This document shows positions 1-47,142 of a stretch of DNA of 47,142 nt, piece by piece. This stretch comes from Verrucomicrobiia bacterium (GTDB taxonomy: Bacteria > Verrucomicrobiota > Verrucomicrobiia > Palsa-1439): assembly GCA_041476745.1 (NCBI GenBank), contig JBGOTY010000001.1, forward strand, positions 1 to 47,142. Direction: 5' to 3'. The notes beneath the pieces were generated by a model, which searched no databases, was not told the origin of the DNA, and worked only from the letters and a program-made list of their open reading frames with translations. The position numbers and the translations under genes were made by a program. Each line of letters begins with the position of its first letter. Positions within the stretch are counted from its first letter, which is position 1.

Positions 1-410
1 AGGTGCTGCGGAGGATTCGGCGGTAGTTTCCAGACGATCTCGCCGTGGTCGGTCGCTACATGCATCTGGTTAGCGAGATCGATTCCCGCATTGTAGGTCT
101 TCTCGAATGCGGCGAAATTCTTCGCGGCGACGTGTTGATCGAGCGGGTCGAGAATCTTCTTCGTGTAGTTTTCTACCATGCCCTTGTACTTCGGCCGCGT
201 CAGGTTGCCCTTCTTGAACAGGCTGCGAACGCCGCGCAATTGATAAGCCGCCAGCTCCCAATTCCCGCCCTTCGCCGCGTAGTAGGCAATCCAGTAGCGG
301 TCGCTTACGTCGCGCATGAGCGTTCCGAGTCCCGGCTGCAGTTCCGCGATCTGGTCGAGCGTCAACTCACCGTGCTTGGTCCGCCCAACAATTGGTTTCT
401 CATCCGGCAT
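1..410 (-). CDS. hypothetical protein (N-terminal 136 codons; C-terminus lies beyond the left window edge)
   Basis: Absent from the ORF track because it is open at the window edge. Hand translation of the reverse complement from ATG 410..408 gives MPDEKPIVGRTKHGELTLDQIAELQPGLGTLMRDVSDRYWIAYYAAKGGNWELAAYQLRGVRSLFKKGNLTRPKYKGMVENYTKKILDPLDQHVAAKNFAAFEKTYNAGIDLANQMHVATDHGEIVWKLPPNPPQH, with no stop down to nt 1. Composition is balanced, unlike the Arg/Pro-rich + strand ORF 45..638 that overlaps it. No family recognised. Confidence 0.6.
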   Translation of the reverse strand, partial: MPDEKPIVGRTKHGELTLDQIAELQPGLGTLMRDVSDRYWIAYYAAKGGNWELAAYQLRGVRSLFKKGNLTRPKYKGMVENYTKKILDPLDQHVAAKNFAAFEKTYNAGIDLANQMHVATDHGEIVWKLPPNPPQH

Positions 411-458
411 GCGCACCTGTGTAATCCGCGCTCTCCAACAAATCAATGTAAAACAAAA

Positions 459-480
459 CCCCGACACGCGCGTGTCGGGG
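459..480 (-). terminator. rho-independent terminator downstream of the LTXXQ gene / Mo-enzyme operon
   Basis: Perfect GC-rich hairpin CCCCGACACG-CG-CGTGTCGGGG at 459..480. On the minus strand it is followed by TTTTGTTTT (reverse complement of aaaacaaaa at 450..458). It lies 25 nt past the stop of CDS 505..867. Confidence 0.75.
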
Positions 481-504
481 CTCGTCGATTTCAAACTCCA
501 AGTT

Positions 505-867
505 CTAGCTCGCTTTGTCCGTCTTCGCACCCATGGATTTCATGTACGGGCACTCGGCGCTGGCTTTGGCCTTGCCGCTGTGGGCTTCCCACTGTGCCAA
601 CTGGTCGGGCGAGAGGATTTTCTCCAGCCCGCTGTTGAACATCGCGTGGAACTCCGAGGTCGAGGTCGCTTTGAGGCACTCCTGTTTCAAGACGTCGATT
701 TTCGCTTTCTGGCCGTCCGTCAGGCTCAATTTGCTGAACATGTCGCCGCAAGCCGCACCCTTCGCGCTGCTCTTCGACATGCCTCCGCAACAGCCTTCAC
801 CCGCAAACACCGATGCCGCGCCGAGCGCGACGACCGCCGCTACCGTAAATGCCAAAAACTTCTTCAT
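505..867 (-). CDS. secreted Cys/Met-rich protein with two LTXXQ-like motifs (Spy/CpxP/ZraP-like periplasmic protein)
   Basis: 120 aa. Signal peptide MKKFLAFTVAAVVALGAASVFA. Motifs LSLTDGQKAKI and LSPDQLAQW. Cys clusters GEGCCGG, AACGDM and AECPYMKSM. GAGGAG ribosome-binding site upstream of the ATG. Confidence 0.8.
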   Translation of the reverse strand: MKKFLAFTVAAVVALGAASVFAGEGCCGGMSKSSAKGAACGDMFSKLSLTDGQKAKIDVLKQECLKATSTSEFHAMFNSGLEKILSPDQLAQWEAHSGKAKASAECPYMKSMGAKTDKAS

Positions 868-935
868 TATGCTCTCCTCGTGTGTTGATTCGTCACTTAG
901 ACGTCATACTACCATCGTTTGTTCAACCCGTGGCG

Positions 936-3269
936 TTATTTCTTCGCAAGAATCGCGTTCAGAACGCGCTCGGGCGTGAATGGCGCTTTCATCATCCGCA
1001 CGCCGCACGCATCGTAAATCGCGTTTGCCAGCGCGGGCAACGGGCCGTTGATTCCGATCTCGGCGATGCTCTTCGCGCCGAATGGACCGGTCGGCTCATA
1101 GGTCTCGACGAGAATCGTGCGAATCTTTGGCGCGTCCACCGTCGTGAACAGCCGATAATCGAAGAAGCTTGGGTTGAGCATGCGGCCGCGTTCGTCGAAG
1201 ACCATCTCTTCGCACAGCGCGTAGCTCAGGCCGTTCAGGGCCGCGCCTTCCATCTGGCCTTCCGCGAGCTTCGGATTGATTGCGACGCCGCAGTCCACGG
1301 CGCAGACGTAATCGAGCACGCGTACTTTGCCCGTCTCCGTGTCCACTTCGACTTCCGCGAAATGCGCGGCGAACGGCGGTGGCGACACGTAGGAAATGTG
1401 CGACGCTTCGCCTTCGATCTGGAACTGGTTCTGGCCGTAGAGCGAGCGGTTGATGATGTTGGGGTACGGCACTTCCTTGCCCGACTTGCTGATGACCTTC
1501 GCGTTCTCGCAGTGCAAGTTCGCGACGTCTTCCTTCAACATTTCGGCGGCGACTTTGAGAATCTTGTCGCGGCAGGCTTCCGCCGCTTTCTTGACGGCGC
1601 CGCCGGACACGTACGTGGTGCTGGACGCATATGCGCCCTTGTCGAACGGCGTCATGTCGGTGTCGGACGAGTAGGTCTGAATCTTGTCGACAGTGACACC
1701 CAACACCTGTCCCGCGATCTGCGCGAGCACGGTGTCGCTGCCGGTGCCGAGGTCGGTCGCGCCCATCAACAGGTTGAACGAACCATCCTCATTCATCTTG
1801 ATGCGCGCCGACGCCATGTCGATGCCCGCGATGCCGGAGCCTTGCATCAGGCAGGCCAGGCCGACGCCCCGCTTGATGCGCGCGTTCGGGTCGCGTTTGG
1901 CGTACAGGCGATGCTTCTTGGTCCAGCCAATTGCTGCCGCGGCGCGGTCGATGCACTCGTCCAACCCGCAGCTCTCAATTGGGTTCTCGTGTCCTTCCTT
2001 CCCCTCGCCCAACGCGGTGAAGACGGGGTTGGTCTCGCCCTTCTGGATGTGGTTCTTCTTGCGCAGTTCAATGGGATCGATGCCCAGCTTCTCGGCGATG
2101 ATGTCCATCATTTGCTCGATGGCGAACGCGCCCTGTGTCGCGCCGTAACCGCGATACGCGCCGGTGATCGGCGTATTCGTGTACACCGAGTCACCCCAGA
2201 ACCGCACGTTTTTGCATCGATAAAACGGCAGCGTCTTGCTGCCGACGTTCGTAAGCAGCGTCAGCGAATGCGTCCCGTATCCGCCCGTCCAGCTCGTCAC
2301 GCGCTGGTCCATCGCGGTGAACGTGCCGTCCTTCTTCACGCCGATGGTCATCTTGATAATCGACGGATCGCGCGTGCGGCTCGCGATGAATTCCTCGCGG
2401 CGCGTCATCTCGATCTTCACCGGCCGACGTGTCCGCACCGTGATCAGCGCGCACAGATCCTCGAGAATGATCTCCTGTTTCGCGCCGAACCCGCCGCCGA
2501 TACGCGGCTTGATGACGCGGATCTGGTTGACGGGAATCTGCAGGCATTGCGCCACGATGCGGCGGCAATGCCACGGCACTTGCGTAGCCGTGCGCAACAC
2601 GATGCGATGGTTCTCGTCGAGATAGCCGATGCACACGTGCGGCTCCAACGGACAATGCTGCGCGTATTGCGTCTCGAACTCCTCCTCAACGACAAAATCC
2701 GCTTCTTTCAATCCCTGGTCGATCTTGCCGATCTCCACATCATAATGCGCCGCGATGTTGTGCTTGCGGTCGTGAATTCCATCGGCATCGGGCTCGTCGT
2801 GAATGATCGGCGCGCCGTCCTTCACAGCCTCGCGCACATCGAACACCGCCGGCAACACTTCATACTTCACATTGATGAGTTTCAACGCCTGCTCAGCGAT
2901 CTCGGCGGTGTCGGCAGCCACGCACGCCACGCGGTCCCCCACAAACCGCACCTTCGTGTCGAACATGAACGCATCATACGGCGACGGCTCCGGATACCCC
3001 TGCCCCGCCGTCGTGTGCGGCACACGCGGAACGTTCTTATACGTGAGCACAATCACCACGCCCGGCAACTTCTCTGCCTCGGTCGTGTCAATGTCGAGAA
3101 TGCGTGCGTGCGCATGCGGACTCCCCAGAATCTTCGCATGCAGCATGTTCTTCAGGAAAATGTCGTCCGTAAACTTCGCTGACCCCGTGACCAGCCCAAT
3201 CCCATCCACCCGCCACGGACTCGTCCCGACGGAATGTTTTTCAAATGGAAGTGTTGTTGTGTCTTTCAT
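936..3269 (-). CDS. xanthine dehydrogenase family protein, molybdopterin-binding (large) subunit
   Basis: 777 aa. N-terminal VDGIGLVTGSAKFTDDI...LHAKILGSPHAHARILDID, then PRIGGGFGAKQE, GAYRGYGATQG and C-terminal GPFGAKSIAEIGINGPLPALANAI are the hallmark blocks of aldehyde oxidase/xanthine dehydrogenase large subunits. The CODH-specific AYxCSFR loop is absent. AGGA ribosome-binding site before the ATG. Confidence 0.93.
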   Translation of the reverse strand: MKDTTTLPFEKHSVGTSPWRVDGIGLVTGSAKFTDDIFLKNMLHAKILGSPHAHARILDIDTTEAEKLPGVVIVLTYKNVPRVPHTTAGQGYPEPSPYDAFMFDTKVRFVGDRVACVAADTAEIAEQALKLINVKYEVLPAVFDVREAVKDGAPIIHDEPDADGIHDRKHNIAAHYDVEIGKIDQGLKEADFVVEEEFETQYAQHCPLEPHVCIGYLDENHRIVLRTATQVPWHCRRIVAQCLQIPVNQIRVIKPRIGGGFGAKQEIILEDLCALITVRTRRPVKIEMTRREEFIASRTRDPSIIKMTIGVKKDGTFTAMDQRVTSWTGGYGTHSLTLLTNVGSKTLPFYRCKNVRFWGDSVYTNTPITGAYRGYGATQGAFAIEQMMDIIAEKLGIDPIELRKKNHIQKGETNPVFTALGEGKEGHENPIESCGLDECIDRAAAAIGWTKKHRLYAKRDPNARIKRGVGLACLMQGSGIAGIDMASARIKMNEDGSFNLLMGATDLGTGSDTVLAQIAGQVLGVTVDKIQTYSSDTDMTPFDKGAYASSTTYVSGGAVKKAAEACRDKILKVAAEMLKEDVANLHCENAKVISKSGKEVPYPNIINRSLYGQNQFQIEGEASHISYVSPPPFAAHFAEVEVDTETGKVRVLDYVCAVDCGVAINPKLAEGQMEGAALNGLSYALCEEMVFDERGRMLNPSFFDYRLFTTVDAPKIRTILVETYEPTGPFGAKSIAEIGINGPLPALANAIYDACGVRMMKAPFTPERVLNAILAKK

Positions 3270-3282
3270 GACCGTGTCCTAA

Positions 3283-3582
3283 TTACTTGGGCAAAATGTC
3301 TCTCTTCAAATAAGCGTCAATTACGGCGAGCTGATAGGACGCGTTAGCTGTAAGATCCCGGTAATTACCAGGACGTAGAGAGTTGTCGCGGTTAAATCTT
3401 CTGCAAACACGTGCGAGCCATTTGTTCCCGTGAAACCGAGGTTTCTTCGTCCATGGAATAAACTCAAGCCCATCACCTGCAGTACCCACGGTGAAGGGTC
3501 TTCGGCGCGACAGCGTCAACAGCCGCATATCTTCCCTAGCGCGCACAAAACCGACAAGCTCTTCTGGTGAAACGTTTTTCAT
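3283..3582 (-). CDS. hypothetical protein, low-GC orphan ORF inside the Mo-enzyme operon
   Basis: 99 aa, ATG start 1 nt after the TGA of the 2Fe-2S gene, TAA stop 13 nt before the Mo-subunit ATG. My hand counts of two 60-nt lines (3301-3420) give 48% GC, versus 65% for line 3601-3660. No family recognised. Confidence 0.6.
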   Translation of the reverse strand: MKNVSPEELVGFVRAREDMRLLTLSRRRPFTVGTAGDGLEFIPWTKKPRFHGNKWLARVCRRFNRDNSLRPGNYRDLTANASYQLAVIDAYLKRDILPK

Positions 3583-3583
3583 A

Positions 3584-4069
3584 TCACGCCGTCACGCCTC
3601 CTTTGGCATTGCGGATTTCGGCGGCGGCGGTGAGGACGGCGGCGATGGGTTTGACGTAGCCGGTGCAGCGGCAGATGACGCCGGAGAGGGCTTCGCGAAC
3701 GTCGGCATCGGTTGGGGTCGGGTTCGCGTCGAGCAATTCTTTCGCGGAGAGGATCAAACCGGGGGTGCAGAAACCGCATTGCGCTCCACCCTCATCAAGG
3801 AACGCCTTCTGCAGAGGATGGAGCGTACCGTCTTTTGCGGACAGGCCCTCGATGGTCTCGATCGTCTTGTTCTGGCAATGGGCGGCCAGAACGACGCAGG
3901 AATTGACCGTCCGCCCGTTCAGCAACACGGCGCAGATGCCGCAGTCGCCGTTCGAGCAACCGACCTTCACGCCCGAGTAGCCTTCGCGCCGCAGAATGTC
4001 GAGCAGCGTGTCCGTCGGCTGACACGCGAAATCTTTTGGATCATTGTTGATGGTGACGTGCAGGTTCAC
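3584..4069 (-). CDS. (2Fe-2S)-binding small subunit of xanthine dehydrogenase family enzyme (CoxS-like)
   Basis: 161 aa. GCSNGDCGICAVLLNGRTVNSC (plant-type ferredoxin cluster) plus QCGFCTPG...CRCTGY (second cluster). GTG start overlaps the upstream stop (GTGA at 4066..4069). Confidence 0.93.
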   Translation of the reverse strand: MNLHVTINNDPKDFACQPTDTLLDILRREGYSGVKVGCSNGDCGICAVLLNGRTVNSCVVLAAHCQNKTIETIEGLSAKDGTLHPLQKAFLDEGGAQCGFCTPGLILSAKELLDANPTPTDADVREALSGVICRCTGYVKPIAAVLTAAAEIRNAKGGVTA

Positions 4070-4968
4070 AGCGACCTCCCTTTGGCAAATTGATACGCTT
4101 CCGCCAGCGCGCGCCTGACAAGGACGCTGCTGATTTGCTTGCGATACTGCGCGCTGCCGCGAACGTCGGAGACAGGCTGAATCAAATCGGCAGCCTTCGC
4201 GCTGACGGATGCCACGAGCGCGGCGTCGACCGGCTTGTCGCTCAACTCTTGTTCCAGCACTGTCAAGCGCACGGGGGCGGGCAAGCCGCCGCCCACCGCG
4301 ATGCGTGCCTCAGCGCATTTCTTCCCGGTCATCTTCAAGACGGCGACCACGTTCAAAATCGCCACCGCGTCACCGTCGGTGAGGGCGACCCGCTGCAACG
4401 ATGCGCCCGCGTCGCCGCTCGGCAGTTTCGCGGAGAAATCCACGGCGATTTCCGTATTGCCCAAGATCGCCCTGTTCTCTTTGCTGAAGAAGCTGGCCAA
4501 TGGCACAACGCGTTTTTGCTTTCCCTGCACCGTTACCTGTGTGTCGAGCGCCAAGAGAGCCGTAAGCAAATCGAAAAAGGTCGCGTACCCGAACACCACA
4601 TCCTGCAAGGTCGTCGTGTTGCGCTGGATTCTTGTGGAATAAGCCTGCGCCGCCTTGGGCAAAAGACCATTGAGGGCTTCGTTTAGTTCTTTCGAGGCCA
4701 CGATTTGCTGGAAATTTGCCGCGCCGCCGATGGAGAGTTTCCGTCCTTCGACCTTCACGTAGTTAAGGTCAACCGCGGAAATATCCACCAGACAGGTGGC
4801 TGCCCGCAATTTGCTGGAGATGAGATGAAACGCGCCCGTCACGGGCACAGGGATCTGCCCGTCATTCTTCCCCAGCTTCTTGAGAGCGTCGCGAAGCGAG
4901 GTGGCGTAGTAGTATTCTTGAACATTCGCAAACATTTGATTTCCTTGCGCTATAAGCTGCGGCCCCAA
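4066..4968 (-). CDS. xanthine dehydrogenase family medium (FAD-binding-domain-like, CoxM-like) subunit, with degenerate FAD motifs
   Basis: 300-aa ORF. Overall CoxM/XdhB-like pattern (YYYATSLRDALKKL..., LVDISAV..L..V......LSIGGAANFQQI, ...VPLASFF, SDVRGSAQYRKQISSVLVRRAL) and operon position upstream of the FeS and Mo subunits. An alternative ATG at 4935 (MFANVQEYYY...) is the more likely start. Confidence 0.8.
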   Translation of the reverse strand: MGPQLIAQGNQMFANVQEYYYATSLRDALKKLGKNDGQIPVPVTGAFHLISSKLRAATCLVDISAVDLNYVKVEGRKLSIGGAANFQQIVASKELNEALNGLLPKAAQAYSTRIQRNTTTLQDVVFGYATFFDLLTALLALDTQVTVQGKQKRVVPLASFFSKENRAILGNTEIAVDFSAKLPSGDAGASLQRVALTDGDAVAILNVVAVLKMTGKKCAEARIAVGGGLPAPVRLTVLEQELSDKPVDAALVASVSAKAADLIQPVSDVRGSAQYRKQISSVLVRRALAEAYQFAKGRSL

Positions 4969-5045
4969 CGCCTACCAGCCTACACTTGAGGTCATTTCTT
5001 GACCAGAGATTTCTTGGATACAGTCCGAACCGACGAACCAGAGAG

Positions 5046-7277
5046 TTACGGAGACGGTATGATCGTCACGAAGCCGGTCTCGTTTGTTCCCAGAAAAAGG
5101 CCACCCCCGAAATGATTGGTCTGCACCAGTTGCCCGTTGAAGAAAATGGGCTTCTTATTTAGGGCGGGGTCGACGAAGCTGCCACCAAATGCACCGCTCT
5201 GCGGCGTCACAAATAACGCCAGCTTGTCACTGCCGGGCGTCGGGACCGTGACGTTGCCTAAAGCGTCCACAACCACCGTCGCGACGAGGTTGCTTACGAG
5301 GTTGCCGCCGCCCAACGTGACCACGTTGGTTCCCGCGACCGACAGGCCAGCGGAGTTCGTCGAGGAATTCGGTTTGAGGTACGCTGCGCCCGCCAGTGAG
5401 ACCAAGGTCGTGAACCCACCCGAATAGAAGCGATCCGATGTCACCGGGGGCTTCTGCCAGTCGAGTGCGGCGTCAATCACGTTGGTGCCGGTAAAGGCGA
5501 TCCGCCCGAGGGAGAAGCCTTTCTTTGAATACAGCAGGTCATAGAACGGCCATGTGCCAATTAATGATACGGGAGCGGTGCCGGAGATTTTCGTTCCATC
5601 ACCGAGCACGCCCCGCAGGCTGCCCTTGCCAGTTCTCGACACCGTCAACGTCCCATAGCCATATCCCTGGGGCAAAGTCGGATCGGTTGGATCAACCGGC
5701 GGCACAACGAAGGTAAACTTCCCCGCGAACGGGCAGCGAAAGTTCTTGCCGAACCCGCCCAGATCAGCGAGCAACTGAGAGGTGAACGACACATCGTCCG
5801 ACACGGTACCGATGACCTGATTGGTTCCGCCGGCCTCACTCAACTGCAGAATGAGTTGAAGTGTATTCAGGTTTTTGCGCACGACCGTATTGGTTGCATT
5901 CCCTGTCGCATCGAACTGGCCCTTGAAGGCTGAGAGCACGCTGCCCAAGGTCAGCTTTCCCGTGAAGGATCCCGTGGCACTGACGACGAGGGTGATCGAA
6001 CCCGAGCTGGCAAGTGTCGGGGTGTTGGTCTGAATCGCGAGACCGTTGTACGTCCCGGCCGGGAAGATGCCAAACCGGAAGACGGTGCCGTGGAGTTTTG
6101 CGCCCCCGAAGGCTGTGGTCCCATAGAAAAAGGCGTCGTCGCCCTGAATTAACCCCGCGTACGGGAAGGCGCCATCCGTGCCGCCGTTAAAATCGTACAG
6201 CGTCGTGAACACGCTGTTGGAGGTGACCTGGTATACGGTCCCGTAGCGATTCCCCCCGCCCAGGGTCATCCCGTAAAAAAAGCTGTCGCGCCCCTGAACA
6301 AGCACGCCCCGTGAATTCTTCCCTTCGCCGGCGGCAAAGTTATGCAGCGTTGTCAAAGTGCCTGCCGAAGTGATCTTGAAGACGGTGCCATCGCCGCGTG
6401 GCCCGTCCGAGGTTGTCCCGTAGAAAAGACCGTCGCTGCCCTGGATAAGCTGCGATTCTGGGAAATCACCATTCGTGTTGTTGCTAAACTGAAACAACGT
6501 GGTCAACGTGCCGGCCGAGGTAATCTGAAACACCGTGCCGCTTTCGTTCGTCCCCCCGAGGAAAGTTGTCCCGTAAAAATTGCTGTCGCTACCCTGCACC
6601 AGACCCGCCTCGGGCCTGCCGCCGTCGGTGCCGTCAAAACTGAAAAGCGTCGTGAACGTGCCCGCGGAACTGACGGTGAATACGCTGCCAGTGCCGTTCA
6701 CACCGCCCCCGGTAGTGGTTCCGTAGAAAAGACCGTCATTGCCCTCCACCAACTGGATATCGGGGACGCCGCCGTCGATGCCACCGGTAAAAGTGTAGAG
6801 CGTTGTAAACGCGCCATTGGAGCTGACCTGGTAAATGGTGCCAAAGCCGATCCCGCCGCCGGAGGCCGTCCCGTAGAAAAATCCGTCACTGCCCTGGATC
6901 ACGCCAGCGCGTGGGTTGCAGCCGTCGGGGCCGCCCGTAAAATTGTAAATCGTGGTCAGTGTGCCTGCCGTAGTGATCTTGAAGACGGTGCCCGTGCTAT
7001 GCGTCCCCCCTTCCCCCGTTGTCCCGTAGAAAAGGCCGTCGCTGCCCTTTAGCAGCTCGGACTGCGGCAGAGCGCCGTCGGGTCCGGCAAATTTAAAAAT
7101 GGTCTCGGGCGTGATCTGGGTCGCCACGACAGGACTACCCGCCATGCCCAGCAGGACAATTGCAGCTAGGATCCGGAAGCTTTTTAACACGACACGTTTT
7201 CCTCTCAATTCTCTTTGGCGCGGGTGGTTTCCCTCAACTGGCAGGCCACCATGTACAGTTTCATAGCGGAATGACAC
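5046..7277 (-). CDS. secreted Gloeo_Verruco (GloVer) tandem-repeat protein with ~340-aa uncharacterised C-terminal domain
   Basis: 743-aa ORF. Six to seven ~50-aa repeats of the form G(T/S)(V/I)(F/Y)x(I/V)(T/S)xxGxxTTLxxFxGxxDGxxPxxxLxQGSDGxFYGTTxxGG. The signal-peptide-like segment FRILAAIVLLGMAGSPVVA makes GTG at 7190 (preceded by GAGAGGAA) a likelier start than ATG 7277. Confidence 0.88.
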   Translation of the reverse strand: MSFRYETVHGGLPVEGNHPRQRELRGKRVVLKSFRILAAIVLLGMAGSPVVATQITPETIFKFAGPDGALPQSELLKGSDGLFYGTTGEGGTHSTGTVFKITTAGTLTTIYNFTGGPDGCNPRAGVIQGSDGFFYGTASGGGIGFGTIYQVSSNGAFTTLYTFTGGIDGGVPDIQLVEGNDGLFYGTTTGGGVNGTGSVFTVSSAGTFTTLFSFDGTDGGRPEAGLVQGSDSNFYGTTFLGGTNESGTVFQITSAGTLTTLFQFSNNTNGDFPESQLIQGSDGLFYGTTSDGPRGDGTVFKITSAGTLTTLHNFAAGEGKNSRGVLVQGRDSFFYGMTLGGGNRYGTVYQVTSNSVFTTLYDFNGGTDGAFPYAGLIQGDDAFFYGTTAFGGAKLHGTVFRFGIFPAGTYNGLAIQTNTPTLASSGSITLVVSATGSFTGKLTLGSVLSAFKGQFDATGNATNTVVRKNLNTLQLILQLSEAGGTNQVIGTVSDDVSFTSQLLADLGGFGKNFRCPFAGKFTFVVPPVDPTDPTLPQGYGYGTLTVSRTGKGSLRGVLGDGTKISGTAPVSLIGTWPFYDLLYSKKGFSLGRIAFTGTNVIDAALDWQKPPVTSDRFYSGGFTTLVSLAGAAYLKPNSSTNSAGLSVAGTNVVTLGGGNLVSNLVATVVVDALGNVTVPTPGSDKLALFVTPQSGAFGGSFVDPALNKKPIFFNGQLVQTNHFGGGLFLGTNETGFVTIIPSP
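6072..7106 (-). repeat. coding tandem repeats (GloVer-type, ~150-nt period, 6-7 copies)
   Basis: GTVFKITTAGTLTTIYNF, GTIYQVSSNGAFTTLYTF, GSVFTVSSAGTFTTLFSF, GTVFQITSAGTLTTLFQF, GTVFKITSAGTLTTLHNF, GTVYQVTSNSVFTTLYDF and a partial GTVFRF, spaced ~50 aa apart in CDS 5046..7277. Confidence 0.85.
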
Positions 7278-7584
7278 GCCAACGTCAATACAGGGAATCT
7301 GCCAGCGCCGCCGCGCAAACGAAGACGCGCCCTCTGGCCGCGGGTTGCAGCCGAGACTTCACGGCTAAGTCTTGCGATTAAATCACGCCCAGCTTCCGCC
7401 AGCGTTGGGGGGGCGCAACGCTGCGGCTCTGGTTTCCTGTTGCCGGTTTTCTGCAAGCGCGTGATCTGCTTGCCACTGTGCTCAAGGATTGCGTAGTATG
7501 CAGTGGTTGTTGTGCAGCGATGAAGATGGTGACGCCGTTCTTCGCTGGAACCGCGAATTATTACTCCGTAGCCACTTACGCGGT

Positions 7585-7661
<77 letters not shown>

Positions 7662-8004
7662 ATTCAATCCCCTGCGTGCCAGCAAGATCCGAAACTTCCT
7701 CCCGAACCAGAAAGTCGCTCACAATGGGTTCCGTGGCACGTACGTGTCACGCAGAGGTGATGTTCTCGGGTTTAAGTGTCCAACTGGTTGTAAAACCTTA
7801 CACGCCATGTTCAGGTTTCTGAACATCTCATGGGCGGTGTTTACATGACAACCTTTGCCAGCTCCCGGCCCAACTCCCTCAGACGAGACGACTTGCGTTG
7901 GCAGACGGAAAACGTTGAATCCTGGGCACGCGGGTAGCTAAAGGGTAGTCGACCACATAGTGTGGATTAGGGAATAGGGTACGCACACATTAGGGGAATA
8001 GGGT

Positions 8005-11000
8005 ATGTACAAATCAAGTACTGTTCGTGTCTCGTCTGTTCGTTCAACATCACTTCTACGTTCCGGACTCGCCCTCGCAGTCGTGGCGTCGTTGTTTGCG
8101 ACTAGCGCGCGGGCGGCGTTCAACGCCGACCTGCAGGCGCTATCGTTTGGCAGCACGAACTGGATGTCCGGCCATATATCGGGTTGGGCGGAGCTTGACC
8201 CGATACCCACGAGGGTGACGCTGGCCGGCGGCCCTGCCAGTAACAAGACCATTACGGTAAACTTTCCCCATGCTGGCGTCCAGAATCTCTTTTCGTTCAC
8301 GCCATCCGCCAACGTCGTGATTACGTCCGGGCCAACGCTCAGCGCGCCGAACTCCGGCAATTGGTCTTACTCATTCACAGTCAATCTGACCGATAACAAC
8401 CCAGGGGTCGTCGAGTTTCGCATGCTGTTAGGGGCCGGGGCGCACAACTTCGGGGGTTCCTCGCTGCAGGTGGACGGTAGCCCAGGGCTTAGCAAACTGT
8501 TTCTTTTTAAGCCGGCACCGGAGCCGGGCGCTCCTGACCTGGGTATCCTCAAAACTGGGGCTGCCAGCGCGAATCCCGGCTCTATCATCGCCTACAGCAT
8601 CACCTTCTCGAACAAGGTGAACGCCTCCACGGCCACGGGCGTGCAGATCGTCGACACGTTACCGGCTCAGGTCAGTTTTGTCGATTGCACCGGCGGCTGC
8701 CAATCCCTGGGCAATGAGGTGATCTGGGATCTTGGCGATGTGACACGCGGCTCGCATGGCGTCGTTACCTATCGCGTTGCTGTGACGAATGCCGTGACGA
8801 CCGGCTTCAGCTTCCAAAACGATGCCGTCATCGACGAAGCGGAAAACGACGCGAATTTGGCCGATAACACCTCGTCAGTCACAACCATGGTCACCTCCAA
8901 CTGCATCCCGCCGTCGATCGTCGCCCAGCCACTCGACACGGCTGAATGCGCCGGCGCTTCCGCATCGTTCACCGTTGCCGCCAACGGCAGTGCGACGTTG
9001 CAGTATCAATGGCGCAAGGACGGCGCGGCCATCAGCGGCGCCAACAGCGACACCCTCACGTTGAACCCGCTCAGTGCGGCCGATTCGGGTTCCTACGATG
9101 TCGTTATCAGCAACCTTTGCGGCACGGCGACGTCTTCGTCCGCCACGCTGATCGTCGGCGGCCCCGTAATCACATCCGATCCCGTCAGCGATTCAGAGTG
9201 CGTGGGCAATTCCGCCTCGTTCATGGTAGAGGCAAGCGGCGACCCGTTGACCTACCAATGGCGCAAGGATGGCGGGGACATCAGCGCCGCGACGAACAAC
9301 CTTTTTGAGATCGCCTCCGTTTCCGCGCCAGACGCGGGTGGTTACGACGTGGTGGTGAGCGGTACCTGTGGCAGCACGACCTCTGCCGTCGCAACGCTGT
9401 CCGTGAATTTGCCGACGATGATCAGCCAGGATCCGGCAGGCGTCACTGTCTGCGTGGGCGCGCCCGTGGTGTTGTCCGTCACGGCGAGCGGCTCGGCGTT
9501 GACATATCAGTGGCACAAGGACGGCAACGACATCCCCGGCGCAACCGACAGCACATACAGCATCGCGTCCTCCAGCGGAGCGGATGCGGGCTCATACGAT
9601 GTTACCGTGACCGGTGCATGCGGTTCTCCTGCGAATTCGGCTGCGGCCAGCGTGACTGTGAAATCCGCGCCGGTCGCCGCTGACGACAATTACTCGACCG
9701 CCGAAGACGTGCCCCTCAACGTTAGCGCCGTGGGTGTACTAGGCAACGATACAGATGGTGACGGAGATCCGCTGACGGCAGTGCTTGTCGACGGGCCGGC
9801 GCATGGCACCCTGACGTTAAACGCAGATGGGTCGTTCGCTTACACGCCGAACGCGCTCTTTTCAGGTGCGGACAGCTTCACCTATCGCGCCCAGGCAACT
9901 TGTGGTAGCTCCGACCCAGCCACGGTCAGCATTACGGTTACTCACGTCAATCACGCCCCGGTCGCAAGCGATGACAGCTACAACATGGCGCAAGATACAC
10001 AGTTGACGGTCTCTGCGTCCGGCGTGCTGGCCAACGACACCGATGTAGACGGCGACGCGTTGACCGCGATCCTCATCGACGGGCCCTCGCATGGCGTAGT
10101 GACGTTGAACCCTGACGGGTCGTTTACGTACACGCCGTTAGCGGGCTTTTCCGGTGCTGACGCCTTTACGTACGAGGCGAGCGACGGTTCGCTTCAGTCA
10201 GCCACCGCCACGGTGACCATCAATGTCGCTCACGTCAACCACTCACCCGTGGCCGTGGACGACAGCCTGACGATTGCGGAGAACAGCGGGTCTCACGCGA
10301 TCGACGTGCTGGCGAACGACTCCGACCCCGACGGTGACGCGCTTACGATTACCCTGACCAGCCAACCTGCCAACGGCTCAGTGGCCATCACAGGCGGCGG
10401 TACGGGGCTGACCTACACGCCGAACAGCGACTTCAGCGGCTCCGATCCGTTCACGTACACGATCAGCGACGGCAACGGTGGAACGGCGACAGCGACTGTC
10501 ACCGTGACGGTCATGCATGTTGCGGTTGCCCCAGTTGCGCAGGATGACTCATACCAGGTCCAGGAAAACGATACGTTGGAGGTCGCGGCTCCGGGTCTGC
10601 TGGCCAATGACACCAACACAGAAGCCACCGCGCTCACTGCGATTCTGGTTTCCTCGCCAACAAACGGCACTGTGACCCTCAACGCCGACGGCTCGTTCAC
10701 CTACGTGCCCGCGGACAACTACAGTGGCCCGGACAGCTTTACGTACAAAGCCAACAACGGGGCACTCGACTCCAACGTGGCGACTGTGCACATCAACGTG
10801 TTGGCCGTCCACGGTGCGGGAGACGTTGATCTGTTCGTCAAGTCCGCCGCGGCCAAGATTGACCGGGCGGCTGGTTCGCGCGACAGTATCATGCTTCGCG
10901 GCCAGGTCAATCCGCGTGGCATGAACACCAACCTGACCGGCGCGACGATCGCAGTGGAGATCAACGGCGTCAGTCTCGTGCCGCCCCAGACGCTCGACGC

Positions 11001-11724
11001 GCACGGTAGGGCCAAGGGCACGGTTGGCGCCATCAAGACGAGCTACCGGCTCCGGAACGCCAATGGTGCATACATTATCAAAGTCAGCGGCAGGGATCTC
11101 AGCCAGGTGCTCGGTTTGCCCAATCACACAGAAGCCGGTGTCACCGTGGTTACTGTGCGGCTAACGGTTAACGGCGCCGCACTTGAAATCCCCGTCACAA
11201 CTGCCAAGATCGAATGCCCCTTCCGCACCACAAAGGATCGCGCCAGTTCCGTTCGGTTCAACTTCCGCAAGAACCGCACGCTGACCGGTGCGTTCAACTC
11301 CAACAGGACCACTGCGGCTCAATCGGGTCGAGTGGCGGTGCGCATGCGGGGCGTCATCGAGACCGATGGCAGCGGGCCGATTATCCCAACCGGCGACGTC
11401 ACGATCCAAATCGACAACGCCCAGATCTCGCTGCCGGTTACCGAGCTGGTCGCCGCGGGCACGGACTACAAACTTCTCCCGCTGACTACGCCCTCTGCGG
11501 GAACGACGACCCTGACGAAATTCTCATTCCGAAATACGACACGCACGTTCGTCTTGAGCATTGCGTCCGGCGACATTCCTTTGCCCGCTCCAGGTCCTAA
11601 CGGTCCGGTGAAGTATCATTTGCCGGTGTTGATCACGGTGCAGACTGCCAACGGTCCAATGTTCTTCGAAAGCATCATTGAATTGAAGCGGACCCGCGGG
11701 ATGTCCACACGCTGGCAGCGATAA
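8005..11724 (+). CDS. large secreted surface/adhesin-like protein: N-terminal unknown domain, DUF11 repeat domain, 3 Ig-like repeats, 4 cadherin-like tandem-95 repeats, ~300-aa unknown C-terminal region
   Basis: 1239 aa. Signal peptide ...LALAVVASLFATSARA. DUF11-like segment DLGILKTGAASANPGSIIAYSITFSN...VQIVDTLPAQVSFV...VIWDLGDV. Ig repeats with (Q/T)YQW(R/H)KDG...D(S/A)G(S/G)YDV. Repeats APVAxDDxY...VLxNDTDxDGDxLTAxLxDGPxHGxxTLNxDGSFxYTP...G(A/P)DxFTY. Confidence 0.9.
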   Translation: MYKSSTVRVSSVRSTSLLRSGLALAVVASLFATSARAAFNADLQALSFGSTNWMSGHISGWAELDPIPTRVTLAGGPASNKTITVNFPHAGVQNLFSFTPSANVVITSGPTLSAPNSGNWSYSFTVNLTDNNPGVVEFRMLLGAGAHNFGGSSLQVDGSPGLSKLFLFKPAPEPGAPDLGILKTGAASANPGSIIAYSITFSNKVNASTATGVQIVDTLPAQVSFVDCTGGCQSLGNEVIWDLGDVTRGSHGVVTYRVAVTNAVTTGFSFQNDAVIDEAENDANLADNTSSVTTMVTSNCIPPSIVAQPLDTAECAGASASFTVAANGSATLQYQWRKDGAAISGANSDTLTLNPLSAADSGSYDVVISNLCGTATSSSATLIVGGPVITSDPVSDSECVGNSASFMVEASGDPLTYQWRKDGGDISAATNNLFEIASVSAPDAGGYDVVVSGTCGSTTSAVATLSVNLPTMISQDPAGVTVCVGAPVVLSVTASGSALTYQWHKDGNDIPGATDSTYSIASSSGADAGSYDVTVTGACGSPANSAAASVTVKSAPVAADDNYSTAEDVPLNVSAVGVLGNDTDGDGDPLTAVLVDGPAHGTLTLNADGSFAYTPNALFSGADSFTYRAQATCGSSDPATVSITVTHVNHAPVASDDSYNMAQDTQLTVSASGVLANDTDVDGDALTAILIDGPSHGVVTLNPDGSFTYTPLAGFSGADAFTYEASDGSLQSATATVTINVAHVNHSPVAVDDSLTIAENSGSHAIDVLANDSDPDGDALTITLTSQPANGSVAITGGGTGLTYTPNSDFSGSDPFTYTISDGNGGTATATVTVTVMHVAVAPVAQDDSYQVQENDTLEVAAPGLLANDTNTEATALTAILVSSPTNGTVTLNADGSFTYVPADNYSGPDSFTYKANNGALDSNVATVHINVLAVHGAGDVDLFVKSAAAKIDRAAGSRDSIMLRGQVNPRGMNTNLTGATIAVEINGVSLVPPQTLDAHGRAKGTVGAIKTSYRLRNANGAYIIKVSGRDLSQVLGLPNHTEAGVTVVTVRLTVNGAALEIPVTTAKIECPFRTTKDRASSVRFNFRKNRTLTGAFNSNRTTAAQSGRVAVRMRGVIETDGSGPIIPTGDVTIQIDNAQISLPVTELVAAGTDYKLLPLTTPSAGTTTLTKFSFRNTTRTFVLSIASGDIPLPAPGPNGPVKYHLPVLITVQTANGPMFFESIIELKRTRGMSTRWQR
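8900..9665 (+). repeat. three tandem Ig-like (I-set-like) coding repeats, ~255 nt each
   Basis: Three consecutive ~85-aa units, each with C..AS..F.V.A.G...L.YQW.KDG..I..A......I.S.S..D.G.YDV.V...CG...S..A.L.V. Confidence 0.8.
9666..10806 (+). repeat. four tandem ~95-aa cadherin-like (tandem-95 / VCBS-like) coding repeats
   Basis: Units start APVAADDNYS, APVASDDSYN, SPVAVDDSLT and APVAQDDSYQ. Each carries an ND(T/S)D.DGD-type motif (degenerate in the fourth unit) and ends in V(T/A/M)HV or LAV. Confidence 0.85.
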
Positions 11725-11950
11725 CCGCGTGACATTGAGGACGCGAAGCAGCCCTCGCTACCACCCAGGTGGGCGCTTCCCGTCCTCCTTGCTTGCGGCG
11801 CCAGCCGCAAGCAGTAGAAGCGGGCCGGGCCAGTTGGCGGCCCTGCCGTTGAGGTCGAACGCGAGGGACTGCGAGAAAGCGCGCAGCCGCGGGCACAGTT
11901 CACCGATTCTATTCGCAACGCCCGCGGCGACAGCCTCACTCGCGGGACCT

Positions 11951-13270
11951 TTATTTCGCGGCCGCCACGCCGGTCACCTCGGCGTTGTCCATGATGACGG
12001 GAGGGCCTTGCTGGGCGGTGATTTGCACGTTTTTGAATTGAATGCCCTTGGCGTTTTGGATCTTCAGGCCCGTGGTGGCTGAAGAGATGTGGACGTTTTC
12101 CAGCGTGACGTCGGAAATCAGGCTTTCCGGCAAACCAATGATGATCCCCGCTGATTTCTGGCAGGTGGCTGTCAGGTTGCTGATGTGGATGTTCCGATAG
12201 ATCGGGGTCCCGGTGGCAACGGGCTGGGCGGTGTCTTTGGTGGGCTCGGATTTTTGCTTCGCGTCCCCGGCGGAGTTAAACATGTAGTAGCTGGTCAAGG
12301 TAATGGCCGGATCGACGTTCTTCATGGTAATATCGCTGTAGCTGATGCTCTCCACAATACCACCCCTGCCCCGCTGTGATTTGATGCGAATTCCGTTCTC
12401 GGTATTTTCAAACGTGCAGTTCCGCACCGTCACGTTGCGCACGCCACCGGCCGTTTCACTGCCGATCGACATCCCGTGTCCGTGCAAGAAAACGCAGTCG
12501 GTGACAGTGATATTGTCGCAAGCGAATGGACGTCCCGGCATGGCCTTACCGGCCTTGATGGCGATGTTGTCGTCACCCACGTCGATGTGGCACTTCGTGA
12601 TCACCACGTTCCGGCAGGCGCTGGGATCGATCGCATCGGTATTCGCCGCATGGGCGGGAGCGAGAACAGTCACGTTCGAAACAATCACGCCATCGCAATC
12701 CGTGGGCACAAAATGAAACTTGGGCGAGTTTTGCAGGGTGATGTTTTCGACGCGCAAATTCGTGCAGCCCGTCAATACGACCAGGTTCGGGCGTGGCAGC
12801 GTATAGCCCGGAGTCTTTTGCCGGGCAGCCTCCGCGGGGATCCACCACTTGGCGCCTGAACCGTCAATAATTCCTTGACCGGTAATGGTGACGTCGTGAA
12901 GTTTTTTCCCGCTCACAAACGGGATGAAGGAATTAGAAGTACTCCCGGCAAAATCAGCGGGATCATCCGTCGCCAACAGCGTCGCGCCGACGTCCAGTTG
13001 TACCGTGGTACTGCTGCGGAGGACAATCGGTTTGCTCAGGTACGTGCCGGCCGTAAAACGCACGGTACCACCACCGGCCTTCCCGCATTCATCGAGCGCC
13101 TTCTGGATCGCGTCTGTATCCAACGTTTTGCCATCACCCTTCGCACCCGATTCTTTGACATCGAATACCCGCGACGGTGCGTTGTCCGCCGGGCTGGTCT
13201 TGATGAACAACAATGCTAGCGATAGCATCCCCAGCGTCATCAGAAACGTAGTTTTTCGGTTCAAATTCAT
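11951..13270 (-). CDS. glycoside hydrolase family 28 (polygalacturonase-like), secreted
   Basis: 439 aa. Signal peptide. FDVKESGAKGDGKTLDTDAIQKALDECGKAGGGTVRF. GH28 catalytic blocks NTDAIDP, GDDNIAIKAG, GHGMSIGSE and GIRIKSQRGRGG. Confidence 0.92.
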   Translation of the reverse strand: MNLNRKTTFLMTLGMLSLALLFIKTSPADNAPSRVFDVKESGAKGDGKTLDTDAIQKALDECGKAGGGTVRFTAGTYLSKPIVLRSSTTVQLDVGATLLATDDPADFAGSTSNSFIPFVSGKKLHDVTITGQGIIDGSGAKWWIPAEAARQKTPGYTLPRPNLVVLTGCTNLRVENITLQNSPKFHFVPTDCDGVIVSNVTVLAPAHAANTDAIDPSACRNVVITKCHIDVGDDNIAIKAGKAMPGRPFACDNITVTDCVFLHGHGMSIGSETAGGVRNVTVRNCTFENTENGIRIKSQRGRGGIVESISYSDITMKNVDPAITLTSYYMFNSAGDAKQKSEPTKDTAQPVATGTPIYRNIHISNLTATCQKSAGIIIGLPESLISDVTLENVHISSATTGLKIQNAKGIQFKNVQITAQQGPPVIMDNAEVTGVAAAK

Positions 13271-13296
13271 TGGCAGCTCTCCTCATGTATTGTTAT

Positions 13297-14601
13297 TCAC
13301 GGTAGCGACAGATTGGCGACGCGCAGAGAGGCAGTAGCCTCTGAGGCGATGATCGCTCCGCCCCTCAAATCCACCCAACCAAGCACTCCTTCATGGCCCG
13401 AAGGAATCGCGAAGTTCAGCGTATCCGTTCCACTACCGGAAACGTAGTCGGCGACCGCGGTGGATTTCATGGCGAGTTGCGGTTTGCCTTTCACCGTGAC
13501 GTTCTCGCTGAAGACAACTTCGAACCGGCCATTTTGTTGCGTGATTTTCTTAATCGTCGGGCCAGCCCGGCGTTCGGGATCCCATTTTCCCGCGAACGTC
13601 CACGCTGCTGTAATCTGCTCGGGCGTTGGTGAATTCGTCGCCGAGGAAATGTTGTCCCGATGCCACGCATAGTCGCCGCCATCGCGATGGCAGTTGTAGA
13701 AGTAGGCGCGCTCCCCCCAGATGTTGCTGGCATCCAAATCGTGGTTTCGCTTGGTGTCCGCCTCGCTCGGCGTACCATGATTCAACGGATAGATGACTCG
13801 TAGCGGCGGTCGATTGCTGAGCGTCTTTGAGAAACTACAGTCCAGTAGGAAAAACTGGGCATCATGGTGATGGCGAGCCAGAATCCAGCTCGGCACGTTC
13901 CCTACCCCGTCGAACCGACAGTTGCGCAGGACGAACTTCATGTCCGCGTCCCTGCTGCCGTCATGCCAGATGGTCGCGTCCGCGTTGGGATTGACCTGGT
14001 GGAACTCGCAATCGGTCATATAGCACCAGCCGCGCGGACACACGAAGTCCACCGACCCACGGATATCGAGCCGCGCCTGATACGATCGTGTGCTCAGCCC
14101 CTTTCCCAGCGCCAGCGTGTCGGCCCCTTGACTCCAGACGTTGCAGTCCACGATCACCGTCTTGTCGGCCTGACCGAAAATGGCAAAGGCATGGGGGCCG
14201 ATAACGCCATGCGTGTTCTTGACCGTCAGGTTCTCCAGCACGAAATCGCCGCCGTTGATATTGATGACCGCGCGCCCGATCTTGTCCGGTCGATTGGTAA
14301 AATCATCGGCCCCTTGTGCGAACTCGATGCGGGTGCCCTGACGGCTCTGTCCACGAAGCGTAACGCAGTCCGGTTCAATCCGCACTTTCTCGTGGTACAG
14401 ACCGTCTTTGATAAAAATGATCGTCCGCTGACGGTTATCACGCGGGACAGCGTCGATCGCTTCCTGAACGGTCTTGAAATCCCCACTGCCGTCGCCTGAG
14501 ACGGTTAGATCAGGCCGGACGGCAAGAGCCGTCTTGTCCTCGGCGAGGACAAACCTGACGGAGACCAGAGCAATCAAAATGAACGCAAGAGCGGATCTCA
14601 T
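13297..14601 (-). CDS. pectinesterase-like (CE8 fold) protein with divergent active-site motifs and C-terminal extension
   Basis: Start reassigned to ATG 14601 (MRSALAFILIALVSVRFVLA signal peptide), which forms an ATGA overlap with the stop of the upstream CE8 gene. DGSGDFKTVQEAIDAVP and GLYHEKV match CE8. The QDT, DFIFG and LGRPW positions read GADTL, VDFVCP and LARHH. Confidence 0.8.
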   Translation of the reverse strand: MRSALAFILIALVSVRFVLAEDKTALAVRPDLTVSGDGSGDFKTVQEAIDAVPRDNRQRTIIFIKDGLYHEKVRIEPDCVTLRGQSRQGTRIEFAQGADDFTNRPDKIGRAVININGGDFVLENLTVKNTHGVIGPHAFAIFGQADKTVIVDCNVWSQGADTLALGKGLSTRSYQARLDIRGSVDFVCPRGWCYMTDCEFHQVNPNADATIWHDGSRDADMKFVLRNCRFDGVGNVPSWILARHHHDAQFFLLDCSFSKTLSNRPPLRVIYPLNHGTPSEADTKRNHDLDASNIWGERAYFYNCHRDGGDYAWHRDNISSATNSPTPEQITAAWTFAGKWDPERRAGPTIKKITQQNGRFEVVFSENVTVKGKPQLAMKSTAVADYVSGSGTDTLNFAIPSGHEGVLGWVDLRGGAIIASEATASLRVANLSLP

Positions 14602-15620
14602 TTGTTCGTCTTCGGATTCCACCCATCCGCACCGCCGAGTACCTTTGGTACGGTGACGGCCTCCGCTTCCACCTTGGTCAATTGACGCGCCCACGGCACA
14701 CGCGCTTGCGGATTCGCGCCGGGGCCGCTGCTGTTGAACTCGGCGTAGCGTGCGGTTTTCTCGCGGGTCGGGTCTTTCCAATTGTTCCAGCCCACGTTGG
14801 TCACGACGCCGGACATCTCCGTGTTCAGGTACGTCACGCTGGAAAATGCACGCCAGGGCCGGCCCAGATAGGTCCTCACGCCGGGCGATTCGCCGGTAAT
14901 CCTGCAATTCGAGAAGACGAAGCCGAAAGGATGTTCCTCCGGTGTCGAAGCAGCGGTGACGTAACCGTTCGACAGGCAATGAATGTGGCAGTTCTCGAAG
15001 AACGCGGTTGCGCCGCCGAAAATGAAATCAACGTGGCCCGCGATGTAGCAATTCTCAAAATACTGGCGGCCGCGGTTCACCAGGATTGTGTCCTGCCAGC
15101 CGAGGAAACGACAGTTGCGAAACACCACCCGGTCGCCATCCACGCGGATCGCCAAAGCCTGCCCGACGTGGCCCGCGGAGTTTTCGAAGGTGATGTTTTC
15201 CACCGTGAAATCGTCCGCATCGATCACGGTCGATGGCGTGCGAAACGTGCCGATCGGCTTGCCGTCCACACCCAAAAGTTTCGCGTTGAGGTCGTACGTC
15301 AACACCGTCTTCTCCGCCTCTTCACCAATGAGATGGACGTAACGTTTCTCGTGCTGAACATGAATCAACTCTTTGTAAACCCCCGGCTTGACGTGTATGA
15401 CGCAGGGATTGGTGGAACTGGCGCTCTGCGGCGTGGCGTTAATCGCTTCCTGAACCGTCTTGAACTGGTTGCTGCCAATCGTCGCGGCAACCAGATTCGT
15501 CTGCGCCACCACTGGTCGGCTGGTGCCAATGTCGACCAGCAAGAGCAAACACAATACGAAGATTAGCGCGGGCCGCGCCGAAAAGACATCTTGTCTCACC
15601 GTCCCCTCCTGTTCTGTCAT
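14598..15620 (-). CDS. pectinesterase (carbohydrate esterase family 8), secreted
   Basis: 340 aa. FKTVQEAINATP, GVYKE, GQALAIRV, GWQDTIL, HVDFIFGG and YLGRPW give the full CE8 motif set. The start overlaps the upstream GH28 stop by 1 nt (TGATG at 15618..15622). Confidence 0.93.
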   Translation of the reverse strand: MTEQEGTVRQDVFSARPALIFVLCLLLLVDIGTSRPVVAQTNLVAATIGSNQFKTVQEAINATPQSASSTNPCVIHVKPGVYKELIHVQHEKRYVHLIGEEAEKTVLTYDLNAKLLGVDGKPIGTFRTPSTVIDADDFTVENITFENSAGHVGQALAIRVDGDRVVFRNCRFLGWQDTILVNRGRQYFENCYIAGHVDFIFGGATAFFENCHIHCLSNGYVTAASTPEEHPFGFVFSNCRITGESPGVRTYLGRPWRAFSSVTYLNTEMSGVVTNVGWNNWKDPTREKTARYAEFNSSGPGANPQARVPWARQLTKVEAEAVTVPKVLGGADGWNPKTNK

Positions 15621-17218
15621 CAGTCCGCCGGACTGTTGACCTTAACCTTTTCCACCGCCGTCTTCGCCAGCTTCAGGTCGTTGCCTTCCAGCGTTACCTT
15701 GTCCGCTGAGTTTTCACTCACGCGCAGAAATGTTTCCGTTTCCGGCGGGGCCGTACAGCCATGCACAAACACGCCTTTAACCTTGTCCAGATCAATGATC
15801 GGTGTTCCCGGGTGCGGCTTTGTGGTCTTGACCCCATCGATCTCCAGTCCCTCGGTGTTCGTAGCCCTGATAAGCGGCCCGCTCTCGGTGTTGACCTGGA
15901 CATTGTGGAATTCGATGCCTCTGGCGTCCCTCAGCGTAAAACCGGTTTTGGTTTCGAGTCGGATGTCGTCAAACGTAATATTCTCGAGAGGCATTTCCTC
16001 CAGGCCGGTCAGTTCGCCGGCGGTCTTCGCGTCGCCGGTGATGCCACTGAAATGGATGTTGCGAAAGATAGGCGTACGCTCCGACACGGGCTCGGGTGTC
16101 GTTTTCGTATAAAACGTTGTCAACAGAAACGCTTCGTCGCGGATATTTCGCATCACGATATTGCTCACGCGAATGTCCTCGATCACACCACCACGGCCAC
16201 GGGTGGATTTGATGCGGATGCCGCGATCGGTGCCGTCGAACACGCAATTGGCTACCGTGACATTCTTCACGCCGCCGGACATCTCACTACCGATCGACAG
16301 ACCGTGGCCTCGCAGCAGCGTGCAATTCACAATCGTGCAATTCTCCAGCGGCCGCCCGGCGCGCCGCCCGTTAGCGTCGCGGCCCGATTTGATGGTGATG
16401 CAGTCGTCTCCCACGCTGATGTAGCAATCGGAGATGCGAATATTGCGGCAGGAATCGGGGTTGATGCCGTCCGTGTTGGGCGACGTCGAGGGACTGATGA
16501 TGGTGACGCCACGGACGTTGACATTCTCACAAAAGACCGGTGTGACATTCCAAAATGGCGAGTTCCGGATCGTAACACCTTCGACCAGCACGTTACTGCA
16601 TTCATTCGGCTGGATGAATGGCGGCCGCAGGAAGCCGATGTCGAGCAGCCGGTAATTCAACTCGGCGATCGTGTCTTTGTTCAGGCGGCTGAACTCTTCC
16701 TGCCATTTGGTGCGCGGCACCGCATTGGTTCCCCGTGAAATCTTGCGGTAGAAGTCCCACCACGCCTGGCCCTGTCCGTCGAGCGTGCCCCGTCCGATGA
16801 TGGCGATGTCCTGCGCCTTGTAGGCATAAATTAACGGCGAGAAATTCGTCACGATGATTCCTTCCCACCGCGACAGCACCATCGGCAGGTAATCGTCGAA
16901 GTTGGTGCTGAACTTCAGCGTCGCGCCTGCATCCACGTAGAGAGTGATATGGCTCTGGAGGTGAATCGGGCCGGTCAGATACGTGCCGGCGGGAAAATAC
17001 ACCGTCCCGCCTCCTTTGGCTGAGGCCGCGTCGATGGCTTTGCCAATCGCTTCGGTACATTTCGCCTGCCCGTCCGGCAAGGCGCCAAAACTGAGAACAT
17101 TGAAGAAGCCAGCTGTGGGCGTCGTTTGCGCCACCACCATGGATGCGAAGACGATCCCCAAGGTCACCGATAGCATGGCTGCAATGCGACATGGAGTTGA
17201 TCGTATGATTTGTTTCAT
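15620..17218 (-). CDS. glycoside hydrolase family 28 (exo-polygalacturonase-like), secreted
   Basis: 532 aa. Signal peptide. FNVLSFGALPDGQAKCTEAIGKAIDAASAKGGGTVYFPAGTY. NTDGINPD, GDDCITIKSG, GHGLSIGSE and GIRIKSTRGRGG. Confidence 0.92.
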   Translation of the reverse strand: MKQIIRSTPCRIAAMLSVTLGIVFASMVVAQTTPTAGFFNVLSFGALPDGQAKCTEAIGKAIDAASAKGGGTVYFPAGTYLTGPIHLQSHITLYVDAGATLKFSTNFDDYLPMVLSRWEGIIVTNFSPLIYAYKAQDIAIIGRGTLDGQGQAWWDFYRKISRGTNAVPRTKWQEEFSRLNKDTIAELNYRLLDIGFLRPPFIQPNECSNVLVEGVTIRNSPFWNVTPVFCENVNVRGVTIISPSTSPNTDGINPDSCRNIRISDCYISVGDDCITIKSGRDANGRRAGRPLENCTIVNCTLLRGHGLSIGSEMSGGVKNVTVANCVFDGTDRGIRIKSTRGRGGVIEDIRVSNIVMRNIRDEAFLLTTFYTKTTPEPVSERTPIFRNIHFSGITGDAKTAGELTGLEEMPLENITFDDIRLETKTGFTLRDARGIEFHNVQVNTESGPLIRATNTEGLEIDGVKTTKPHPGTPIIDLDKVKGVFVHGCTAPPETETFLRVSENSADKVTLEGNDLKLAKTAVEKVKVNSPAD

Positions 17219-17296
17219 ATTAATCGAAATCTTACCCTTCTTTGAAAGAGATTGTCATCGTCTCCCACCACTGCCCCTTCCCCTCCGAGCACTTTC

Positions 17297-20200
17297 CTAC
17301 GGCACCAGCCGAATCCGATAAAAGCGGGATGGAACATTCGTTGCGGCCCCGCCATCCACATAGTTGGTCGTTACATCCCCAATTCCCAAGATGATGAGCG
17401 GCCCGCTCAGATCCGAGAAGTTCGTCGTGTAACCGCCATTTGCATCCGCCGGCGCGGCCTGCACGGCATTCGTGAACCCGCCCGCCGTCGTCCACGTGAT
17501 CACCACGTCGTTGCTTTGTTGAGCCGCGCAGACGATCCGAAACGCCGAGGCCGTGTTGGTCGGGTTCGTGCCCGACAGGAACTCCGCCAGGTTGTTCTGG
17601 CCATCGCCGTCCGGGTCCGCGTTGGGATCGGCATTGGGATTGTTCGTCGAGTTGAAGTACAGTGTCTGCCACTGTTGGAACGCAGTCAACGGGGGCGTGA
17701 CCACGGGCGTTACGTGCACACCGAAAGCATTGGTCCGGGTGCTGCCATCAGCGTCGGTGACTGCGAAGGAAAAACCACCCAATCCGTTGGTGCCCGGCGT
17801 CGGCGTAAACTGCGCGGTCTTGCCATCTCCGAGTATGGCGACCGTTCCGAGCATCGGGCTGAACACCGAGTATATGGCTAGATTCGTGAAACCGAGGGCG
17901 TACTGGCTCAGGTCGACACTAACCGATGAATCTTGCGCGCAAGTCACGTGCGGCGCAGCCAGCCAGTTCAGGTAATCCTCCAGGTTCGAATAGCCATCGC
18001 CATCCGGGTCGGCGTTGCTGTCGGAGAAATCGCCCGGCGCCGAGTTGGGGTTGGTGCCGTGCAGCACTTCCCACCAATCGGGCAAGCCGTCGTGATCGGA
18101 ATCCGCATCGACGTTGTAGGTGTTATACTGCGGCCAGGGATAATTCGGCGAATTCGTGGCAACGTCGTGGACATCGGTCGGCGAATCGATGATGCCGGGA
18201 CGGTTGGGTCCAACCTGACTCGGTTGGAAGACTCCGTTGATAGTGTAGGTCGGACCATTGGTGCCGATGTAGTGGACCGTCTTGTTGAGGGTTTCCCGGA
18301 TAATGCGTTGGTCAATCACATCCGCAGCGGGAAGATTGCAGCCGACATCCGACAACACGCTCTTGAACGCATCGCGGGCGGTCTGAGTCGTCACATACGG
18401 CGGAAAAACCTCCACATTGGTTCGCACACTTGCCAACTGGTTGGAGTTGGCATAGCTGTCGCTTCCGTTCGAGACGTACACGGCGGTACCAAACTGCCAG
18501 TTGTTGGAGCCGTAGTTCTGGCCCTCCATGACATTGCCGTCGAAGAAATATGATTCTGTCCCCCAGACGGGATTGATGGCATCGAGCCGGAACAACCACT
18601 TCACAACGTACGAGGCGTTGGTGTAGGGCTTGTAGTAGTTGTTGACGTAGTTGGCCCGCTGCACGCCGCCGTCGGTGGTGCGCGAGGTCCAGTTGTACAC
18701 GACGTTGTTGCGGAGATCGAGCGAGCCGGCGTAGTGGGAGCTTTGATCCAGCCCGCCGGCCAGACTCCAGTTCCGGCCCGTGCAATGGGCGATAAGGTTG
18801 TGGTGATAGCTGCCAATCTCGCCGCTAATCGAGCCGGCAAACGAATGGGGTTGATAGCACTGCGTGCAGCCATTCGTCGCTCGCTGGGCATCGTCGTAAT
18901 GGTACGAATGATCCAGGGCTTCGGAAATGATGTTGCGCTGGAACGTAATGTTCGCCGAGCCGCTACCAACCGCCCCGCTCTGACGCGAGCTGGTCGATTC
19001 GTCAATCGTCCAACCGATTGTGCAGTGGTCGATAATGGAATCGCTCGAGTTGCCGAGCCCAATCCCGTCCATCGACTGCTGGCTGGCTTCGCCAAGCCGT
19101 AGCCGGATGAACCGCATGATCACGTCACTGCAACTGCTCATCCCCGCCCGCCAGTTGCTCAGGCAAATGCCATCTCCCGGGGCGGTCTGGCCGGCTATGG
19201 TGAGATAACCGTTGGGGTTGTTGATCGTGCACGGTCGCTTGAGCTTGATCAGACCGGACGCGCGAAATACGACAGTTCGCGGACCCGTAGATTCAATGGC
19301 GGCGCGGTAACTTCCGGGAATGACCGCTTCACCCAAGGTGGTGTCATAATCGTTCGTGTTTGTAACCTCAATCACCACTCCGCCGCGCCCCCCGCGCGCG
19401 AAGCGTCCGTATCCTTCCGCGCCCGGAAACGCGAGATGACGGGTGCGGAACCGCCAAACATCGCCTTTGGCCACGGTGTTGGTTATGTCCACCTCGTCGA
19501 CGCGCCAATAGTACGTCAGGGCGCTGTCGAGATTCGTGGCCGTGTTCCAACTATTCGTCGTGAAGCTGCCCTTGAACTCGGGCGAGGCGCGGGTCGCCGT
19601 ATTGACGGAATTGCTGCTTGTCCCAAAATAAACATCGTTCGTGACAGCAGCCACAGAGGGGATCCAACTGAGCGTGGTGTAGCCGGTTCCAGCCGAAGCG
19701 GGAATGGGGTCGTCATTATGTGCGAAGACGTGCTCATCGCCGTCACCAGGAACGGCCCCCACAGACGTGGAGCCGGGGAATTTACCGTCGATCTCAAAAC
19801 CGTTGAGCATGACAAAATCCAGGTTGTTCGTGCTGCTATGGTCGGGATCAAAACTAACCTCCATGGGCTGGTCGGCAACTGCCGTGACGGGAAAGTAGGC
19901 AAAACCACACTTGTAATCATTGGTCGCGTAATAGGATGGCGTGTTGGTATACAGCGGAACGCCATCCACACTGACCACACAATGGCTCATGAAATGATTG
20001 GTTCCGTGCCAAAGGGGGTTGGTGTTGACATGATTGCCATACACGTCATTGTGGTACGTAGTGATCGTGTGCGCGCCAGGAGAAAGGTTGGAAATGATCA
20101 AACAAAAAGCGCCACCGTTCGTGTAGGGGATGGTGACGGGAGAAGTATACTGCACCCACATCGCATCCTCCGACAGCCGGTAGCCAACATTGGGGTCGCT

Positions 20201-20518
20201 GCTACTCGAGCTATCATCGCCATCCTTGTTACCCCAATCGGCCCTGAAGCCCGTACTCGCCGTACCGAATACTGGAACAGTCTGGGAGACCGTGCACGAG
20301 ATAATGCGGCCGACGACATTGGTAAAATTGCGCGTGGCTTTCTGATTAGCCACATCAGGCCATGGCAGAAACCCTGGCTTGGTGGAATTCGCCTTTGCTT
20401 CGCCATTCTTGTTGATATCGACCTGCAACAATTCGGGTTCCGCGTGCGAGAGTTGTGACGCAAAACACGCCAGAGCAACAATGCCAAACGTCAGGTATTT
20501 CTTTTGCATCGCTCTCAT
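17297..20518 (-). CDS. multidomain secreted pectate lyase (PL1-like): unknown N-terminal domain, WRVDEV-type beta domain, PL1 catalytic domain, TSP3-like Ca-binding repeats, conserved C-terminal RFYRIRLVP module
   Basis: 1073 aa. Signal peptide ...ACFASQLSHA. HLAFPGAEGYGRFARGGRGG...YLTIAGQTAPGDGI...IRLRLG...DGIGLGNSSDSIIDHCTIGW is characteristic of PL1 pectate lyases (about nt 18329..19441). DADSDHDGLPDWWE and ADPDGDGYSNLEDYL. C-terminal module at nt 17300..17707. Confidence 0.9.
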   Translation of the reverse strand: MRAMQKKYLTFGIVALACFASQLSHAEPELLQVDINKNGEAKANSTKPGFLPWPDVANQKATRNFTNVVGRIISCTVSQTVPVFGTASTGFRADWGNKDGDDSSSSSDPNVGYRLSEDAMWVQYTSPVTIPYTNGGAFCLIISNLSPGAHTITTYHNDVYGNHVNTNPLWHGTNHFMSHCVVSVDGVPLYTNTPSYYATNDYKCGFAYFPVTAVADQPMEVSFDPDHSSTNNLDFVMLNGFEIDGKFPGSTSVGAVPGDGDEHVFAHNDDPIPASAGTGYTTLSWIPSVAAVTNDVYFGTSSNSVNTATRASPEFKGSFTTNSWNTATNLDSALTYYWRVDEVDITNTVAKGDVWRFRTRHLAFPGAEGYGRFARGGRGGVVIEVTNTNDYDTTLGEAVIPGSYRAAIESTGPRTVVFRASGLIKLKRPCTINNPNGYLTIAGQTAPGDGICLSNWRAGMSSCSDVIMRFIRLRLGEASQQSMDGIGLGNSSDSIIDHCTIGWTIDESTSSRQSGAVGSGSANITFQRNIISEALDHSYHYDDAQRATNGCTQCYQPHSFAGSISGEIGSYHHNLIAHCTGRNWSLAGGLDQSSHYAGSLDLRNNVVYNWTSRTTDGGVQRANYVNNYYKPYTNASYVVKWLFRLDAINPVWGTESYFFDGNVMEGQNYGSNNWQFGTAVYVSNGSDSYANSNQLASVRTNVEVFPPYVTTQTARDAFKSVLSDVGCNLPAADVIDQRIIRETLNKTVHYIGTNGPTYTINGVFQPSQVGPNRPGIIDSPTDVHDVATNSPNYPWPQYNTYNVDADSDHDGLPDWWEVLHGTNPNSAPGDFSDSNADPDGDGYSNLEDYLNWLAAPHVTCAQDSSVSVDLSQYALGFTNLAIYSVFSPMLGTVAILGDGKTAQFTPTPGTNGLGGFSFAVTDADGSTRTNAFGVHVTPVVTPPLTAFQQWQTLYFNSTNNPNADPNADPDGDGQNNLAEFLSGTNPTNTASAFRIVCAAQQSNDVVITWTTAGGFTNAVQAAPADANGGYTTNFSDLSGPLIILGIGDVTTNYVDGGAATNVPSRFYRIRLVP

Positions 20519-20521
20519 CCC

Positions 20522-23500
20522 CTAGGGCACGAGCCGGATACGGTAATAACGCGACGGACTGTTGGTCGCGCCGCCGTTGTCGACGTAATTGGTCGTCGCA
20601 TCTCCGCTGCCGGAGATGATAACCGGGCTGCTGATATCCGTGAAGTTGGTCGTGTAGCCGCCGTTCCCACCGCCCGCCGTCGCTTGCACAGCGTTGGTAA
20701 ACCCGCCAGTCGTCGTCCATGTGATCATCACATCATTGTTTTCCCGCAACGCGGAGACAATCCGCAGCCCCGATGCGCTATTCGTCGGATTGGTCCCCGA
20801 GAGGAACTCCGCCAAGTTGTTCTGACCATCGCCATCAGGATCCGCGTTGGGATCGGCGTTGGCGTTGGTCGTCGACCCGAAGTACAGGACCTGCCATTGC
20901 TGGAATGCGGTCAGCGGCGGCGTGACGACCAGGTTCAACTGTCCCGGCGTGCTCGTGTCGATCGCGTATACGTGGCCGGTTGGCGCCGTACCGATGCTGA
21001 CCCCGTTGTATGTCAGTGTGCCGCCGTAGGTGAACAGCGTGTACGTGTTGTTGGTGAAACCACCGGCATCGGTGACGTTGAGCGTGCCTCCCAGGGTCAG
21101 ATTGCCGCTCACCATCGTCCGATCGCTGTTTGCGCCCAACTCGTATTGCAACACTGTGTTGCTATTGATGATCACATTATTGCTAATCGTCAGTGTGCCG
21201 GGACTATTGCCGGGCGCCTCCGTGCCGTTCACAGTCACCGGTCCGACAATGATACCACCGCCACCCAGTGCCGCGCCGCTGACGACCGTGACCGCGCCGA
21301 CGCCCGTTCCGCTGCCGGTAGTGTTATTGACCAGAAGCGTGCCACTGTTGGAGACAACGAGCGGCCCACTAAAGCCCAAGCTATCACCTCGCAGCGTCAG
21401 CTGGCTGTTCGCCGGCAGGTTAAGAGTCAGCGCACCGGAACCGCTGAACACACCCTTGAATGTGTTGCTACCACTGGTGAGGGCCAGCGTACTGGCGGAA
21501 GACACATTGAGGCCGTTGGAGAAAGTCACGGAGGTCTGGCTGAACGTCAGGGTGCTGCCGCCGAGCGTGATCGGACCGCTGCCGAGCATGTTGGTATCGG
21601 TGATCGTAGCCTGCGTGTTGAAGAAGCTCAGGTTGTTGTTGGTCCCCGCCTTCACCAAGCCGCCCAACGTCACGACATTGACGGCCGGTGCCGAGTTCGA
21701 GACCACGACTTCCGCATTATAAAGCGTCAGCGTGTTGGTGCTGCTGGGCGCAGTGAGATTGGAGTCGATGATCCGAATACTCCGTGCGTTATAGATGTCA
21801 AAAGTCTTGGTGGGGGCCGTAAAATTCACGTTGTACAGAGTGACGTTGGAAACGACCATCTCCTGGCGTCCCCACAGGATGCCCGCGATATTATTGCCCG
21901 CGGTTGCTGTCACCGTGAGATTGCTGAAGAGGATGTTGCGCCAGATGGGCGTATTATCAACAATCGGTTGGGCTGCGAACGCGGCGGCGTTGGACGGAGT
22001 GATATTGTTGGGCGTCCCGATGGAGTCGTAGAAACTGTAAACAATGATCGGGTAATCCACATTGGTCATCGTGATGTCGATGTACCGGAGGTTCTCGACC
22101 AGCCCGCCGATGTCCCGGTCGGATTTCAGACGGATCCCGTTATCCGTGCCATTGAACGTGCAATTGCTAACCAGCAAATCATGCACCCCGCGTTGCGTGG
22201 GACTGCCGATGGACACGCCATGCCCGGTGCCGAAAGTGCAATTCGAGACGGTCATGTCCGCCACGGTAGCCGCGCTGCTTCCCATCTGAATATTGTCGTC
22301 CCCGACACTGATGAAACAGTTTTGGACCAAAACGTTGGTCGAGCCCACGTCCATACCGTCCGTATTGGGTGAATTCCCCGGGGTGTTTTCCGTGATGTTT
22401 TGAATGGTCAAACTCACGTTGTTACCCTTGAGCAGCATATGAAACACCGGCGGGTTCTGCAGCGTCACACCCTGAATCAGAACGCGGGTGCAACCGCTGA
22501 AGTCGATCATGTGCGGGCGCAGCGATTCGTCGAGTGTGGGGGATTGCCACCAATTCGTGGAGCCGAAGCCAGCATTCCCATCGATGGTTCCCGATCCGCT
22601 GATTTCGATATCGTTTTGGCCGGATGCACTGATGAATGGCGGCAGACTCGGGCTGGGCCAGTTGGTAACGGTGGCGGTGGCGACACGCGGGAGCATTTTC
22701 AGCGTCGCACCGCTGTCGATCTCCAGATTGATGCTGCTGGAAAAGATGATCGGACCACTCAGGTACGTGCTGAGTGTGCCCGCCGCCGGCACGATGACGG
22801 TACCGCCGCCGGCCCCGGCTGCAGTATTGATCGCGCTTTGAATTGCCGCGGCATTGTTCGAAATACCGTCCCCCAGCCCACCGAAGTCCAGGATGTTGAA
22901 GGTGTTGGTGGGAATCACCGGCAGCGGCGGCGTCCGGGGTAGCACCGTAAGAGTTGCGTTCGAACTGGAAGTCGAGCCGGCTGCATTGCTCGCGATAAGG
23001 GTATAGGTACCCGCGTCAGTCAATTGGAGGTTGGGCAGGTTTACCGTGGTGGAAGTGGCGCCGGCAATCGGCGCCCCATTGGCATTCCACTGGTAGGCGA
23101 TCGGCTGAGTCCCGATGGCGGCTCCGCTGAAGTTGGCCTTGTCGCCAACCCGCGCGGTAAGCGCGGCCGGTTGCAAGATGAATATCGGCGCCACGGGATT
23201 GGTATTGACGGTCAGGACGGCGTTGGAGCTGGCGGCGGTGCCGATCGGATTGCTGACGATGACGGAATAAATGCCCGCGTCGCCGGGTTGCACGTTGGAA
23301 ATCGTCAAGGTGCTGGACGTGGCATTCGTCAGCAGCGAATTCGTGTTGTAGTACCACTGATAACTCAATGGTTCACTGCCGACGGCCACAACGCTGAATG
23401 CGGTGGGTTGCGTCGGAATGACGGTCAGGTCTTGCGGTTGGGTAGTAATTGTCGGAGCGGCTTCGGACACCGTCAAGTTCGCCACCGCGCTTGTCGCCGA

Positions 23501-24661
23501 GCCGGAGAAATTCGTCACGATGACAAAGTAGCTCCCGACGTCCGTCAGTTGGACGTTCGTGAGCGTCAACGAGGGATTGGCGACGGGCGTGTGCGCGGGC
23601 GGGAAATTGACGGTGGAGGCAGCGCCGACGGGTGTGTTCGTGTCATTGAAATACCATTGGTAGCTCAGTGGCAACGTACCATTGACGACCGCGCTGAACG
23701 TGGCGGTCTGCCCCGAAGAAAGCGCCTCGTCTTGCGGTCCCGTGAGAATCGCAGGAGCCACGGGCGCCGAAGTCACCTCGACCTTTACCTCTTGGAACAG
23801 GTTGGTGGCGGGCGCCTGCGAGTTATTGGCCGGACGAAACTCGATCGTGTCGAAGCTGAAATTGGTCGCCACATTGTCGGCTGTGGAGAGGGAAAGCGTC
23901 GCGCCGTTGGCGAGGTTCGACCAGGTCATGGCAATCGCCATAGAACTCAGATTCGTGCGTTGCAGAAGGATCTGGAACGTGTATTGCGTCAGGTTGCTGA
24001 AACCGGCAAACGTATTGGTGAGGCCGCCTTTGGCCAACGAAGTGTAGTCGGCACTGGCGCCCAGCAGGGAAGCGTCCGCGATATTGGTGCGTTTGCGAAT
24101 GTCAATCGGCTGGTTGTCAGCGAAGGCCCCATACATCTTCTGGAACAACGCATATCCTTCCACGAACGTTCCCTGGCCACCGCTGCTGAACGGAGACCCG
24201 TCCGCGGTCACCCGCTTGGGGACGTTGCTTCCGTCAGCGGAATCGAACAAGCCAATCTTGAAGCCCTGCGAACTGCTGCCAACCGGTGGTACTCCATTGA
24301 ACGTGAATCGGAAGGTCGCGGCCAACGTGTCCCCGACATTCAATTGCACGGGAGGCGTGTTGCTGTTGGCAGTGAAGTAGGTAATGCCCGCGCCGGAGCT
24401 TGCGCCGACGACCATGCGCAGCGCACCGCCCGAAACACTCAAGGACCCTGTGCTCGACGCAAACCACGCCGACCTTGTTGGCAGACTCTGGGTTCTGCGT
24501 GTGGCCGTTGTCCAAGCCGTCTGGTCAAGTAGAACGGTGGCGCGAACGGGCAAAGCCAGGCCAACCAGGGCTGCGAGAATAAGAACAGCTTTATGTCGGC
24601 ACTCCGCTTTTATGCTCGCGTCTCCATCTCTGTTCTCGAGGGAATCAAGGTGTCGGCTCAA
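20522..24661 (-). CDS. giant secreted protein: unknown N-terminal jelly-roll-like domain, 3 Ig-like repeats, GH28 polygalacturonase domain, autotransporter-associated beta-strand (PATR) repeats, conserved C-terminal RYYRIRLVP module
   Basis: 1379 aa. Ig repeats (PLSYQWY.N.., PIAYQWNANG; nt ~22937..23764). GH28 blocks NTDGMDV, GDDNIQMG, GHGVSIGS and GIRLKSDRDIGG (nt ~21782..22909). PATR-like LTLGGSTLTF...GALTLNL...GTLLVNN...APGNSPGTLTISNN...GGTLNV (nt ~20942..21664). C-terminal module at nt 20525..20929. The ATG at 24661 overlaps the upstream stop by 17 nt, so the true start may lie slightly downstream. Confidence 0.9.
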   Translation of the reverse strand: MSRHLDSLENRDGDASIKAECRHKAVLILAALVGLALPVRATVLLDQTAWTTATRRTQSLPTRSAWFASSTGSLSVSGGALRMVVGASSGAGITYFTANSNTPPVQLNVGDTLAATFRFTFNGVPPVGSSSQGFKIGLFDSADGSNVPKRVTADGSPFSSGGQGTFVEGYALFQKMYGAFADNQPIDIRKRTNIADASLLGASADYTSLAKGGLTNTFAGFSNLTQYTFQILLQRTNLSSMAIAMTWSNLANGATLSLSTADNVATNFSFDTIEFRPANNSQAPATNLFQEVKVEVTSAPVAPAILTGPQDEALSSGQTATFSAVVNGTLPLSYQWYFNDTNTPVGAASTVNFPPAHTPVANPSLTLTNVQLTDVGSYFVIVTNFSGSATSAVANLTVSEAAPTITTQPQDLTVIPTQPTAFSVVAVGSEPLSYQWYYNTNSLLTNATSSTLTISNVQPGDAGIYSVIVSNPIGTAASSNAVLTVNTNPVAPIFILQPAALTARVGDKANFSGAAIGTQPIAYQWNANGAPIAGATSTTVNLPNLQLTDAGTYTLIASNAAGSTSSSNATLTVLPRTPPLPVIPTNTFNILDFGGLGDGISNNAAAIQSAINTAAGAGGGTVIVPAAGTLSTYLSGPIIFSSSINLEIDSGATLKMLPRVATATVTNWPSPSLPPFISASGQNDIEISGSGTIDGNAGFGSTNWWQSPTLDESLRPHMIDFSGCTRVLIQGVTLQNPPVFHMLLKGNNVSLTIQNITENTPGNSPNTDGMDVGSTNVLVQNCFISVGDDNIQMGSSAATVADMTVSNCTFGTGHGVSIGSPTQRGVHDLLVSNCTFNGTDNGIRLKSDRDIGGLVENLRYIDITMTNVDYPIIVYSFYDSIGTPNNITPSNAAAFAAQPIVDNTPIWRNILFSNLTVTATAGNNIAGILWGRQEMVVSNVTLYNVNFTAPTKTFDIYNARSIRIIDSNLTAPSSTNTLTLYNAEVVVSNSAPAVNVVTLGGLVKAGTNNNLSFFNTQATITDTNMLGSGPITLGGSTLTFSQTSVTFSNGLNVSSASTLALTSGSNTFKGVFSGSGALTLNLPANSQLTLRGDSLGFSGPLVVSNSGTLLVNNTTGSGTGVGAVTVVSGAALGGGGIIVGPVTVNGTEAPGNSPGTLTISNNVIINSNTVLQYELGANSDRTMVSGNLTLGGTLNVTDAGGFTNNTYTLFTYGGTLTYNGVSIGTAPTGHVYAIDTSTPGQLNLVVTPPLTAFQQWQVLYFGSTTNANADPNADPDGDGQNNLAEFLSGTNPTNSASGLRIVSALRENNDVMITWTTTGGFTNAVQATAGGGNGGYTTNFTDISSPVIISGSGDATTNYVDNGGATNSPSRYYRIRLVP

Positions 24662-27600
24662 AAATCACAAACCCGCTGGCGCTGTTCCCGAGGAAGTATC
24701 CGGCTCCCGTGCCATCCGGTTGCAGCACCAACCCGTTGAAATTCACCGTTTTGCCCAGCACCGGATGCGTGAAACTCCCGCTGAACTGTCCCGTCCTGGT
24801 CTGGATTTTCATCTGCAGGTTCTCCGTGTTCGGCGGCGGGACGATCACCGCCCCGACATCCGTGACCTGCACCGTCTCCACGATGCTACTGGCCAGATTG
24901 CCACCGCCCAAGGTCACCTGTCGATTCCCTGCGGCACTCGGCCCGCTCTCCGTCGGCGAGAGGTACCTCTCCCCCAGCAACGTCACGTTGGTCGTGAAGC
25001 CAGCCGGGAAATAGTGCGAACTTGACATCCGGGGTCGGAACCAGTCCACCGTCGCTCCGACCGAACTGTTGGTCCCGAACGTCATCCACCCGATCGACGC
25101 GCCCTGGCTGTTGTACAGCGCTTGGTACAGCGGGAACGTGCCATGCTTGGACAACGGCACCCGAATGTTGATCTTCGTTCCATCCGCCAGCACCCCGCTC
25201 ATGCGCCCGAGTCCGGTGGGCGTGACCTTCAAGATTCCGTAACCGAATCCTTCCGGAAGGCTCGGGTCGTTCCCCTCGGGCGGTTGTAGCACCACCGTAA
25301 AGCTGCCGGCCAACGGGCAGCGAGCGATGGCGCTGAATACCTGACGGTCCGCCAGCACCTCCGAGGTGAACCCGTCCACAGAGATGCTCCCGCGGATCTG
25401 GTCGGTGCCTTCGGTCAGGTCCAGATGCAGGATCACCCGCAAGGAATTCAGCCCGATGCGTGTCACCAGATTCGTCGCATTGCCGGAAGCATCAAACTGT
25501 CCCTTGAAGACGCTGCGCACTCCCCCCAGGCTCAGGCTGGCGGCAAACGGCCCATTCTTGCTGACCAGCAGTTTGATCGACCCCGAACTGGCATGGGAGG
25601 GCGCATTGGTTTGGATCGCCAGGCCGTTGTACCGACCCAACGCTGGTACCGCTGTGACGAACGTCTGGGCACAGGCATCGGCGCTGGGCGCCGACACATG
25701 CCCGAGTTCATCCTGGGCGGCGACGGCGTAGCAATACACCGTTTTGGCCGCCAGACCGCTGTCGGAATACTTGGTGTTGGCCGTTGTCCCAATCAGCTCG
25801 CCGTCACGGAACACCCGGTAGCTGGCCAGACCCGAGCCACCATCATGGGACAGTCCGCTATCGCTGGAGGCGCTCCAACTCAGATCGATCCGGTTGGTGG
25901 CAATGGTCCTGGCCGTAAGCCCGACCGGCACCGACGGTGGATTGTTGTCCACGATCACGCAGTTGGTGGCGGAACTGCCCACGTTACCCGCGGGGTCATA
26001 CGCCCTGGCGTAAAAGCAGTGAGAACCGTCGGCCACGGTGGTCGTGTTGAAGTTCACACTGTACGGTGGCGTAGTGACGGTACCCAGCAGAAGGTTACCG
26101 TCCCGGTAGAGCTCCACCTTCGTGACGGCGACATCATCCGTCGCGGTCGCGCTGACAGCCACGGTGCCGCTCACGACGCCGGAGGCCGGCGCGGTCAGTA
26201 CGACAGTCGGAGCGGTGGTGTCGCCAGCCTGAGTCACCGTGAAGGTCTGTCCAGCAATGGTCATCGTCCCCACGCGCGGACTGCTGGTACTGCCGTTTGG
26301 CAGGACGGTGTAGGCGACAGCGGCATTGCCGGTGGCGCTGACGCTGCCACCGGTAATCTGGATCCAACTGTCGTTGCTGACGGCGGTCCACGGGCAGGTA
26401 TCCGCTGTGGCTACAGCCACGCTACCAGTCCCACCCGTGTCGCCGAGGCTCGCGTTCGTCGCGGAGAGCGTGTAGCCGCAAGTGACCGTGATGTAATTGA
26501 CCTGCGTGTTGGTGCTCGATCCACCGGGACCGCTGACGATTTCCGTTACGCTATAAACGCCTCCTGTGTTGTAGGTGTAGAGCACGCTGTTGGTCGTAAC
26601 ATTGGTCGTGCCGCCGTCGCCGAAGCTCCAGAACCAATTGGTGATAGGACCGCTGGACGTGTCCGTAAAGGTCACGGTCAGCGGGACTGCGCCGCTGGTC
26701 GGACTGCCGATAAAACTGGCCACTGGTGCAGCCACGGGGACTGGGATGGTGTAATCGGCCACAATCGGCAGGTGATCACTGGCGGTGCTGAGGTCCTGGT
26801 AAAGCTGCGCGGCGCTGATCGGCGCACCCGCGACAAGATTGTTGCTTAGCGATGTATTCGAACCGGAGTTCACGCTGCCGAAGTAAGGAGTCGTCCCATT
26901 GTTCCCAAACGCATGATACGTACCGGGAACGTACGCCAGCCCACCGGCCACGCCGTAAAAAACATTACTCGTCATGACCTGCAAATCGTCCCGGAAGCGA
27001 AGGTCGTTGGCCGATTCGGTTTCCGCCGCCAGAATGGCCGGATCCGTAGTACTCGTACCCCAATTGATGTTCGTAGCGCCCGACAGGTTGAGCGGGTCGA
27101 AACCCTGGCCTTGCGCCACGCCGTTGGGCGCGCTGTTCGAGAGAATTGTTTGGTACGATGGTTCGCCGCTGCTGGTGATGTTGAAGTCGCCCACGTAAAG
27201 CACCCGGGCGTCGACGGGCAGGCTGCTAGCTTCGTCATTGCGGATGATCACGGCTTCGCCAGCGCGTTTGGCGATGTTGGTAACACCCACGCCGGATTTG
27301 TAGTGGCTCACATAGACGTAAAACTCGTTCGCTGCCGCCGGTGTCACGCCCGCCGGCGCAAACTCGTACCGCATCACCTCGCGATACTCGCCACTGGTCG
27401 CGCCCAGGCAGTTGGTGCCGCAAGCCGGATCCACCGGGACAGAAGCGAGAAGCTGCACGGTCTTCGTGTTGTAGACCATCGCGTTTGGGCCGTTCCCACT
27501 GGCGAGGAAGCCGCCGCTCTCCGTAGCCTGGTAGGGGCTCATCGCATACATGTTGGTCGCGGCCGGATCCAACATGCTATAGAAAGCATTCAGGCCATCC

Positions 27601-27926
27601 ACAATCGGTTGGACGGTGATCGGGTTACTGGTCGTCTCTTCCAAAGCCAGAATATCGATCGGCTGGGCCGGATCACTGCCCACGATCTCTTCGCCAATCC
27701 CTTCGAGCACGCCGCCGTTTGTCACAGTTCCGCCAACGCCAGAGGGAGTAATCAACCCCGGCAGCGGTGTGGTTACGCCATTGATGTCGGCGGCAATGTT
27801 GTAGGCCACGACGCGGATTGTCATGGTTTGGGCGGAAGCGACTCGCGGCCCGCCACACACCACAATCATCCCGCCGAGGCAAAGCAGGCCAAGAGCCGGG
27901 TTCAGGTAGGTTGAGGTCTTGGGCAT
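24645..27926 (-). CDS. multidomain secreted protein: endonuclease/exonuclease/phosphatase (EEP) domain, PKD, BACON-like beta domain, Ig-like, FN3, and the ~340-aa C-terminal domain shared with the GloVer protein
   Basis: 1093 aa. Signal peptide. EEP motifs IRVVAYNI, ILALEE, YVSHYKSG, LYVGDFNI and SDHLPIVADY. PKD motifs PLTVTFTDTS and WSFGDGGT. FN3 segment PPSVPVGLTA...IDLSWSAS...YRVFRDG...YCYAV.A.D. C-terminal domain at nt 24648..25649. Confidence 0.9.
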   Translation of the reverse strand: MPKTSTYLNPALGLLCLGGMIVVCGGPRVASAQTMTIRVVAYNIAADINGVTTPLPGLITPSGVGGTVTNGGVLEGIGEEIVGSDPAQPIDILALEETTSNPITVQPIVDGLNAFYSMLDPAATNMYAMSPYQATESGGFLASGNGPNAMVYNTKTVQLLASVPVDPACGTNCLGATSGEYREVMRYEFAPAGVTPAAANEFYVYVSHYKSGVGVTNIAKRAGEAVIIRNDEASSLPVDARVLYVGDFNITSSGEPSYQTILSNSAPNGVAQGQGFDPLNLSGATNINWGTSTTDPAILAAETESANDLRFRDDLQVMTSNVFYGVAGGLAYVPGTYHAFGNNGTTPYFGSVNSGSNTSLSNNLVAGAPISAAQLYQDLSTASDHLPIVADYTIPVPVAAPVASFIGSPTSGAVPLTVTFTDTSSGPITNWFWSFGDGGTTNVTTNSVLYTYNTGGVYSVTEIVSGPGGSSTNTQVNYITVTCGYTLSATNASLGDTGGTGSVAVATADTCPWTAVSNDSWIQITGGSVSATGNAAVAYTVLPNGSTSSPRVGTMTIAGQTFTVTQAGDTTAPTVVLTAPASGVVSGTVAVSATATDDVAVTKVELYRDGNLLLGTVTTPPYSVNFNTTTVADGSHCFYARAYDPAGNVGSSATNCVIVDNNPPSVPVGLTARTIATNRIDLSWSASSDSGLSHDGGSGLASYRVFRDGELIGTTANTKYSDSGLAAKTVYCYAVAAQDELGHVSAPSADACAQTFVTAVPALGRYNGLAIQTNAPSHASSGSIKLLVSKNGPFAASLSLGGVRSVFKGQFDASGNATNLVTRIGLNSLRVILHLDLTEGTDQIRGSISVDGFTSEVLADRQVFSAIARCPLAGSFTVVLQPPEGNDPSLPEGFGYGILKVTPTGLGRMSGVLADGTKINIRVPLSKHGTFPLYQALYNSQGASIGWMTFGTNSSVGATVDWFRPRMSSSHYFPAGFTTNVTLLGERYLSPTESGPSAAGNRQVTLGGGNLASSIVETVQVTDVGAVIVPPPNTENLQMKIQTRTGQFSGSFTHPVLGKTVNFNGLVLQPDGTGAGYFLGNSASGFVIFEPTP

Positions 27927-28160
27927 TCGAACTCCAAACAGGAACGTCCACCGCTCTCACTAGGTTGGCCCATATAACGAGAACGCCATCTAGAAGTCAA
28001 GGAAAACGTCCCTGGCTGGTCGACGCAATCAATCCAACCCGAAACCAGTTGGCTTTCATAGAAGATCAGCCGTGACCTCTCGTTCCGCACGGGTGGTGAG
28101 CCGCGCCACTCCACGTGAAAGTCAAACAGATCAAGCCCGTAAGTCGAGGTAATTTGCCGT

Positions 28161-30776
28161 TCACGGCACGAGCCGAATGCGATAGAAGCGAGCCGGGTGG
28201 TTGGTGGCGCCCCCGACGTCCACGTAGTTCGTCACCGGGCCAACCGTGTTTGTCACGGTGAAGAGGTCGGTGAAGTTCGTCGTGTAGTTCGCGCCATTCG
28301 CAAATTGCACCGCGTTGGTCTTGCCGCTGCCCATGGTCCACGTGACCGCGACGTTGCTGCCCGTGCGAGTGACGCTGGTAATGCGAAACGCCGAGGCGTT
28401 GTTGGTCGGGTCGGTGCCGGCCAGGTATTCCTGCAGGTTGCTGAACCCATCCCCGTCGGCGTCCGCGCTGGCCAGGTTGGGGTTGAACGGATCGAAACCG
28501 TACTGCTGTTTCCAAGCGTTCCGAATCCCGTCACCCACGGCGCTGAGGTTCGGGTCGAGCACGAGTTGGCTATACACCAACGTGCCGCCGGTGTGTAACA
28601 GGCGCGCGCACGCGTTGGTGACGACCAGCTTGTCCACAACCACCGTGCCCGCGCTGAGCGTGAAGGTCCCGCTGCGGACTTCCAGCACCGCCGTGCCTCC
28701 ATTGGTCACGTACAAACTACCGCCCGCCACGGTGACGATACCCGTCGACGTGCACCCAACAAGTCCGACGGTCATGTTCGAGAACACGCTGGTGATGCCG
28801 CCGGGCAACGCCAGCGTGCCGGTGTTGCCGGCGCTGACACTGACCACCAGCGCCGGAGTGCGGACCGCTCCATTGGACACAATCAGGGTGCCGTCGGCTC
28901 CATAGGCGACCACGATGCGGTTCCGCAGGACAGGGTCTTCAAAGGCCGGTGAGGGCCCGACCAGCACATCCAGCGTGCCGCCGTTGATTGTGGTCGTATG
29001 GTTGCCGTTGACGCGCAAGCCGCCCTGCACCACCACGTGACCGGTGCCGGCCACCGCGAAACTGCTGGGGCTGCCAAAGTTGTCTCCCACCAGGATGCTG
29101 GCCGCCTGGACCAGGCCGCCCGATACCGTCGCCTGTGCCACGCCGCCGGTGCTGCCAATGCCGAAGGTGCCGTTGGTGACGGTGAGCGTGCCGCCACTGA
29201 TCGTTACCACGCCGGTGGCCGACGCATTCAACCCGATCAACAGATTGGAGGACAGGTTCATGACCCCGCCGTTCATCACCAGGGAGCCGGTATTGCCGGC
29301 GCTGAGGCCGATGACCATCTCGGGGGCGTTGACCGTGCCGTTGGACACGATGAGTGTGCCATCGGCCCCATAGGCAACCACGATGCGATTATTCAGGGAC
29401 GGGTCTTCAAACAGTGGCGGTGGCCCGACCAACACCTCGAGCGTGCTACTGCCGGTGACGGTCGTGGTATGGTTGCCGTTGACGCGCAAACCGCCGTGCA
29501 CCACCACGTGACCGTTGCTGGAGACGGTGAGACTGCTGGCGCTGCCGAGGTTGTCTCCGACCAGGATGCTGGCCGCCTGCAACAGGCCACCCGACACCGT
29601 CACGTGTCCAACGCCCCCCGTGCTGAAGAGCGATCCGTCGTTGCCGATAGCGAGGACGCCGTTGGTGACGGTGATCGAACCACCGGTCATGGTCACCAGG
29701 CCGGTCGAGGCGGAGTTTCCGCCGATGATGAGATTTGTGCCGATCAGCGAGGTTCCGCCACTGATCTCCATGGACGCTTGTGCGTTGGTGGCGTTACCCA
29801 CAAACACAGAGCTGCCCACGATCAGCGTGCCGCCGGGCAGCAGCCGAACGAGGTTACTCTGGCTTGTCGAGTCCGAACTCAACCGCAGGAATCCTTTGAG
29901 ACGCAGCGTGCCGCCGTTCGAAATGATGAACTGGTTGGACGAGCCAATTGTGCCGATGCTGAGTGTGCCGACGTTGACGACGGAGTTGCTGCCGGTGATC
30001 GTGACGGTGTTGAAATTCGCGGGAAGAGGGATAACGTCGAAAAGTTTAAAGCCCACGTATAGATCGCCCGTGTCCAGCCGCGCGCCGTCGGCCACGAGCA
30101 CCATGTTGCTGGCTGCATTTGCGAATGCGACGGCGCCGGCGTTGCTAAAGACGGCGCTCGGACCTGTGACGGTGAACAAAAAGTTGGTCGAATCCAACAA
30201 CTCGGGCACAGCGGTCGTGTTTAGCACGACCATGGTTCCGTTGGTGATGGTTTCGGCGCTGGCAATCGTGAGCGAAGTGTTGCTGACCAACAGGAATCCA
30301 CCTTGTCCCACCAGCAGCGTGTTCATGATGAACGGCGTCGAATCGGCATTCATGATTCGCAGCGTATTGGTCTGGCCAGCGGTCGCGGAGAGAATCAGGT
30401 TGCTGATGGTCATTGTTGCCGGGAAGCTGCTGGACGTGATCGAATCCACGGTGACAACCTTGCTGGAAGCGTTGGTGATGTAGTCCGCGCTATCGGTGCC
30501 AGAGGGGGGAAACCCCAAGGACCAGTTCGTGCTCGTTTCCCATTTGCCGCTGCCGTCCCTCCAACTATTGTTCTGCGCGTGGGCGGAAAGGGTCAATGCG
30601 ATGCCGAGTGCGATAGCGGCGAGGAATCTGGTGTTCCTGTTCGAAGGCGGCACCCGCCCGGGCTCGTCGTGTGGAAAGGCGGATAGCGGGTTCGGATAGA
30701 CCGCCCTACGATGCGAACCGCGTGATGCGTTGAACTTCAGCATGCCTTGCGATCTGGAGAGGAATGGAGGCGGCAA
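28161..30776 (-). CDS. secreted beta-helix/passenger-like repeat protein with internal ~157-aa tandem duplication and conserved C-terminal RFYRIRLVP module
   Basis: 871-aa ORF. Signal-peptide-like RFLAAIALGIALTLSAHAQ at aa 50-68, so the true start may be ATG 30743 or later. WRDGSGKWETSTNW opening is typical of autotransporter-like passengers. Gly/Thr/Asn/Val-rich beta-strand repeats. C-terminal module at nt 28164..28538. Confidence 0.85.
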   Translation of the reverse strand: MPPPFLSRSQGMLKFNASRGSHRRAVYPNPLSAFPHDEPGRVPPSNRNTRFLAAIALGIALTLSAHAQNNSWRDGSGKWETSTNWSLGFPPSGTDSADYITNASSKVVTVDSITSSSFPATMTISNLILSATAGQTNTLRIMNADSTPFIMNTLLVGQGGFLLVSNTSLTIASAETITNGTMVVLNTTAVPELLDSTNFLFTVTGPSAVFSNAGAVAFANAASNMVLVADGARLDTGDLYVGFKLFDVIPLPANFNTVTITGSNSVVNVGTLSIGTIGSSNQFIISNGGTLRLKGFLRLSSDSTSQSNLVRLLPGGTLIVGSSVFVGNATNAQASMEISGGTSLIGTNLIIGGNSASTGLVTMTGGSITVTNGVLAIGNDGSLFSTGGVGHVTVSGGLLQAASILVGDNLGSASSLTVSSNGHVVVHGGLRVNGNHTTTVTGSSTLEVLVGPPPLFEDPSLNNRIVVAYGADGTLIVSNGTVNAPEMVIGLSAGNTGSLVMNGGVMNLSSNLLIGLNASATGVVTISGGTLTVTNGTFGIGSTGGVAQATVSGGLVQAASILVGDNFGSPSSFAVAGTGHVVVQGGLRVNGNHTTTINGGTLDVLVGPSPAFEDPVLRNRIVVAYGADGTLIVSNGAVRTPALVVSVSAGNTGTLALPGGITSVFSNMTVGLVGCTSTGIVTVAGGSLYVTNGGTAVLEVRSGTFTLSAGTVVVDKLVVTNACARLLHTGGTLVYSQLVLDPNLSAVGDGIRNAWKQQYGFDPFNPNLASADADGDGFSNLQEYLAGTDPTNNASAFRITSVTRTGSNVAVTWTMGSGKTNAVQFANGANYTTNFTDLFTVTNTVGPVTNYVDVGGATNHPARFYRIRLVP
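28827..29771 (-). repeat. tandem duplication (2 full units of ~470 nt plus a partial third downstream) inside CDS 28161..30776
   Basis: Unit 1 is aa ~336-493 and unit 2 aa ~494-650. Both contain ...SGGL(L/V)QAASILVGDN(L/F)GS(A/P)SS...GHVVV(H/Q)GGLRVNGNHTTT...(E/D)VLVGP.P.FEDP.L.NRIVVAYGADGTLIVSNG.V..P..V. Confidence 0.85.
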
Positions 30777-30981
30777 ACGCGACGTGACGAGACGCCAGTC
30801 TCTTTAGTTCTCCAAGAGCGGAGTACAGCAGAGTGTTGCCCGAGTGTCCAGCAGATTCGGGCTTTCCCAGCCCATCAGAATTGTTGCCGCAGCAGCCGGT
30901 TGCGACCGATGGTTCAACTCACACCGCACCAATTTTTCCTGCTACAAGACTTCCAGAAGACCTACGGTTGGATGCGTCGCG

Positions 30982-31791
30982 TCAGCGCCGCTTCCGACCA
31001 AGCAGCGCCACGAATACGATGCCCACTCCCGCAAGCACGATGGGGCCCGGCTCCGGCACCACTACTACCGGTGGGGCTGAGAAAGTCTGATCGGGCGCCG
31101 ATCCGTACGCGAAACTTACTGCGGAAATATCGGATAATGTAAAGCTGGCGGGAACGCTGGCCAGCGTAAACACCGCGCTGTTCTTGATGTAGGGCCGCCC
31201 CGAGGTGCCTCCATTATACTGGCTGCCGTCGTCAACCAAAGTGGTCAATCCTCCGCCGATTCCGCCGGGTGCGCTGCCATCCCCTGGGAGCATGGCACCC
31301 GGGAAAACGTTACCCGAACCAAACAGGCCAAAGCCGGCCGCGGCAATTCCTTCGTTCGCGCTTCCCGGAGTGCCGGTCAACCCCGCCACATAGGCCCAGG
31401 AACCTCCGACGACACCGCCGGGGACCGTCAAATTGGCGCCATTCTCCACCCCGACGCTGCCTGCGGCCAACAAGGCCGAGATTTTCGTCAGCGTTGGATC
31501 GCCCGGGATCGTGAAGAACACGCCCGTGAGGATGTCCGGCGGGTCATTCGGCTTGTAGGTGCCGAGATTGGTCAACGTAACGATGAGGTCAGTGGTTGTA
31601 CCCGAAATGGAAAGTGCGAAAGTGACGGTCGCCGAATTGGTCTGGCCCGCGCCGTTGCCTGCGGCGGTCCCGCTAAAGGTGACCGCCGCATTTGCCGACG
31701 TCATGGAGGAGGAGGCCACTGCCAGACCAATTACGGCGACCCAAAGCCGTAAGGTGGTTGCGGCGGTACAACGAAACGGTATGCTAATCAT
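30982..31791 (-). CDS. PEP-CTERM sorting domain-containing surface protein (exosortase substrate)
   Basis: Start reassigned to ATG 31791 (MISIPFRCTAATTLRLWVAVIGLAVASSSMTSANA signal peptide; AAGGA ribosome-binding site upstream). C-terminus VVVVPEPGPIVLAGVGIVFVALLGRKRR is the PEP motif, a TM helix and a basic tail. Gly-rich body. Confidence 0.85.
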   Translation of the reverse strand: MISIPFRCTAATTLRLWVAVIGLAVASSSMTSANAAVTFSGTAAGNGAGQTNSATVTFALSISGTTTDLIVTLTNLGTYKPNDPPDILTGVFFTIPGDPTLTKISALLAAGSVGVENGANLTVPGGVVGGSWAYVAGLTGTPGSANEGIAAAGFGLFGSGNVFPGAMLPGDGSAPGGIGGGLTTLVDDGSQYNGGTSGRPYIKNSAVFTLASVPASFTLSDISAVSFAYGSAPDQTFSAPPVVVVPEPGPIVLAGVGIVFVALLGRKRR

Positions 31792-32434
31792 GATTCCTTT
31801 TCCCTCTACCGACACCCTAAACCGCTCGATGTGCCCGCGTCGCAATCGCAACTCCCAGGCCCACCTCGTCTGCTCAACCAACAATACTAGCGGGCCCCAT
31901 GCCAATAAATACAAGGCTCCGGAGGTAACCAGTGGCGGCCGGCGTAACCTGCCGTCGATGTGTAGGTTGTGAAGGGATGTGACCGTCGTGTTTTTTTTCG
32001 TGGCGACGGATTCGTGGCACGATGTCCCGGCCAAATGTCCAGTGGCCGTTACACGCTGGACACCGGTGTTCAAGGTATCTGACACTACGGGTGTTCGGCG
32101 AAACAGTGGTTACCACCCGTCCTGCCAGCCACGGCCGGGAGAGCCTGTTCGCAGGGGACAGAAGGCAGAGGGGAGAAGCGGGGAAGCGGGACGGGCGGGA
32201 ATGCGCGAATCGACGCGAATCGCTGTTTCACCACAAAGCCACTTTATTGGAATTCTTTTTGTGCTTTCCTTACGATTCCCTCGGAGGTCTAATAGGGTTC
32301 GTCAGCATGCTCGATACGGAGGAAACCGTGTCTCAAATGAGTCGCACCACTTAGCCGGGTTGAACATCACGATTGCTGGATCGAGGAACGGCAGAGAGCG
32401 AACATCCGGAGCATTCAGCGGGAGACGCGACAGT

Positions 32435-33040
32435 ATGCCAGATTCAGGCGAGCCGGGAAGAAAATGTCCTGATTGCGGGCAAACCCTCAAGCCCGAGGTC
32501 GGTATCTGTCGGTATTGCGGATATGTCTTTCCCGCTGGCAAAGCGGCGCGAGCCGGTCCGTTGGGATTGACTCGTGAGCTGGCGGCGCAAACGGCCACCG
32601 GGGGCCGCGTTTCGATCTGGGCCAAACTGCTATGGCCAGTTGTGACCGTCGTTGTCGTGGGCGTCCTGATCTTCAGTGTGGTTCATGGCTTCCCAAGCAC
32701 AAGCACCTGGGAACATGCACAGCGCGATCTGCCCATGGCAAAATCGTATGACCCGGACTTTGAAGCGTTTGTAATCGCCGCGTATCGGCAGGACGGCGTG
32801 GCTGCCGAAGCGCGCGCCCGCGACGGGGTTTGCCTGATCAATGTTGCCAAGGACGTGCCGGGCGGGATCATGAACAAGCTGGGCACCAAGATCGGTGCGC
32901 TGGCCATCGGCTGCACCTATGCCGCGCTGCGCCAGAAACACGGCGACAACCCAGTGGCCACCGTCACCATTTTCACCAACGGCCGTCGTTACACCAGCGC
33001 GACCTGCGACGGTCAAAAGCATCCGGAGTTCCTCAAGTAG
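32435..33040 (+). CDS. zinc-ribbon membrane protein, hypothetical
   Basis: Start reassigned to ATG 32435. MPDSGEPGRKCPDCGQTLKPEVGICRYCGY (CxxC...CxxC zinc ribbon), one TM helix LLWPVVTVVVVGVLIFSVV, then a ~130-aa extracytoplasmic region. The 5' part of ORF 31979..33040 looks non-coding. Confidence 0.65.
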   Translation: MPDSGEPGRKCPDCGQTLKPEVGICRYCGYVFPAGKAARAGPLGLTRELAAQTATGGRVSIWAKLLWPVVTVVVVGVLIFSVVHGFPSTSTWEHAQRDLPMAKSYDPDFEAFVIAAYRQDGVAAEARARDGVCLINVAKDVPGGIMNKLGTKIGALAIGCTYAALRQKHGDNPVATVTIFTNGRRYTSATCDGQKHPEFLK

Positions 33041-33252
33041 GACGGCCTTCGGCAGAACTTGTCCTGAACGCAACCGAAGAATCCGGTACGACAACCCAAC
33101 CATCACGCCTTTTGGAGAATCTTCGCCCCTGAGCGTTTGAATTGTCCGCTCGTTTCCTGCAGCCCGGTACCCGGGCGCCGACCGGCGGAGCAATCGTGCA
33201 CCGCCGGCACACGCTCGTTACACTCAGCCGTTCAGGGCGTTGACCGACGAAC

Positions 33253-33801
33253 CTAGGACCGCCGCCGGTAAACCGCCAGCAATCCCGCGAGACCCACACC
33301 GACCAGCGTCATCGTGCCGGGTTCGGGAATGTTTAAGTCACTCTGCACCTGCACTGCGCCAAGCGGCAGGCCAAAGAATGGCGAGACGTCCTGTGGAGCC
33401 CCGCTCTCCACCAACGACCCGACGACGGGAATGCCGAGCGTGTCAAGGTTCTGTAGGTTAGGATCCGAGGCGAAATAAAAAAACTGATTCTGAACCCAGA
33501 GTTGATCGCTCACGACCGATTGGCTCGCGTCTTCGTAGAGCAAGACTGCTCCGTTGGGAAGCCCGACGGGACCGAAGAAGGCGGGGAGGAATTGCACGAA
33601 ATTCGTTGATTCTGGGAAAACGAACGGCGGCTGGCCACTGATGAGCACAACATCGGACTGCCCGCCTGCCTGCGCTCGAACCGGCGGTGCGACCGCCAAA
33701 CTCGCCACCAGCGCCATCGCCAGAGCCAACCAGATGCCTTTCCTTGTTGATCCCTGGCGTTCCGTGACTTCCCGCCTACGAACAAACATAGGACTCTTCA
33801 T
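33253..33801 (-). CDS. PEP-CTERM sorting domain-containing protein (small)
   Basis: 182 aa. Signal peptide IWLALAMALVASLAVAPPVRA. C-terminus NIPEPGTMTLVGVGLAGLLAVYRRRS. Confidence 0.85.
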   Translation of the reverse strand: MKSPMFVRRREVTERQGSTRKGIWLALAMALVASLAVAPPVRAQAGGQSDVVLISGQPPFVFPESTNFVQFLPAFFGPVGLPNGAVLLYEDASQSVVSDQLWVQNQFFYFASDPNLQNLDTLGIPVVGSLVESGAPQDVSPFFGLPLGAVQVQSDLNIPEPGTMTLVGVGLAGLLAVYRRRS

Positions 33802-34201
33802 GATCCACTAACTCCTTTCCGCGCTTCGCGCGACTGATGAAACCGGTCGTTACTTTGTTTGCCCAAAGTCTAATCAGCCGTTTCGTACAGGGGTGAGGAG
33901 TACCCGCTCAATGGCAGGCAAGATGTAGAAAAGCTCGGTCGGCGACCACGCGTCCAGAAGTGAATCAGCCAAATCACGCGCCAGCCTTGCTTGGCTTTTC
34001 GCACTCGCCTCGACCAGGCGCATCGTGACGCCTCTCCGAGGCAGTTTATGCCAGATGCCTTTCCAAATGTCAAGCCCGGAAAGCGGAAGGGGAGTAACAC
34101 GAAGGGCACGAAGCAGATACGTAGGGACGCGAATCAATGCGAATTCACCACAGGGGGCACCAGGGATGTTTCTGGTGGAAAGCGGAGCGGAGCAGTGGCT
34201 G

Positions 34202-34241
34202 GGCGGCATCCGCCTTCGCCAAGGCTACGGCGGGACAAGGG
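34202..34241 (+). repeat. left copy of imperfect ~40-bp direct repeat bracketing the low-GC defence islet
   Basis: GGCGGC-ATCCGCCTTCGCCAAGGCTACGGCGGGACAAGGG. From ATCCGCCTTCGC onward, 28 of 34 aligned positions are identical to 38829..38862 (hand alignment). Confidence 0.6.
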
Positions 34242-34328
34242 ACGCGGCGATGTTTCTGGCGCAACTGATACGCGGCGATGTAGTTGTCGCGGCAATCTGG
34301 CAGGAATGCGGGGACGGGGCCAGTTACT

Positions 34329-34676
34329 CTAGCATGGGTTCGGCCGATTGACTCGTATCAGTTTCCCGTTGAGAGTTGCATGCTCGGAAGTCGCGGCATG
34401 GATTCGCTTGGCTTGGCCAAGGTGATCCGCGTCTTGCGTGCAAACAACTATTCCGGGATGTGAGCCCTGGATGTTGTTGTGGAGATGGATAAAGTCTTTT
34501 CTGTTAAGCGTTAGAAGCGCTCGCTTTTCAGCGGTGGCATATTCGAGGACATCTTCATCGGGAATGGCTTGCCGGGACTTGCCCGCATCGTGCGATGTCA
34601 AAACATCATCGCCCAGTTGCCGGAGCGCCTCAACGGTTCCTTGGGGGAAATTCTCGTTCGAGTAGAAACGCGCCAT
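34329..34676 (-). CDS. DUF5615 family PIN-like (Mut7-C-like) domain protein, putative toxin
   Basis: 115 aa. MARFYSNENFPQGTVEALRQLGDDVLTSHDAG...IPDEDVLEYATAEKRALLTLNRKDF matches the DUF5615 pattern. The start overlaps the DUF433 stop by 1 nt (TGATG at 34674..34678). Confidence 0.85.
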   Translation of the reverse strand: MARFYSNENFPQGTVEALRQLGDDVLTSHDAGKSRQAIPDEDVLEYATAEKRALLTLNRKDFIHLHNNIQGSHPGIVVCTQDADHLGQAKRIHAATSEHATLNGKLIRVNRPNPC

Positions 34677-34948
34677 CAGGCATTCTCGTTGGATCGCACA
34701 TCTTCATCGATCTCAGCCTGATGCGTTTCGGCATATTCCCAGGCTTGCTCCAAATCTTTGGCGGTGAGACTCGGATAATTCTTTAGAATTCCGGCATCGT
34801 CCATACGCAATCGGCGCGCTTGCACCAAGACCCAAACTGGAATCCGAGTTCCGGCGATTCTGGCCACGCCGCCACAAACCTCAATATTTTTCTCGATACC
34901 GGGCATACGTCTTGTGTCTAATGTAGCCTCTTTTGCAGCCGAATCCAC
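34676..34948 (-). CDS. DUF433 domain protein, putative antitoxin partner of DUF5615
   Basis: 90 aa. CGGVARIAGTRIPVWVLV......G....ILKNYPSLTAKDLEQAWEYA is the DUF433 signature. Confidence 0.85.
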   Translation of the reverse strand: MDSAAKEATLDTRRMPGIEKNIEVCGGVARIAGTRIPVWVLVQARRLRMDDAGILKNYPSLTAKDLEQAWEYAETHQAEIDEDVRSNENA

Positions 34949-34962
34949 CGCGATTCGCCCCG

Positions 34963-37900
34963 CTATATCTTTTGTTGTGCTACAGAATCCTTCCCCTTGG
35001 GACGGGCGAAACTAGCTTCCACAAGGGCACGTTCCTCAACGGTCAAGCCATAGAGGTCGTAAACTCGGCGGTCGATTTCCTCGTCGGTGGTGGTGATGTC
35101 GCGTTGCAGTTCCGTGGGGTTGAGTAGTGGAGAGTGTTTCTTCATTTCGGCAAGAACAAGCTTGAGAGTGCGGAGCTGGGTCTCGACATCGTGGACACCG
35201 TGCGACAGGAACACTGGCACTTGGATTGTCTCCAGGGTCAACGCCAGGAGTTTACCTTCACCCCATTTCCTCTTGCGGGAATTGTTGCGTAGAAATTGGT
35301 GGATGCCATAGAGAATAAAAAGGCGTACCCTCTGGTCAACTACGGTCATGTCAAGCACCGGCTTCCAACCGTCTGCCACCTGCGCACCGATCTCTATTGT
35401 CTCCCCGAGCATCTGACAACGGAAGCCTGTTACCGCGCCGGCTTCGTTTGGCTTCACGTGCGATTTCTTGCCGATGAGCGCTACGTACTCTTCTCTATTC
35501 CAGTACGTGTCGCCCAAGGTTTTCCAATCGTGTGGATGGTTGTCGAGTGCATCACCAAATGCCTGCTCTGCGGTCGCCTGATCAGAGTGAAGCCGTGCCA
35601 TTCTGTCGGCTAGGGTGACCAGCGCATCATGAGTTGCCTTCTGCGGCTTCTTCTTGAAGTCAATTTTTGGAATAGGCAACGACGCAAGCTGTCGAACCTT
35701 GAGCTTGGGAAACATCGATTTGACCTCAGAGAATGTCTGGCGATAGAAATATGACATGGGCGTCGAACCAAGCACTGCCGCAAGAAATGCAACGTTATAC
35801 TCGCTATCTGGCTTGGCGATCACCAAGAAAACCGACTGATCTGCATAATATTTTTCACGATCGATTGCGACGATCAATCGGTCGGAGAGCACCTGACGAA
35901 GTACAACCTTGTCATTGAGGAAGAATTTCGGATCACGAGGACAATGGAGCCATTTGCCGTACTTCAGCCAATTATCTGCGGGCCAGCTAACATGCCACCG
36001 CTCGATATTTTCCCCCCTCAACTCGGGTTGGTATTCTGGTCCAAGCTTTCGATTTGAGTGGAACGGTTTGGTTTTGGCTGCATCCTTTCCGTGTTTGAAG
36101 GATGCGTACGGTTGTACGCCCAATCCCACATCCGCAATCTCAACAAGTGTTACAGATCCTTGGGAGATTCTCCTTGTGATCTTCTTGCCGCGATTCAGTA
36201 TGTCAAATACATGCCGAAAATTCTCCCAGAAAGCTTCTTGGTCAGTTTCTTCAGTCCAATCCCACTGTCCTTCTTCGATATTCTTTAGGGTTCCATCGCG
36301 TTTCAAGACTCGTGTCGTCAGCTTCGAAGAAATGGGCTTCTGCGAGATTCGATCAGAAAGAACCTTGTGTGTCAGCTGTATGGTGCTGTCGTTATCGACG
36401 TGCGGAAACGCTATCTTATGTAGATACGCAATATCGCGAATCTGGCATGTCGAGAGAAGGATTTTTCTTAGGACTGAGGCATCCTGCAGGCTGACCCATG
36501 AATACGGAATGATAAAACCAAGCTCGCCATCCGTTCTTAGCCTTGCAAGCGCTGCCTCCTCGAACAAGATATACGTGTCACATTTACTTTCCGCAGTTAG
36601 CCACACTTGTTTAAAAAATGTTTTCTCGTCCGGCTGAATATCTGCGCCCCAGGGTGGATTCCCAATCACGATGTCGAACCCGTCGCCGTTTGCGAACACT
36701 TCAGGAAATTCCACCGGCCAATGAAAGGGATGCTTAATTGCGGGGTCCCGGAAAAACTTCTTCAAGGGCTCGTTAAGCGACGCGGCGGCTTGTCGCGTTC
36801 GGTCCGTGGCTTCGTCAAGCAACTTGCGTTTGGTGGTGTCGTCGTCGGTCTCGCGAACTTGCTGCCGCAACTCAATGAGCGGCTTTAGGTCTTTTGCGGT
36901 CAACGTTGTCTTCTCCCAGAGTTTCACCCCGGGCACATAGCCAATAAGAGAATTGCCGACTTTAATGTTCTGGTTGAGAATGAGCGGCAGCTTGCGACCG
37001 TTGGAACTGACGCGGTCGAAGGCCTTCATGATGAGGTTGACACTAGCGAGTTCGGCAGCCTCGTCGTCCAGATCCACGCCGTAGAGGTTCTCTTCAAGGA
37101 TGATTTTGGGGAAATGATACAGCCTCTTTGGCAGCGACTTGACAGCGGCCTGCGTTTCGAGTTGCTCACCCGGTTTAGATTCTTTGAGCAACCGTGTGTT
37201 CTCCGCAGTGACACGCTCGTTGCAGCTTTCGTAAAACTTCGCCAGCACGTCAAAGGCGTAAATGAGGAATGAGCCGCTGCCGCACGCGGGATCAAGCACT
37301 TTGAGCTTACGCGCTTCGTGTCCTGCGTTGAGACCGTGCTGCGCCTTGAGTTCCTCAAGTTTCCTTCCGAGTGTGTTGTCCACGATGTAACGGACGATTG
37401 GGCGCGGTGTGTAATAGATGCCTGCCTCTTTGCGGAGGTCACGACGCTCGGCCAGTTCAATGCGTCCGTCTTTGAGTTGGAGCCGGTGACCGAGATAGGT
37501 TTCGTATGTATTGCCGAGAACGTCGGAAGTAAACTTGCGGAAGCTGATGGTGGTGATCTCGGCGAGGATTTGGTCGAGGCAATCGTTGCTGACGGTGACC
37601 TGTTCGCACGGGTGTTTCGGGCTGAAGATTTCCGTATTGTGCTTCCGATCCATCCCCGCGCAAAAATCGAGGAAATCGCGGTAAAGTTTGCCTTCGGCCG
37701 CGTAGCTGCGACGGGCTTTGAAGCCGGCGTGCATCGCTTCGATAACCCCAAAGTCATCGAGCAATTCACGATCATCGGCGTAACGAATGATGACCAGCCG
37801 GTCGAGAATGCGCTGGACAACACGCCGCAACTTGTCGAGATCGGGGTGGCCATCGCTCAGTAGGACTTCGTTGTCAGGATTACGGTCGAGGATGTCCTGT

Positions 37901-38466
37901 GCCAGGAGCTTTCGCCAGCGCTTCAAGCTCTCCAAGAAACCACGGTCGAGGTCTTCCTTCGCTTGAAGCTGTCCGAAGTGTTCGAGGCTGTCCCGCTCAA
38001 TGTTGGCTTTTGCGAGTCGATTCAGGTCTTCGATGCGGCGCGCATAGTCTTGCGGGTCGTCGAATGCGAGAATCAAGCGTTCCTGGTCGGCGTCAAAAAC
38101 ATGCAGACGCTCGAAATTTGTCAAGACCGCCCACTTGATCTTCTCCTGGCGGGCGTATTTGAAGGCCTGCTTCTCTTCGGGTGTGCGGTCGCCGGTACGC
38201 TCGGTGGACTTCGGTATCTGGCCGAAGCGTTTGACTTCGACGAACAGCCTGGGTTCGCCGCGCAGTAGTAGCCCGATGTCGGCGAATCCCGCTTCGCGAA
38301 CGTAGCGTTGGCGATTGTATTCGTTGGGATTGGTGACGTCCCAACCTAATGCAGCGAAAAGATGATCGATAAAGTTTGCACTGACATCGGCTTCCGTCCT
38401 GGGCTTCGTCCTGTCGCGTTCGTAGCGCTGGATTAGTTCGGGCAGTTTATCACGCAGGTCGGGCAT
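34963..38466 (-). CDS. type IIG restriction-modification enzyme (N-terminal PD-(D/E)xK-like nuclease + gamma-class N6-adenine DNA methyltransferase, Eco57I-like, + TaqI-like C-terminal specificity domain)
   Basis: 1167 aa. Nuclease-like GFADIGLLLRGEPRLFVEVKRFG...AVLTNFERLHVF. SAM motif I VLDPACGSGSFLIYA. Catalytic motif IV DIVIGNPPWG. C-terminal EEIDRRVYDLYGLTVEE, typical of Eco57I-like/type IIG enzymes. My hand counts of two 60-nt lines give 47-48% GC. Confidence 0.88.
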   Translation of the reverse strand: MPDLRDKLPELIQRYERDRTKPRTEADVSANFIDHLFAALGWDVTNPNEYNRQRYVREAGFADIGLLLRGEPRLFVEVKRFGQIPKSTERTGDRTPEEKQAFKYARQEKIKWAVLTNFERLHVFDADQERLILAFDDPQDYARRIEDLNRLAKANIERDSLEHFGQLQAKEDLDRGFLESLKRWRKLLAQDILDRNPDNEVLLSDGHPDLDKLRRVVQRILDRLVIIRYADDRELLDDFGVIEAMHAGFKARRSYAAEGKLYRDFLDFCAGMDRKHNTEIFSPKHPCEQVTVSNDCLDQILAEITTISFRKFTSDVLGNTYETYLGHRLQLKDGRIELAERRDLRKEAGIYYTPRPIVRYIVDNTLGRKLEELKAQHGLNAGHEARKLKVLDPACGSGSFLIYAFDVLAKFYESCNERVTAENTRLLKESKPGEQLETQAAVKSLPKRLYHFPKIILEENLYGVDLDDEAAELASVNLIMKAFDRVSSNGRKLPLILNQNIKVGNSLIGYVPGVKLWEKTTLTAKDLKPLIELRQQVRETDDDTTKRKLLDEATDRTRQAAASLNEPLKKFFRDPAIKHPFHWPVEFPEVFANGDGFDIVIGNPPWGADIQPDEKTFFKQVWLTAESKCDTYILFEEAALARLRTDGELGFIIPYSWVSLQDASVLRKILLSTCQIRDIAYLHKIAFPHVDNDSTIQLTHKVLSDRISQKPISSKLTTRVLKRDGTLKNIEEGQWDWTEETDQEAFWENFRHVFDILNRGKKITRRISQGSVTLVEIADVGLGVQPYASFKHGKDAAKTKPFHSNRKLGPEYQPELRGENIERWHVSWPADNWLKYGKWLHCPRDPKFFLNDKVVLRQVLSDRLIVAIDREKYYADQSVFLVIAKPDSEYNVAFLAAVLGSTPMSYFYRQTFSEVKSMFPKLKVRQLASLPIPKIDFKKKPQKATHDALVTLADRMARLHSDQATAEQAFGDALDNHPHDWKTLGDTYWNREEYVALIGKKSHVKPNEAGAVTGFRCQMLGETIEIGAQVADGWKPVLDMTVVDQRVRLFILYGIHQFLRNNSRKRKWGEGKLLALTLETIQVPVFLSHGVHDVETQLRTLKLVLAEMKKHSPLLNPTELQRDITTTDEEIDRRVYDLYGLTVEERALVEASFARPKGKDSVAQQKI

Positions 38467-38650
38467 GGGAGCGAAGTTTAAGCCAGCAGAGAGTTTTCGA
38501 CAACCCCGGAATGAAATGGGAGCCGGGCCTGAGTTCTTCTACGGGTTTATGGCCAACGGAGAGATCGGGCACGTCCTTTAGGAGATGGAAGGGCACCTTG
38601 AGGTGATGGTTCACCACCGCCTCTTTCCCGATCCAGTTCAACGTCGGCAT
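38450..38650 (-). pseudogene. N-terminal stump of a Mod-type (type III-like, beta-class) DNA methyltransferase
   Basis: MPTLNWIGKEAVVNHHLKVPFHLLKDVPDLSVG matches the very conserved N-terminus of type III-like site-specific DNA methyltransferases. After ~34 codons (about nt 38548) the reading frame turns into unrelated sequence, lacks the DPPY and SAM motifs, and runs into the start of the type IIG gene. Confidence 0.6.
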
Positions 38651-38820
38651 TTGCGCGGAGTGTAGTCAGTCGGCGTCCCTTCGACAAGCCTGCCGTGGCA
38701 GGGCGGTTGAGCGACAGCGGGTGTAAACGTTGCCGTCGAATCTCGACTCGATTATCATGTTCGCATGGCGCTGAGGCGTGATCCGATTGAAGATGATCCG
38801 AAGTACAGGCCGATGATTGA

Positions 38821-38862
38821 GGCGGCGGATCCGCCTTCGCTAAAGCTTCGGCGCGACCGGGG
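38821..38862 (+). repeat. right copy of imperfect ~40-bp direct repeat bracketing the low-GC defence islet
   Basis: GGCGGCGGATCCGCCTTCGCTAAAGCTTCGGCGCGACCGGGG, same orientation as 34202..34241. Confidence 0.6.
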
Positions 38863-38967
38863 GAGGTGGCGGAGGGGGTTCAATGTTGCTTGACGGGGTT
38901 TGGGGTGCGTGTTAGCGTCCCCCGCACTTTAGCCCAGAGAAGGAACCACATCAGCCAGAAGGAATTC

Positions 38968-40050
38968 ATGAAGATCCGCGTTGTTTGCGCCACTTTTGTC
39001 ATTGCCGTCACGCTCGCTTGCCGGACATTCGGTGAGGACAAGCCGAAGGCCGCTGTTCAAACCAATGCTCCTGCTGTGTCCGTCGCGGCGACCGCTCCGA
39101 AGTCTGACGAAGTGGTGGCGCGGGTCAATGGCGCGGAAATCAAGCGCAAGGAACTCGATGCGGCGGTGCAGGCGTTTGCGTTCCAGATGGCTCGCCGTGG
39201 TCGCCCCCTTCCGCCGGGCCAGGGCGCGGTGGTGGAACGCGACATTTTGGATGAGTTGATTAGCCACGAACTGCTACGGGAGGAAGGCAGCAAACATATT
39301 CCCGCGGACATCGACAAGAAGGTGCAGGAGCAGATGGATCTGGTGATGAAGCAGGTTGGCGGCGAGGAGCAACTCAAGAAAACACTCGCGGGAACCGGCA
39401 TCACCCTCGACGAATACGCCAAACGGGTCCGCGACAACGTTATCATCCGCGGAGCGATCGAGAGCGCCGTCGACAAGGAAGTCAAGATCACTCCCGAGGA
39501 GGTCAGGGCATATTACGATAAGAATCCCGACCAGTTCAAACAGCCCGAGACGGTTCGCGCCAGTCATGTTCTCATTCGCTGCGCCCCCGAGGCGACCGAT
39601 GAAGTGAAGAAGGAGAAGCGCACGCAGATTGACAGCGTGCGGGCGCTGGTCAAGGGCGGTGAGAAATTCGCGGATGTGGCCAAGAAGTTTTCCGAGGACC
39701 CTGGCAGCGCCAAGAATGGCGGCGATCTCGGGTTTTTCGGGCGTGGCCAGATGGTGCCGGAATTCGACGCGGCGGCGTTTTCGCTGAAGACAAACGAAAT
39801 CAGCGACGTCATCAACACGCAGTACGGTTACCACGTCCTGTTGGTCACGGACCGCAAACCCGCGCAGACCGTCCCCTTCGATCAGGTGAAGGACGATCTC
39901 GCGCAGTATTTGAAGCAGAGCAAGGGCAATGATATCACGCGCGACCAGGTCGCCAGTCTGCGCAAGACAGCGAAGGTTGAGATTCTCGTGCCGGAGCCGC
40001 CCCCCGCGCCGGTCGTCGAAACAGCGCCCGTGCAAGCCCCGACCAAGTGA
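38968..40050 (+). CDS. peptidyl-prolyl cis-trans isomerase, parvulin type (SurA/PrsA-like), secreted
   Basis: Start reassigned to ATG 38968 (MKIRVVCATFVIAVTLACRTFG signal peptide; AGAAGGAA ribosome-binding site). Rotamase domain RASHVLIR...FADVAKKFSEDPGSAKNGGDLGFFGRGQMVPEFDAAAF.L....ISDVINTQYGYHVLLV. Confidence 0.88.
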   Translation: MKIRVVCATFVIAVTLACRTFGEDKPKAAVQTNAPAVSVAATAPKSDEVVARVNGAEIKRKELDAAVQAFAFQMARRGRPLPPGQGAVVERDILDELISHELLREEGSKHIPADIDKKVQEQMDLVMKQVGGEEQLKKTLAGTGITLDEYAKRVRDNVIIRGAIESAVDKEVKITPEEVRAYYDKNPDQFKQPETVRASHVLIRCAPEATDEVKKEKRTQIDSVRALVKGGEKFADVAKKFSEDPGSAKNGGDLGFFGRGQMVPEFDAAAFSLKTNEISDVINTQYGYHVLLVTDRKPAQTVPFDQVKDDLAQYLKQSKGNDITRDQVASLRKTAKVEILVPEPPPAPVVETAPVQAPTK

Positions 40051-40134
40051 CGACGGGCGTTTCGCCCGAAACCGGTGGTTCGGTCGTGCGATTGACGCCG
40101 CCCGCGGAAGTTTCATAGACTTGCGCCGGCGCTC

Positions 40135-41394
40135 ATGCTGACAATTACCCTGATTCTCGAACTGCTTGCGCTGGGAGGACTCCTGGTCCTGTCGGCGTTT
40201 TTCTCGGGAACCGAGATTGCCCTGTTCTCGCTCAGTAAACTGCAACTGCGCCGCCTGCGGCAGGAACATCCGGCCCAGGGCCAGATCATCAGCGAACTTC
40301 TCGACCAGCCGCATCGATTGCTCTCGACGATTCTTTTCGGCAATACCGTCGCCAACGTTGCCGCCGCCATCCTGGGTTACGCGATCTCGCAGACGCTCGT
40401 CCCGCGCCATGCGGCGGCGGTCGCCGTGCCGGTCATGACCGTGGTGATTCTTCTTTGCGGCGAGGTCACGCCGAAGACCCTGGTCATTCGCAGCGCCGAG
40501 TTCTTCGCCGTCCACCTCGCGCGGCCCATCCGTTGGATGGTCGTCTCGACTTCCCAACTGCGCCGCACAACCGAGGCGGTGTCCGCGCTGATCGTCCAAC
40601 GTATCGAGCGACTGCCTTACTTTTCCGCGCAGCAGGCCCGCTCCGCGGCCCCGACTGAAGACGAGTACCGCACGTTGCTCACCGCCAGTGAACGCGCCGG
40701 CGTCGTCCGCAAGGAAGAGCGCCATATGGTCAACAAAATCCTCGCGCTGGAAAAGATGCAAGTGAAGGAAATCATGACCCCGCGGGTGGACATGCAGTGT
40801 GTGGAGGATACGCTCCAACCGGACGAGATGGCCGGGGCCTTGCGCCGCATCAAACACCGCCGCGTGCCAATCATCCATGAAACGCCCGACACCGTCGAGG
40901 GGATCCTCAAGGTCAAGGACTTCCTGGTCAATCCGTTGCGCGAACTCGACGAAGTCGTGGAGTTGCCGAATTTTGTGCCGGAAACGATGTCCGTCGCGAA
41001 GCTGTTAAAAAACTTTCGCAAACAGGAGCATCCCGTGGCCATTGTCGTCGACGAGTACGGCGGCACGCAGGGAATGGTCACGCTGGAAGACGTTCTCGAG
41101 GAGATTGTCGGCGAGATCGAAGACGAGTTCGACAAGAGCGAGATCATGGTGCAGAAACTCGACGAGCGCCGCTACCTCATCAACGGCAAGGCGCGGCTGG
41201 AACTGGTCAACGAGCAGTGCGGTCTGGCGCTGCAAGCGGCCGACGTCGAGACGATCGCCGGCTGGGTGATCGCGCAGCTCGGGGCCTTGCCGAAGGAGGG
41301 CGAGCAGGTTCGTTTCGAGAACGTTCGCGCCACCGCCCGCAAGGTCCTTAAGAATCGCGTCGGCGAAGTCTTGCTGGAGTTCGAGGGACGCTGA
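40135..41394 (+). CDS. hemolysin-family / CNNM protein (DUF21 transmembrane domain + CBS pair + CorC_HlyC domain)
   Basis: 419 aa. LSAFFSGTEIALFSLSKLQLRRL, GEVTPKT, MTPRVDM, PIIHETPDTVEGIL, HPVAIVVDEYGGTQGMVTLEDVLEEIVGEIEDEFD, and a C-terminal transporter-associated domain. Confidence 0.9.
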   Translation: MLTITLILELLALGGLLVLSAFFSGTEIALFSLSKLQLRRLRQEHPAQGQIISELLDQPHRLLSTILFGNTVANVAAAILGYAISQTLVPRHAAAVAVPVMTVVILLCGEVTPKTLVIRSAEFFAVHLARPIRWMVVSTSQLRRTTEAVSALIVQRIERLPYFSAQQARSAAPTEDEYRTLLTASERAGVVRKEERHMVNKILALEKMQVKEIMTPRVDMQCVEDTLQPDEMAGALRRIKHRRVPIIHETPDTVEGILKVKDFLVNPLRELDEVVELPNFVPETMSVAKLLKNFRKQEHPVAIVVDEYGGTQGMVTLEDVLEEIVGEIEDEFDKSEIMVQKLDERRYLINGKARLELVNEQCGLALQAADVETIAGWVIAQLGALPKEGEQVRFENVRATARKVLKNRVGEVLLEFEGR

Positions 41395-41395
41395 C

Positions 41396-42379
41396 ATGGA
41401 CGCACTCAACTATCTCGTTATCATTGTCGTGGGCATCCTGGGCTCAGCGTTCTTTGCGGGCGCCGAAACGGGGCTGATTTCCCTGAACCGTGTCCGACTG
41501 CGCCATGAGGTCGAGCGCAAGAGCCGCCGCGCGATCATCCTGAATGGGTTTGTTGAGAACACCGAACGCTTGTTGGGCACGACGCTGTTCGGGACGAACC
41601 TCGCCAACGTGCTGGTCGGTGTCTACGCCTCGGTGCTCGCGACGCGCCTCTTTCATACCGATAACTTCTGGCTCGACCTCGCCGCGACGATCGTCGCCTC
41701 GGCGTTCCTGCTGGTGGTCGGTGAAATTGTCCCAAAAACGCTCTTTCGCCATTATTCGCACCGTCTCTGCATGACCATCGCCGACGCGCTGAACGCGACG
41801 GCGTGGCTGTTTGCCCCACTCGTGACCCTGCTCGGGTTTGTGATGCGCGCGGTCGTTCGTCTCAGCGGCGACGCCGAGACGCCGAAAAGCTTCTTTGTCA
41901 CCCGCGAGGAATTGAAACACCTCGCCAAGGAGGGGGAGGCAGGCGGCGCGCTCACCGCCGAGGAACGCGAGATGATCGATGGCGTTTTCGATTTTCCCTA
42001 CAAGACGGTGTACGACATCATGTTGCCGCTCGCGCGGGCCGTTACCGTCGTCCGTGATACGCCGGTGACGGAGCTCTTCGCGGTTTCCGAGCGCTCCGGC
42101 TTCGCTCGCTTCCCCGTCGGCGAGGGCGACCGAATTGTCGGCATTGTCAACGTCTACGAAATCCTCTTTGACAATGCCGGTAGCGACGCCAAAACTGCCG
42201 GGCAACTCATGCAAAAACCGCAGTTCGTGCTCTCCACGGAGCGCGTCAACCGCGTCCTCCCCGTCCTGCGCGCCGGCCGTCGTCCCATCAGTATCGTCGT
42301 CGACCCCGAAGGCAAACACGTCGGCATTCTCACCATCGAAGACATCGTCGAGGAAATCGTCGGCGAGGTGGAGGGATGA
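41396..42379 (+). CDS. CNNM-family protein (DUF21 + CBS pair, no CorC_HlyC domain)
   Basis: 327 aa. SAFFAGAETGLISLNRVRLRH, GEIVPKT, DIMLPL, FPV.EGDRIVGIVNVYE, ISIVVDPEGKHVGILTIEDIVEEIVGEV. Starts 1 nt after the upstream stop. Confidence 0.88.
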   Translation: MDALNYLVIIVVGILGSAFFAGAETGLISLNRVRLRHEVERKSRRAIILNGFVENTERLLGTTLFGTNLANVLVGVYASVLATRLFHTDNFWLDLAATIVASAFLLVVGEIVPKTLFRHYSHRLCMTIADALNATAWLFAPLVTLLGFVMRAVVRLSGDAETPKSFFVTREELKHLAKEGEAGGALTAEEREMIDGVFDFPYKTVYDIMLPLARAVTVVRDTPVTELFAVSERSGFARFPVGEGDRIVGIVNVYEILFDNAGSDAKTAGQLMQKPQFVLSTERVNRVLPVLRAGRRPISIVVDPEGKHVGILTIEDIVEEIVGEVEG

Positions 42380-42410
42380 CGGCGTCGCGAAAGAGAAAGA
42401 GACGGAGCCT

Positions 42411-43220
42411 ATGAAACTTGGCAAACGGTTCATGGTGGCGCCGCACGCGCGGTTGCAGCTGGGCGAGTTCGACCCCGATGACAGCGCGGGTTTCGAGAAG
42501 GGCGACGAAGCCCATGCCCGCCTGGAGAAGAACATCTCCCGCATGGAGGACTTGCAGTATCGGCTGTACGCCGAGAGCCGACGCGCCTTGCTGATCATCT
42601 TGCAGGGTATGGACGCCAGTGGCAAGGACGGGACCGTGCGGCATGTGATGTCCGGGCTGAATCCGCAAGGTTGCCGTGTGACCTCGTTCAAGGTGCCCTC
42701 CGCCGAGGAGGCCAGCCACGATTTTCTCTGGCGCATCCACCAGGCGGTGCCCGCGCGCGGTGAAATCGGCATTTTCAACCGCTCGCAGTATGAGGACGTA
42801 CTGGTGGTTCGCGTGCACCAGCTTGTGCCAAAATCCGTCTGGTCCGCGCGTTACGACCAGATCAACGCGTTCGAGAAACTGCTGACTGAAAACGGCGTGA
42901 CGATCTTGAAGTTCTTTCTGCACATCAGCAAGGAGGAGCAGAAGGAGCGGCTGGACCAGCGTCTCGAAGATTCAACCCGGAACTGGAAGATCAGCCCTGC
43001 GGACCTCAAAGAGCGCAAGCGTTGGGGCGATTACGCGATGGCCTACGAGGCTGTCCTAAGCCGATGCAGCACATCCACGGCGCCCTGGTTCGTCATCCCG
43101 TCGAACAAGAAATGGTTTCGCAACCTCGCGGTCTCCCAAATTATCGTCGAGACGCTCGAACAAATGAACCCGAAGTTCCCCAAGGCAGCCTTTGATATTT
43201 CGAAACTCAAGGTGAAGTAG
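42411..43220 (+). CDS. ppk2: polyphosphate kinase 2 family protein (single-domain PPK2)
   Basis: Start reassigned to ATG 42411 (MKLGKRF...). LLIILQGMDASGKDGTVRHVMSGLNPQGCRVTSFKVPSAEE..HDFLWR, IGIFNRSQYEDVLVVRVH, LKFFLHISKEEQKERL, WFVIPSNKKWFRN. Confidence 0.9.
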   Translation: MKLGKRFMVAPHARLQLGEFDPDDSAGFEKGDEAHARLEKNISRMEDLQYRLYAESRRALLIILQGMDASGKDGTVRHVMSGLNPQGCRVTSFKVPSAEEASHDFLWRIHQAVPARGEIGIFNRSQYEDVLVVRVHQLVPKSVWSARYDQINAFEKLLTENGVTILKFFLHISKEEQKERLDQRLEDSTRNWKISPADLKERKRWGDYAMAYEAVLSRCSTSTAPWFVIPSNKKWFRNLAVSQIIVETLEQMNPKFPKAAFDISKLKVK

Positions 43221-43337
43221 GGAACGCGCCGAAAGCCCGGGGGCGCCATGGGGCCCTCTCCCAATGGCCGCAAACAAACTCTGTTTCTCATCCGCGACAT
43301 TGTGGTAGCATCTCCGGCCGACGGATAGAGGAGAGAT

Positions 43338-43781
43338 GTGACAACACTTGTGGATCCCGTTGAGGCGTTCTTTTCCGGGATTAATTCCGTTATTGCACGT
43401 TTACTGCTGGCTTTTGCGGGGGTGATTGTAGGCTTCGGCGTCTGTTTGGTGTCGGCCGGGTGGCCTACAGACGCAGGCAGTCTTTGGCCTCTTCTCACGG
43501 TTGGTGTTCTGTTCTGGTGGGGCATGTACGGCGGCTGGTTCTTTGTCGGATTGCTCGCGTTTATCGGCATATTCGTGTTCCTATGGTCGTTCGCGTATGA
43601 CTATCATCCCAAGCTGTCGTTTTTCGGGATATTCAATTCCGCAGTCATTTACTACTCACCGCTCACATTTGATGAGAACCGGTGGCTTTATGCCCTGGGG
43701 CTTTGCCTCGGCGTCGGCGTCTGCTATTGGGTATTACCGTATCTTTTTGTTCGTCTTGTTCGAAGGAAGGCCATTCGATGA
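43338..43781 (+). CDS. hypothetical integral membrane protein (about 4 TM segments), low-GC orphan
   Basis: 147 aa, GTG start preceded by GGAGAG. Strongly hydrophobic, Trp/Phe/Tyr-rich. My hand counts of two 60-nt lines (43561-43680) give 42-47% GC. No family recognised. Confidence 0.6.
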   Translation: MTTLVDPVEAFFSGINSVIARLLLAFAGVIVGFGVCLVSAGWPTDAGSLWPLLTVGVLFWWGMYGGWFFVGLLAFIGIFVFLWSFAYDYHPKLSFFGIFNSAVIYYSPLTFDENRWLYALGLCLGVGVCYWVLPYLFVRLVRRKAIR

Positions 43782-43900
43782 GTCGAATGCGAGTCGGCGT
43801 CTCCATCGATGAGATCGGTCATTGGCCCGGGTCTTGGAACAGAAGTCTATAACTCTGTTTTCTGGATTCTGGGTTGCTACTGCGGTATTGTTCCCGCCTC

Positions 43901-44659
43901 ATGCTGGCGAAACGCATCATACCTTGTCTCGACGTGGATCGCGGACGCGTGGTGAAGGGGACGAAGTTCCTGAACCTGCGCGACGCGGGCGACCCGGTTG
44001 AGTGTGCGAAGGAATATGATCGCCAACGCGCAGATGAACTGGTGTTCCTCGATATTACGGCGAGTTCCGAGAACCGCGCGACAATGATCGACGTGGTGGA
44101 ACGAACCGCCAGCGAGTGTTTCATGCCGTTGACGGTCGGCGGCGGAATTCGCAACGTCGATGACATTCGCGCGATGCTCAAGGCGGGCGCGGACAAGACG
44201 AGTTTGAACACAGCCGCGGTGCAGAACCCCGACGTGGTGCGGGCCAGCGCGGATCGGTTTGGCTCGCAGTGTATCGTCGTCGCGATCGACGCCAAGCGCG
44301 CCAGCGCGGGACATTGGGAGGTGTACACGCATGGCGGTCGCAAGCCGACCGGCCTCGATGCGGTGGCGTGGGCGCAGCGTGTGGAGGCGCTCGGCGCCGG
44401 TGAAATCCTGTTGACCAGCATAGACGCCGATGGGACAAAGGCGGGGTACGACGTGGCGTTGACCCGCAGGATCAGCGAAGCGGTGCACATTCCCGTCATC
44501 GCCAGCGGCGGCGCGGGCAAGCTCGATCACATGGCTGAGGTGTTGACGGAAGGAAAGGCGGATGCGGTTTTGGCCGCTTCGGTTTTCCATTTCGGTGAGT
44601 ACACAGTCAGTGATGTGAAACAGTTTTTGCAAGAGAAGGGCATTTGTGTGCGATTATGA
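43901..44659 (+). CDS. hisF: imidazole glycerol phosphate synthase, cyclase subunit HisF
   Basis: [32 protein letters not shown]....[57 protein letters not shown]. Start taken at ATG 43901. Confidence 0.95.
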
Positions 44660-45039
44660 AAATCCTCGATGAACTGAAGTACGACGCGAATGGGCTCATT
44701 CCCGCCATCGTGCAGGAGCACGGGACGGGACGGGTCTTGATGGTGGCGTGGATGAACAAGGAATCGCTGGGAAAGACGCTGCAAATCGGCGAGACGGTCT
44801 TCTGGAGCCGCTCGCGCAAGGAATTCTGGCACAAGGGCGCTACGAGCGGTCACACGCAAAAGGTGAAGGACATCGCCTTCGATTGCGACAAGGACGCCCT
44901 GCTGATTCAAGTTGAGCAAAGCGGCGCCGCTTGTCACGAAGGGTATCAATCGTGTTTCTTCCGCAGCATCGTCAATGGTGAAGTCAAGGTGACTGAACCG
45001 CGGCTCGTTGATCCGGAGACGGTCTACGGCAAGAAATGA
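44656..45039 (+). CDS. hisI: phosphoribosyl-AMP cyclohydrolase HisI (monofunctional)
   Basis: [26 protein letters not shown]...GE.VFWSRSR.EFWHKG.TSGH.Q.V..I..DCD.DALL..VEQ.G.ACH.G..SCF. The ATG overlaps the hisF stop (ATGA at 44656..44659). Confidence 0.93.
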
Positions 45040-45075
45040 CACGCGCCCAACGCGTCGTCCGCGACAAGCAAGAGC

Positions 45076-46554
45076 ATGTTTACTCCGTCGAAAGCTGAGT
45101 TCCTGGAATACGCGAAGCGCGGGAATTTGATCCCCGTATATCGCGAAATCATTGCCGACGCGGAGACGCCCGTGTCCGCTTATCAAAAGCTGCTCAAGAC
45201 GGGGCCATCGTTCCTGTTGGAGTCCGTAGAGGGCGGGGAGCGTATCGGACGCTATTCGTTCATCGGCACGAACCCGAGCACGGTCATCCGCGTTGCCCAG
45301 CGCAGTGGCGACGATGCCCTGCGCGCCATCGAATTGGAAATGTCCAAGTACAAACCCGTCACCCTGCCGGGGTTGCCGCGGTTCACCGGCGGGGCGGTCG
45401 GATTCATCGGCTACGAATACATCCACCAGATCGAGCCGAGCGTCCCGCGTCCGCAGCGTGACGATCTCGGGACGCCGACGCTCTGTTTCATGATTACCGA
45501 CACGATCCTGATCTTCGACCGCGTCAGCCAGACCATCAAGATCGTCGCCAACGCCCACGTGGAAGGCGATGCCGCGCATGCCTACACGCGCGCCTGCTCA
45601 CAGATTGATCGGCTGCTGGCGCAACTCGCGCAGCCCCTGGCCTCGCCGCCCTTGGAATTTCGAAAGGATTTGCCCGACGTTCGTGTCGAGTCGAACATGA
45701 CGACCGAGCGTTATGCGGCGATGGTGGCGCAGGCGCAGGAATACATCAAGGCAGGGGACATCATTCAGGTGGTGCTGGCCCAACGGTTCCAAACGCCTGT
45801 GAAATCCTCGGCCCTCGATGTTTATCGCGCGCTGCGTTCCATCAATCCGTCACCGTACATGTTTCTGCTCGATTTCGGAGATTTCCAACTGGTCGGGGCG
45901 TCGCCGGAAGTCCACGTGCGCTGTGAGGACGGCAAGGTTGAGATTCGTCCCATCGCCGGCACGCGCTGGCGCGGGAAAACGCCCGAGGAGGACGAGCGTT
46001 TGGAGAAGGATTTACTGGCGGATGAAAAGGAACGCGCCGAGCACCTGATGCTCGTGGATCTGGCGCGCAACGATATCGGGCGCGTGTGCGATTTTGGCAG
46101 CGTTCGTGTGCCTGAATTCATGGTGATCGAGAAATACTCGCACGTCATGCACATCGTCAGCGGCGTGGAAGGGAAACTGCAGAAGGGCCACTCCTCGTAC
46201 GACCTGATGCGCGCGACCTTCCCGGCGGGGACGGTCAGCGGCGCACCGAAGATTCGCGCGATGCAGATCATCGGCGAGCAGGAGCAAACGCAGCGCGGAC
46301 CGTACGCGGGCGCGGTGGGCTATTTCAGCTTCAACGGCAATGTCGATAGCTGCATCACGTTGCGGACAGCGTTGCTGAAAGACGGGGTCGCCTATGTCCA
46401 GGCCGGCGGCGGCATCGTGGCGGACAGCGATCCGAAGTACGAATTCCAGGAAACCGTCAACAAGTCCAAAGCCATGCTCAAGGCTATCGCGCTGGCCGAG
46501 ACGTTTCGCTGGGGCGCGCCGACGCAAACCGGCGACAAGGAAAGCCGTAATTAA
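45076..46554 (+). CDS. trpE: anthranilate synthase component I TrpE
   Basis: 492 aa. NLIPVYREIIADAETPVSAYQKL, FLLESVEGGERIGRYSFIG, GDIIQVVLAQRF, NPSPYMFLLDFGDFQLVGASPE, IAGTR.RG, EKERAEHLMLVDLARNDIGRV, and the C-terminal chorismate-binding blocks GAVGYF and QAGGGIVADSDP. Confidence 0.94.
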   Translation: MFTPSKAEFLEYAKRGNLIPVYREIIADAETPVSAYQKLLKTGPSFLLESVEGGERIGRYSFIGTNPSTVIRVAQRSGDDALRAIELEMSKYKPVTLPGLPRFTGGAVGFIGYEYIHQIEPSVPRPQRDDLGTPTLCFMITDTILIFDRVSQTIKIVANAHVEGDAAHAYTRACSQIDRLLAQLAQPLASPPLEFRKDLPDVRVESNMTTERYAAMVAQAQEYIKAGDIIQVVLAQRFQTPVKSSALDVYRALRSINPSPYMFLLDFGDFQLVGASPEVHVRCEDGKVEIRPIAGTRWRGKTPEEDERLEKDLLADEKERAEHLMLVDLARNDIGRVCDFGSVRVPEFMVIEKYSHVMHIVSGVEGKLQKGHSSYDLMRATFPAGTVSGAPKIRAMQIIGEQEQTQRGPYAGAVGYFSFNGNVDSCITLRTALLKDGVAYVQAGGGIVADSDPKYEFQETVNKSKAMLKAIALAETFRWGAPTQTGDKESRN

Positions 46555-46571
46555 CTGAAGGAGGTCTTGCC

Positions 46572-46841
46572 ATGAGTGAAGTAGCGCAGAATATCGGTTG
46601 GGCCGTGGTCTTCTCGTTTGTCGGTGGCGTTGTCGGGATCGCGTTGGTACTGGCTTCCTCGCTGGTGCTGCCGCGACTGATCGAGCGCATGACGCCGAAC
46701 ATCGACGAGGAAAAAGAAATTGCGCGCGGGAATCTGGCCGTGGCGCAATACTTCGGACGGATTGCGGCGGCGAGCATCATCGGCATGAGCATCGTGATCG
46801 GGGCGGCCGTGCTGGGTGGCGTCATTGCTGCGTTGCACTGA
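46572..46841 (+). CDS. DUF350 domain-containing small membrane protein
   Basis: 89 aa, two to three TM segments. TPNIDEEKEIARGNLAVAQYFGRIAAASIIGMSIVIG resembles the DUF350 core (fd..eEi..GN.AvA). Confidence 0.7.
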   Translation: MSEVAQNIGWAVVFSFVGGVVGIALVLASSLVLPRLIERMTPNIDEEKEIARGNLAVAQYFGRIAAASIIGMSIVIGAAVLGGVIAALH

Positions 46842-46868
46842 GAATGGTCGGGCTGGAAGCGTCCCGTC

Positions 46869-47142
46869 ATGAAAACTCTCACGGTCATTGCGTTTGCCTT
46901 CTGCCTTGCTGCTGCCCCGGTTTGGGCGCGTGGCGGCGGGGGGTGCTTCGAGGAAGGTACCCCCATTCTCACGCCCCACGGAGAAGTGTCCATCGAACAA
47001 CTGCGCGTCGGTGACGTCGTAGTTGGTGGGCGGGTGGAGGCGATTATCTGCGTCGAGCCCGAGGAGTATCTCGAAATTGGTAACGGCGTGCGCGTCACGG
47101 CCGAGCATCCGTTCCAAATCTCGCCCGGGGTTTTCCGGGTGG
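46869..47142 (+). CDS. secreted Hint (Hedgehog/intein-like) domain protein, truncated by right window edge
   Basis: Absent from the ORF track (open at the edge). Hand translation from ATG 46869 gives MKTLTVIAFAFCLAAAPVWARGGGGCFEEGTPILTPHGEVSIEQLRVGDVVVGGRVEAIICVEPEEYLEIGNGVRVTAEHPFQISPGVFRV. This is a signal peptide, then Hint block A (CF..GT.I.T..G...IE.L..GD.V) and block B (T.EHPF). Confidence 0.75.
   Translation, partial: MKTLTVIAFAFCLAAAPVWARGGGGCFEEGTPILTPHGEVSIEQLRVGDVVVGGRVEAIICVEPEEYLEIGNGVRVTAEHPFQISPGVFRV

Follow-up and report, generated by a model that had tools for sequence, protein, structure and literature searches.

A C-terminal beta-sandwich module as a candidate surface-targeting or anchoring tag of exported proteins in Verrucomicrobiia

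Background

Three minus-strand genes in a 47,142-nucleotide stretch of a Verrucomicrobiia genome (GenBank assembly GCA_041476745.1, contig JBGOTY010000001.1; referred to here in its entirety as the window) encode secreted proteins whose upstream parts are mutually unrelated, and which nevertheless share a homologous C-terminal module of approximately 130 residues. This raises the question of what such a module does at the end of such different proteins. An earlier note, made from the sequence alone, had proposed an undescribed sorting or anchoring domain. Most likely, the module is a candidate surface-targeting or anchoring tag shared by exported proteins.

Results and discussion

Three module-bearing genes

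The carriers in the window were as follows:

17297..20518, minus strand: pectate-lyase-like protein gene (1073 aa, secreted; open reading frame and translation)
20441..20518, minus strand: signal peptide of the pectate-lyase-like protein, MRAMQKKYLTFGIVALACFASQLSHA (read off the sequence)
20522..24661, minus strand: Ig-GH28 protein gene (product of at most 1379 aa, the exact start being uncertain; a GH28 polygalacturonase domain combined with three Ig domains)
28161..30776, minus strand: beta-helix repeat protein gene (871 aa counted from a TTG start)

Signal peptides were present on all three, with the segment KAVLILAALVGLALPVRA resembling one in the Ig-GH28 protein and ...TRFLAAIALGIALTLSAHA in the beta-helix repeat protein, which in the public record (P0269) starts at 30743 and has 860 aa. 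The PL1 label previously given to the first product agreed with a local NCBIfam PelZ match (E 4e-22), but was without a Pfam hit; upstream of the module this protein also contained an additional TSP3 repeat (Pfam TSP3_bac, residues 806-827) and Pfam Big_9 (residues 857-930). The second product matched Pfam Glyco_hydro_28 (E 3e-47) as well as I-set/Ig_3, and the PATR label once attached to it had no match at E<=0.1. Two of the three carriers are pectinases, and the same pectin cluster holds other GH28 and CE8 enzymes that do not have the terminal domain.

Architecture of the module

Each copy is built from a short helix (pattern W-x3-YF/YG), one TSP3-type calcium loop and a beta-sandwich of 78-84 aa ending in R(F/Y)YRIRLVP-stop, the final strand of which, R-(F/Y)-Y-R-(I/V)-R-L-V-P, is the usual C-terminus of the protein. 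As described earlier, three homologous tails stand directly before stop codons, on a strand (minus) that had been left unstated, and the identical runs quoted for them were found in the translations:

17300..17707, minus strand: copy 1, whole module (last 136 aa of ORF 17297..20518)
17300..17551, minus strand: copy 1 beta-sandwich (84 aa, ASAFRIV...RFYRIRLVP; stop 17297..17299 directly after; translation)
17552..17707, minus strand: copy 1 linker (helix LTAFQQWQTLYF and TSP3-type calcium-loop motif DPNADPDGDGQNNLAEFLSGTNPTN; translation)
20525..20932, minus strand: copy 2, whole module (end of ORF 20522..24661)
20525..20776, minus strand: copy 2 beta-sandwich (84 aa, ...RYYRIRLVP; stop 20522..20524; translation)
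20777..20932, minus strand: copy 2 linker (helix and TSP3-type loop, near-identical to copy 1; local NF042425 match)
28164..28541, minus strand: copy 3, whole module (end of ORF 28161..30776)
28164..28397, minus strand: copy 3 beta-sandwich (78 aa, subtype TWTMGSGKTNAVQ...FTVTNTVG; stop 28161..28163; translation)
28398..28541, minus strand: copy 3 linker (helix GIRNAWKQQYGFDPF and TSP3 loop DADGDGFSNLQEYLAGTDPTN; translation)

Copies 1 and 2 were 77% identical in amino acid sequence, and copy 3 was 52-55% identical to either. A six-frame scan of the window with a beta-domain profile matched exactly these three ORFs at E 1e-33 to 1e-41 (6e-40, 1e-41 and 2e-33 for copies 1, 2 and 3, respectively), each match reaching the last residue, with nothing further below E 0.9, a result far beyond chance. 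The Ca-binding-like motif reported for the tails could be recognised visually and from local matches to NCBIfam models (NF042425 positions 126-152 in copy 1, and 95-158 at E 2e-13 in copy 3, which also matched the MtsD TSP3 region), but the Pfam TSP3 model fell below its cutoff for copy 3 (TSP3_bac, 19.8 bits; cutoff 25), and no match to it was reported in the modules of copies 1 and 2. AlphaFold2 modelled the copy 1 beta-sandwich with a pLDDT of 93.8 and the whole module with a pLDDT of 87 (helices H13-22 and H43-49). As proposed, there is no transmembrane helix: the 19-aa hydropathy maximum of the module tails was 0.7-1.0, whereas the PEP-CTERM tail at 30985, one of two neighbouring PEP-CTERM tails that proved genuine, reached 1.96.

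Comparison with described families

The beta-sandwich had no model match in Pfam-A 2025 or NCBIfam 20.0, no sequence match in the PDB and, at E<1e-3, no fold match there, which bears out the claim of an undescribed domain. None of the CBM, dockerin and PPC models matched among 40 family members scanned, and the T9SS CTD was absent from the top 50 Foldseek matches. A weak fold resemblance was seen to CBM21, fn3 and GH3 accessory domains (TM 0.4-0.6, E>=0.05), and the modelled sandwich is predicted to be Ig/fn3-like. The terminal domain is a new, uncatalogued family specific to Verrucomicrobiia. It is homologous to other, internal TSP3-linked beta domains (hhalign probability 97.6%, E 3.5e-12) and falls within a broader family whose TSP3-plus-beta units end in FYR. 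Since these homologous domains sit internally, the fold can do without a free C-terminus and may serve as a structural or binding unit of a general kind.

Distribution and C-terminal position

At 50% identity, the family comprised 2,292 clusters matching at E<=1e-3, with 1,609 of them reaching E<=1e-10. A genome scan gave 378 confirmed matches, the top 73 loci all deriving from Verrucomicrobiia MAGs. At least 22 such MAGs contained the domain, with copy numbers rising to 16 or more per MAG; in seven MAGs, the fetched loci alone accounted for 9-16 distinct copies each. The hosts are uncultured soil and peat Verrucomicrobiia, and no cultured carrier organism was found.

Among 148 representatives, taken from the best 150 of the 2,292 matches, the domain ended at the last residue in 135 (91%), and RLVP was the terminus of 98. 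Of 120 genomic copies at the 73 loci, 104 (87%) ended at the stop codon and 116 lay at most 3 residues from it. The position-locking that had been proposed thus holds for the large majority of these copies, but 18 of the 148 representatives (approximately 12%) also had internal copies, the TSP3-plus-beta unit being repeated two to three times. Identity between paralogues was 50-85%, and 40 of them shared nearly invariant polar residues (W20, T27, N28, F45, N63, Y64, D66, G68, A70, T71, N72, P74, R76, Y78, R79 and R81), a pattern that would fit one common ligand or partner. The dN/dS of 0.10 between copies 1 and 2 shows the module to be under purifying selection.

Cargo and secretion signals

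Unrelated passengers with signal peptides, as noted for the window, were seen well beyond it. The 58 carriers analysed contained 41 Pfam families, including GH28, PL1, PL9, GH5, GH30, RGL11, S8 peptidase, LamG, PKD, Ig and PATR, and the cargo was not coherent in substrate (S8 peptidase, NHL and LamG proteins, beta-helix repeat proteins). Some carriers had N-termini similar to that of the protein encoded at 24645..27926 of the window. Signal peptides were present in 59 of 93 representatives starting with M, and most of the other 34 begin mid-domain and look truncated. Neither of the two outcomes named in the earlier note as speaking against its reading was found: matches were not mostly internal or cytoplasmic, and the domain did not correspond to a described one with a non-sorting role.

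Homologues of the beta-helix repeat protein carry T5SS/PEP-CTERM-associated repeats, with TIGR04393 ('T5SS/PEP-CTERM-associated repeat') above cutoff both in proteins ending in the domain (P0274, P0296) and in proteins ending in PEP-CTERM (P0323, P0342). Among 87 such homologues, 68 had the terminal domain, about 11 had related FYR/FFR-type tails and 6 had PEP-CTERM. The terminal domain alternates with PEP-CTERM in the same slot on homologous passengers.

The gene neighbourhoods of the 73 loci contained no non-cargo neighbour recurring in more than 4 loci, and prepilin-type neighbours were rare near carriers. In the window, no specific machinery gene was found, only a SurA-like chaperone.

Proposed function and rival explanations

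Because of its near-constant terminal position on exported enzymes and adhesin-like proteins, the module is a good but unproven tag candidate. The best explanation, put forward tentatively and at somewhat short of even chances, is that it is a folded address or anchor domain by which one shared envelope partner holds unrelated cargo at the cell surface. Cargo would cross the inner membrane via Sec, using the N-terminal signal peptide; the terminal beta-sandwich would then be recognised by a single shared envelope partner (a protein or surface glycan), which would direct this otherwise unrelated cargo, enzymes as well as adhesin-like proteins, to the cell surface or keep it there, with the TSP3 loop serving as a calcium-stiffened spacer. 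The module would therefore be an address or anchor domain, functionally parallel to the PEP-CTERM tails of the same genome and similar in logic to T9SS CTDs, dockerins and SLH domains. The binding of a partner, the location at the surface and the part played by calcium are what we infer here. The sorting or anchoring reading of the earlier note gains from the domain being undescribed, terminal and in the PEP-CTERM slot; internal copies, the wider FYR family with its homologous internal domains and the failure to find a machinery gene weaken a pure sorting-signal version of it.

Such a version, in which the module genuinely signals outer-membrane export (tagging cargo for a Verrucomicrobiia secretion or attachment machine as yet undescribed, in the manner of the T9SS CTD, and perhaps being removed after translocation), appears unlikely. 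The exact terminal position and conserved final strand, the high copy number within a genome, on CAZymes, proteases and adhesin-like proteins bearing Sec signals, the restriction to Verrucomicrobiia and the alternation with PEP-CTERM all speak for it, but internal copies occur in 12% of carriers, neither a T9SS CTD model nor the top 50 Foldseek matches provided a link, the surroundings of cargo genes showed no candidate machinery, and the paralogue identity of 50-85% lies far above what would be expected of T9SS CTDs. Also in favour of an export signal is a 2026 paper (PMC13524802) that proposes, on an AF3 model only, a CTD of T9SS type together with 'a comparable system' in the verrucomicrobium Akkermansia. 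An accessory domain of the ordinary kind (a module that binds a carbohydrate or substrate, or an Ig-like spacer with a structural role), common at C-termini only because duplication adds the TSP3-plus-beta unit there, is doubtful, though a little less so. Internal and tandem copies, homologous internal domains, the weak likeness to CBM21, fn3 and GH3 accessory folds, conserved polar loop residues compatible with a glycan or calcium site, and the two pectinases among the window carriers are consistent with it; against it stand the lack of substrate coherence, the failure of CBM and dockerin models to match any of the 40 members scanned, the pectin-cluster GH28 and CE8 enzymes without the domain, and an identical terminal residue in 87-91% of copies, which a binding module standing on its own would not be expected to show.

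A PPC-like pro-domain at the C-terminus, or an intramolecular chaperone, aiding folding or export and then clipped off, is improbable: the small beta-sandwich is terminal on secreted hydrolases, including an S8 peptidase, but it matches neither PPC (PF04151) nor any other Pfam model, is found also on non-enzymatic repeat proteins and occurs internally. Least credible of all are DNA repeats kept by or for recombination and cassette swapping between neighbouring genes. Copies 1 and 2 do lie in direct orientation with stop codons 3,225 bp apart, as the suggested spacing of 3.2 kb implied, and carrier genes in related MAGs form co-directional tandem arrays. However, to call the two copies 'clearly similar' as DNA was an overstatement (75% nucleotide identity, longest exact run 17 nt), and with a saturated dS of about 1.4 the two are old and well diverged at synonymous sites; these values, and a dN/dS of 0.10, contradict the recombination reading. 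Conservation of the copy 3 subtype in different metagenomes (P0036, P0044 and P0050 are examples) indicates vertical maintenance and not local conversion.

Relation to known systems

The address or anchor domain proposed here resembles the type A T9SS CTD of Bacteroidota (TIGR04183 / PF18962), likewise a folded beta-sandwich (approximately 80 aa) that forms the very C-terminus of proteins exported by Sec, present in dozens of copies per genome, restricted to a single lineage and carried by CAZymes, proteases and adhesins. It differs in lacking any match to that domain in sequence and any specific one in structure, in the TSP3 calcium loop that usually stands before it, in its internal and tandem copies and in a paralogue identity much above that expected of T9SS CTDs; machinery and cleavage are not known for it, and no T9SS is known in Verrucomicrobiia. 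The PEP-CTERM/exosortase signal (TIGR02595 / PF07589) takes the same place at the end of homologous passengers with T5SS/PEP-CTERM-associated repeats, and both tail types occur in the window, but it is tripartite and approximately 25 aa long (motif, TM helix, basic tail), whereas the module is soluble, folded, approximately 130 aa long and without a hydrophobic helix. Dockerin type I and SLH domains are similarly conserved, mostly C-terminal modules on unrelated enzymes, with a calcium-binding motif, occasional multiple copies and a high conservation consistent with one common partner; neither model matched, the fold is a beta-sandwich and not an EF-hand-like helical pair, and no cohesin-like partner was found. 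The PPC domain is also a small C-terminal beta-sandwich of secreted hydrolases, but shows no sequence match, and the cargo range of the module is far wider and includes non-enzymes. With the TSP3 repeat (PF18884) and the Amuc_1099 family (NF042425) the module shares the linker motif DxDGDGxxNxxE(F/Y)LxGT(D/N)P, but this match is confined to the linker (model positions 95-158, up to 181 in P0274), the beta-sandwich being without a hit. Only 60-80 positions of the 321-position Amuc_1099 equivalog align, and the NCBI name 'Amuc_1099 family' for the 933-aa homologue P0278 is probably an over-call.

C-terminal tails of three window proteins

Three otherwise unrelated proteins in the window were proposed in the earlier note to share a homologous tail, and ORF translation, alignment and a profile scan all agreed with this. 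All three translations end in R(F/Y)YRIRLVP, directly followed by the stop codon:

17297..20518, minus strand: pectate-lyase-like protein, 1073 aa, with a PelZ-like (PL1) region and a Big_9 domain (tail: copy 1)
20522..24661, minus strand: Ig-GH28 protein, 1379 aa (longest ORF), with three Ig domains and a GH28 domain (tail: copy 2)
28161..30776, minus strand: beta-helix repeat protein, 871 aa, with a passenger that has no Pfam match (tail: copy 3)

Compared across their final 126-136 residues, copies 1 and 2 show 77% identity, and copy 3 shares 52-55% identity with either one. When the six-frame translation of the window was scanned with a profile of the terminal domain, exactly these three ORFs were matched (E 1e-33 to 1e-41), and there was no further match in the window at E < 0.9. 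N-terminal signal-peptide-like segments were present in all three carriers. With its start at the TTG at 24661, the longest ORF of the Ig-GH28 protein overlaps by 17 nt (24645..24661) with the 3' end of the upstream gene, whose stop lies at 24645; the true start is probably downstream of that TTG, closer to the hydrophobic segment KAVLILAALVGLALPVRA.

The genes for the PL1-like and Ig-GH28 proteins are the last two of a co-directional pectin-degradation cluster (11951..24661, minus strand) and the only ones in it to carry the module; the other genes of the cluster are:

11951..13270, minus strand: GH28
13297..14979 and 14598..15620, minus strand: two pectinesterases
15620..17218, minus strand: GH28

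One locus of the genome scan (L012, MAG MFD03346.bin.1.96) appears to be syntenic with this cluster.

Copies 1 and 2 differ by a dS of about 1.4 (saturated), with a dN/dS of 0.10 and a longest identical DNA run of 17 nt, and are therefore old paralogues under protein-level selection. The recombination or domain swapping between them that the earlier note had envisaged did not hold up, recombination and gene conversion both being rejected on the dS and the short shared run, and it is scarcely credible that the module as such is a recombination repeat.

Anatomy and predicted fold of the module

The module consists of a linker of 48-52 aa, made up of a W-x3-Y(F/G) helix and one TSP3-type loop (D-x-D-G-D-G-x-x-N-L-x-E-F/Y-L-x-G-T-N/D-P-T-N), followed by a terminal domain of 78-84 aa. 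AlphaFold2 predicted the terminal domain alone to be a compact beta-sandwich (pLDDT 93.8, pTM 0.81), and the whole module to have two helices and the loop packed ahead of this sandwich (pLDDT 87). Resemblance to catalogued families in Pfam and NCBIfam was confined to the linker. The TSP3 motif is visible in the linkers, which gave local NCBIfam matches to the TSP3 regions of NF042425 and MtsD; TSP3_bac (PF18884, 22 positions) matched copy 3 at 19.8 bits, below its 25-bit cutoff, and was not reported for the modules of copies 1 and 2, while a precomputed PF18884 match is present on several homologous fragments. In some members the TSP3 loop is absent upstream, the sandwich following a HYR domain (homologue P0091) or an ELWxxDGT repeat (homologue P0118), and the sandwich is thus an independent unit.

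The terminal domain was not covered by any Pfam-A or NCBIfam model in the three whole proteins or in 40 diverse members, and these members gave no consistent match even at E<=10. A sequence-profile search of the PDB returned only noise, and Foldseek against the PDB gave nothing at E<1e-3 with either the domain model or the whole-module model, the best matches being generic small sandwiches (DUF1425, Cj0090, fn3 and CBM21; TM 0.3-0.6). The likeness to fn3/Ig domains consisted of weak Foldseek matches (E 0.05-0.5, TM 0.3-0.6), with no fn3 match in Pfam. Comparison of 40 paralogues showed mostly polar residues to be nearly invariant (T27, N28, N63, D66, T71, N72, R76, R79 and R81), along with W20, F45, Y64 and Y78; such conservation suggests a common ligand or partner.

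Family size, position and hosts

An initial homologue search yielded only fragments of <150 aa, apparently owing to a bias in the choice of candidates, and architectures were taken instead from an exhaustive profile search over 1.84 billion representative proteins. This gave 2,292 terminal-domain matches at E<=1e-3, 1,609 of them at E<=1e-10. The C-terminal position lock seen in the window also proved to hold outside it: among 148 new sequences within the best 150 of the 2,292 matches, 135 have the domain running to the last residue and 145 have it stopping no more than seven residues short of the end, with RLVP as the final residues in 98. In a search covering one genome for each GTDB species, 378 matches were confirmed, and the top 73 loci belong to 22 MAGs of uncultured Verrucomicrobiia sampled from peat, palsa and soil. 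Of 120 near-complete genomic copies in these loci, 104 run right up to the stop codon and 116 to within three residues of it. Up to 16 distinct copies were found per MAG, counted in the fetched flanks alone. Co-directional tandem arrays of carrier genes are common in the 73 loci; three or four consecutive carrier genes occur in L003, L004, L030, L035, L036, L056 and L072, a pattern that points to local expansion among cargo genes. Literature searches on Verrucomicrobial C-terminal domains, on its motif strings and on Amuc_1099 did not find the domain described. The terminal domain constitutes a genuine and widespread family that still has no name.

Position is not absolute: in 18 of the 148 representatives, one or two further copies lie internally, as complete TSP3-plus-sandwich units, including the RFYRVRLAP strand, with more protein after them. 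Divergent TSP3-linked domains ending in FYR, none with a Pfam match, were also seen in neighbouring genes and internal regions. As these are homologous to the window domain (profile-profile probability 97.6%, E 3.5e-12), the latter is best described as a mainly terminal clade within a broader family of repeatable units. Both the internal copies and the FYR-type relatives count against a purely terminal signal.

Cargo

Among 58 carriers, 41 Pfam families were found. The cargo includes GH28, pectate lyases (PL1 and PL9), GH5, GH30, RGL11, chondroitinase-B-like and apiosidase-like enzymes and an S8 peptidase, as well as NHL, LamG, PATR, PKD, Ig and repeat proteins; the cluster names of 10 carriers refer to the passengers only. 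By a crude hydropathy test, signal peptides were present in 59 of 93 representatives starting with methionine; the remaining 34 mostly start within a domain and seem to be truncated.

In the copy-3 protein, the motif Q(T/N)NSW..G.WE...NWSLG.P stands right after the signal peptide (about 30530..30575, minus strand), and the same motif occupies this place in homologues P0122, P0130, P0160, P0194, P0211-P0215, P0225 and P0265. Since many carriers have it, proteins of the copy-3 type form a family that is conserved at both ends, with variable beta-helix repeats between.

Relation to PEP-CTERM, T9SS and Amuc_1099

When homologues of the copy-3 passenger were searched for with the tail removed, 68 of the 87 recovered end in the terminal domain, about 11 in related FYR/FFR-type tails and 6 in PEP-CTERM, and the 'T5SS/PEP-CTERM-associated repeat' (TIGR04393) scored above cutoff in homologues with either the terminal-domain or the PEP-CTERM ending. 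Because homologous passengers carry either tail, the terminal domain fills the architectural slot of recognised sorting or anchoring tails. The two are nevertheless different in kind. PEP-CTERM comprises a PEP motif, a hydrophobic TM helix and an Arg/Lys-rich tail in about the last 25-30 aa, whereas the module ends in ...RFYRIRLVP; the maximum 19-aa hydropathy was 0.7-1.0 in the tails against 1.96 in the genuine PEP-CTERM tail at 30985, and none of the three window carriers matched TIGR02595 or PF07589. As stated in the earlier note, the tails lack a TM helix and a basic end and the neighbouring PEP-CTERM tails are genuine; the module is accordingly not a PEP-CTERM-type signal. Genuine PEP-CTERM proteins coexist with the terminal domain both in the window and in related loci, and the two probably specify different fates.

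The module resembles the T9SS CTD in position, size, fold class, cargo and copy number, each being a folded beta-sandwich (~70-100 aa for the CTD) at the extreme C-terminus of signal-peptide cargo. No match to the type A (TIGR04183/PF18962) or type B (TIGR04131/PF13585) models was obtained with the three full proteins and 40 members at E<=10, and no T9SS CTD was among the top 50 Foldseek matches of either the domain or the whole-module search. We know of no T9SS in the host phylum of the module. The system has been described as confined to Bacteroidota/FCB (PMC5445135, PMC12398890), and its solved CTDs (RgpB, HBP35, PorU and PorZ) are 3+4 Ig-like sandwiches (PMC11285876). The nearest item in the literature is a 2026 report in which the last domain of Akkermansia Amuc_0953, modelled with AF3, resembles a T9SS CTD and 'a comparable system may exist' (PMC13524802); the terminal-domain profile did not match the PDB chains from that work.

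Against the Amuc_1099 equivalog model (NF042425, 321 positions, cutoff 50 bits), whole proteins scored 17-47 bits, in alignments limited to model positions 95-158 (up to 181), that is, to the linker and first strand. The isolated 146-aa copy-3 tail reached 50.9 bits, over W..QYG and the TSP3 linker only (28398..28541, minus strand). Membership of this equivalog was ruled out, there being no full-length match at >=50 bits. The NCBI name 'Amuc_1099 family pilus-like system protein' on a 933-aa homologue (P0278) is likely to be a linker-based over-annotation; alternatively, Amuc_1099 may itself contain a related TSP3-plus-beta unit.

Genomic neighbourhood of the carriers

All-against-all clustering of 583 ORFs from the 73 loci and the window revealed no non-cargo family in more than four loci. 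Recurrent neighbours were sugar-metabolism or catabolic enzymes, transporters and a few prepilin-type N_methyl proteins, the latter with no obvious enrichment by motif count. Prepilin-type genes (N_methyl, some DUF1559) adjoin carriers at L008:3217-4071, L050:2071-2844, L022:6462-7178 and L062:3638-4471; at about 7 among the 583 ORFs they are too few for an association. The rest of the window (Mo-hydroxylase, SurA-like chaperone, CNNM transporters, anthranilate synthase and an MmeI-like restriction-modification enzyme) yielded no candidate machinery. The last of these genes adjoins the surface-protein cluster:

34963..38466, minus strand: large MmeI/Eco57I-type single-polypeptide restriction-modification enzyme (Eco57I, TaqI_C, N6_Mtase and MmeI domains)

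Possible function and significance

We class the module with the known C-terminal cargo and anchor domains, and tentatively favour its being a shared folded address or anchor module, which would add partner binding and surface localisation to the terminal position, paralogy, cargo diversity, purifying selection and alternation with PEP-CTERM tails observed here. Sec would export the cargo, and a shared envelope partner would recognise the sandwich and so position or hold the protein at the cell surface; the TSP3 loop would serve as a calcium-dependent spacer. An ordinary binding or structural accessory domain is a less probable reading; it is consistent with the internal copies and repeatable relatives, but a carbohydrate-binding module would be expected on enzymes acting on one class of substrate, and here the cargo is mixed and CBM or dockerin families were absent from the Pfam matches of 40 domain members at E<=10. 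A cleaved pro-domain appears very improbable for this tail.

Rather doubtful, in our estimate, is a genuine export tag for an as yet undescribed secretion system. The likeness to the T9SS CTD speaks for it, and the neighbour clustering, with no recurrent non-cargo family, does not. Equally doubtful is the reading in which the sandwich tags CAZymes and adhesins as cargo for an outer-membrane secretion or attachment system still to be discovered in soil and peat Verrucomicrobiia, a functional counterpart of the Bacteroidota T9SS. If so, a secretion or anchoring route would be added outside that system, with a link to the T9SS-like CTD suggested in Akkermansia.

Verrucomicrobiia are abundant polysaccharide degraders of soil and peat, mostly uncultured, and we know of no established route by which their very large enzymes reach the outer membrane or the space beyond it. 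The interest of the domain lies in offering a testable way into their secretion and surface display. Marking 9-16 or more secreted proteins per genome, it could be used to predict which proteins of these MAGs are secreted or at the surface and could serve as a handle for finding partners or machinery through phylogenetic profiling, and a new Pfam/NCBIfam model could replace 'hypothetical protein' and mis-assigned 'Amuc_1099 family' names.

A second C-terminal region in the window

A second position-locked C-terminal region of about 336 aa, with no Pfam match, is common to the otherwise different proteins at 24648..27926 and 5049..7277 (both minus strand; 49% identity, E 9e-89), which end in ...G(Y/L)FLG...SGFV...P(T/S)P-stop. 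The same ending was also found on neighbours of carriers in two MAG loci (L018:6476-10711 and L047:6476-10375).
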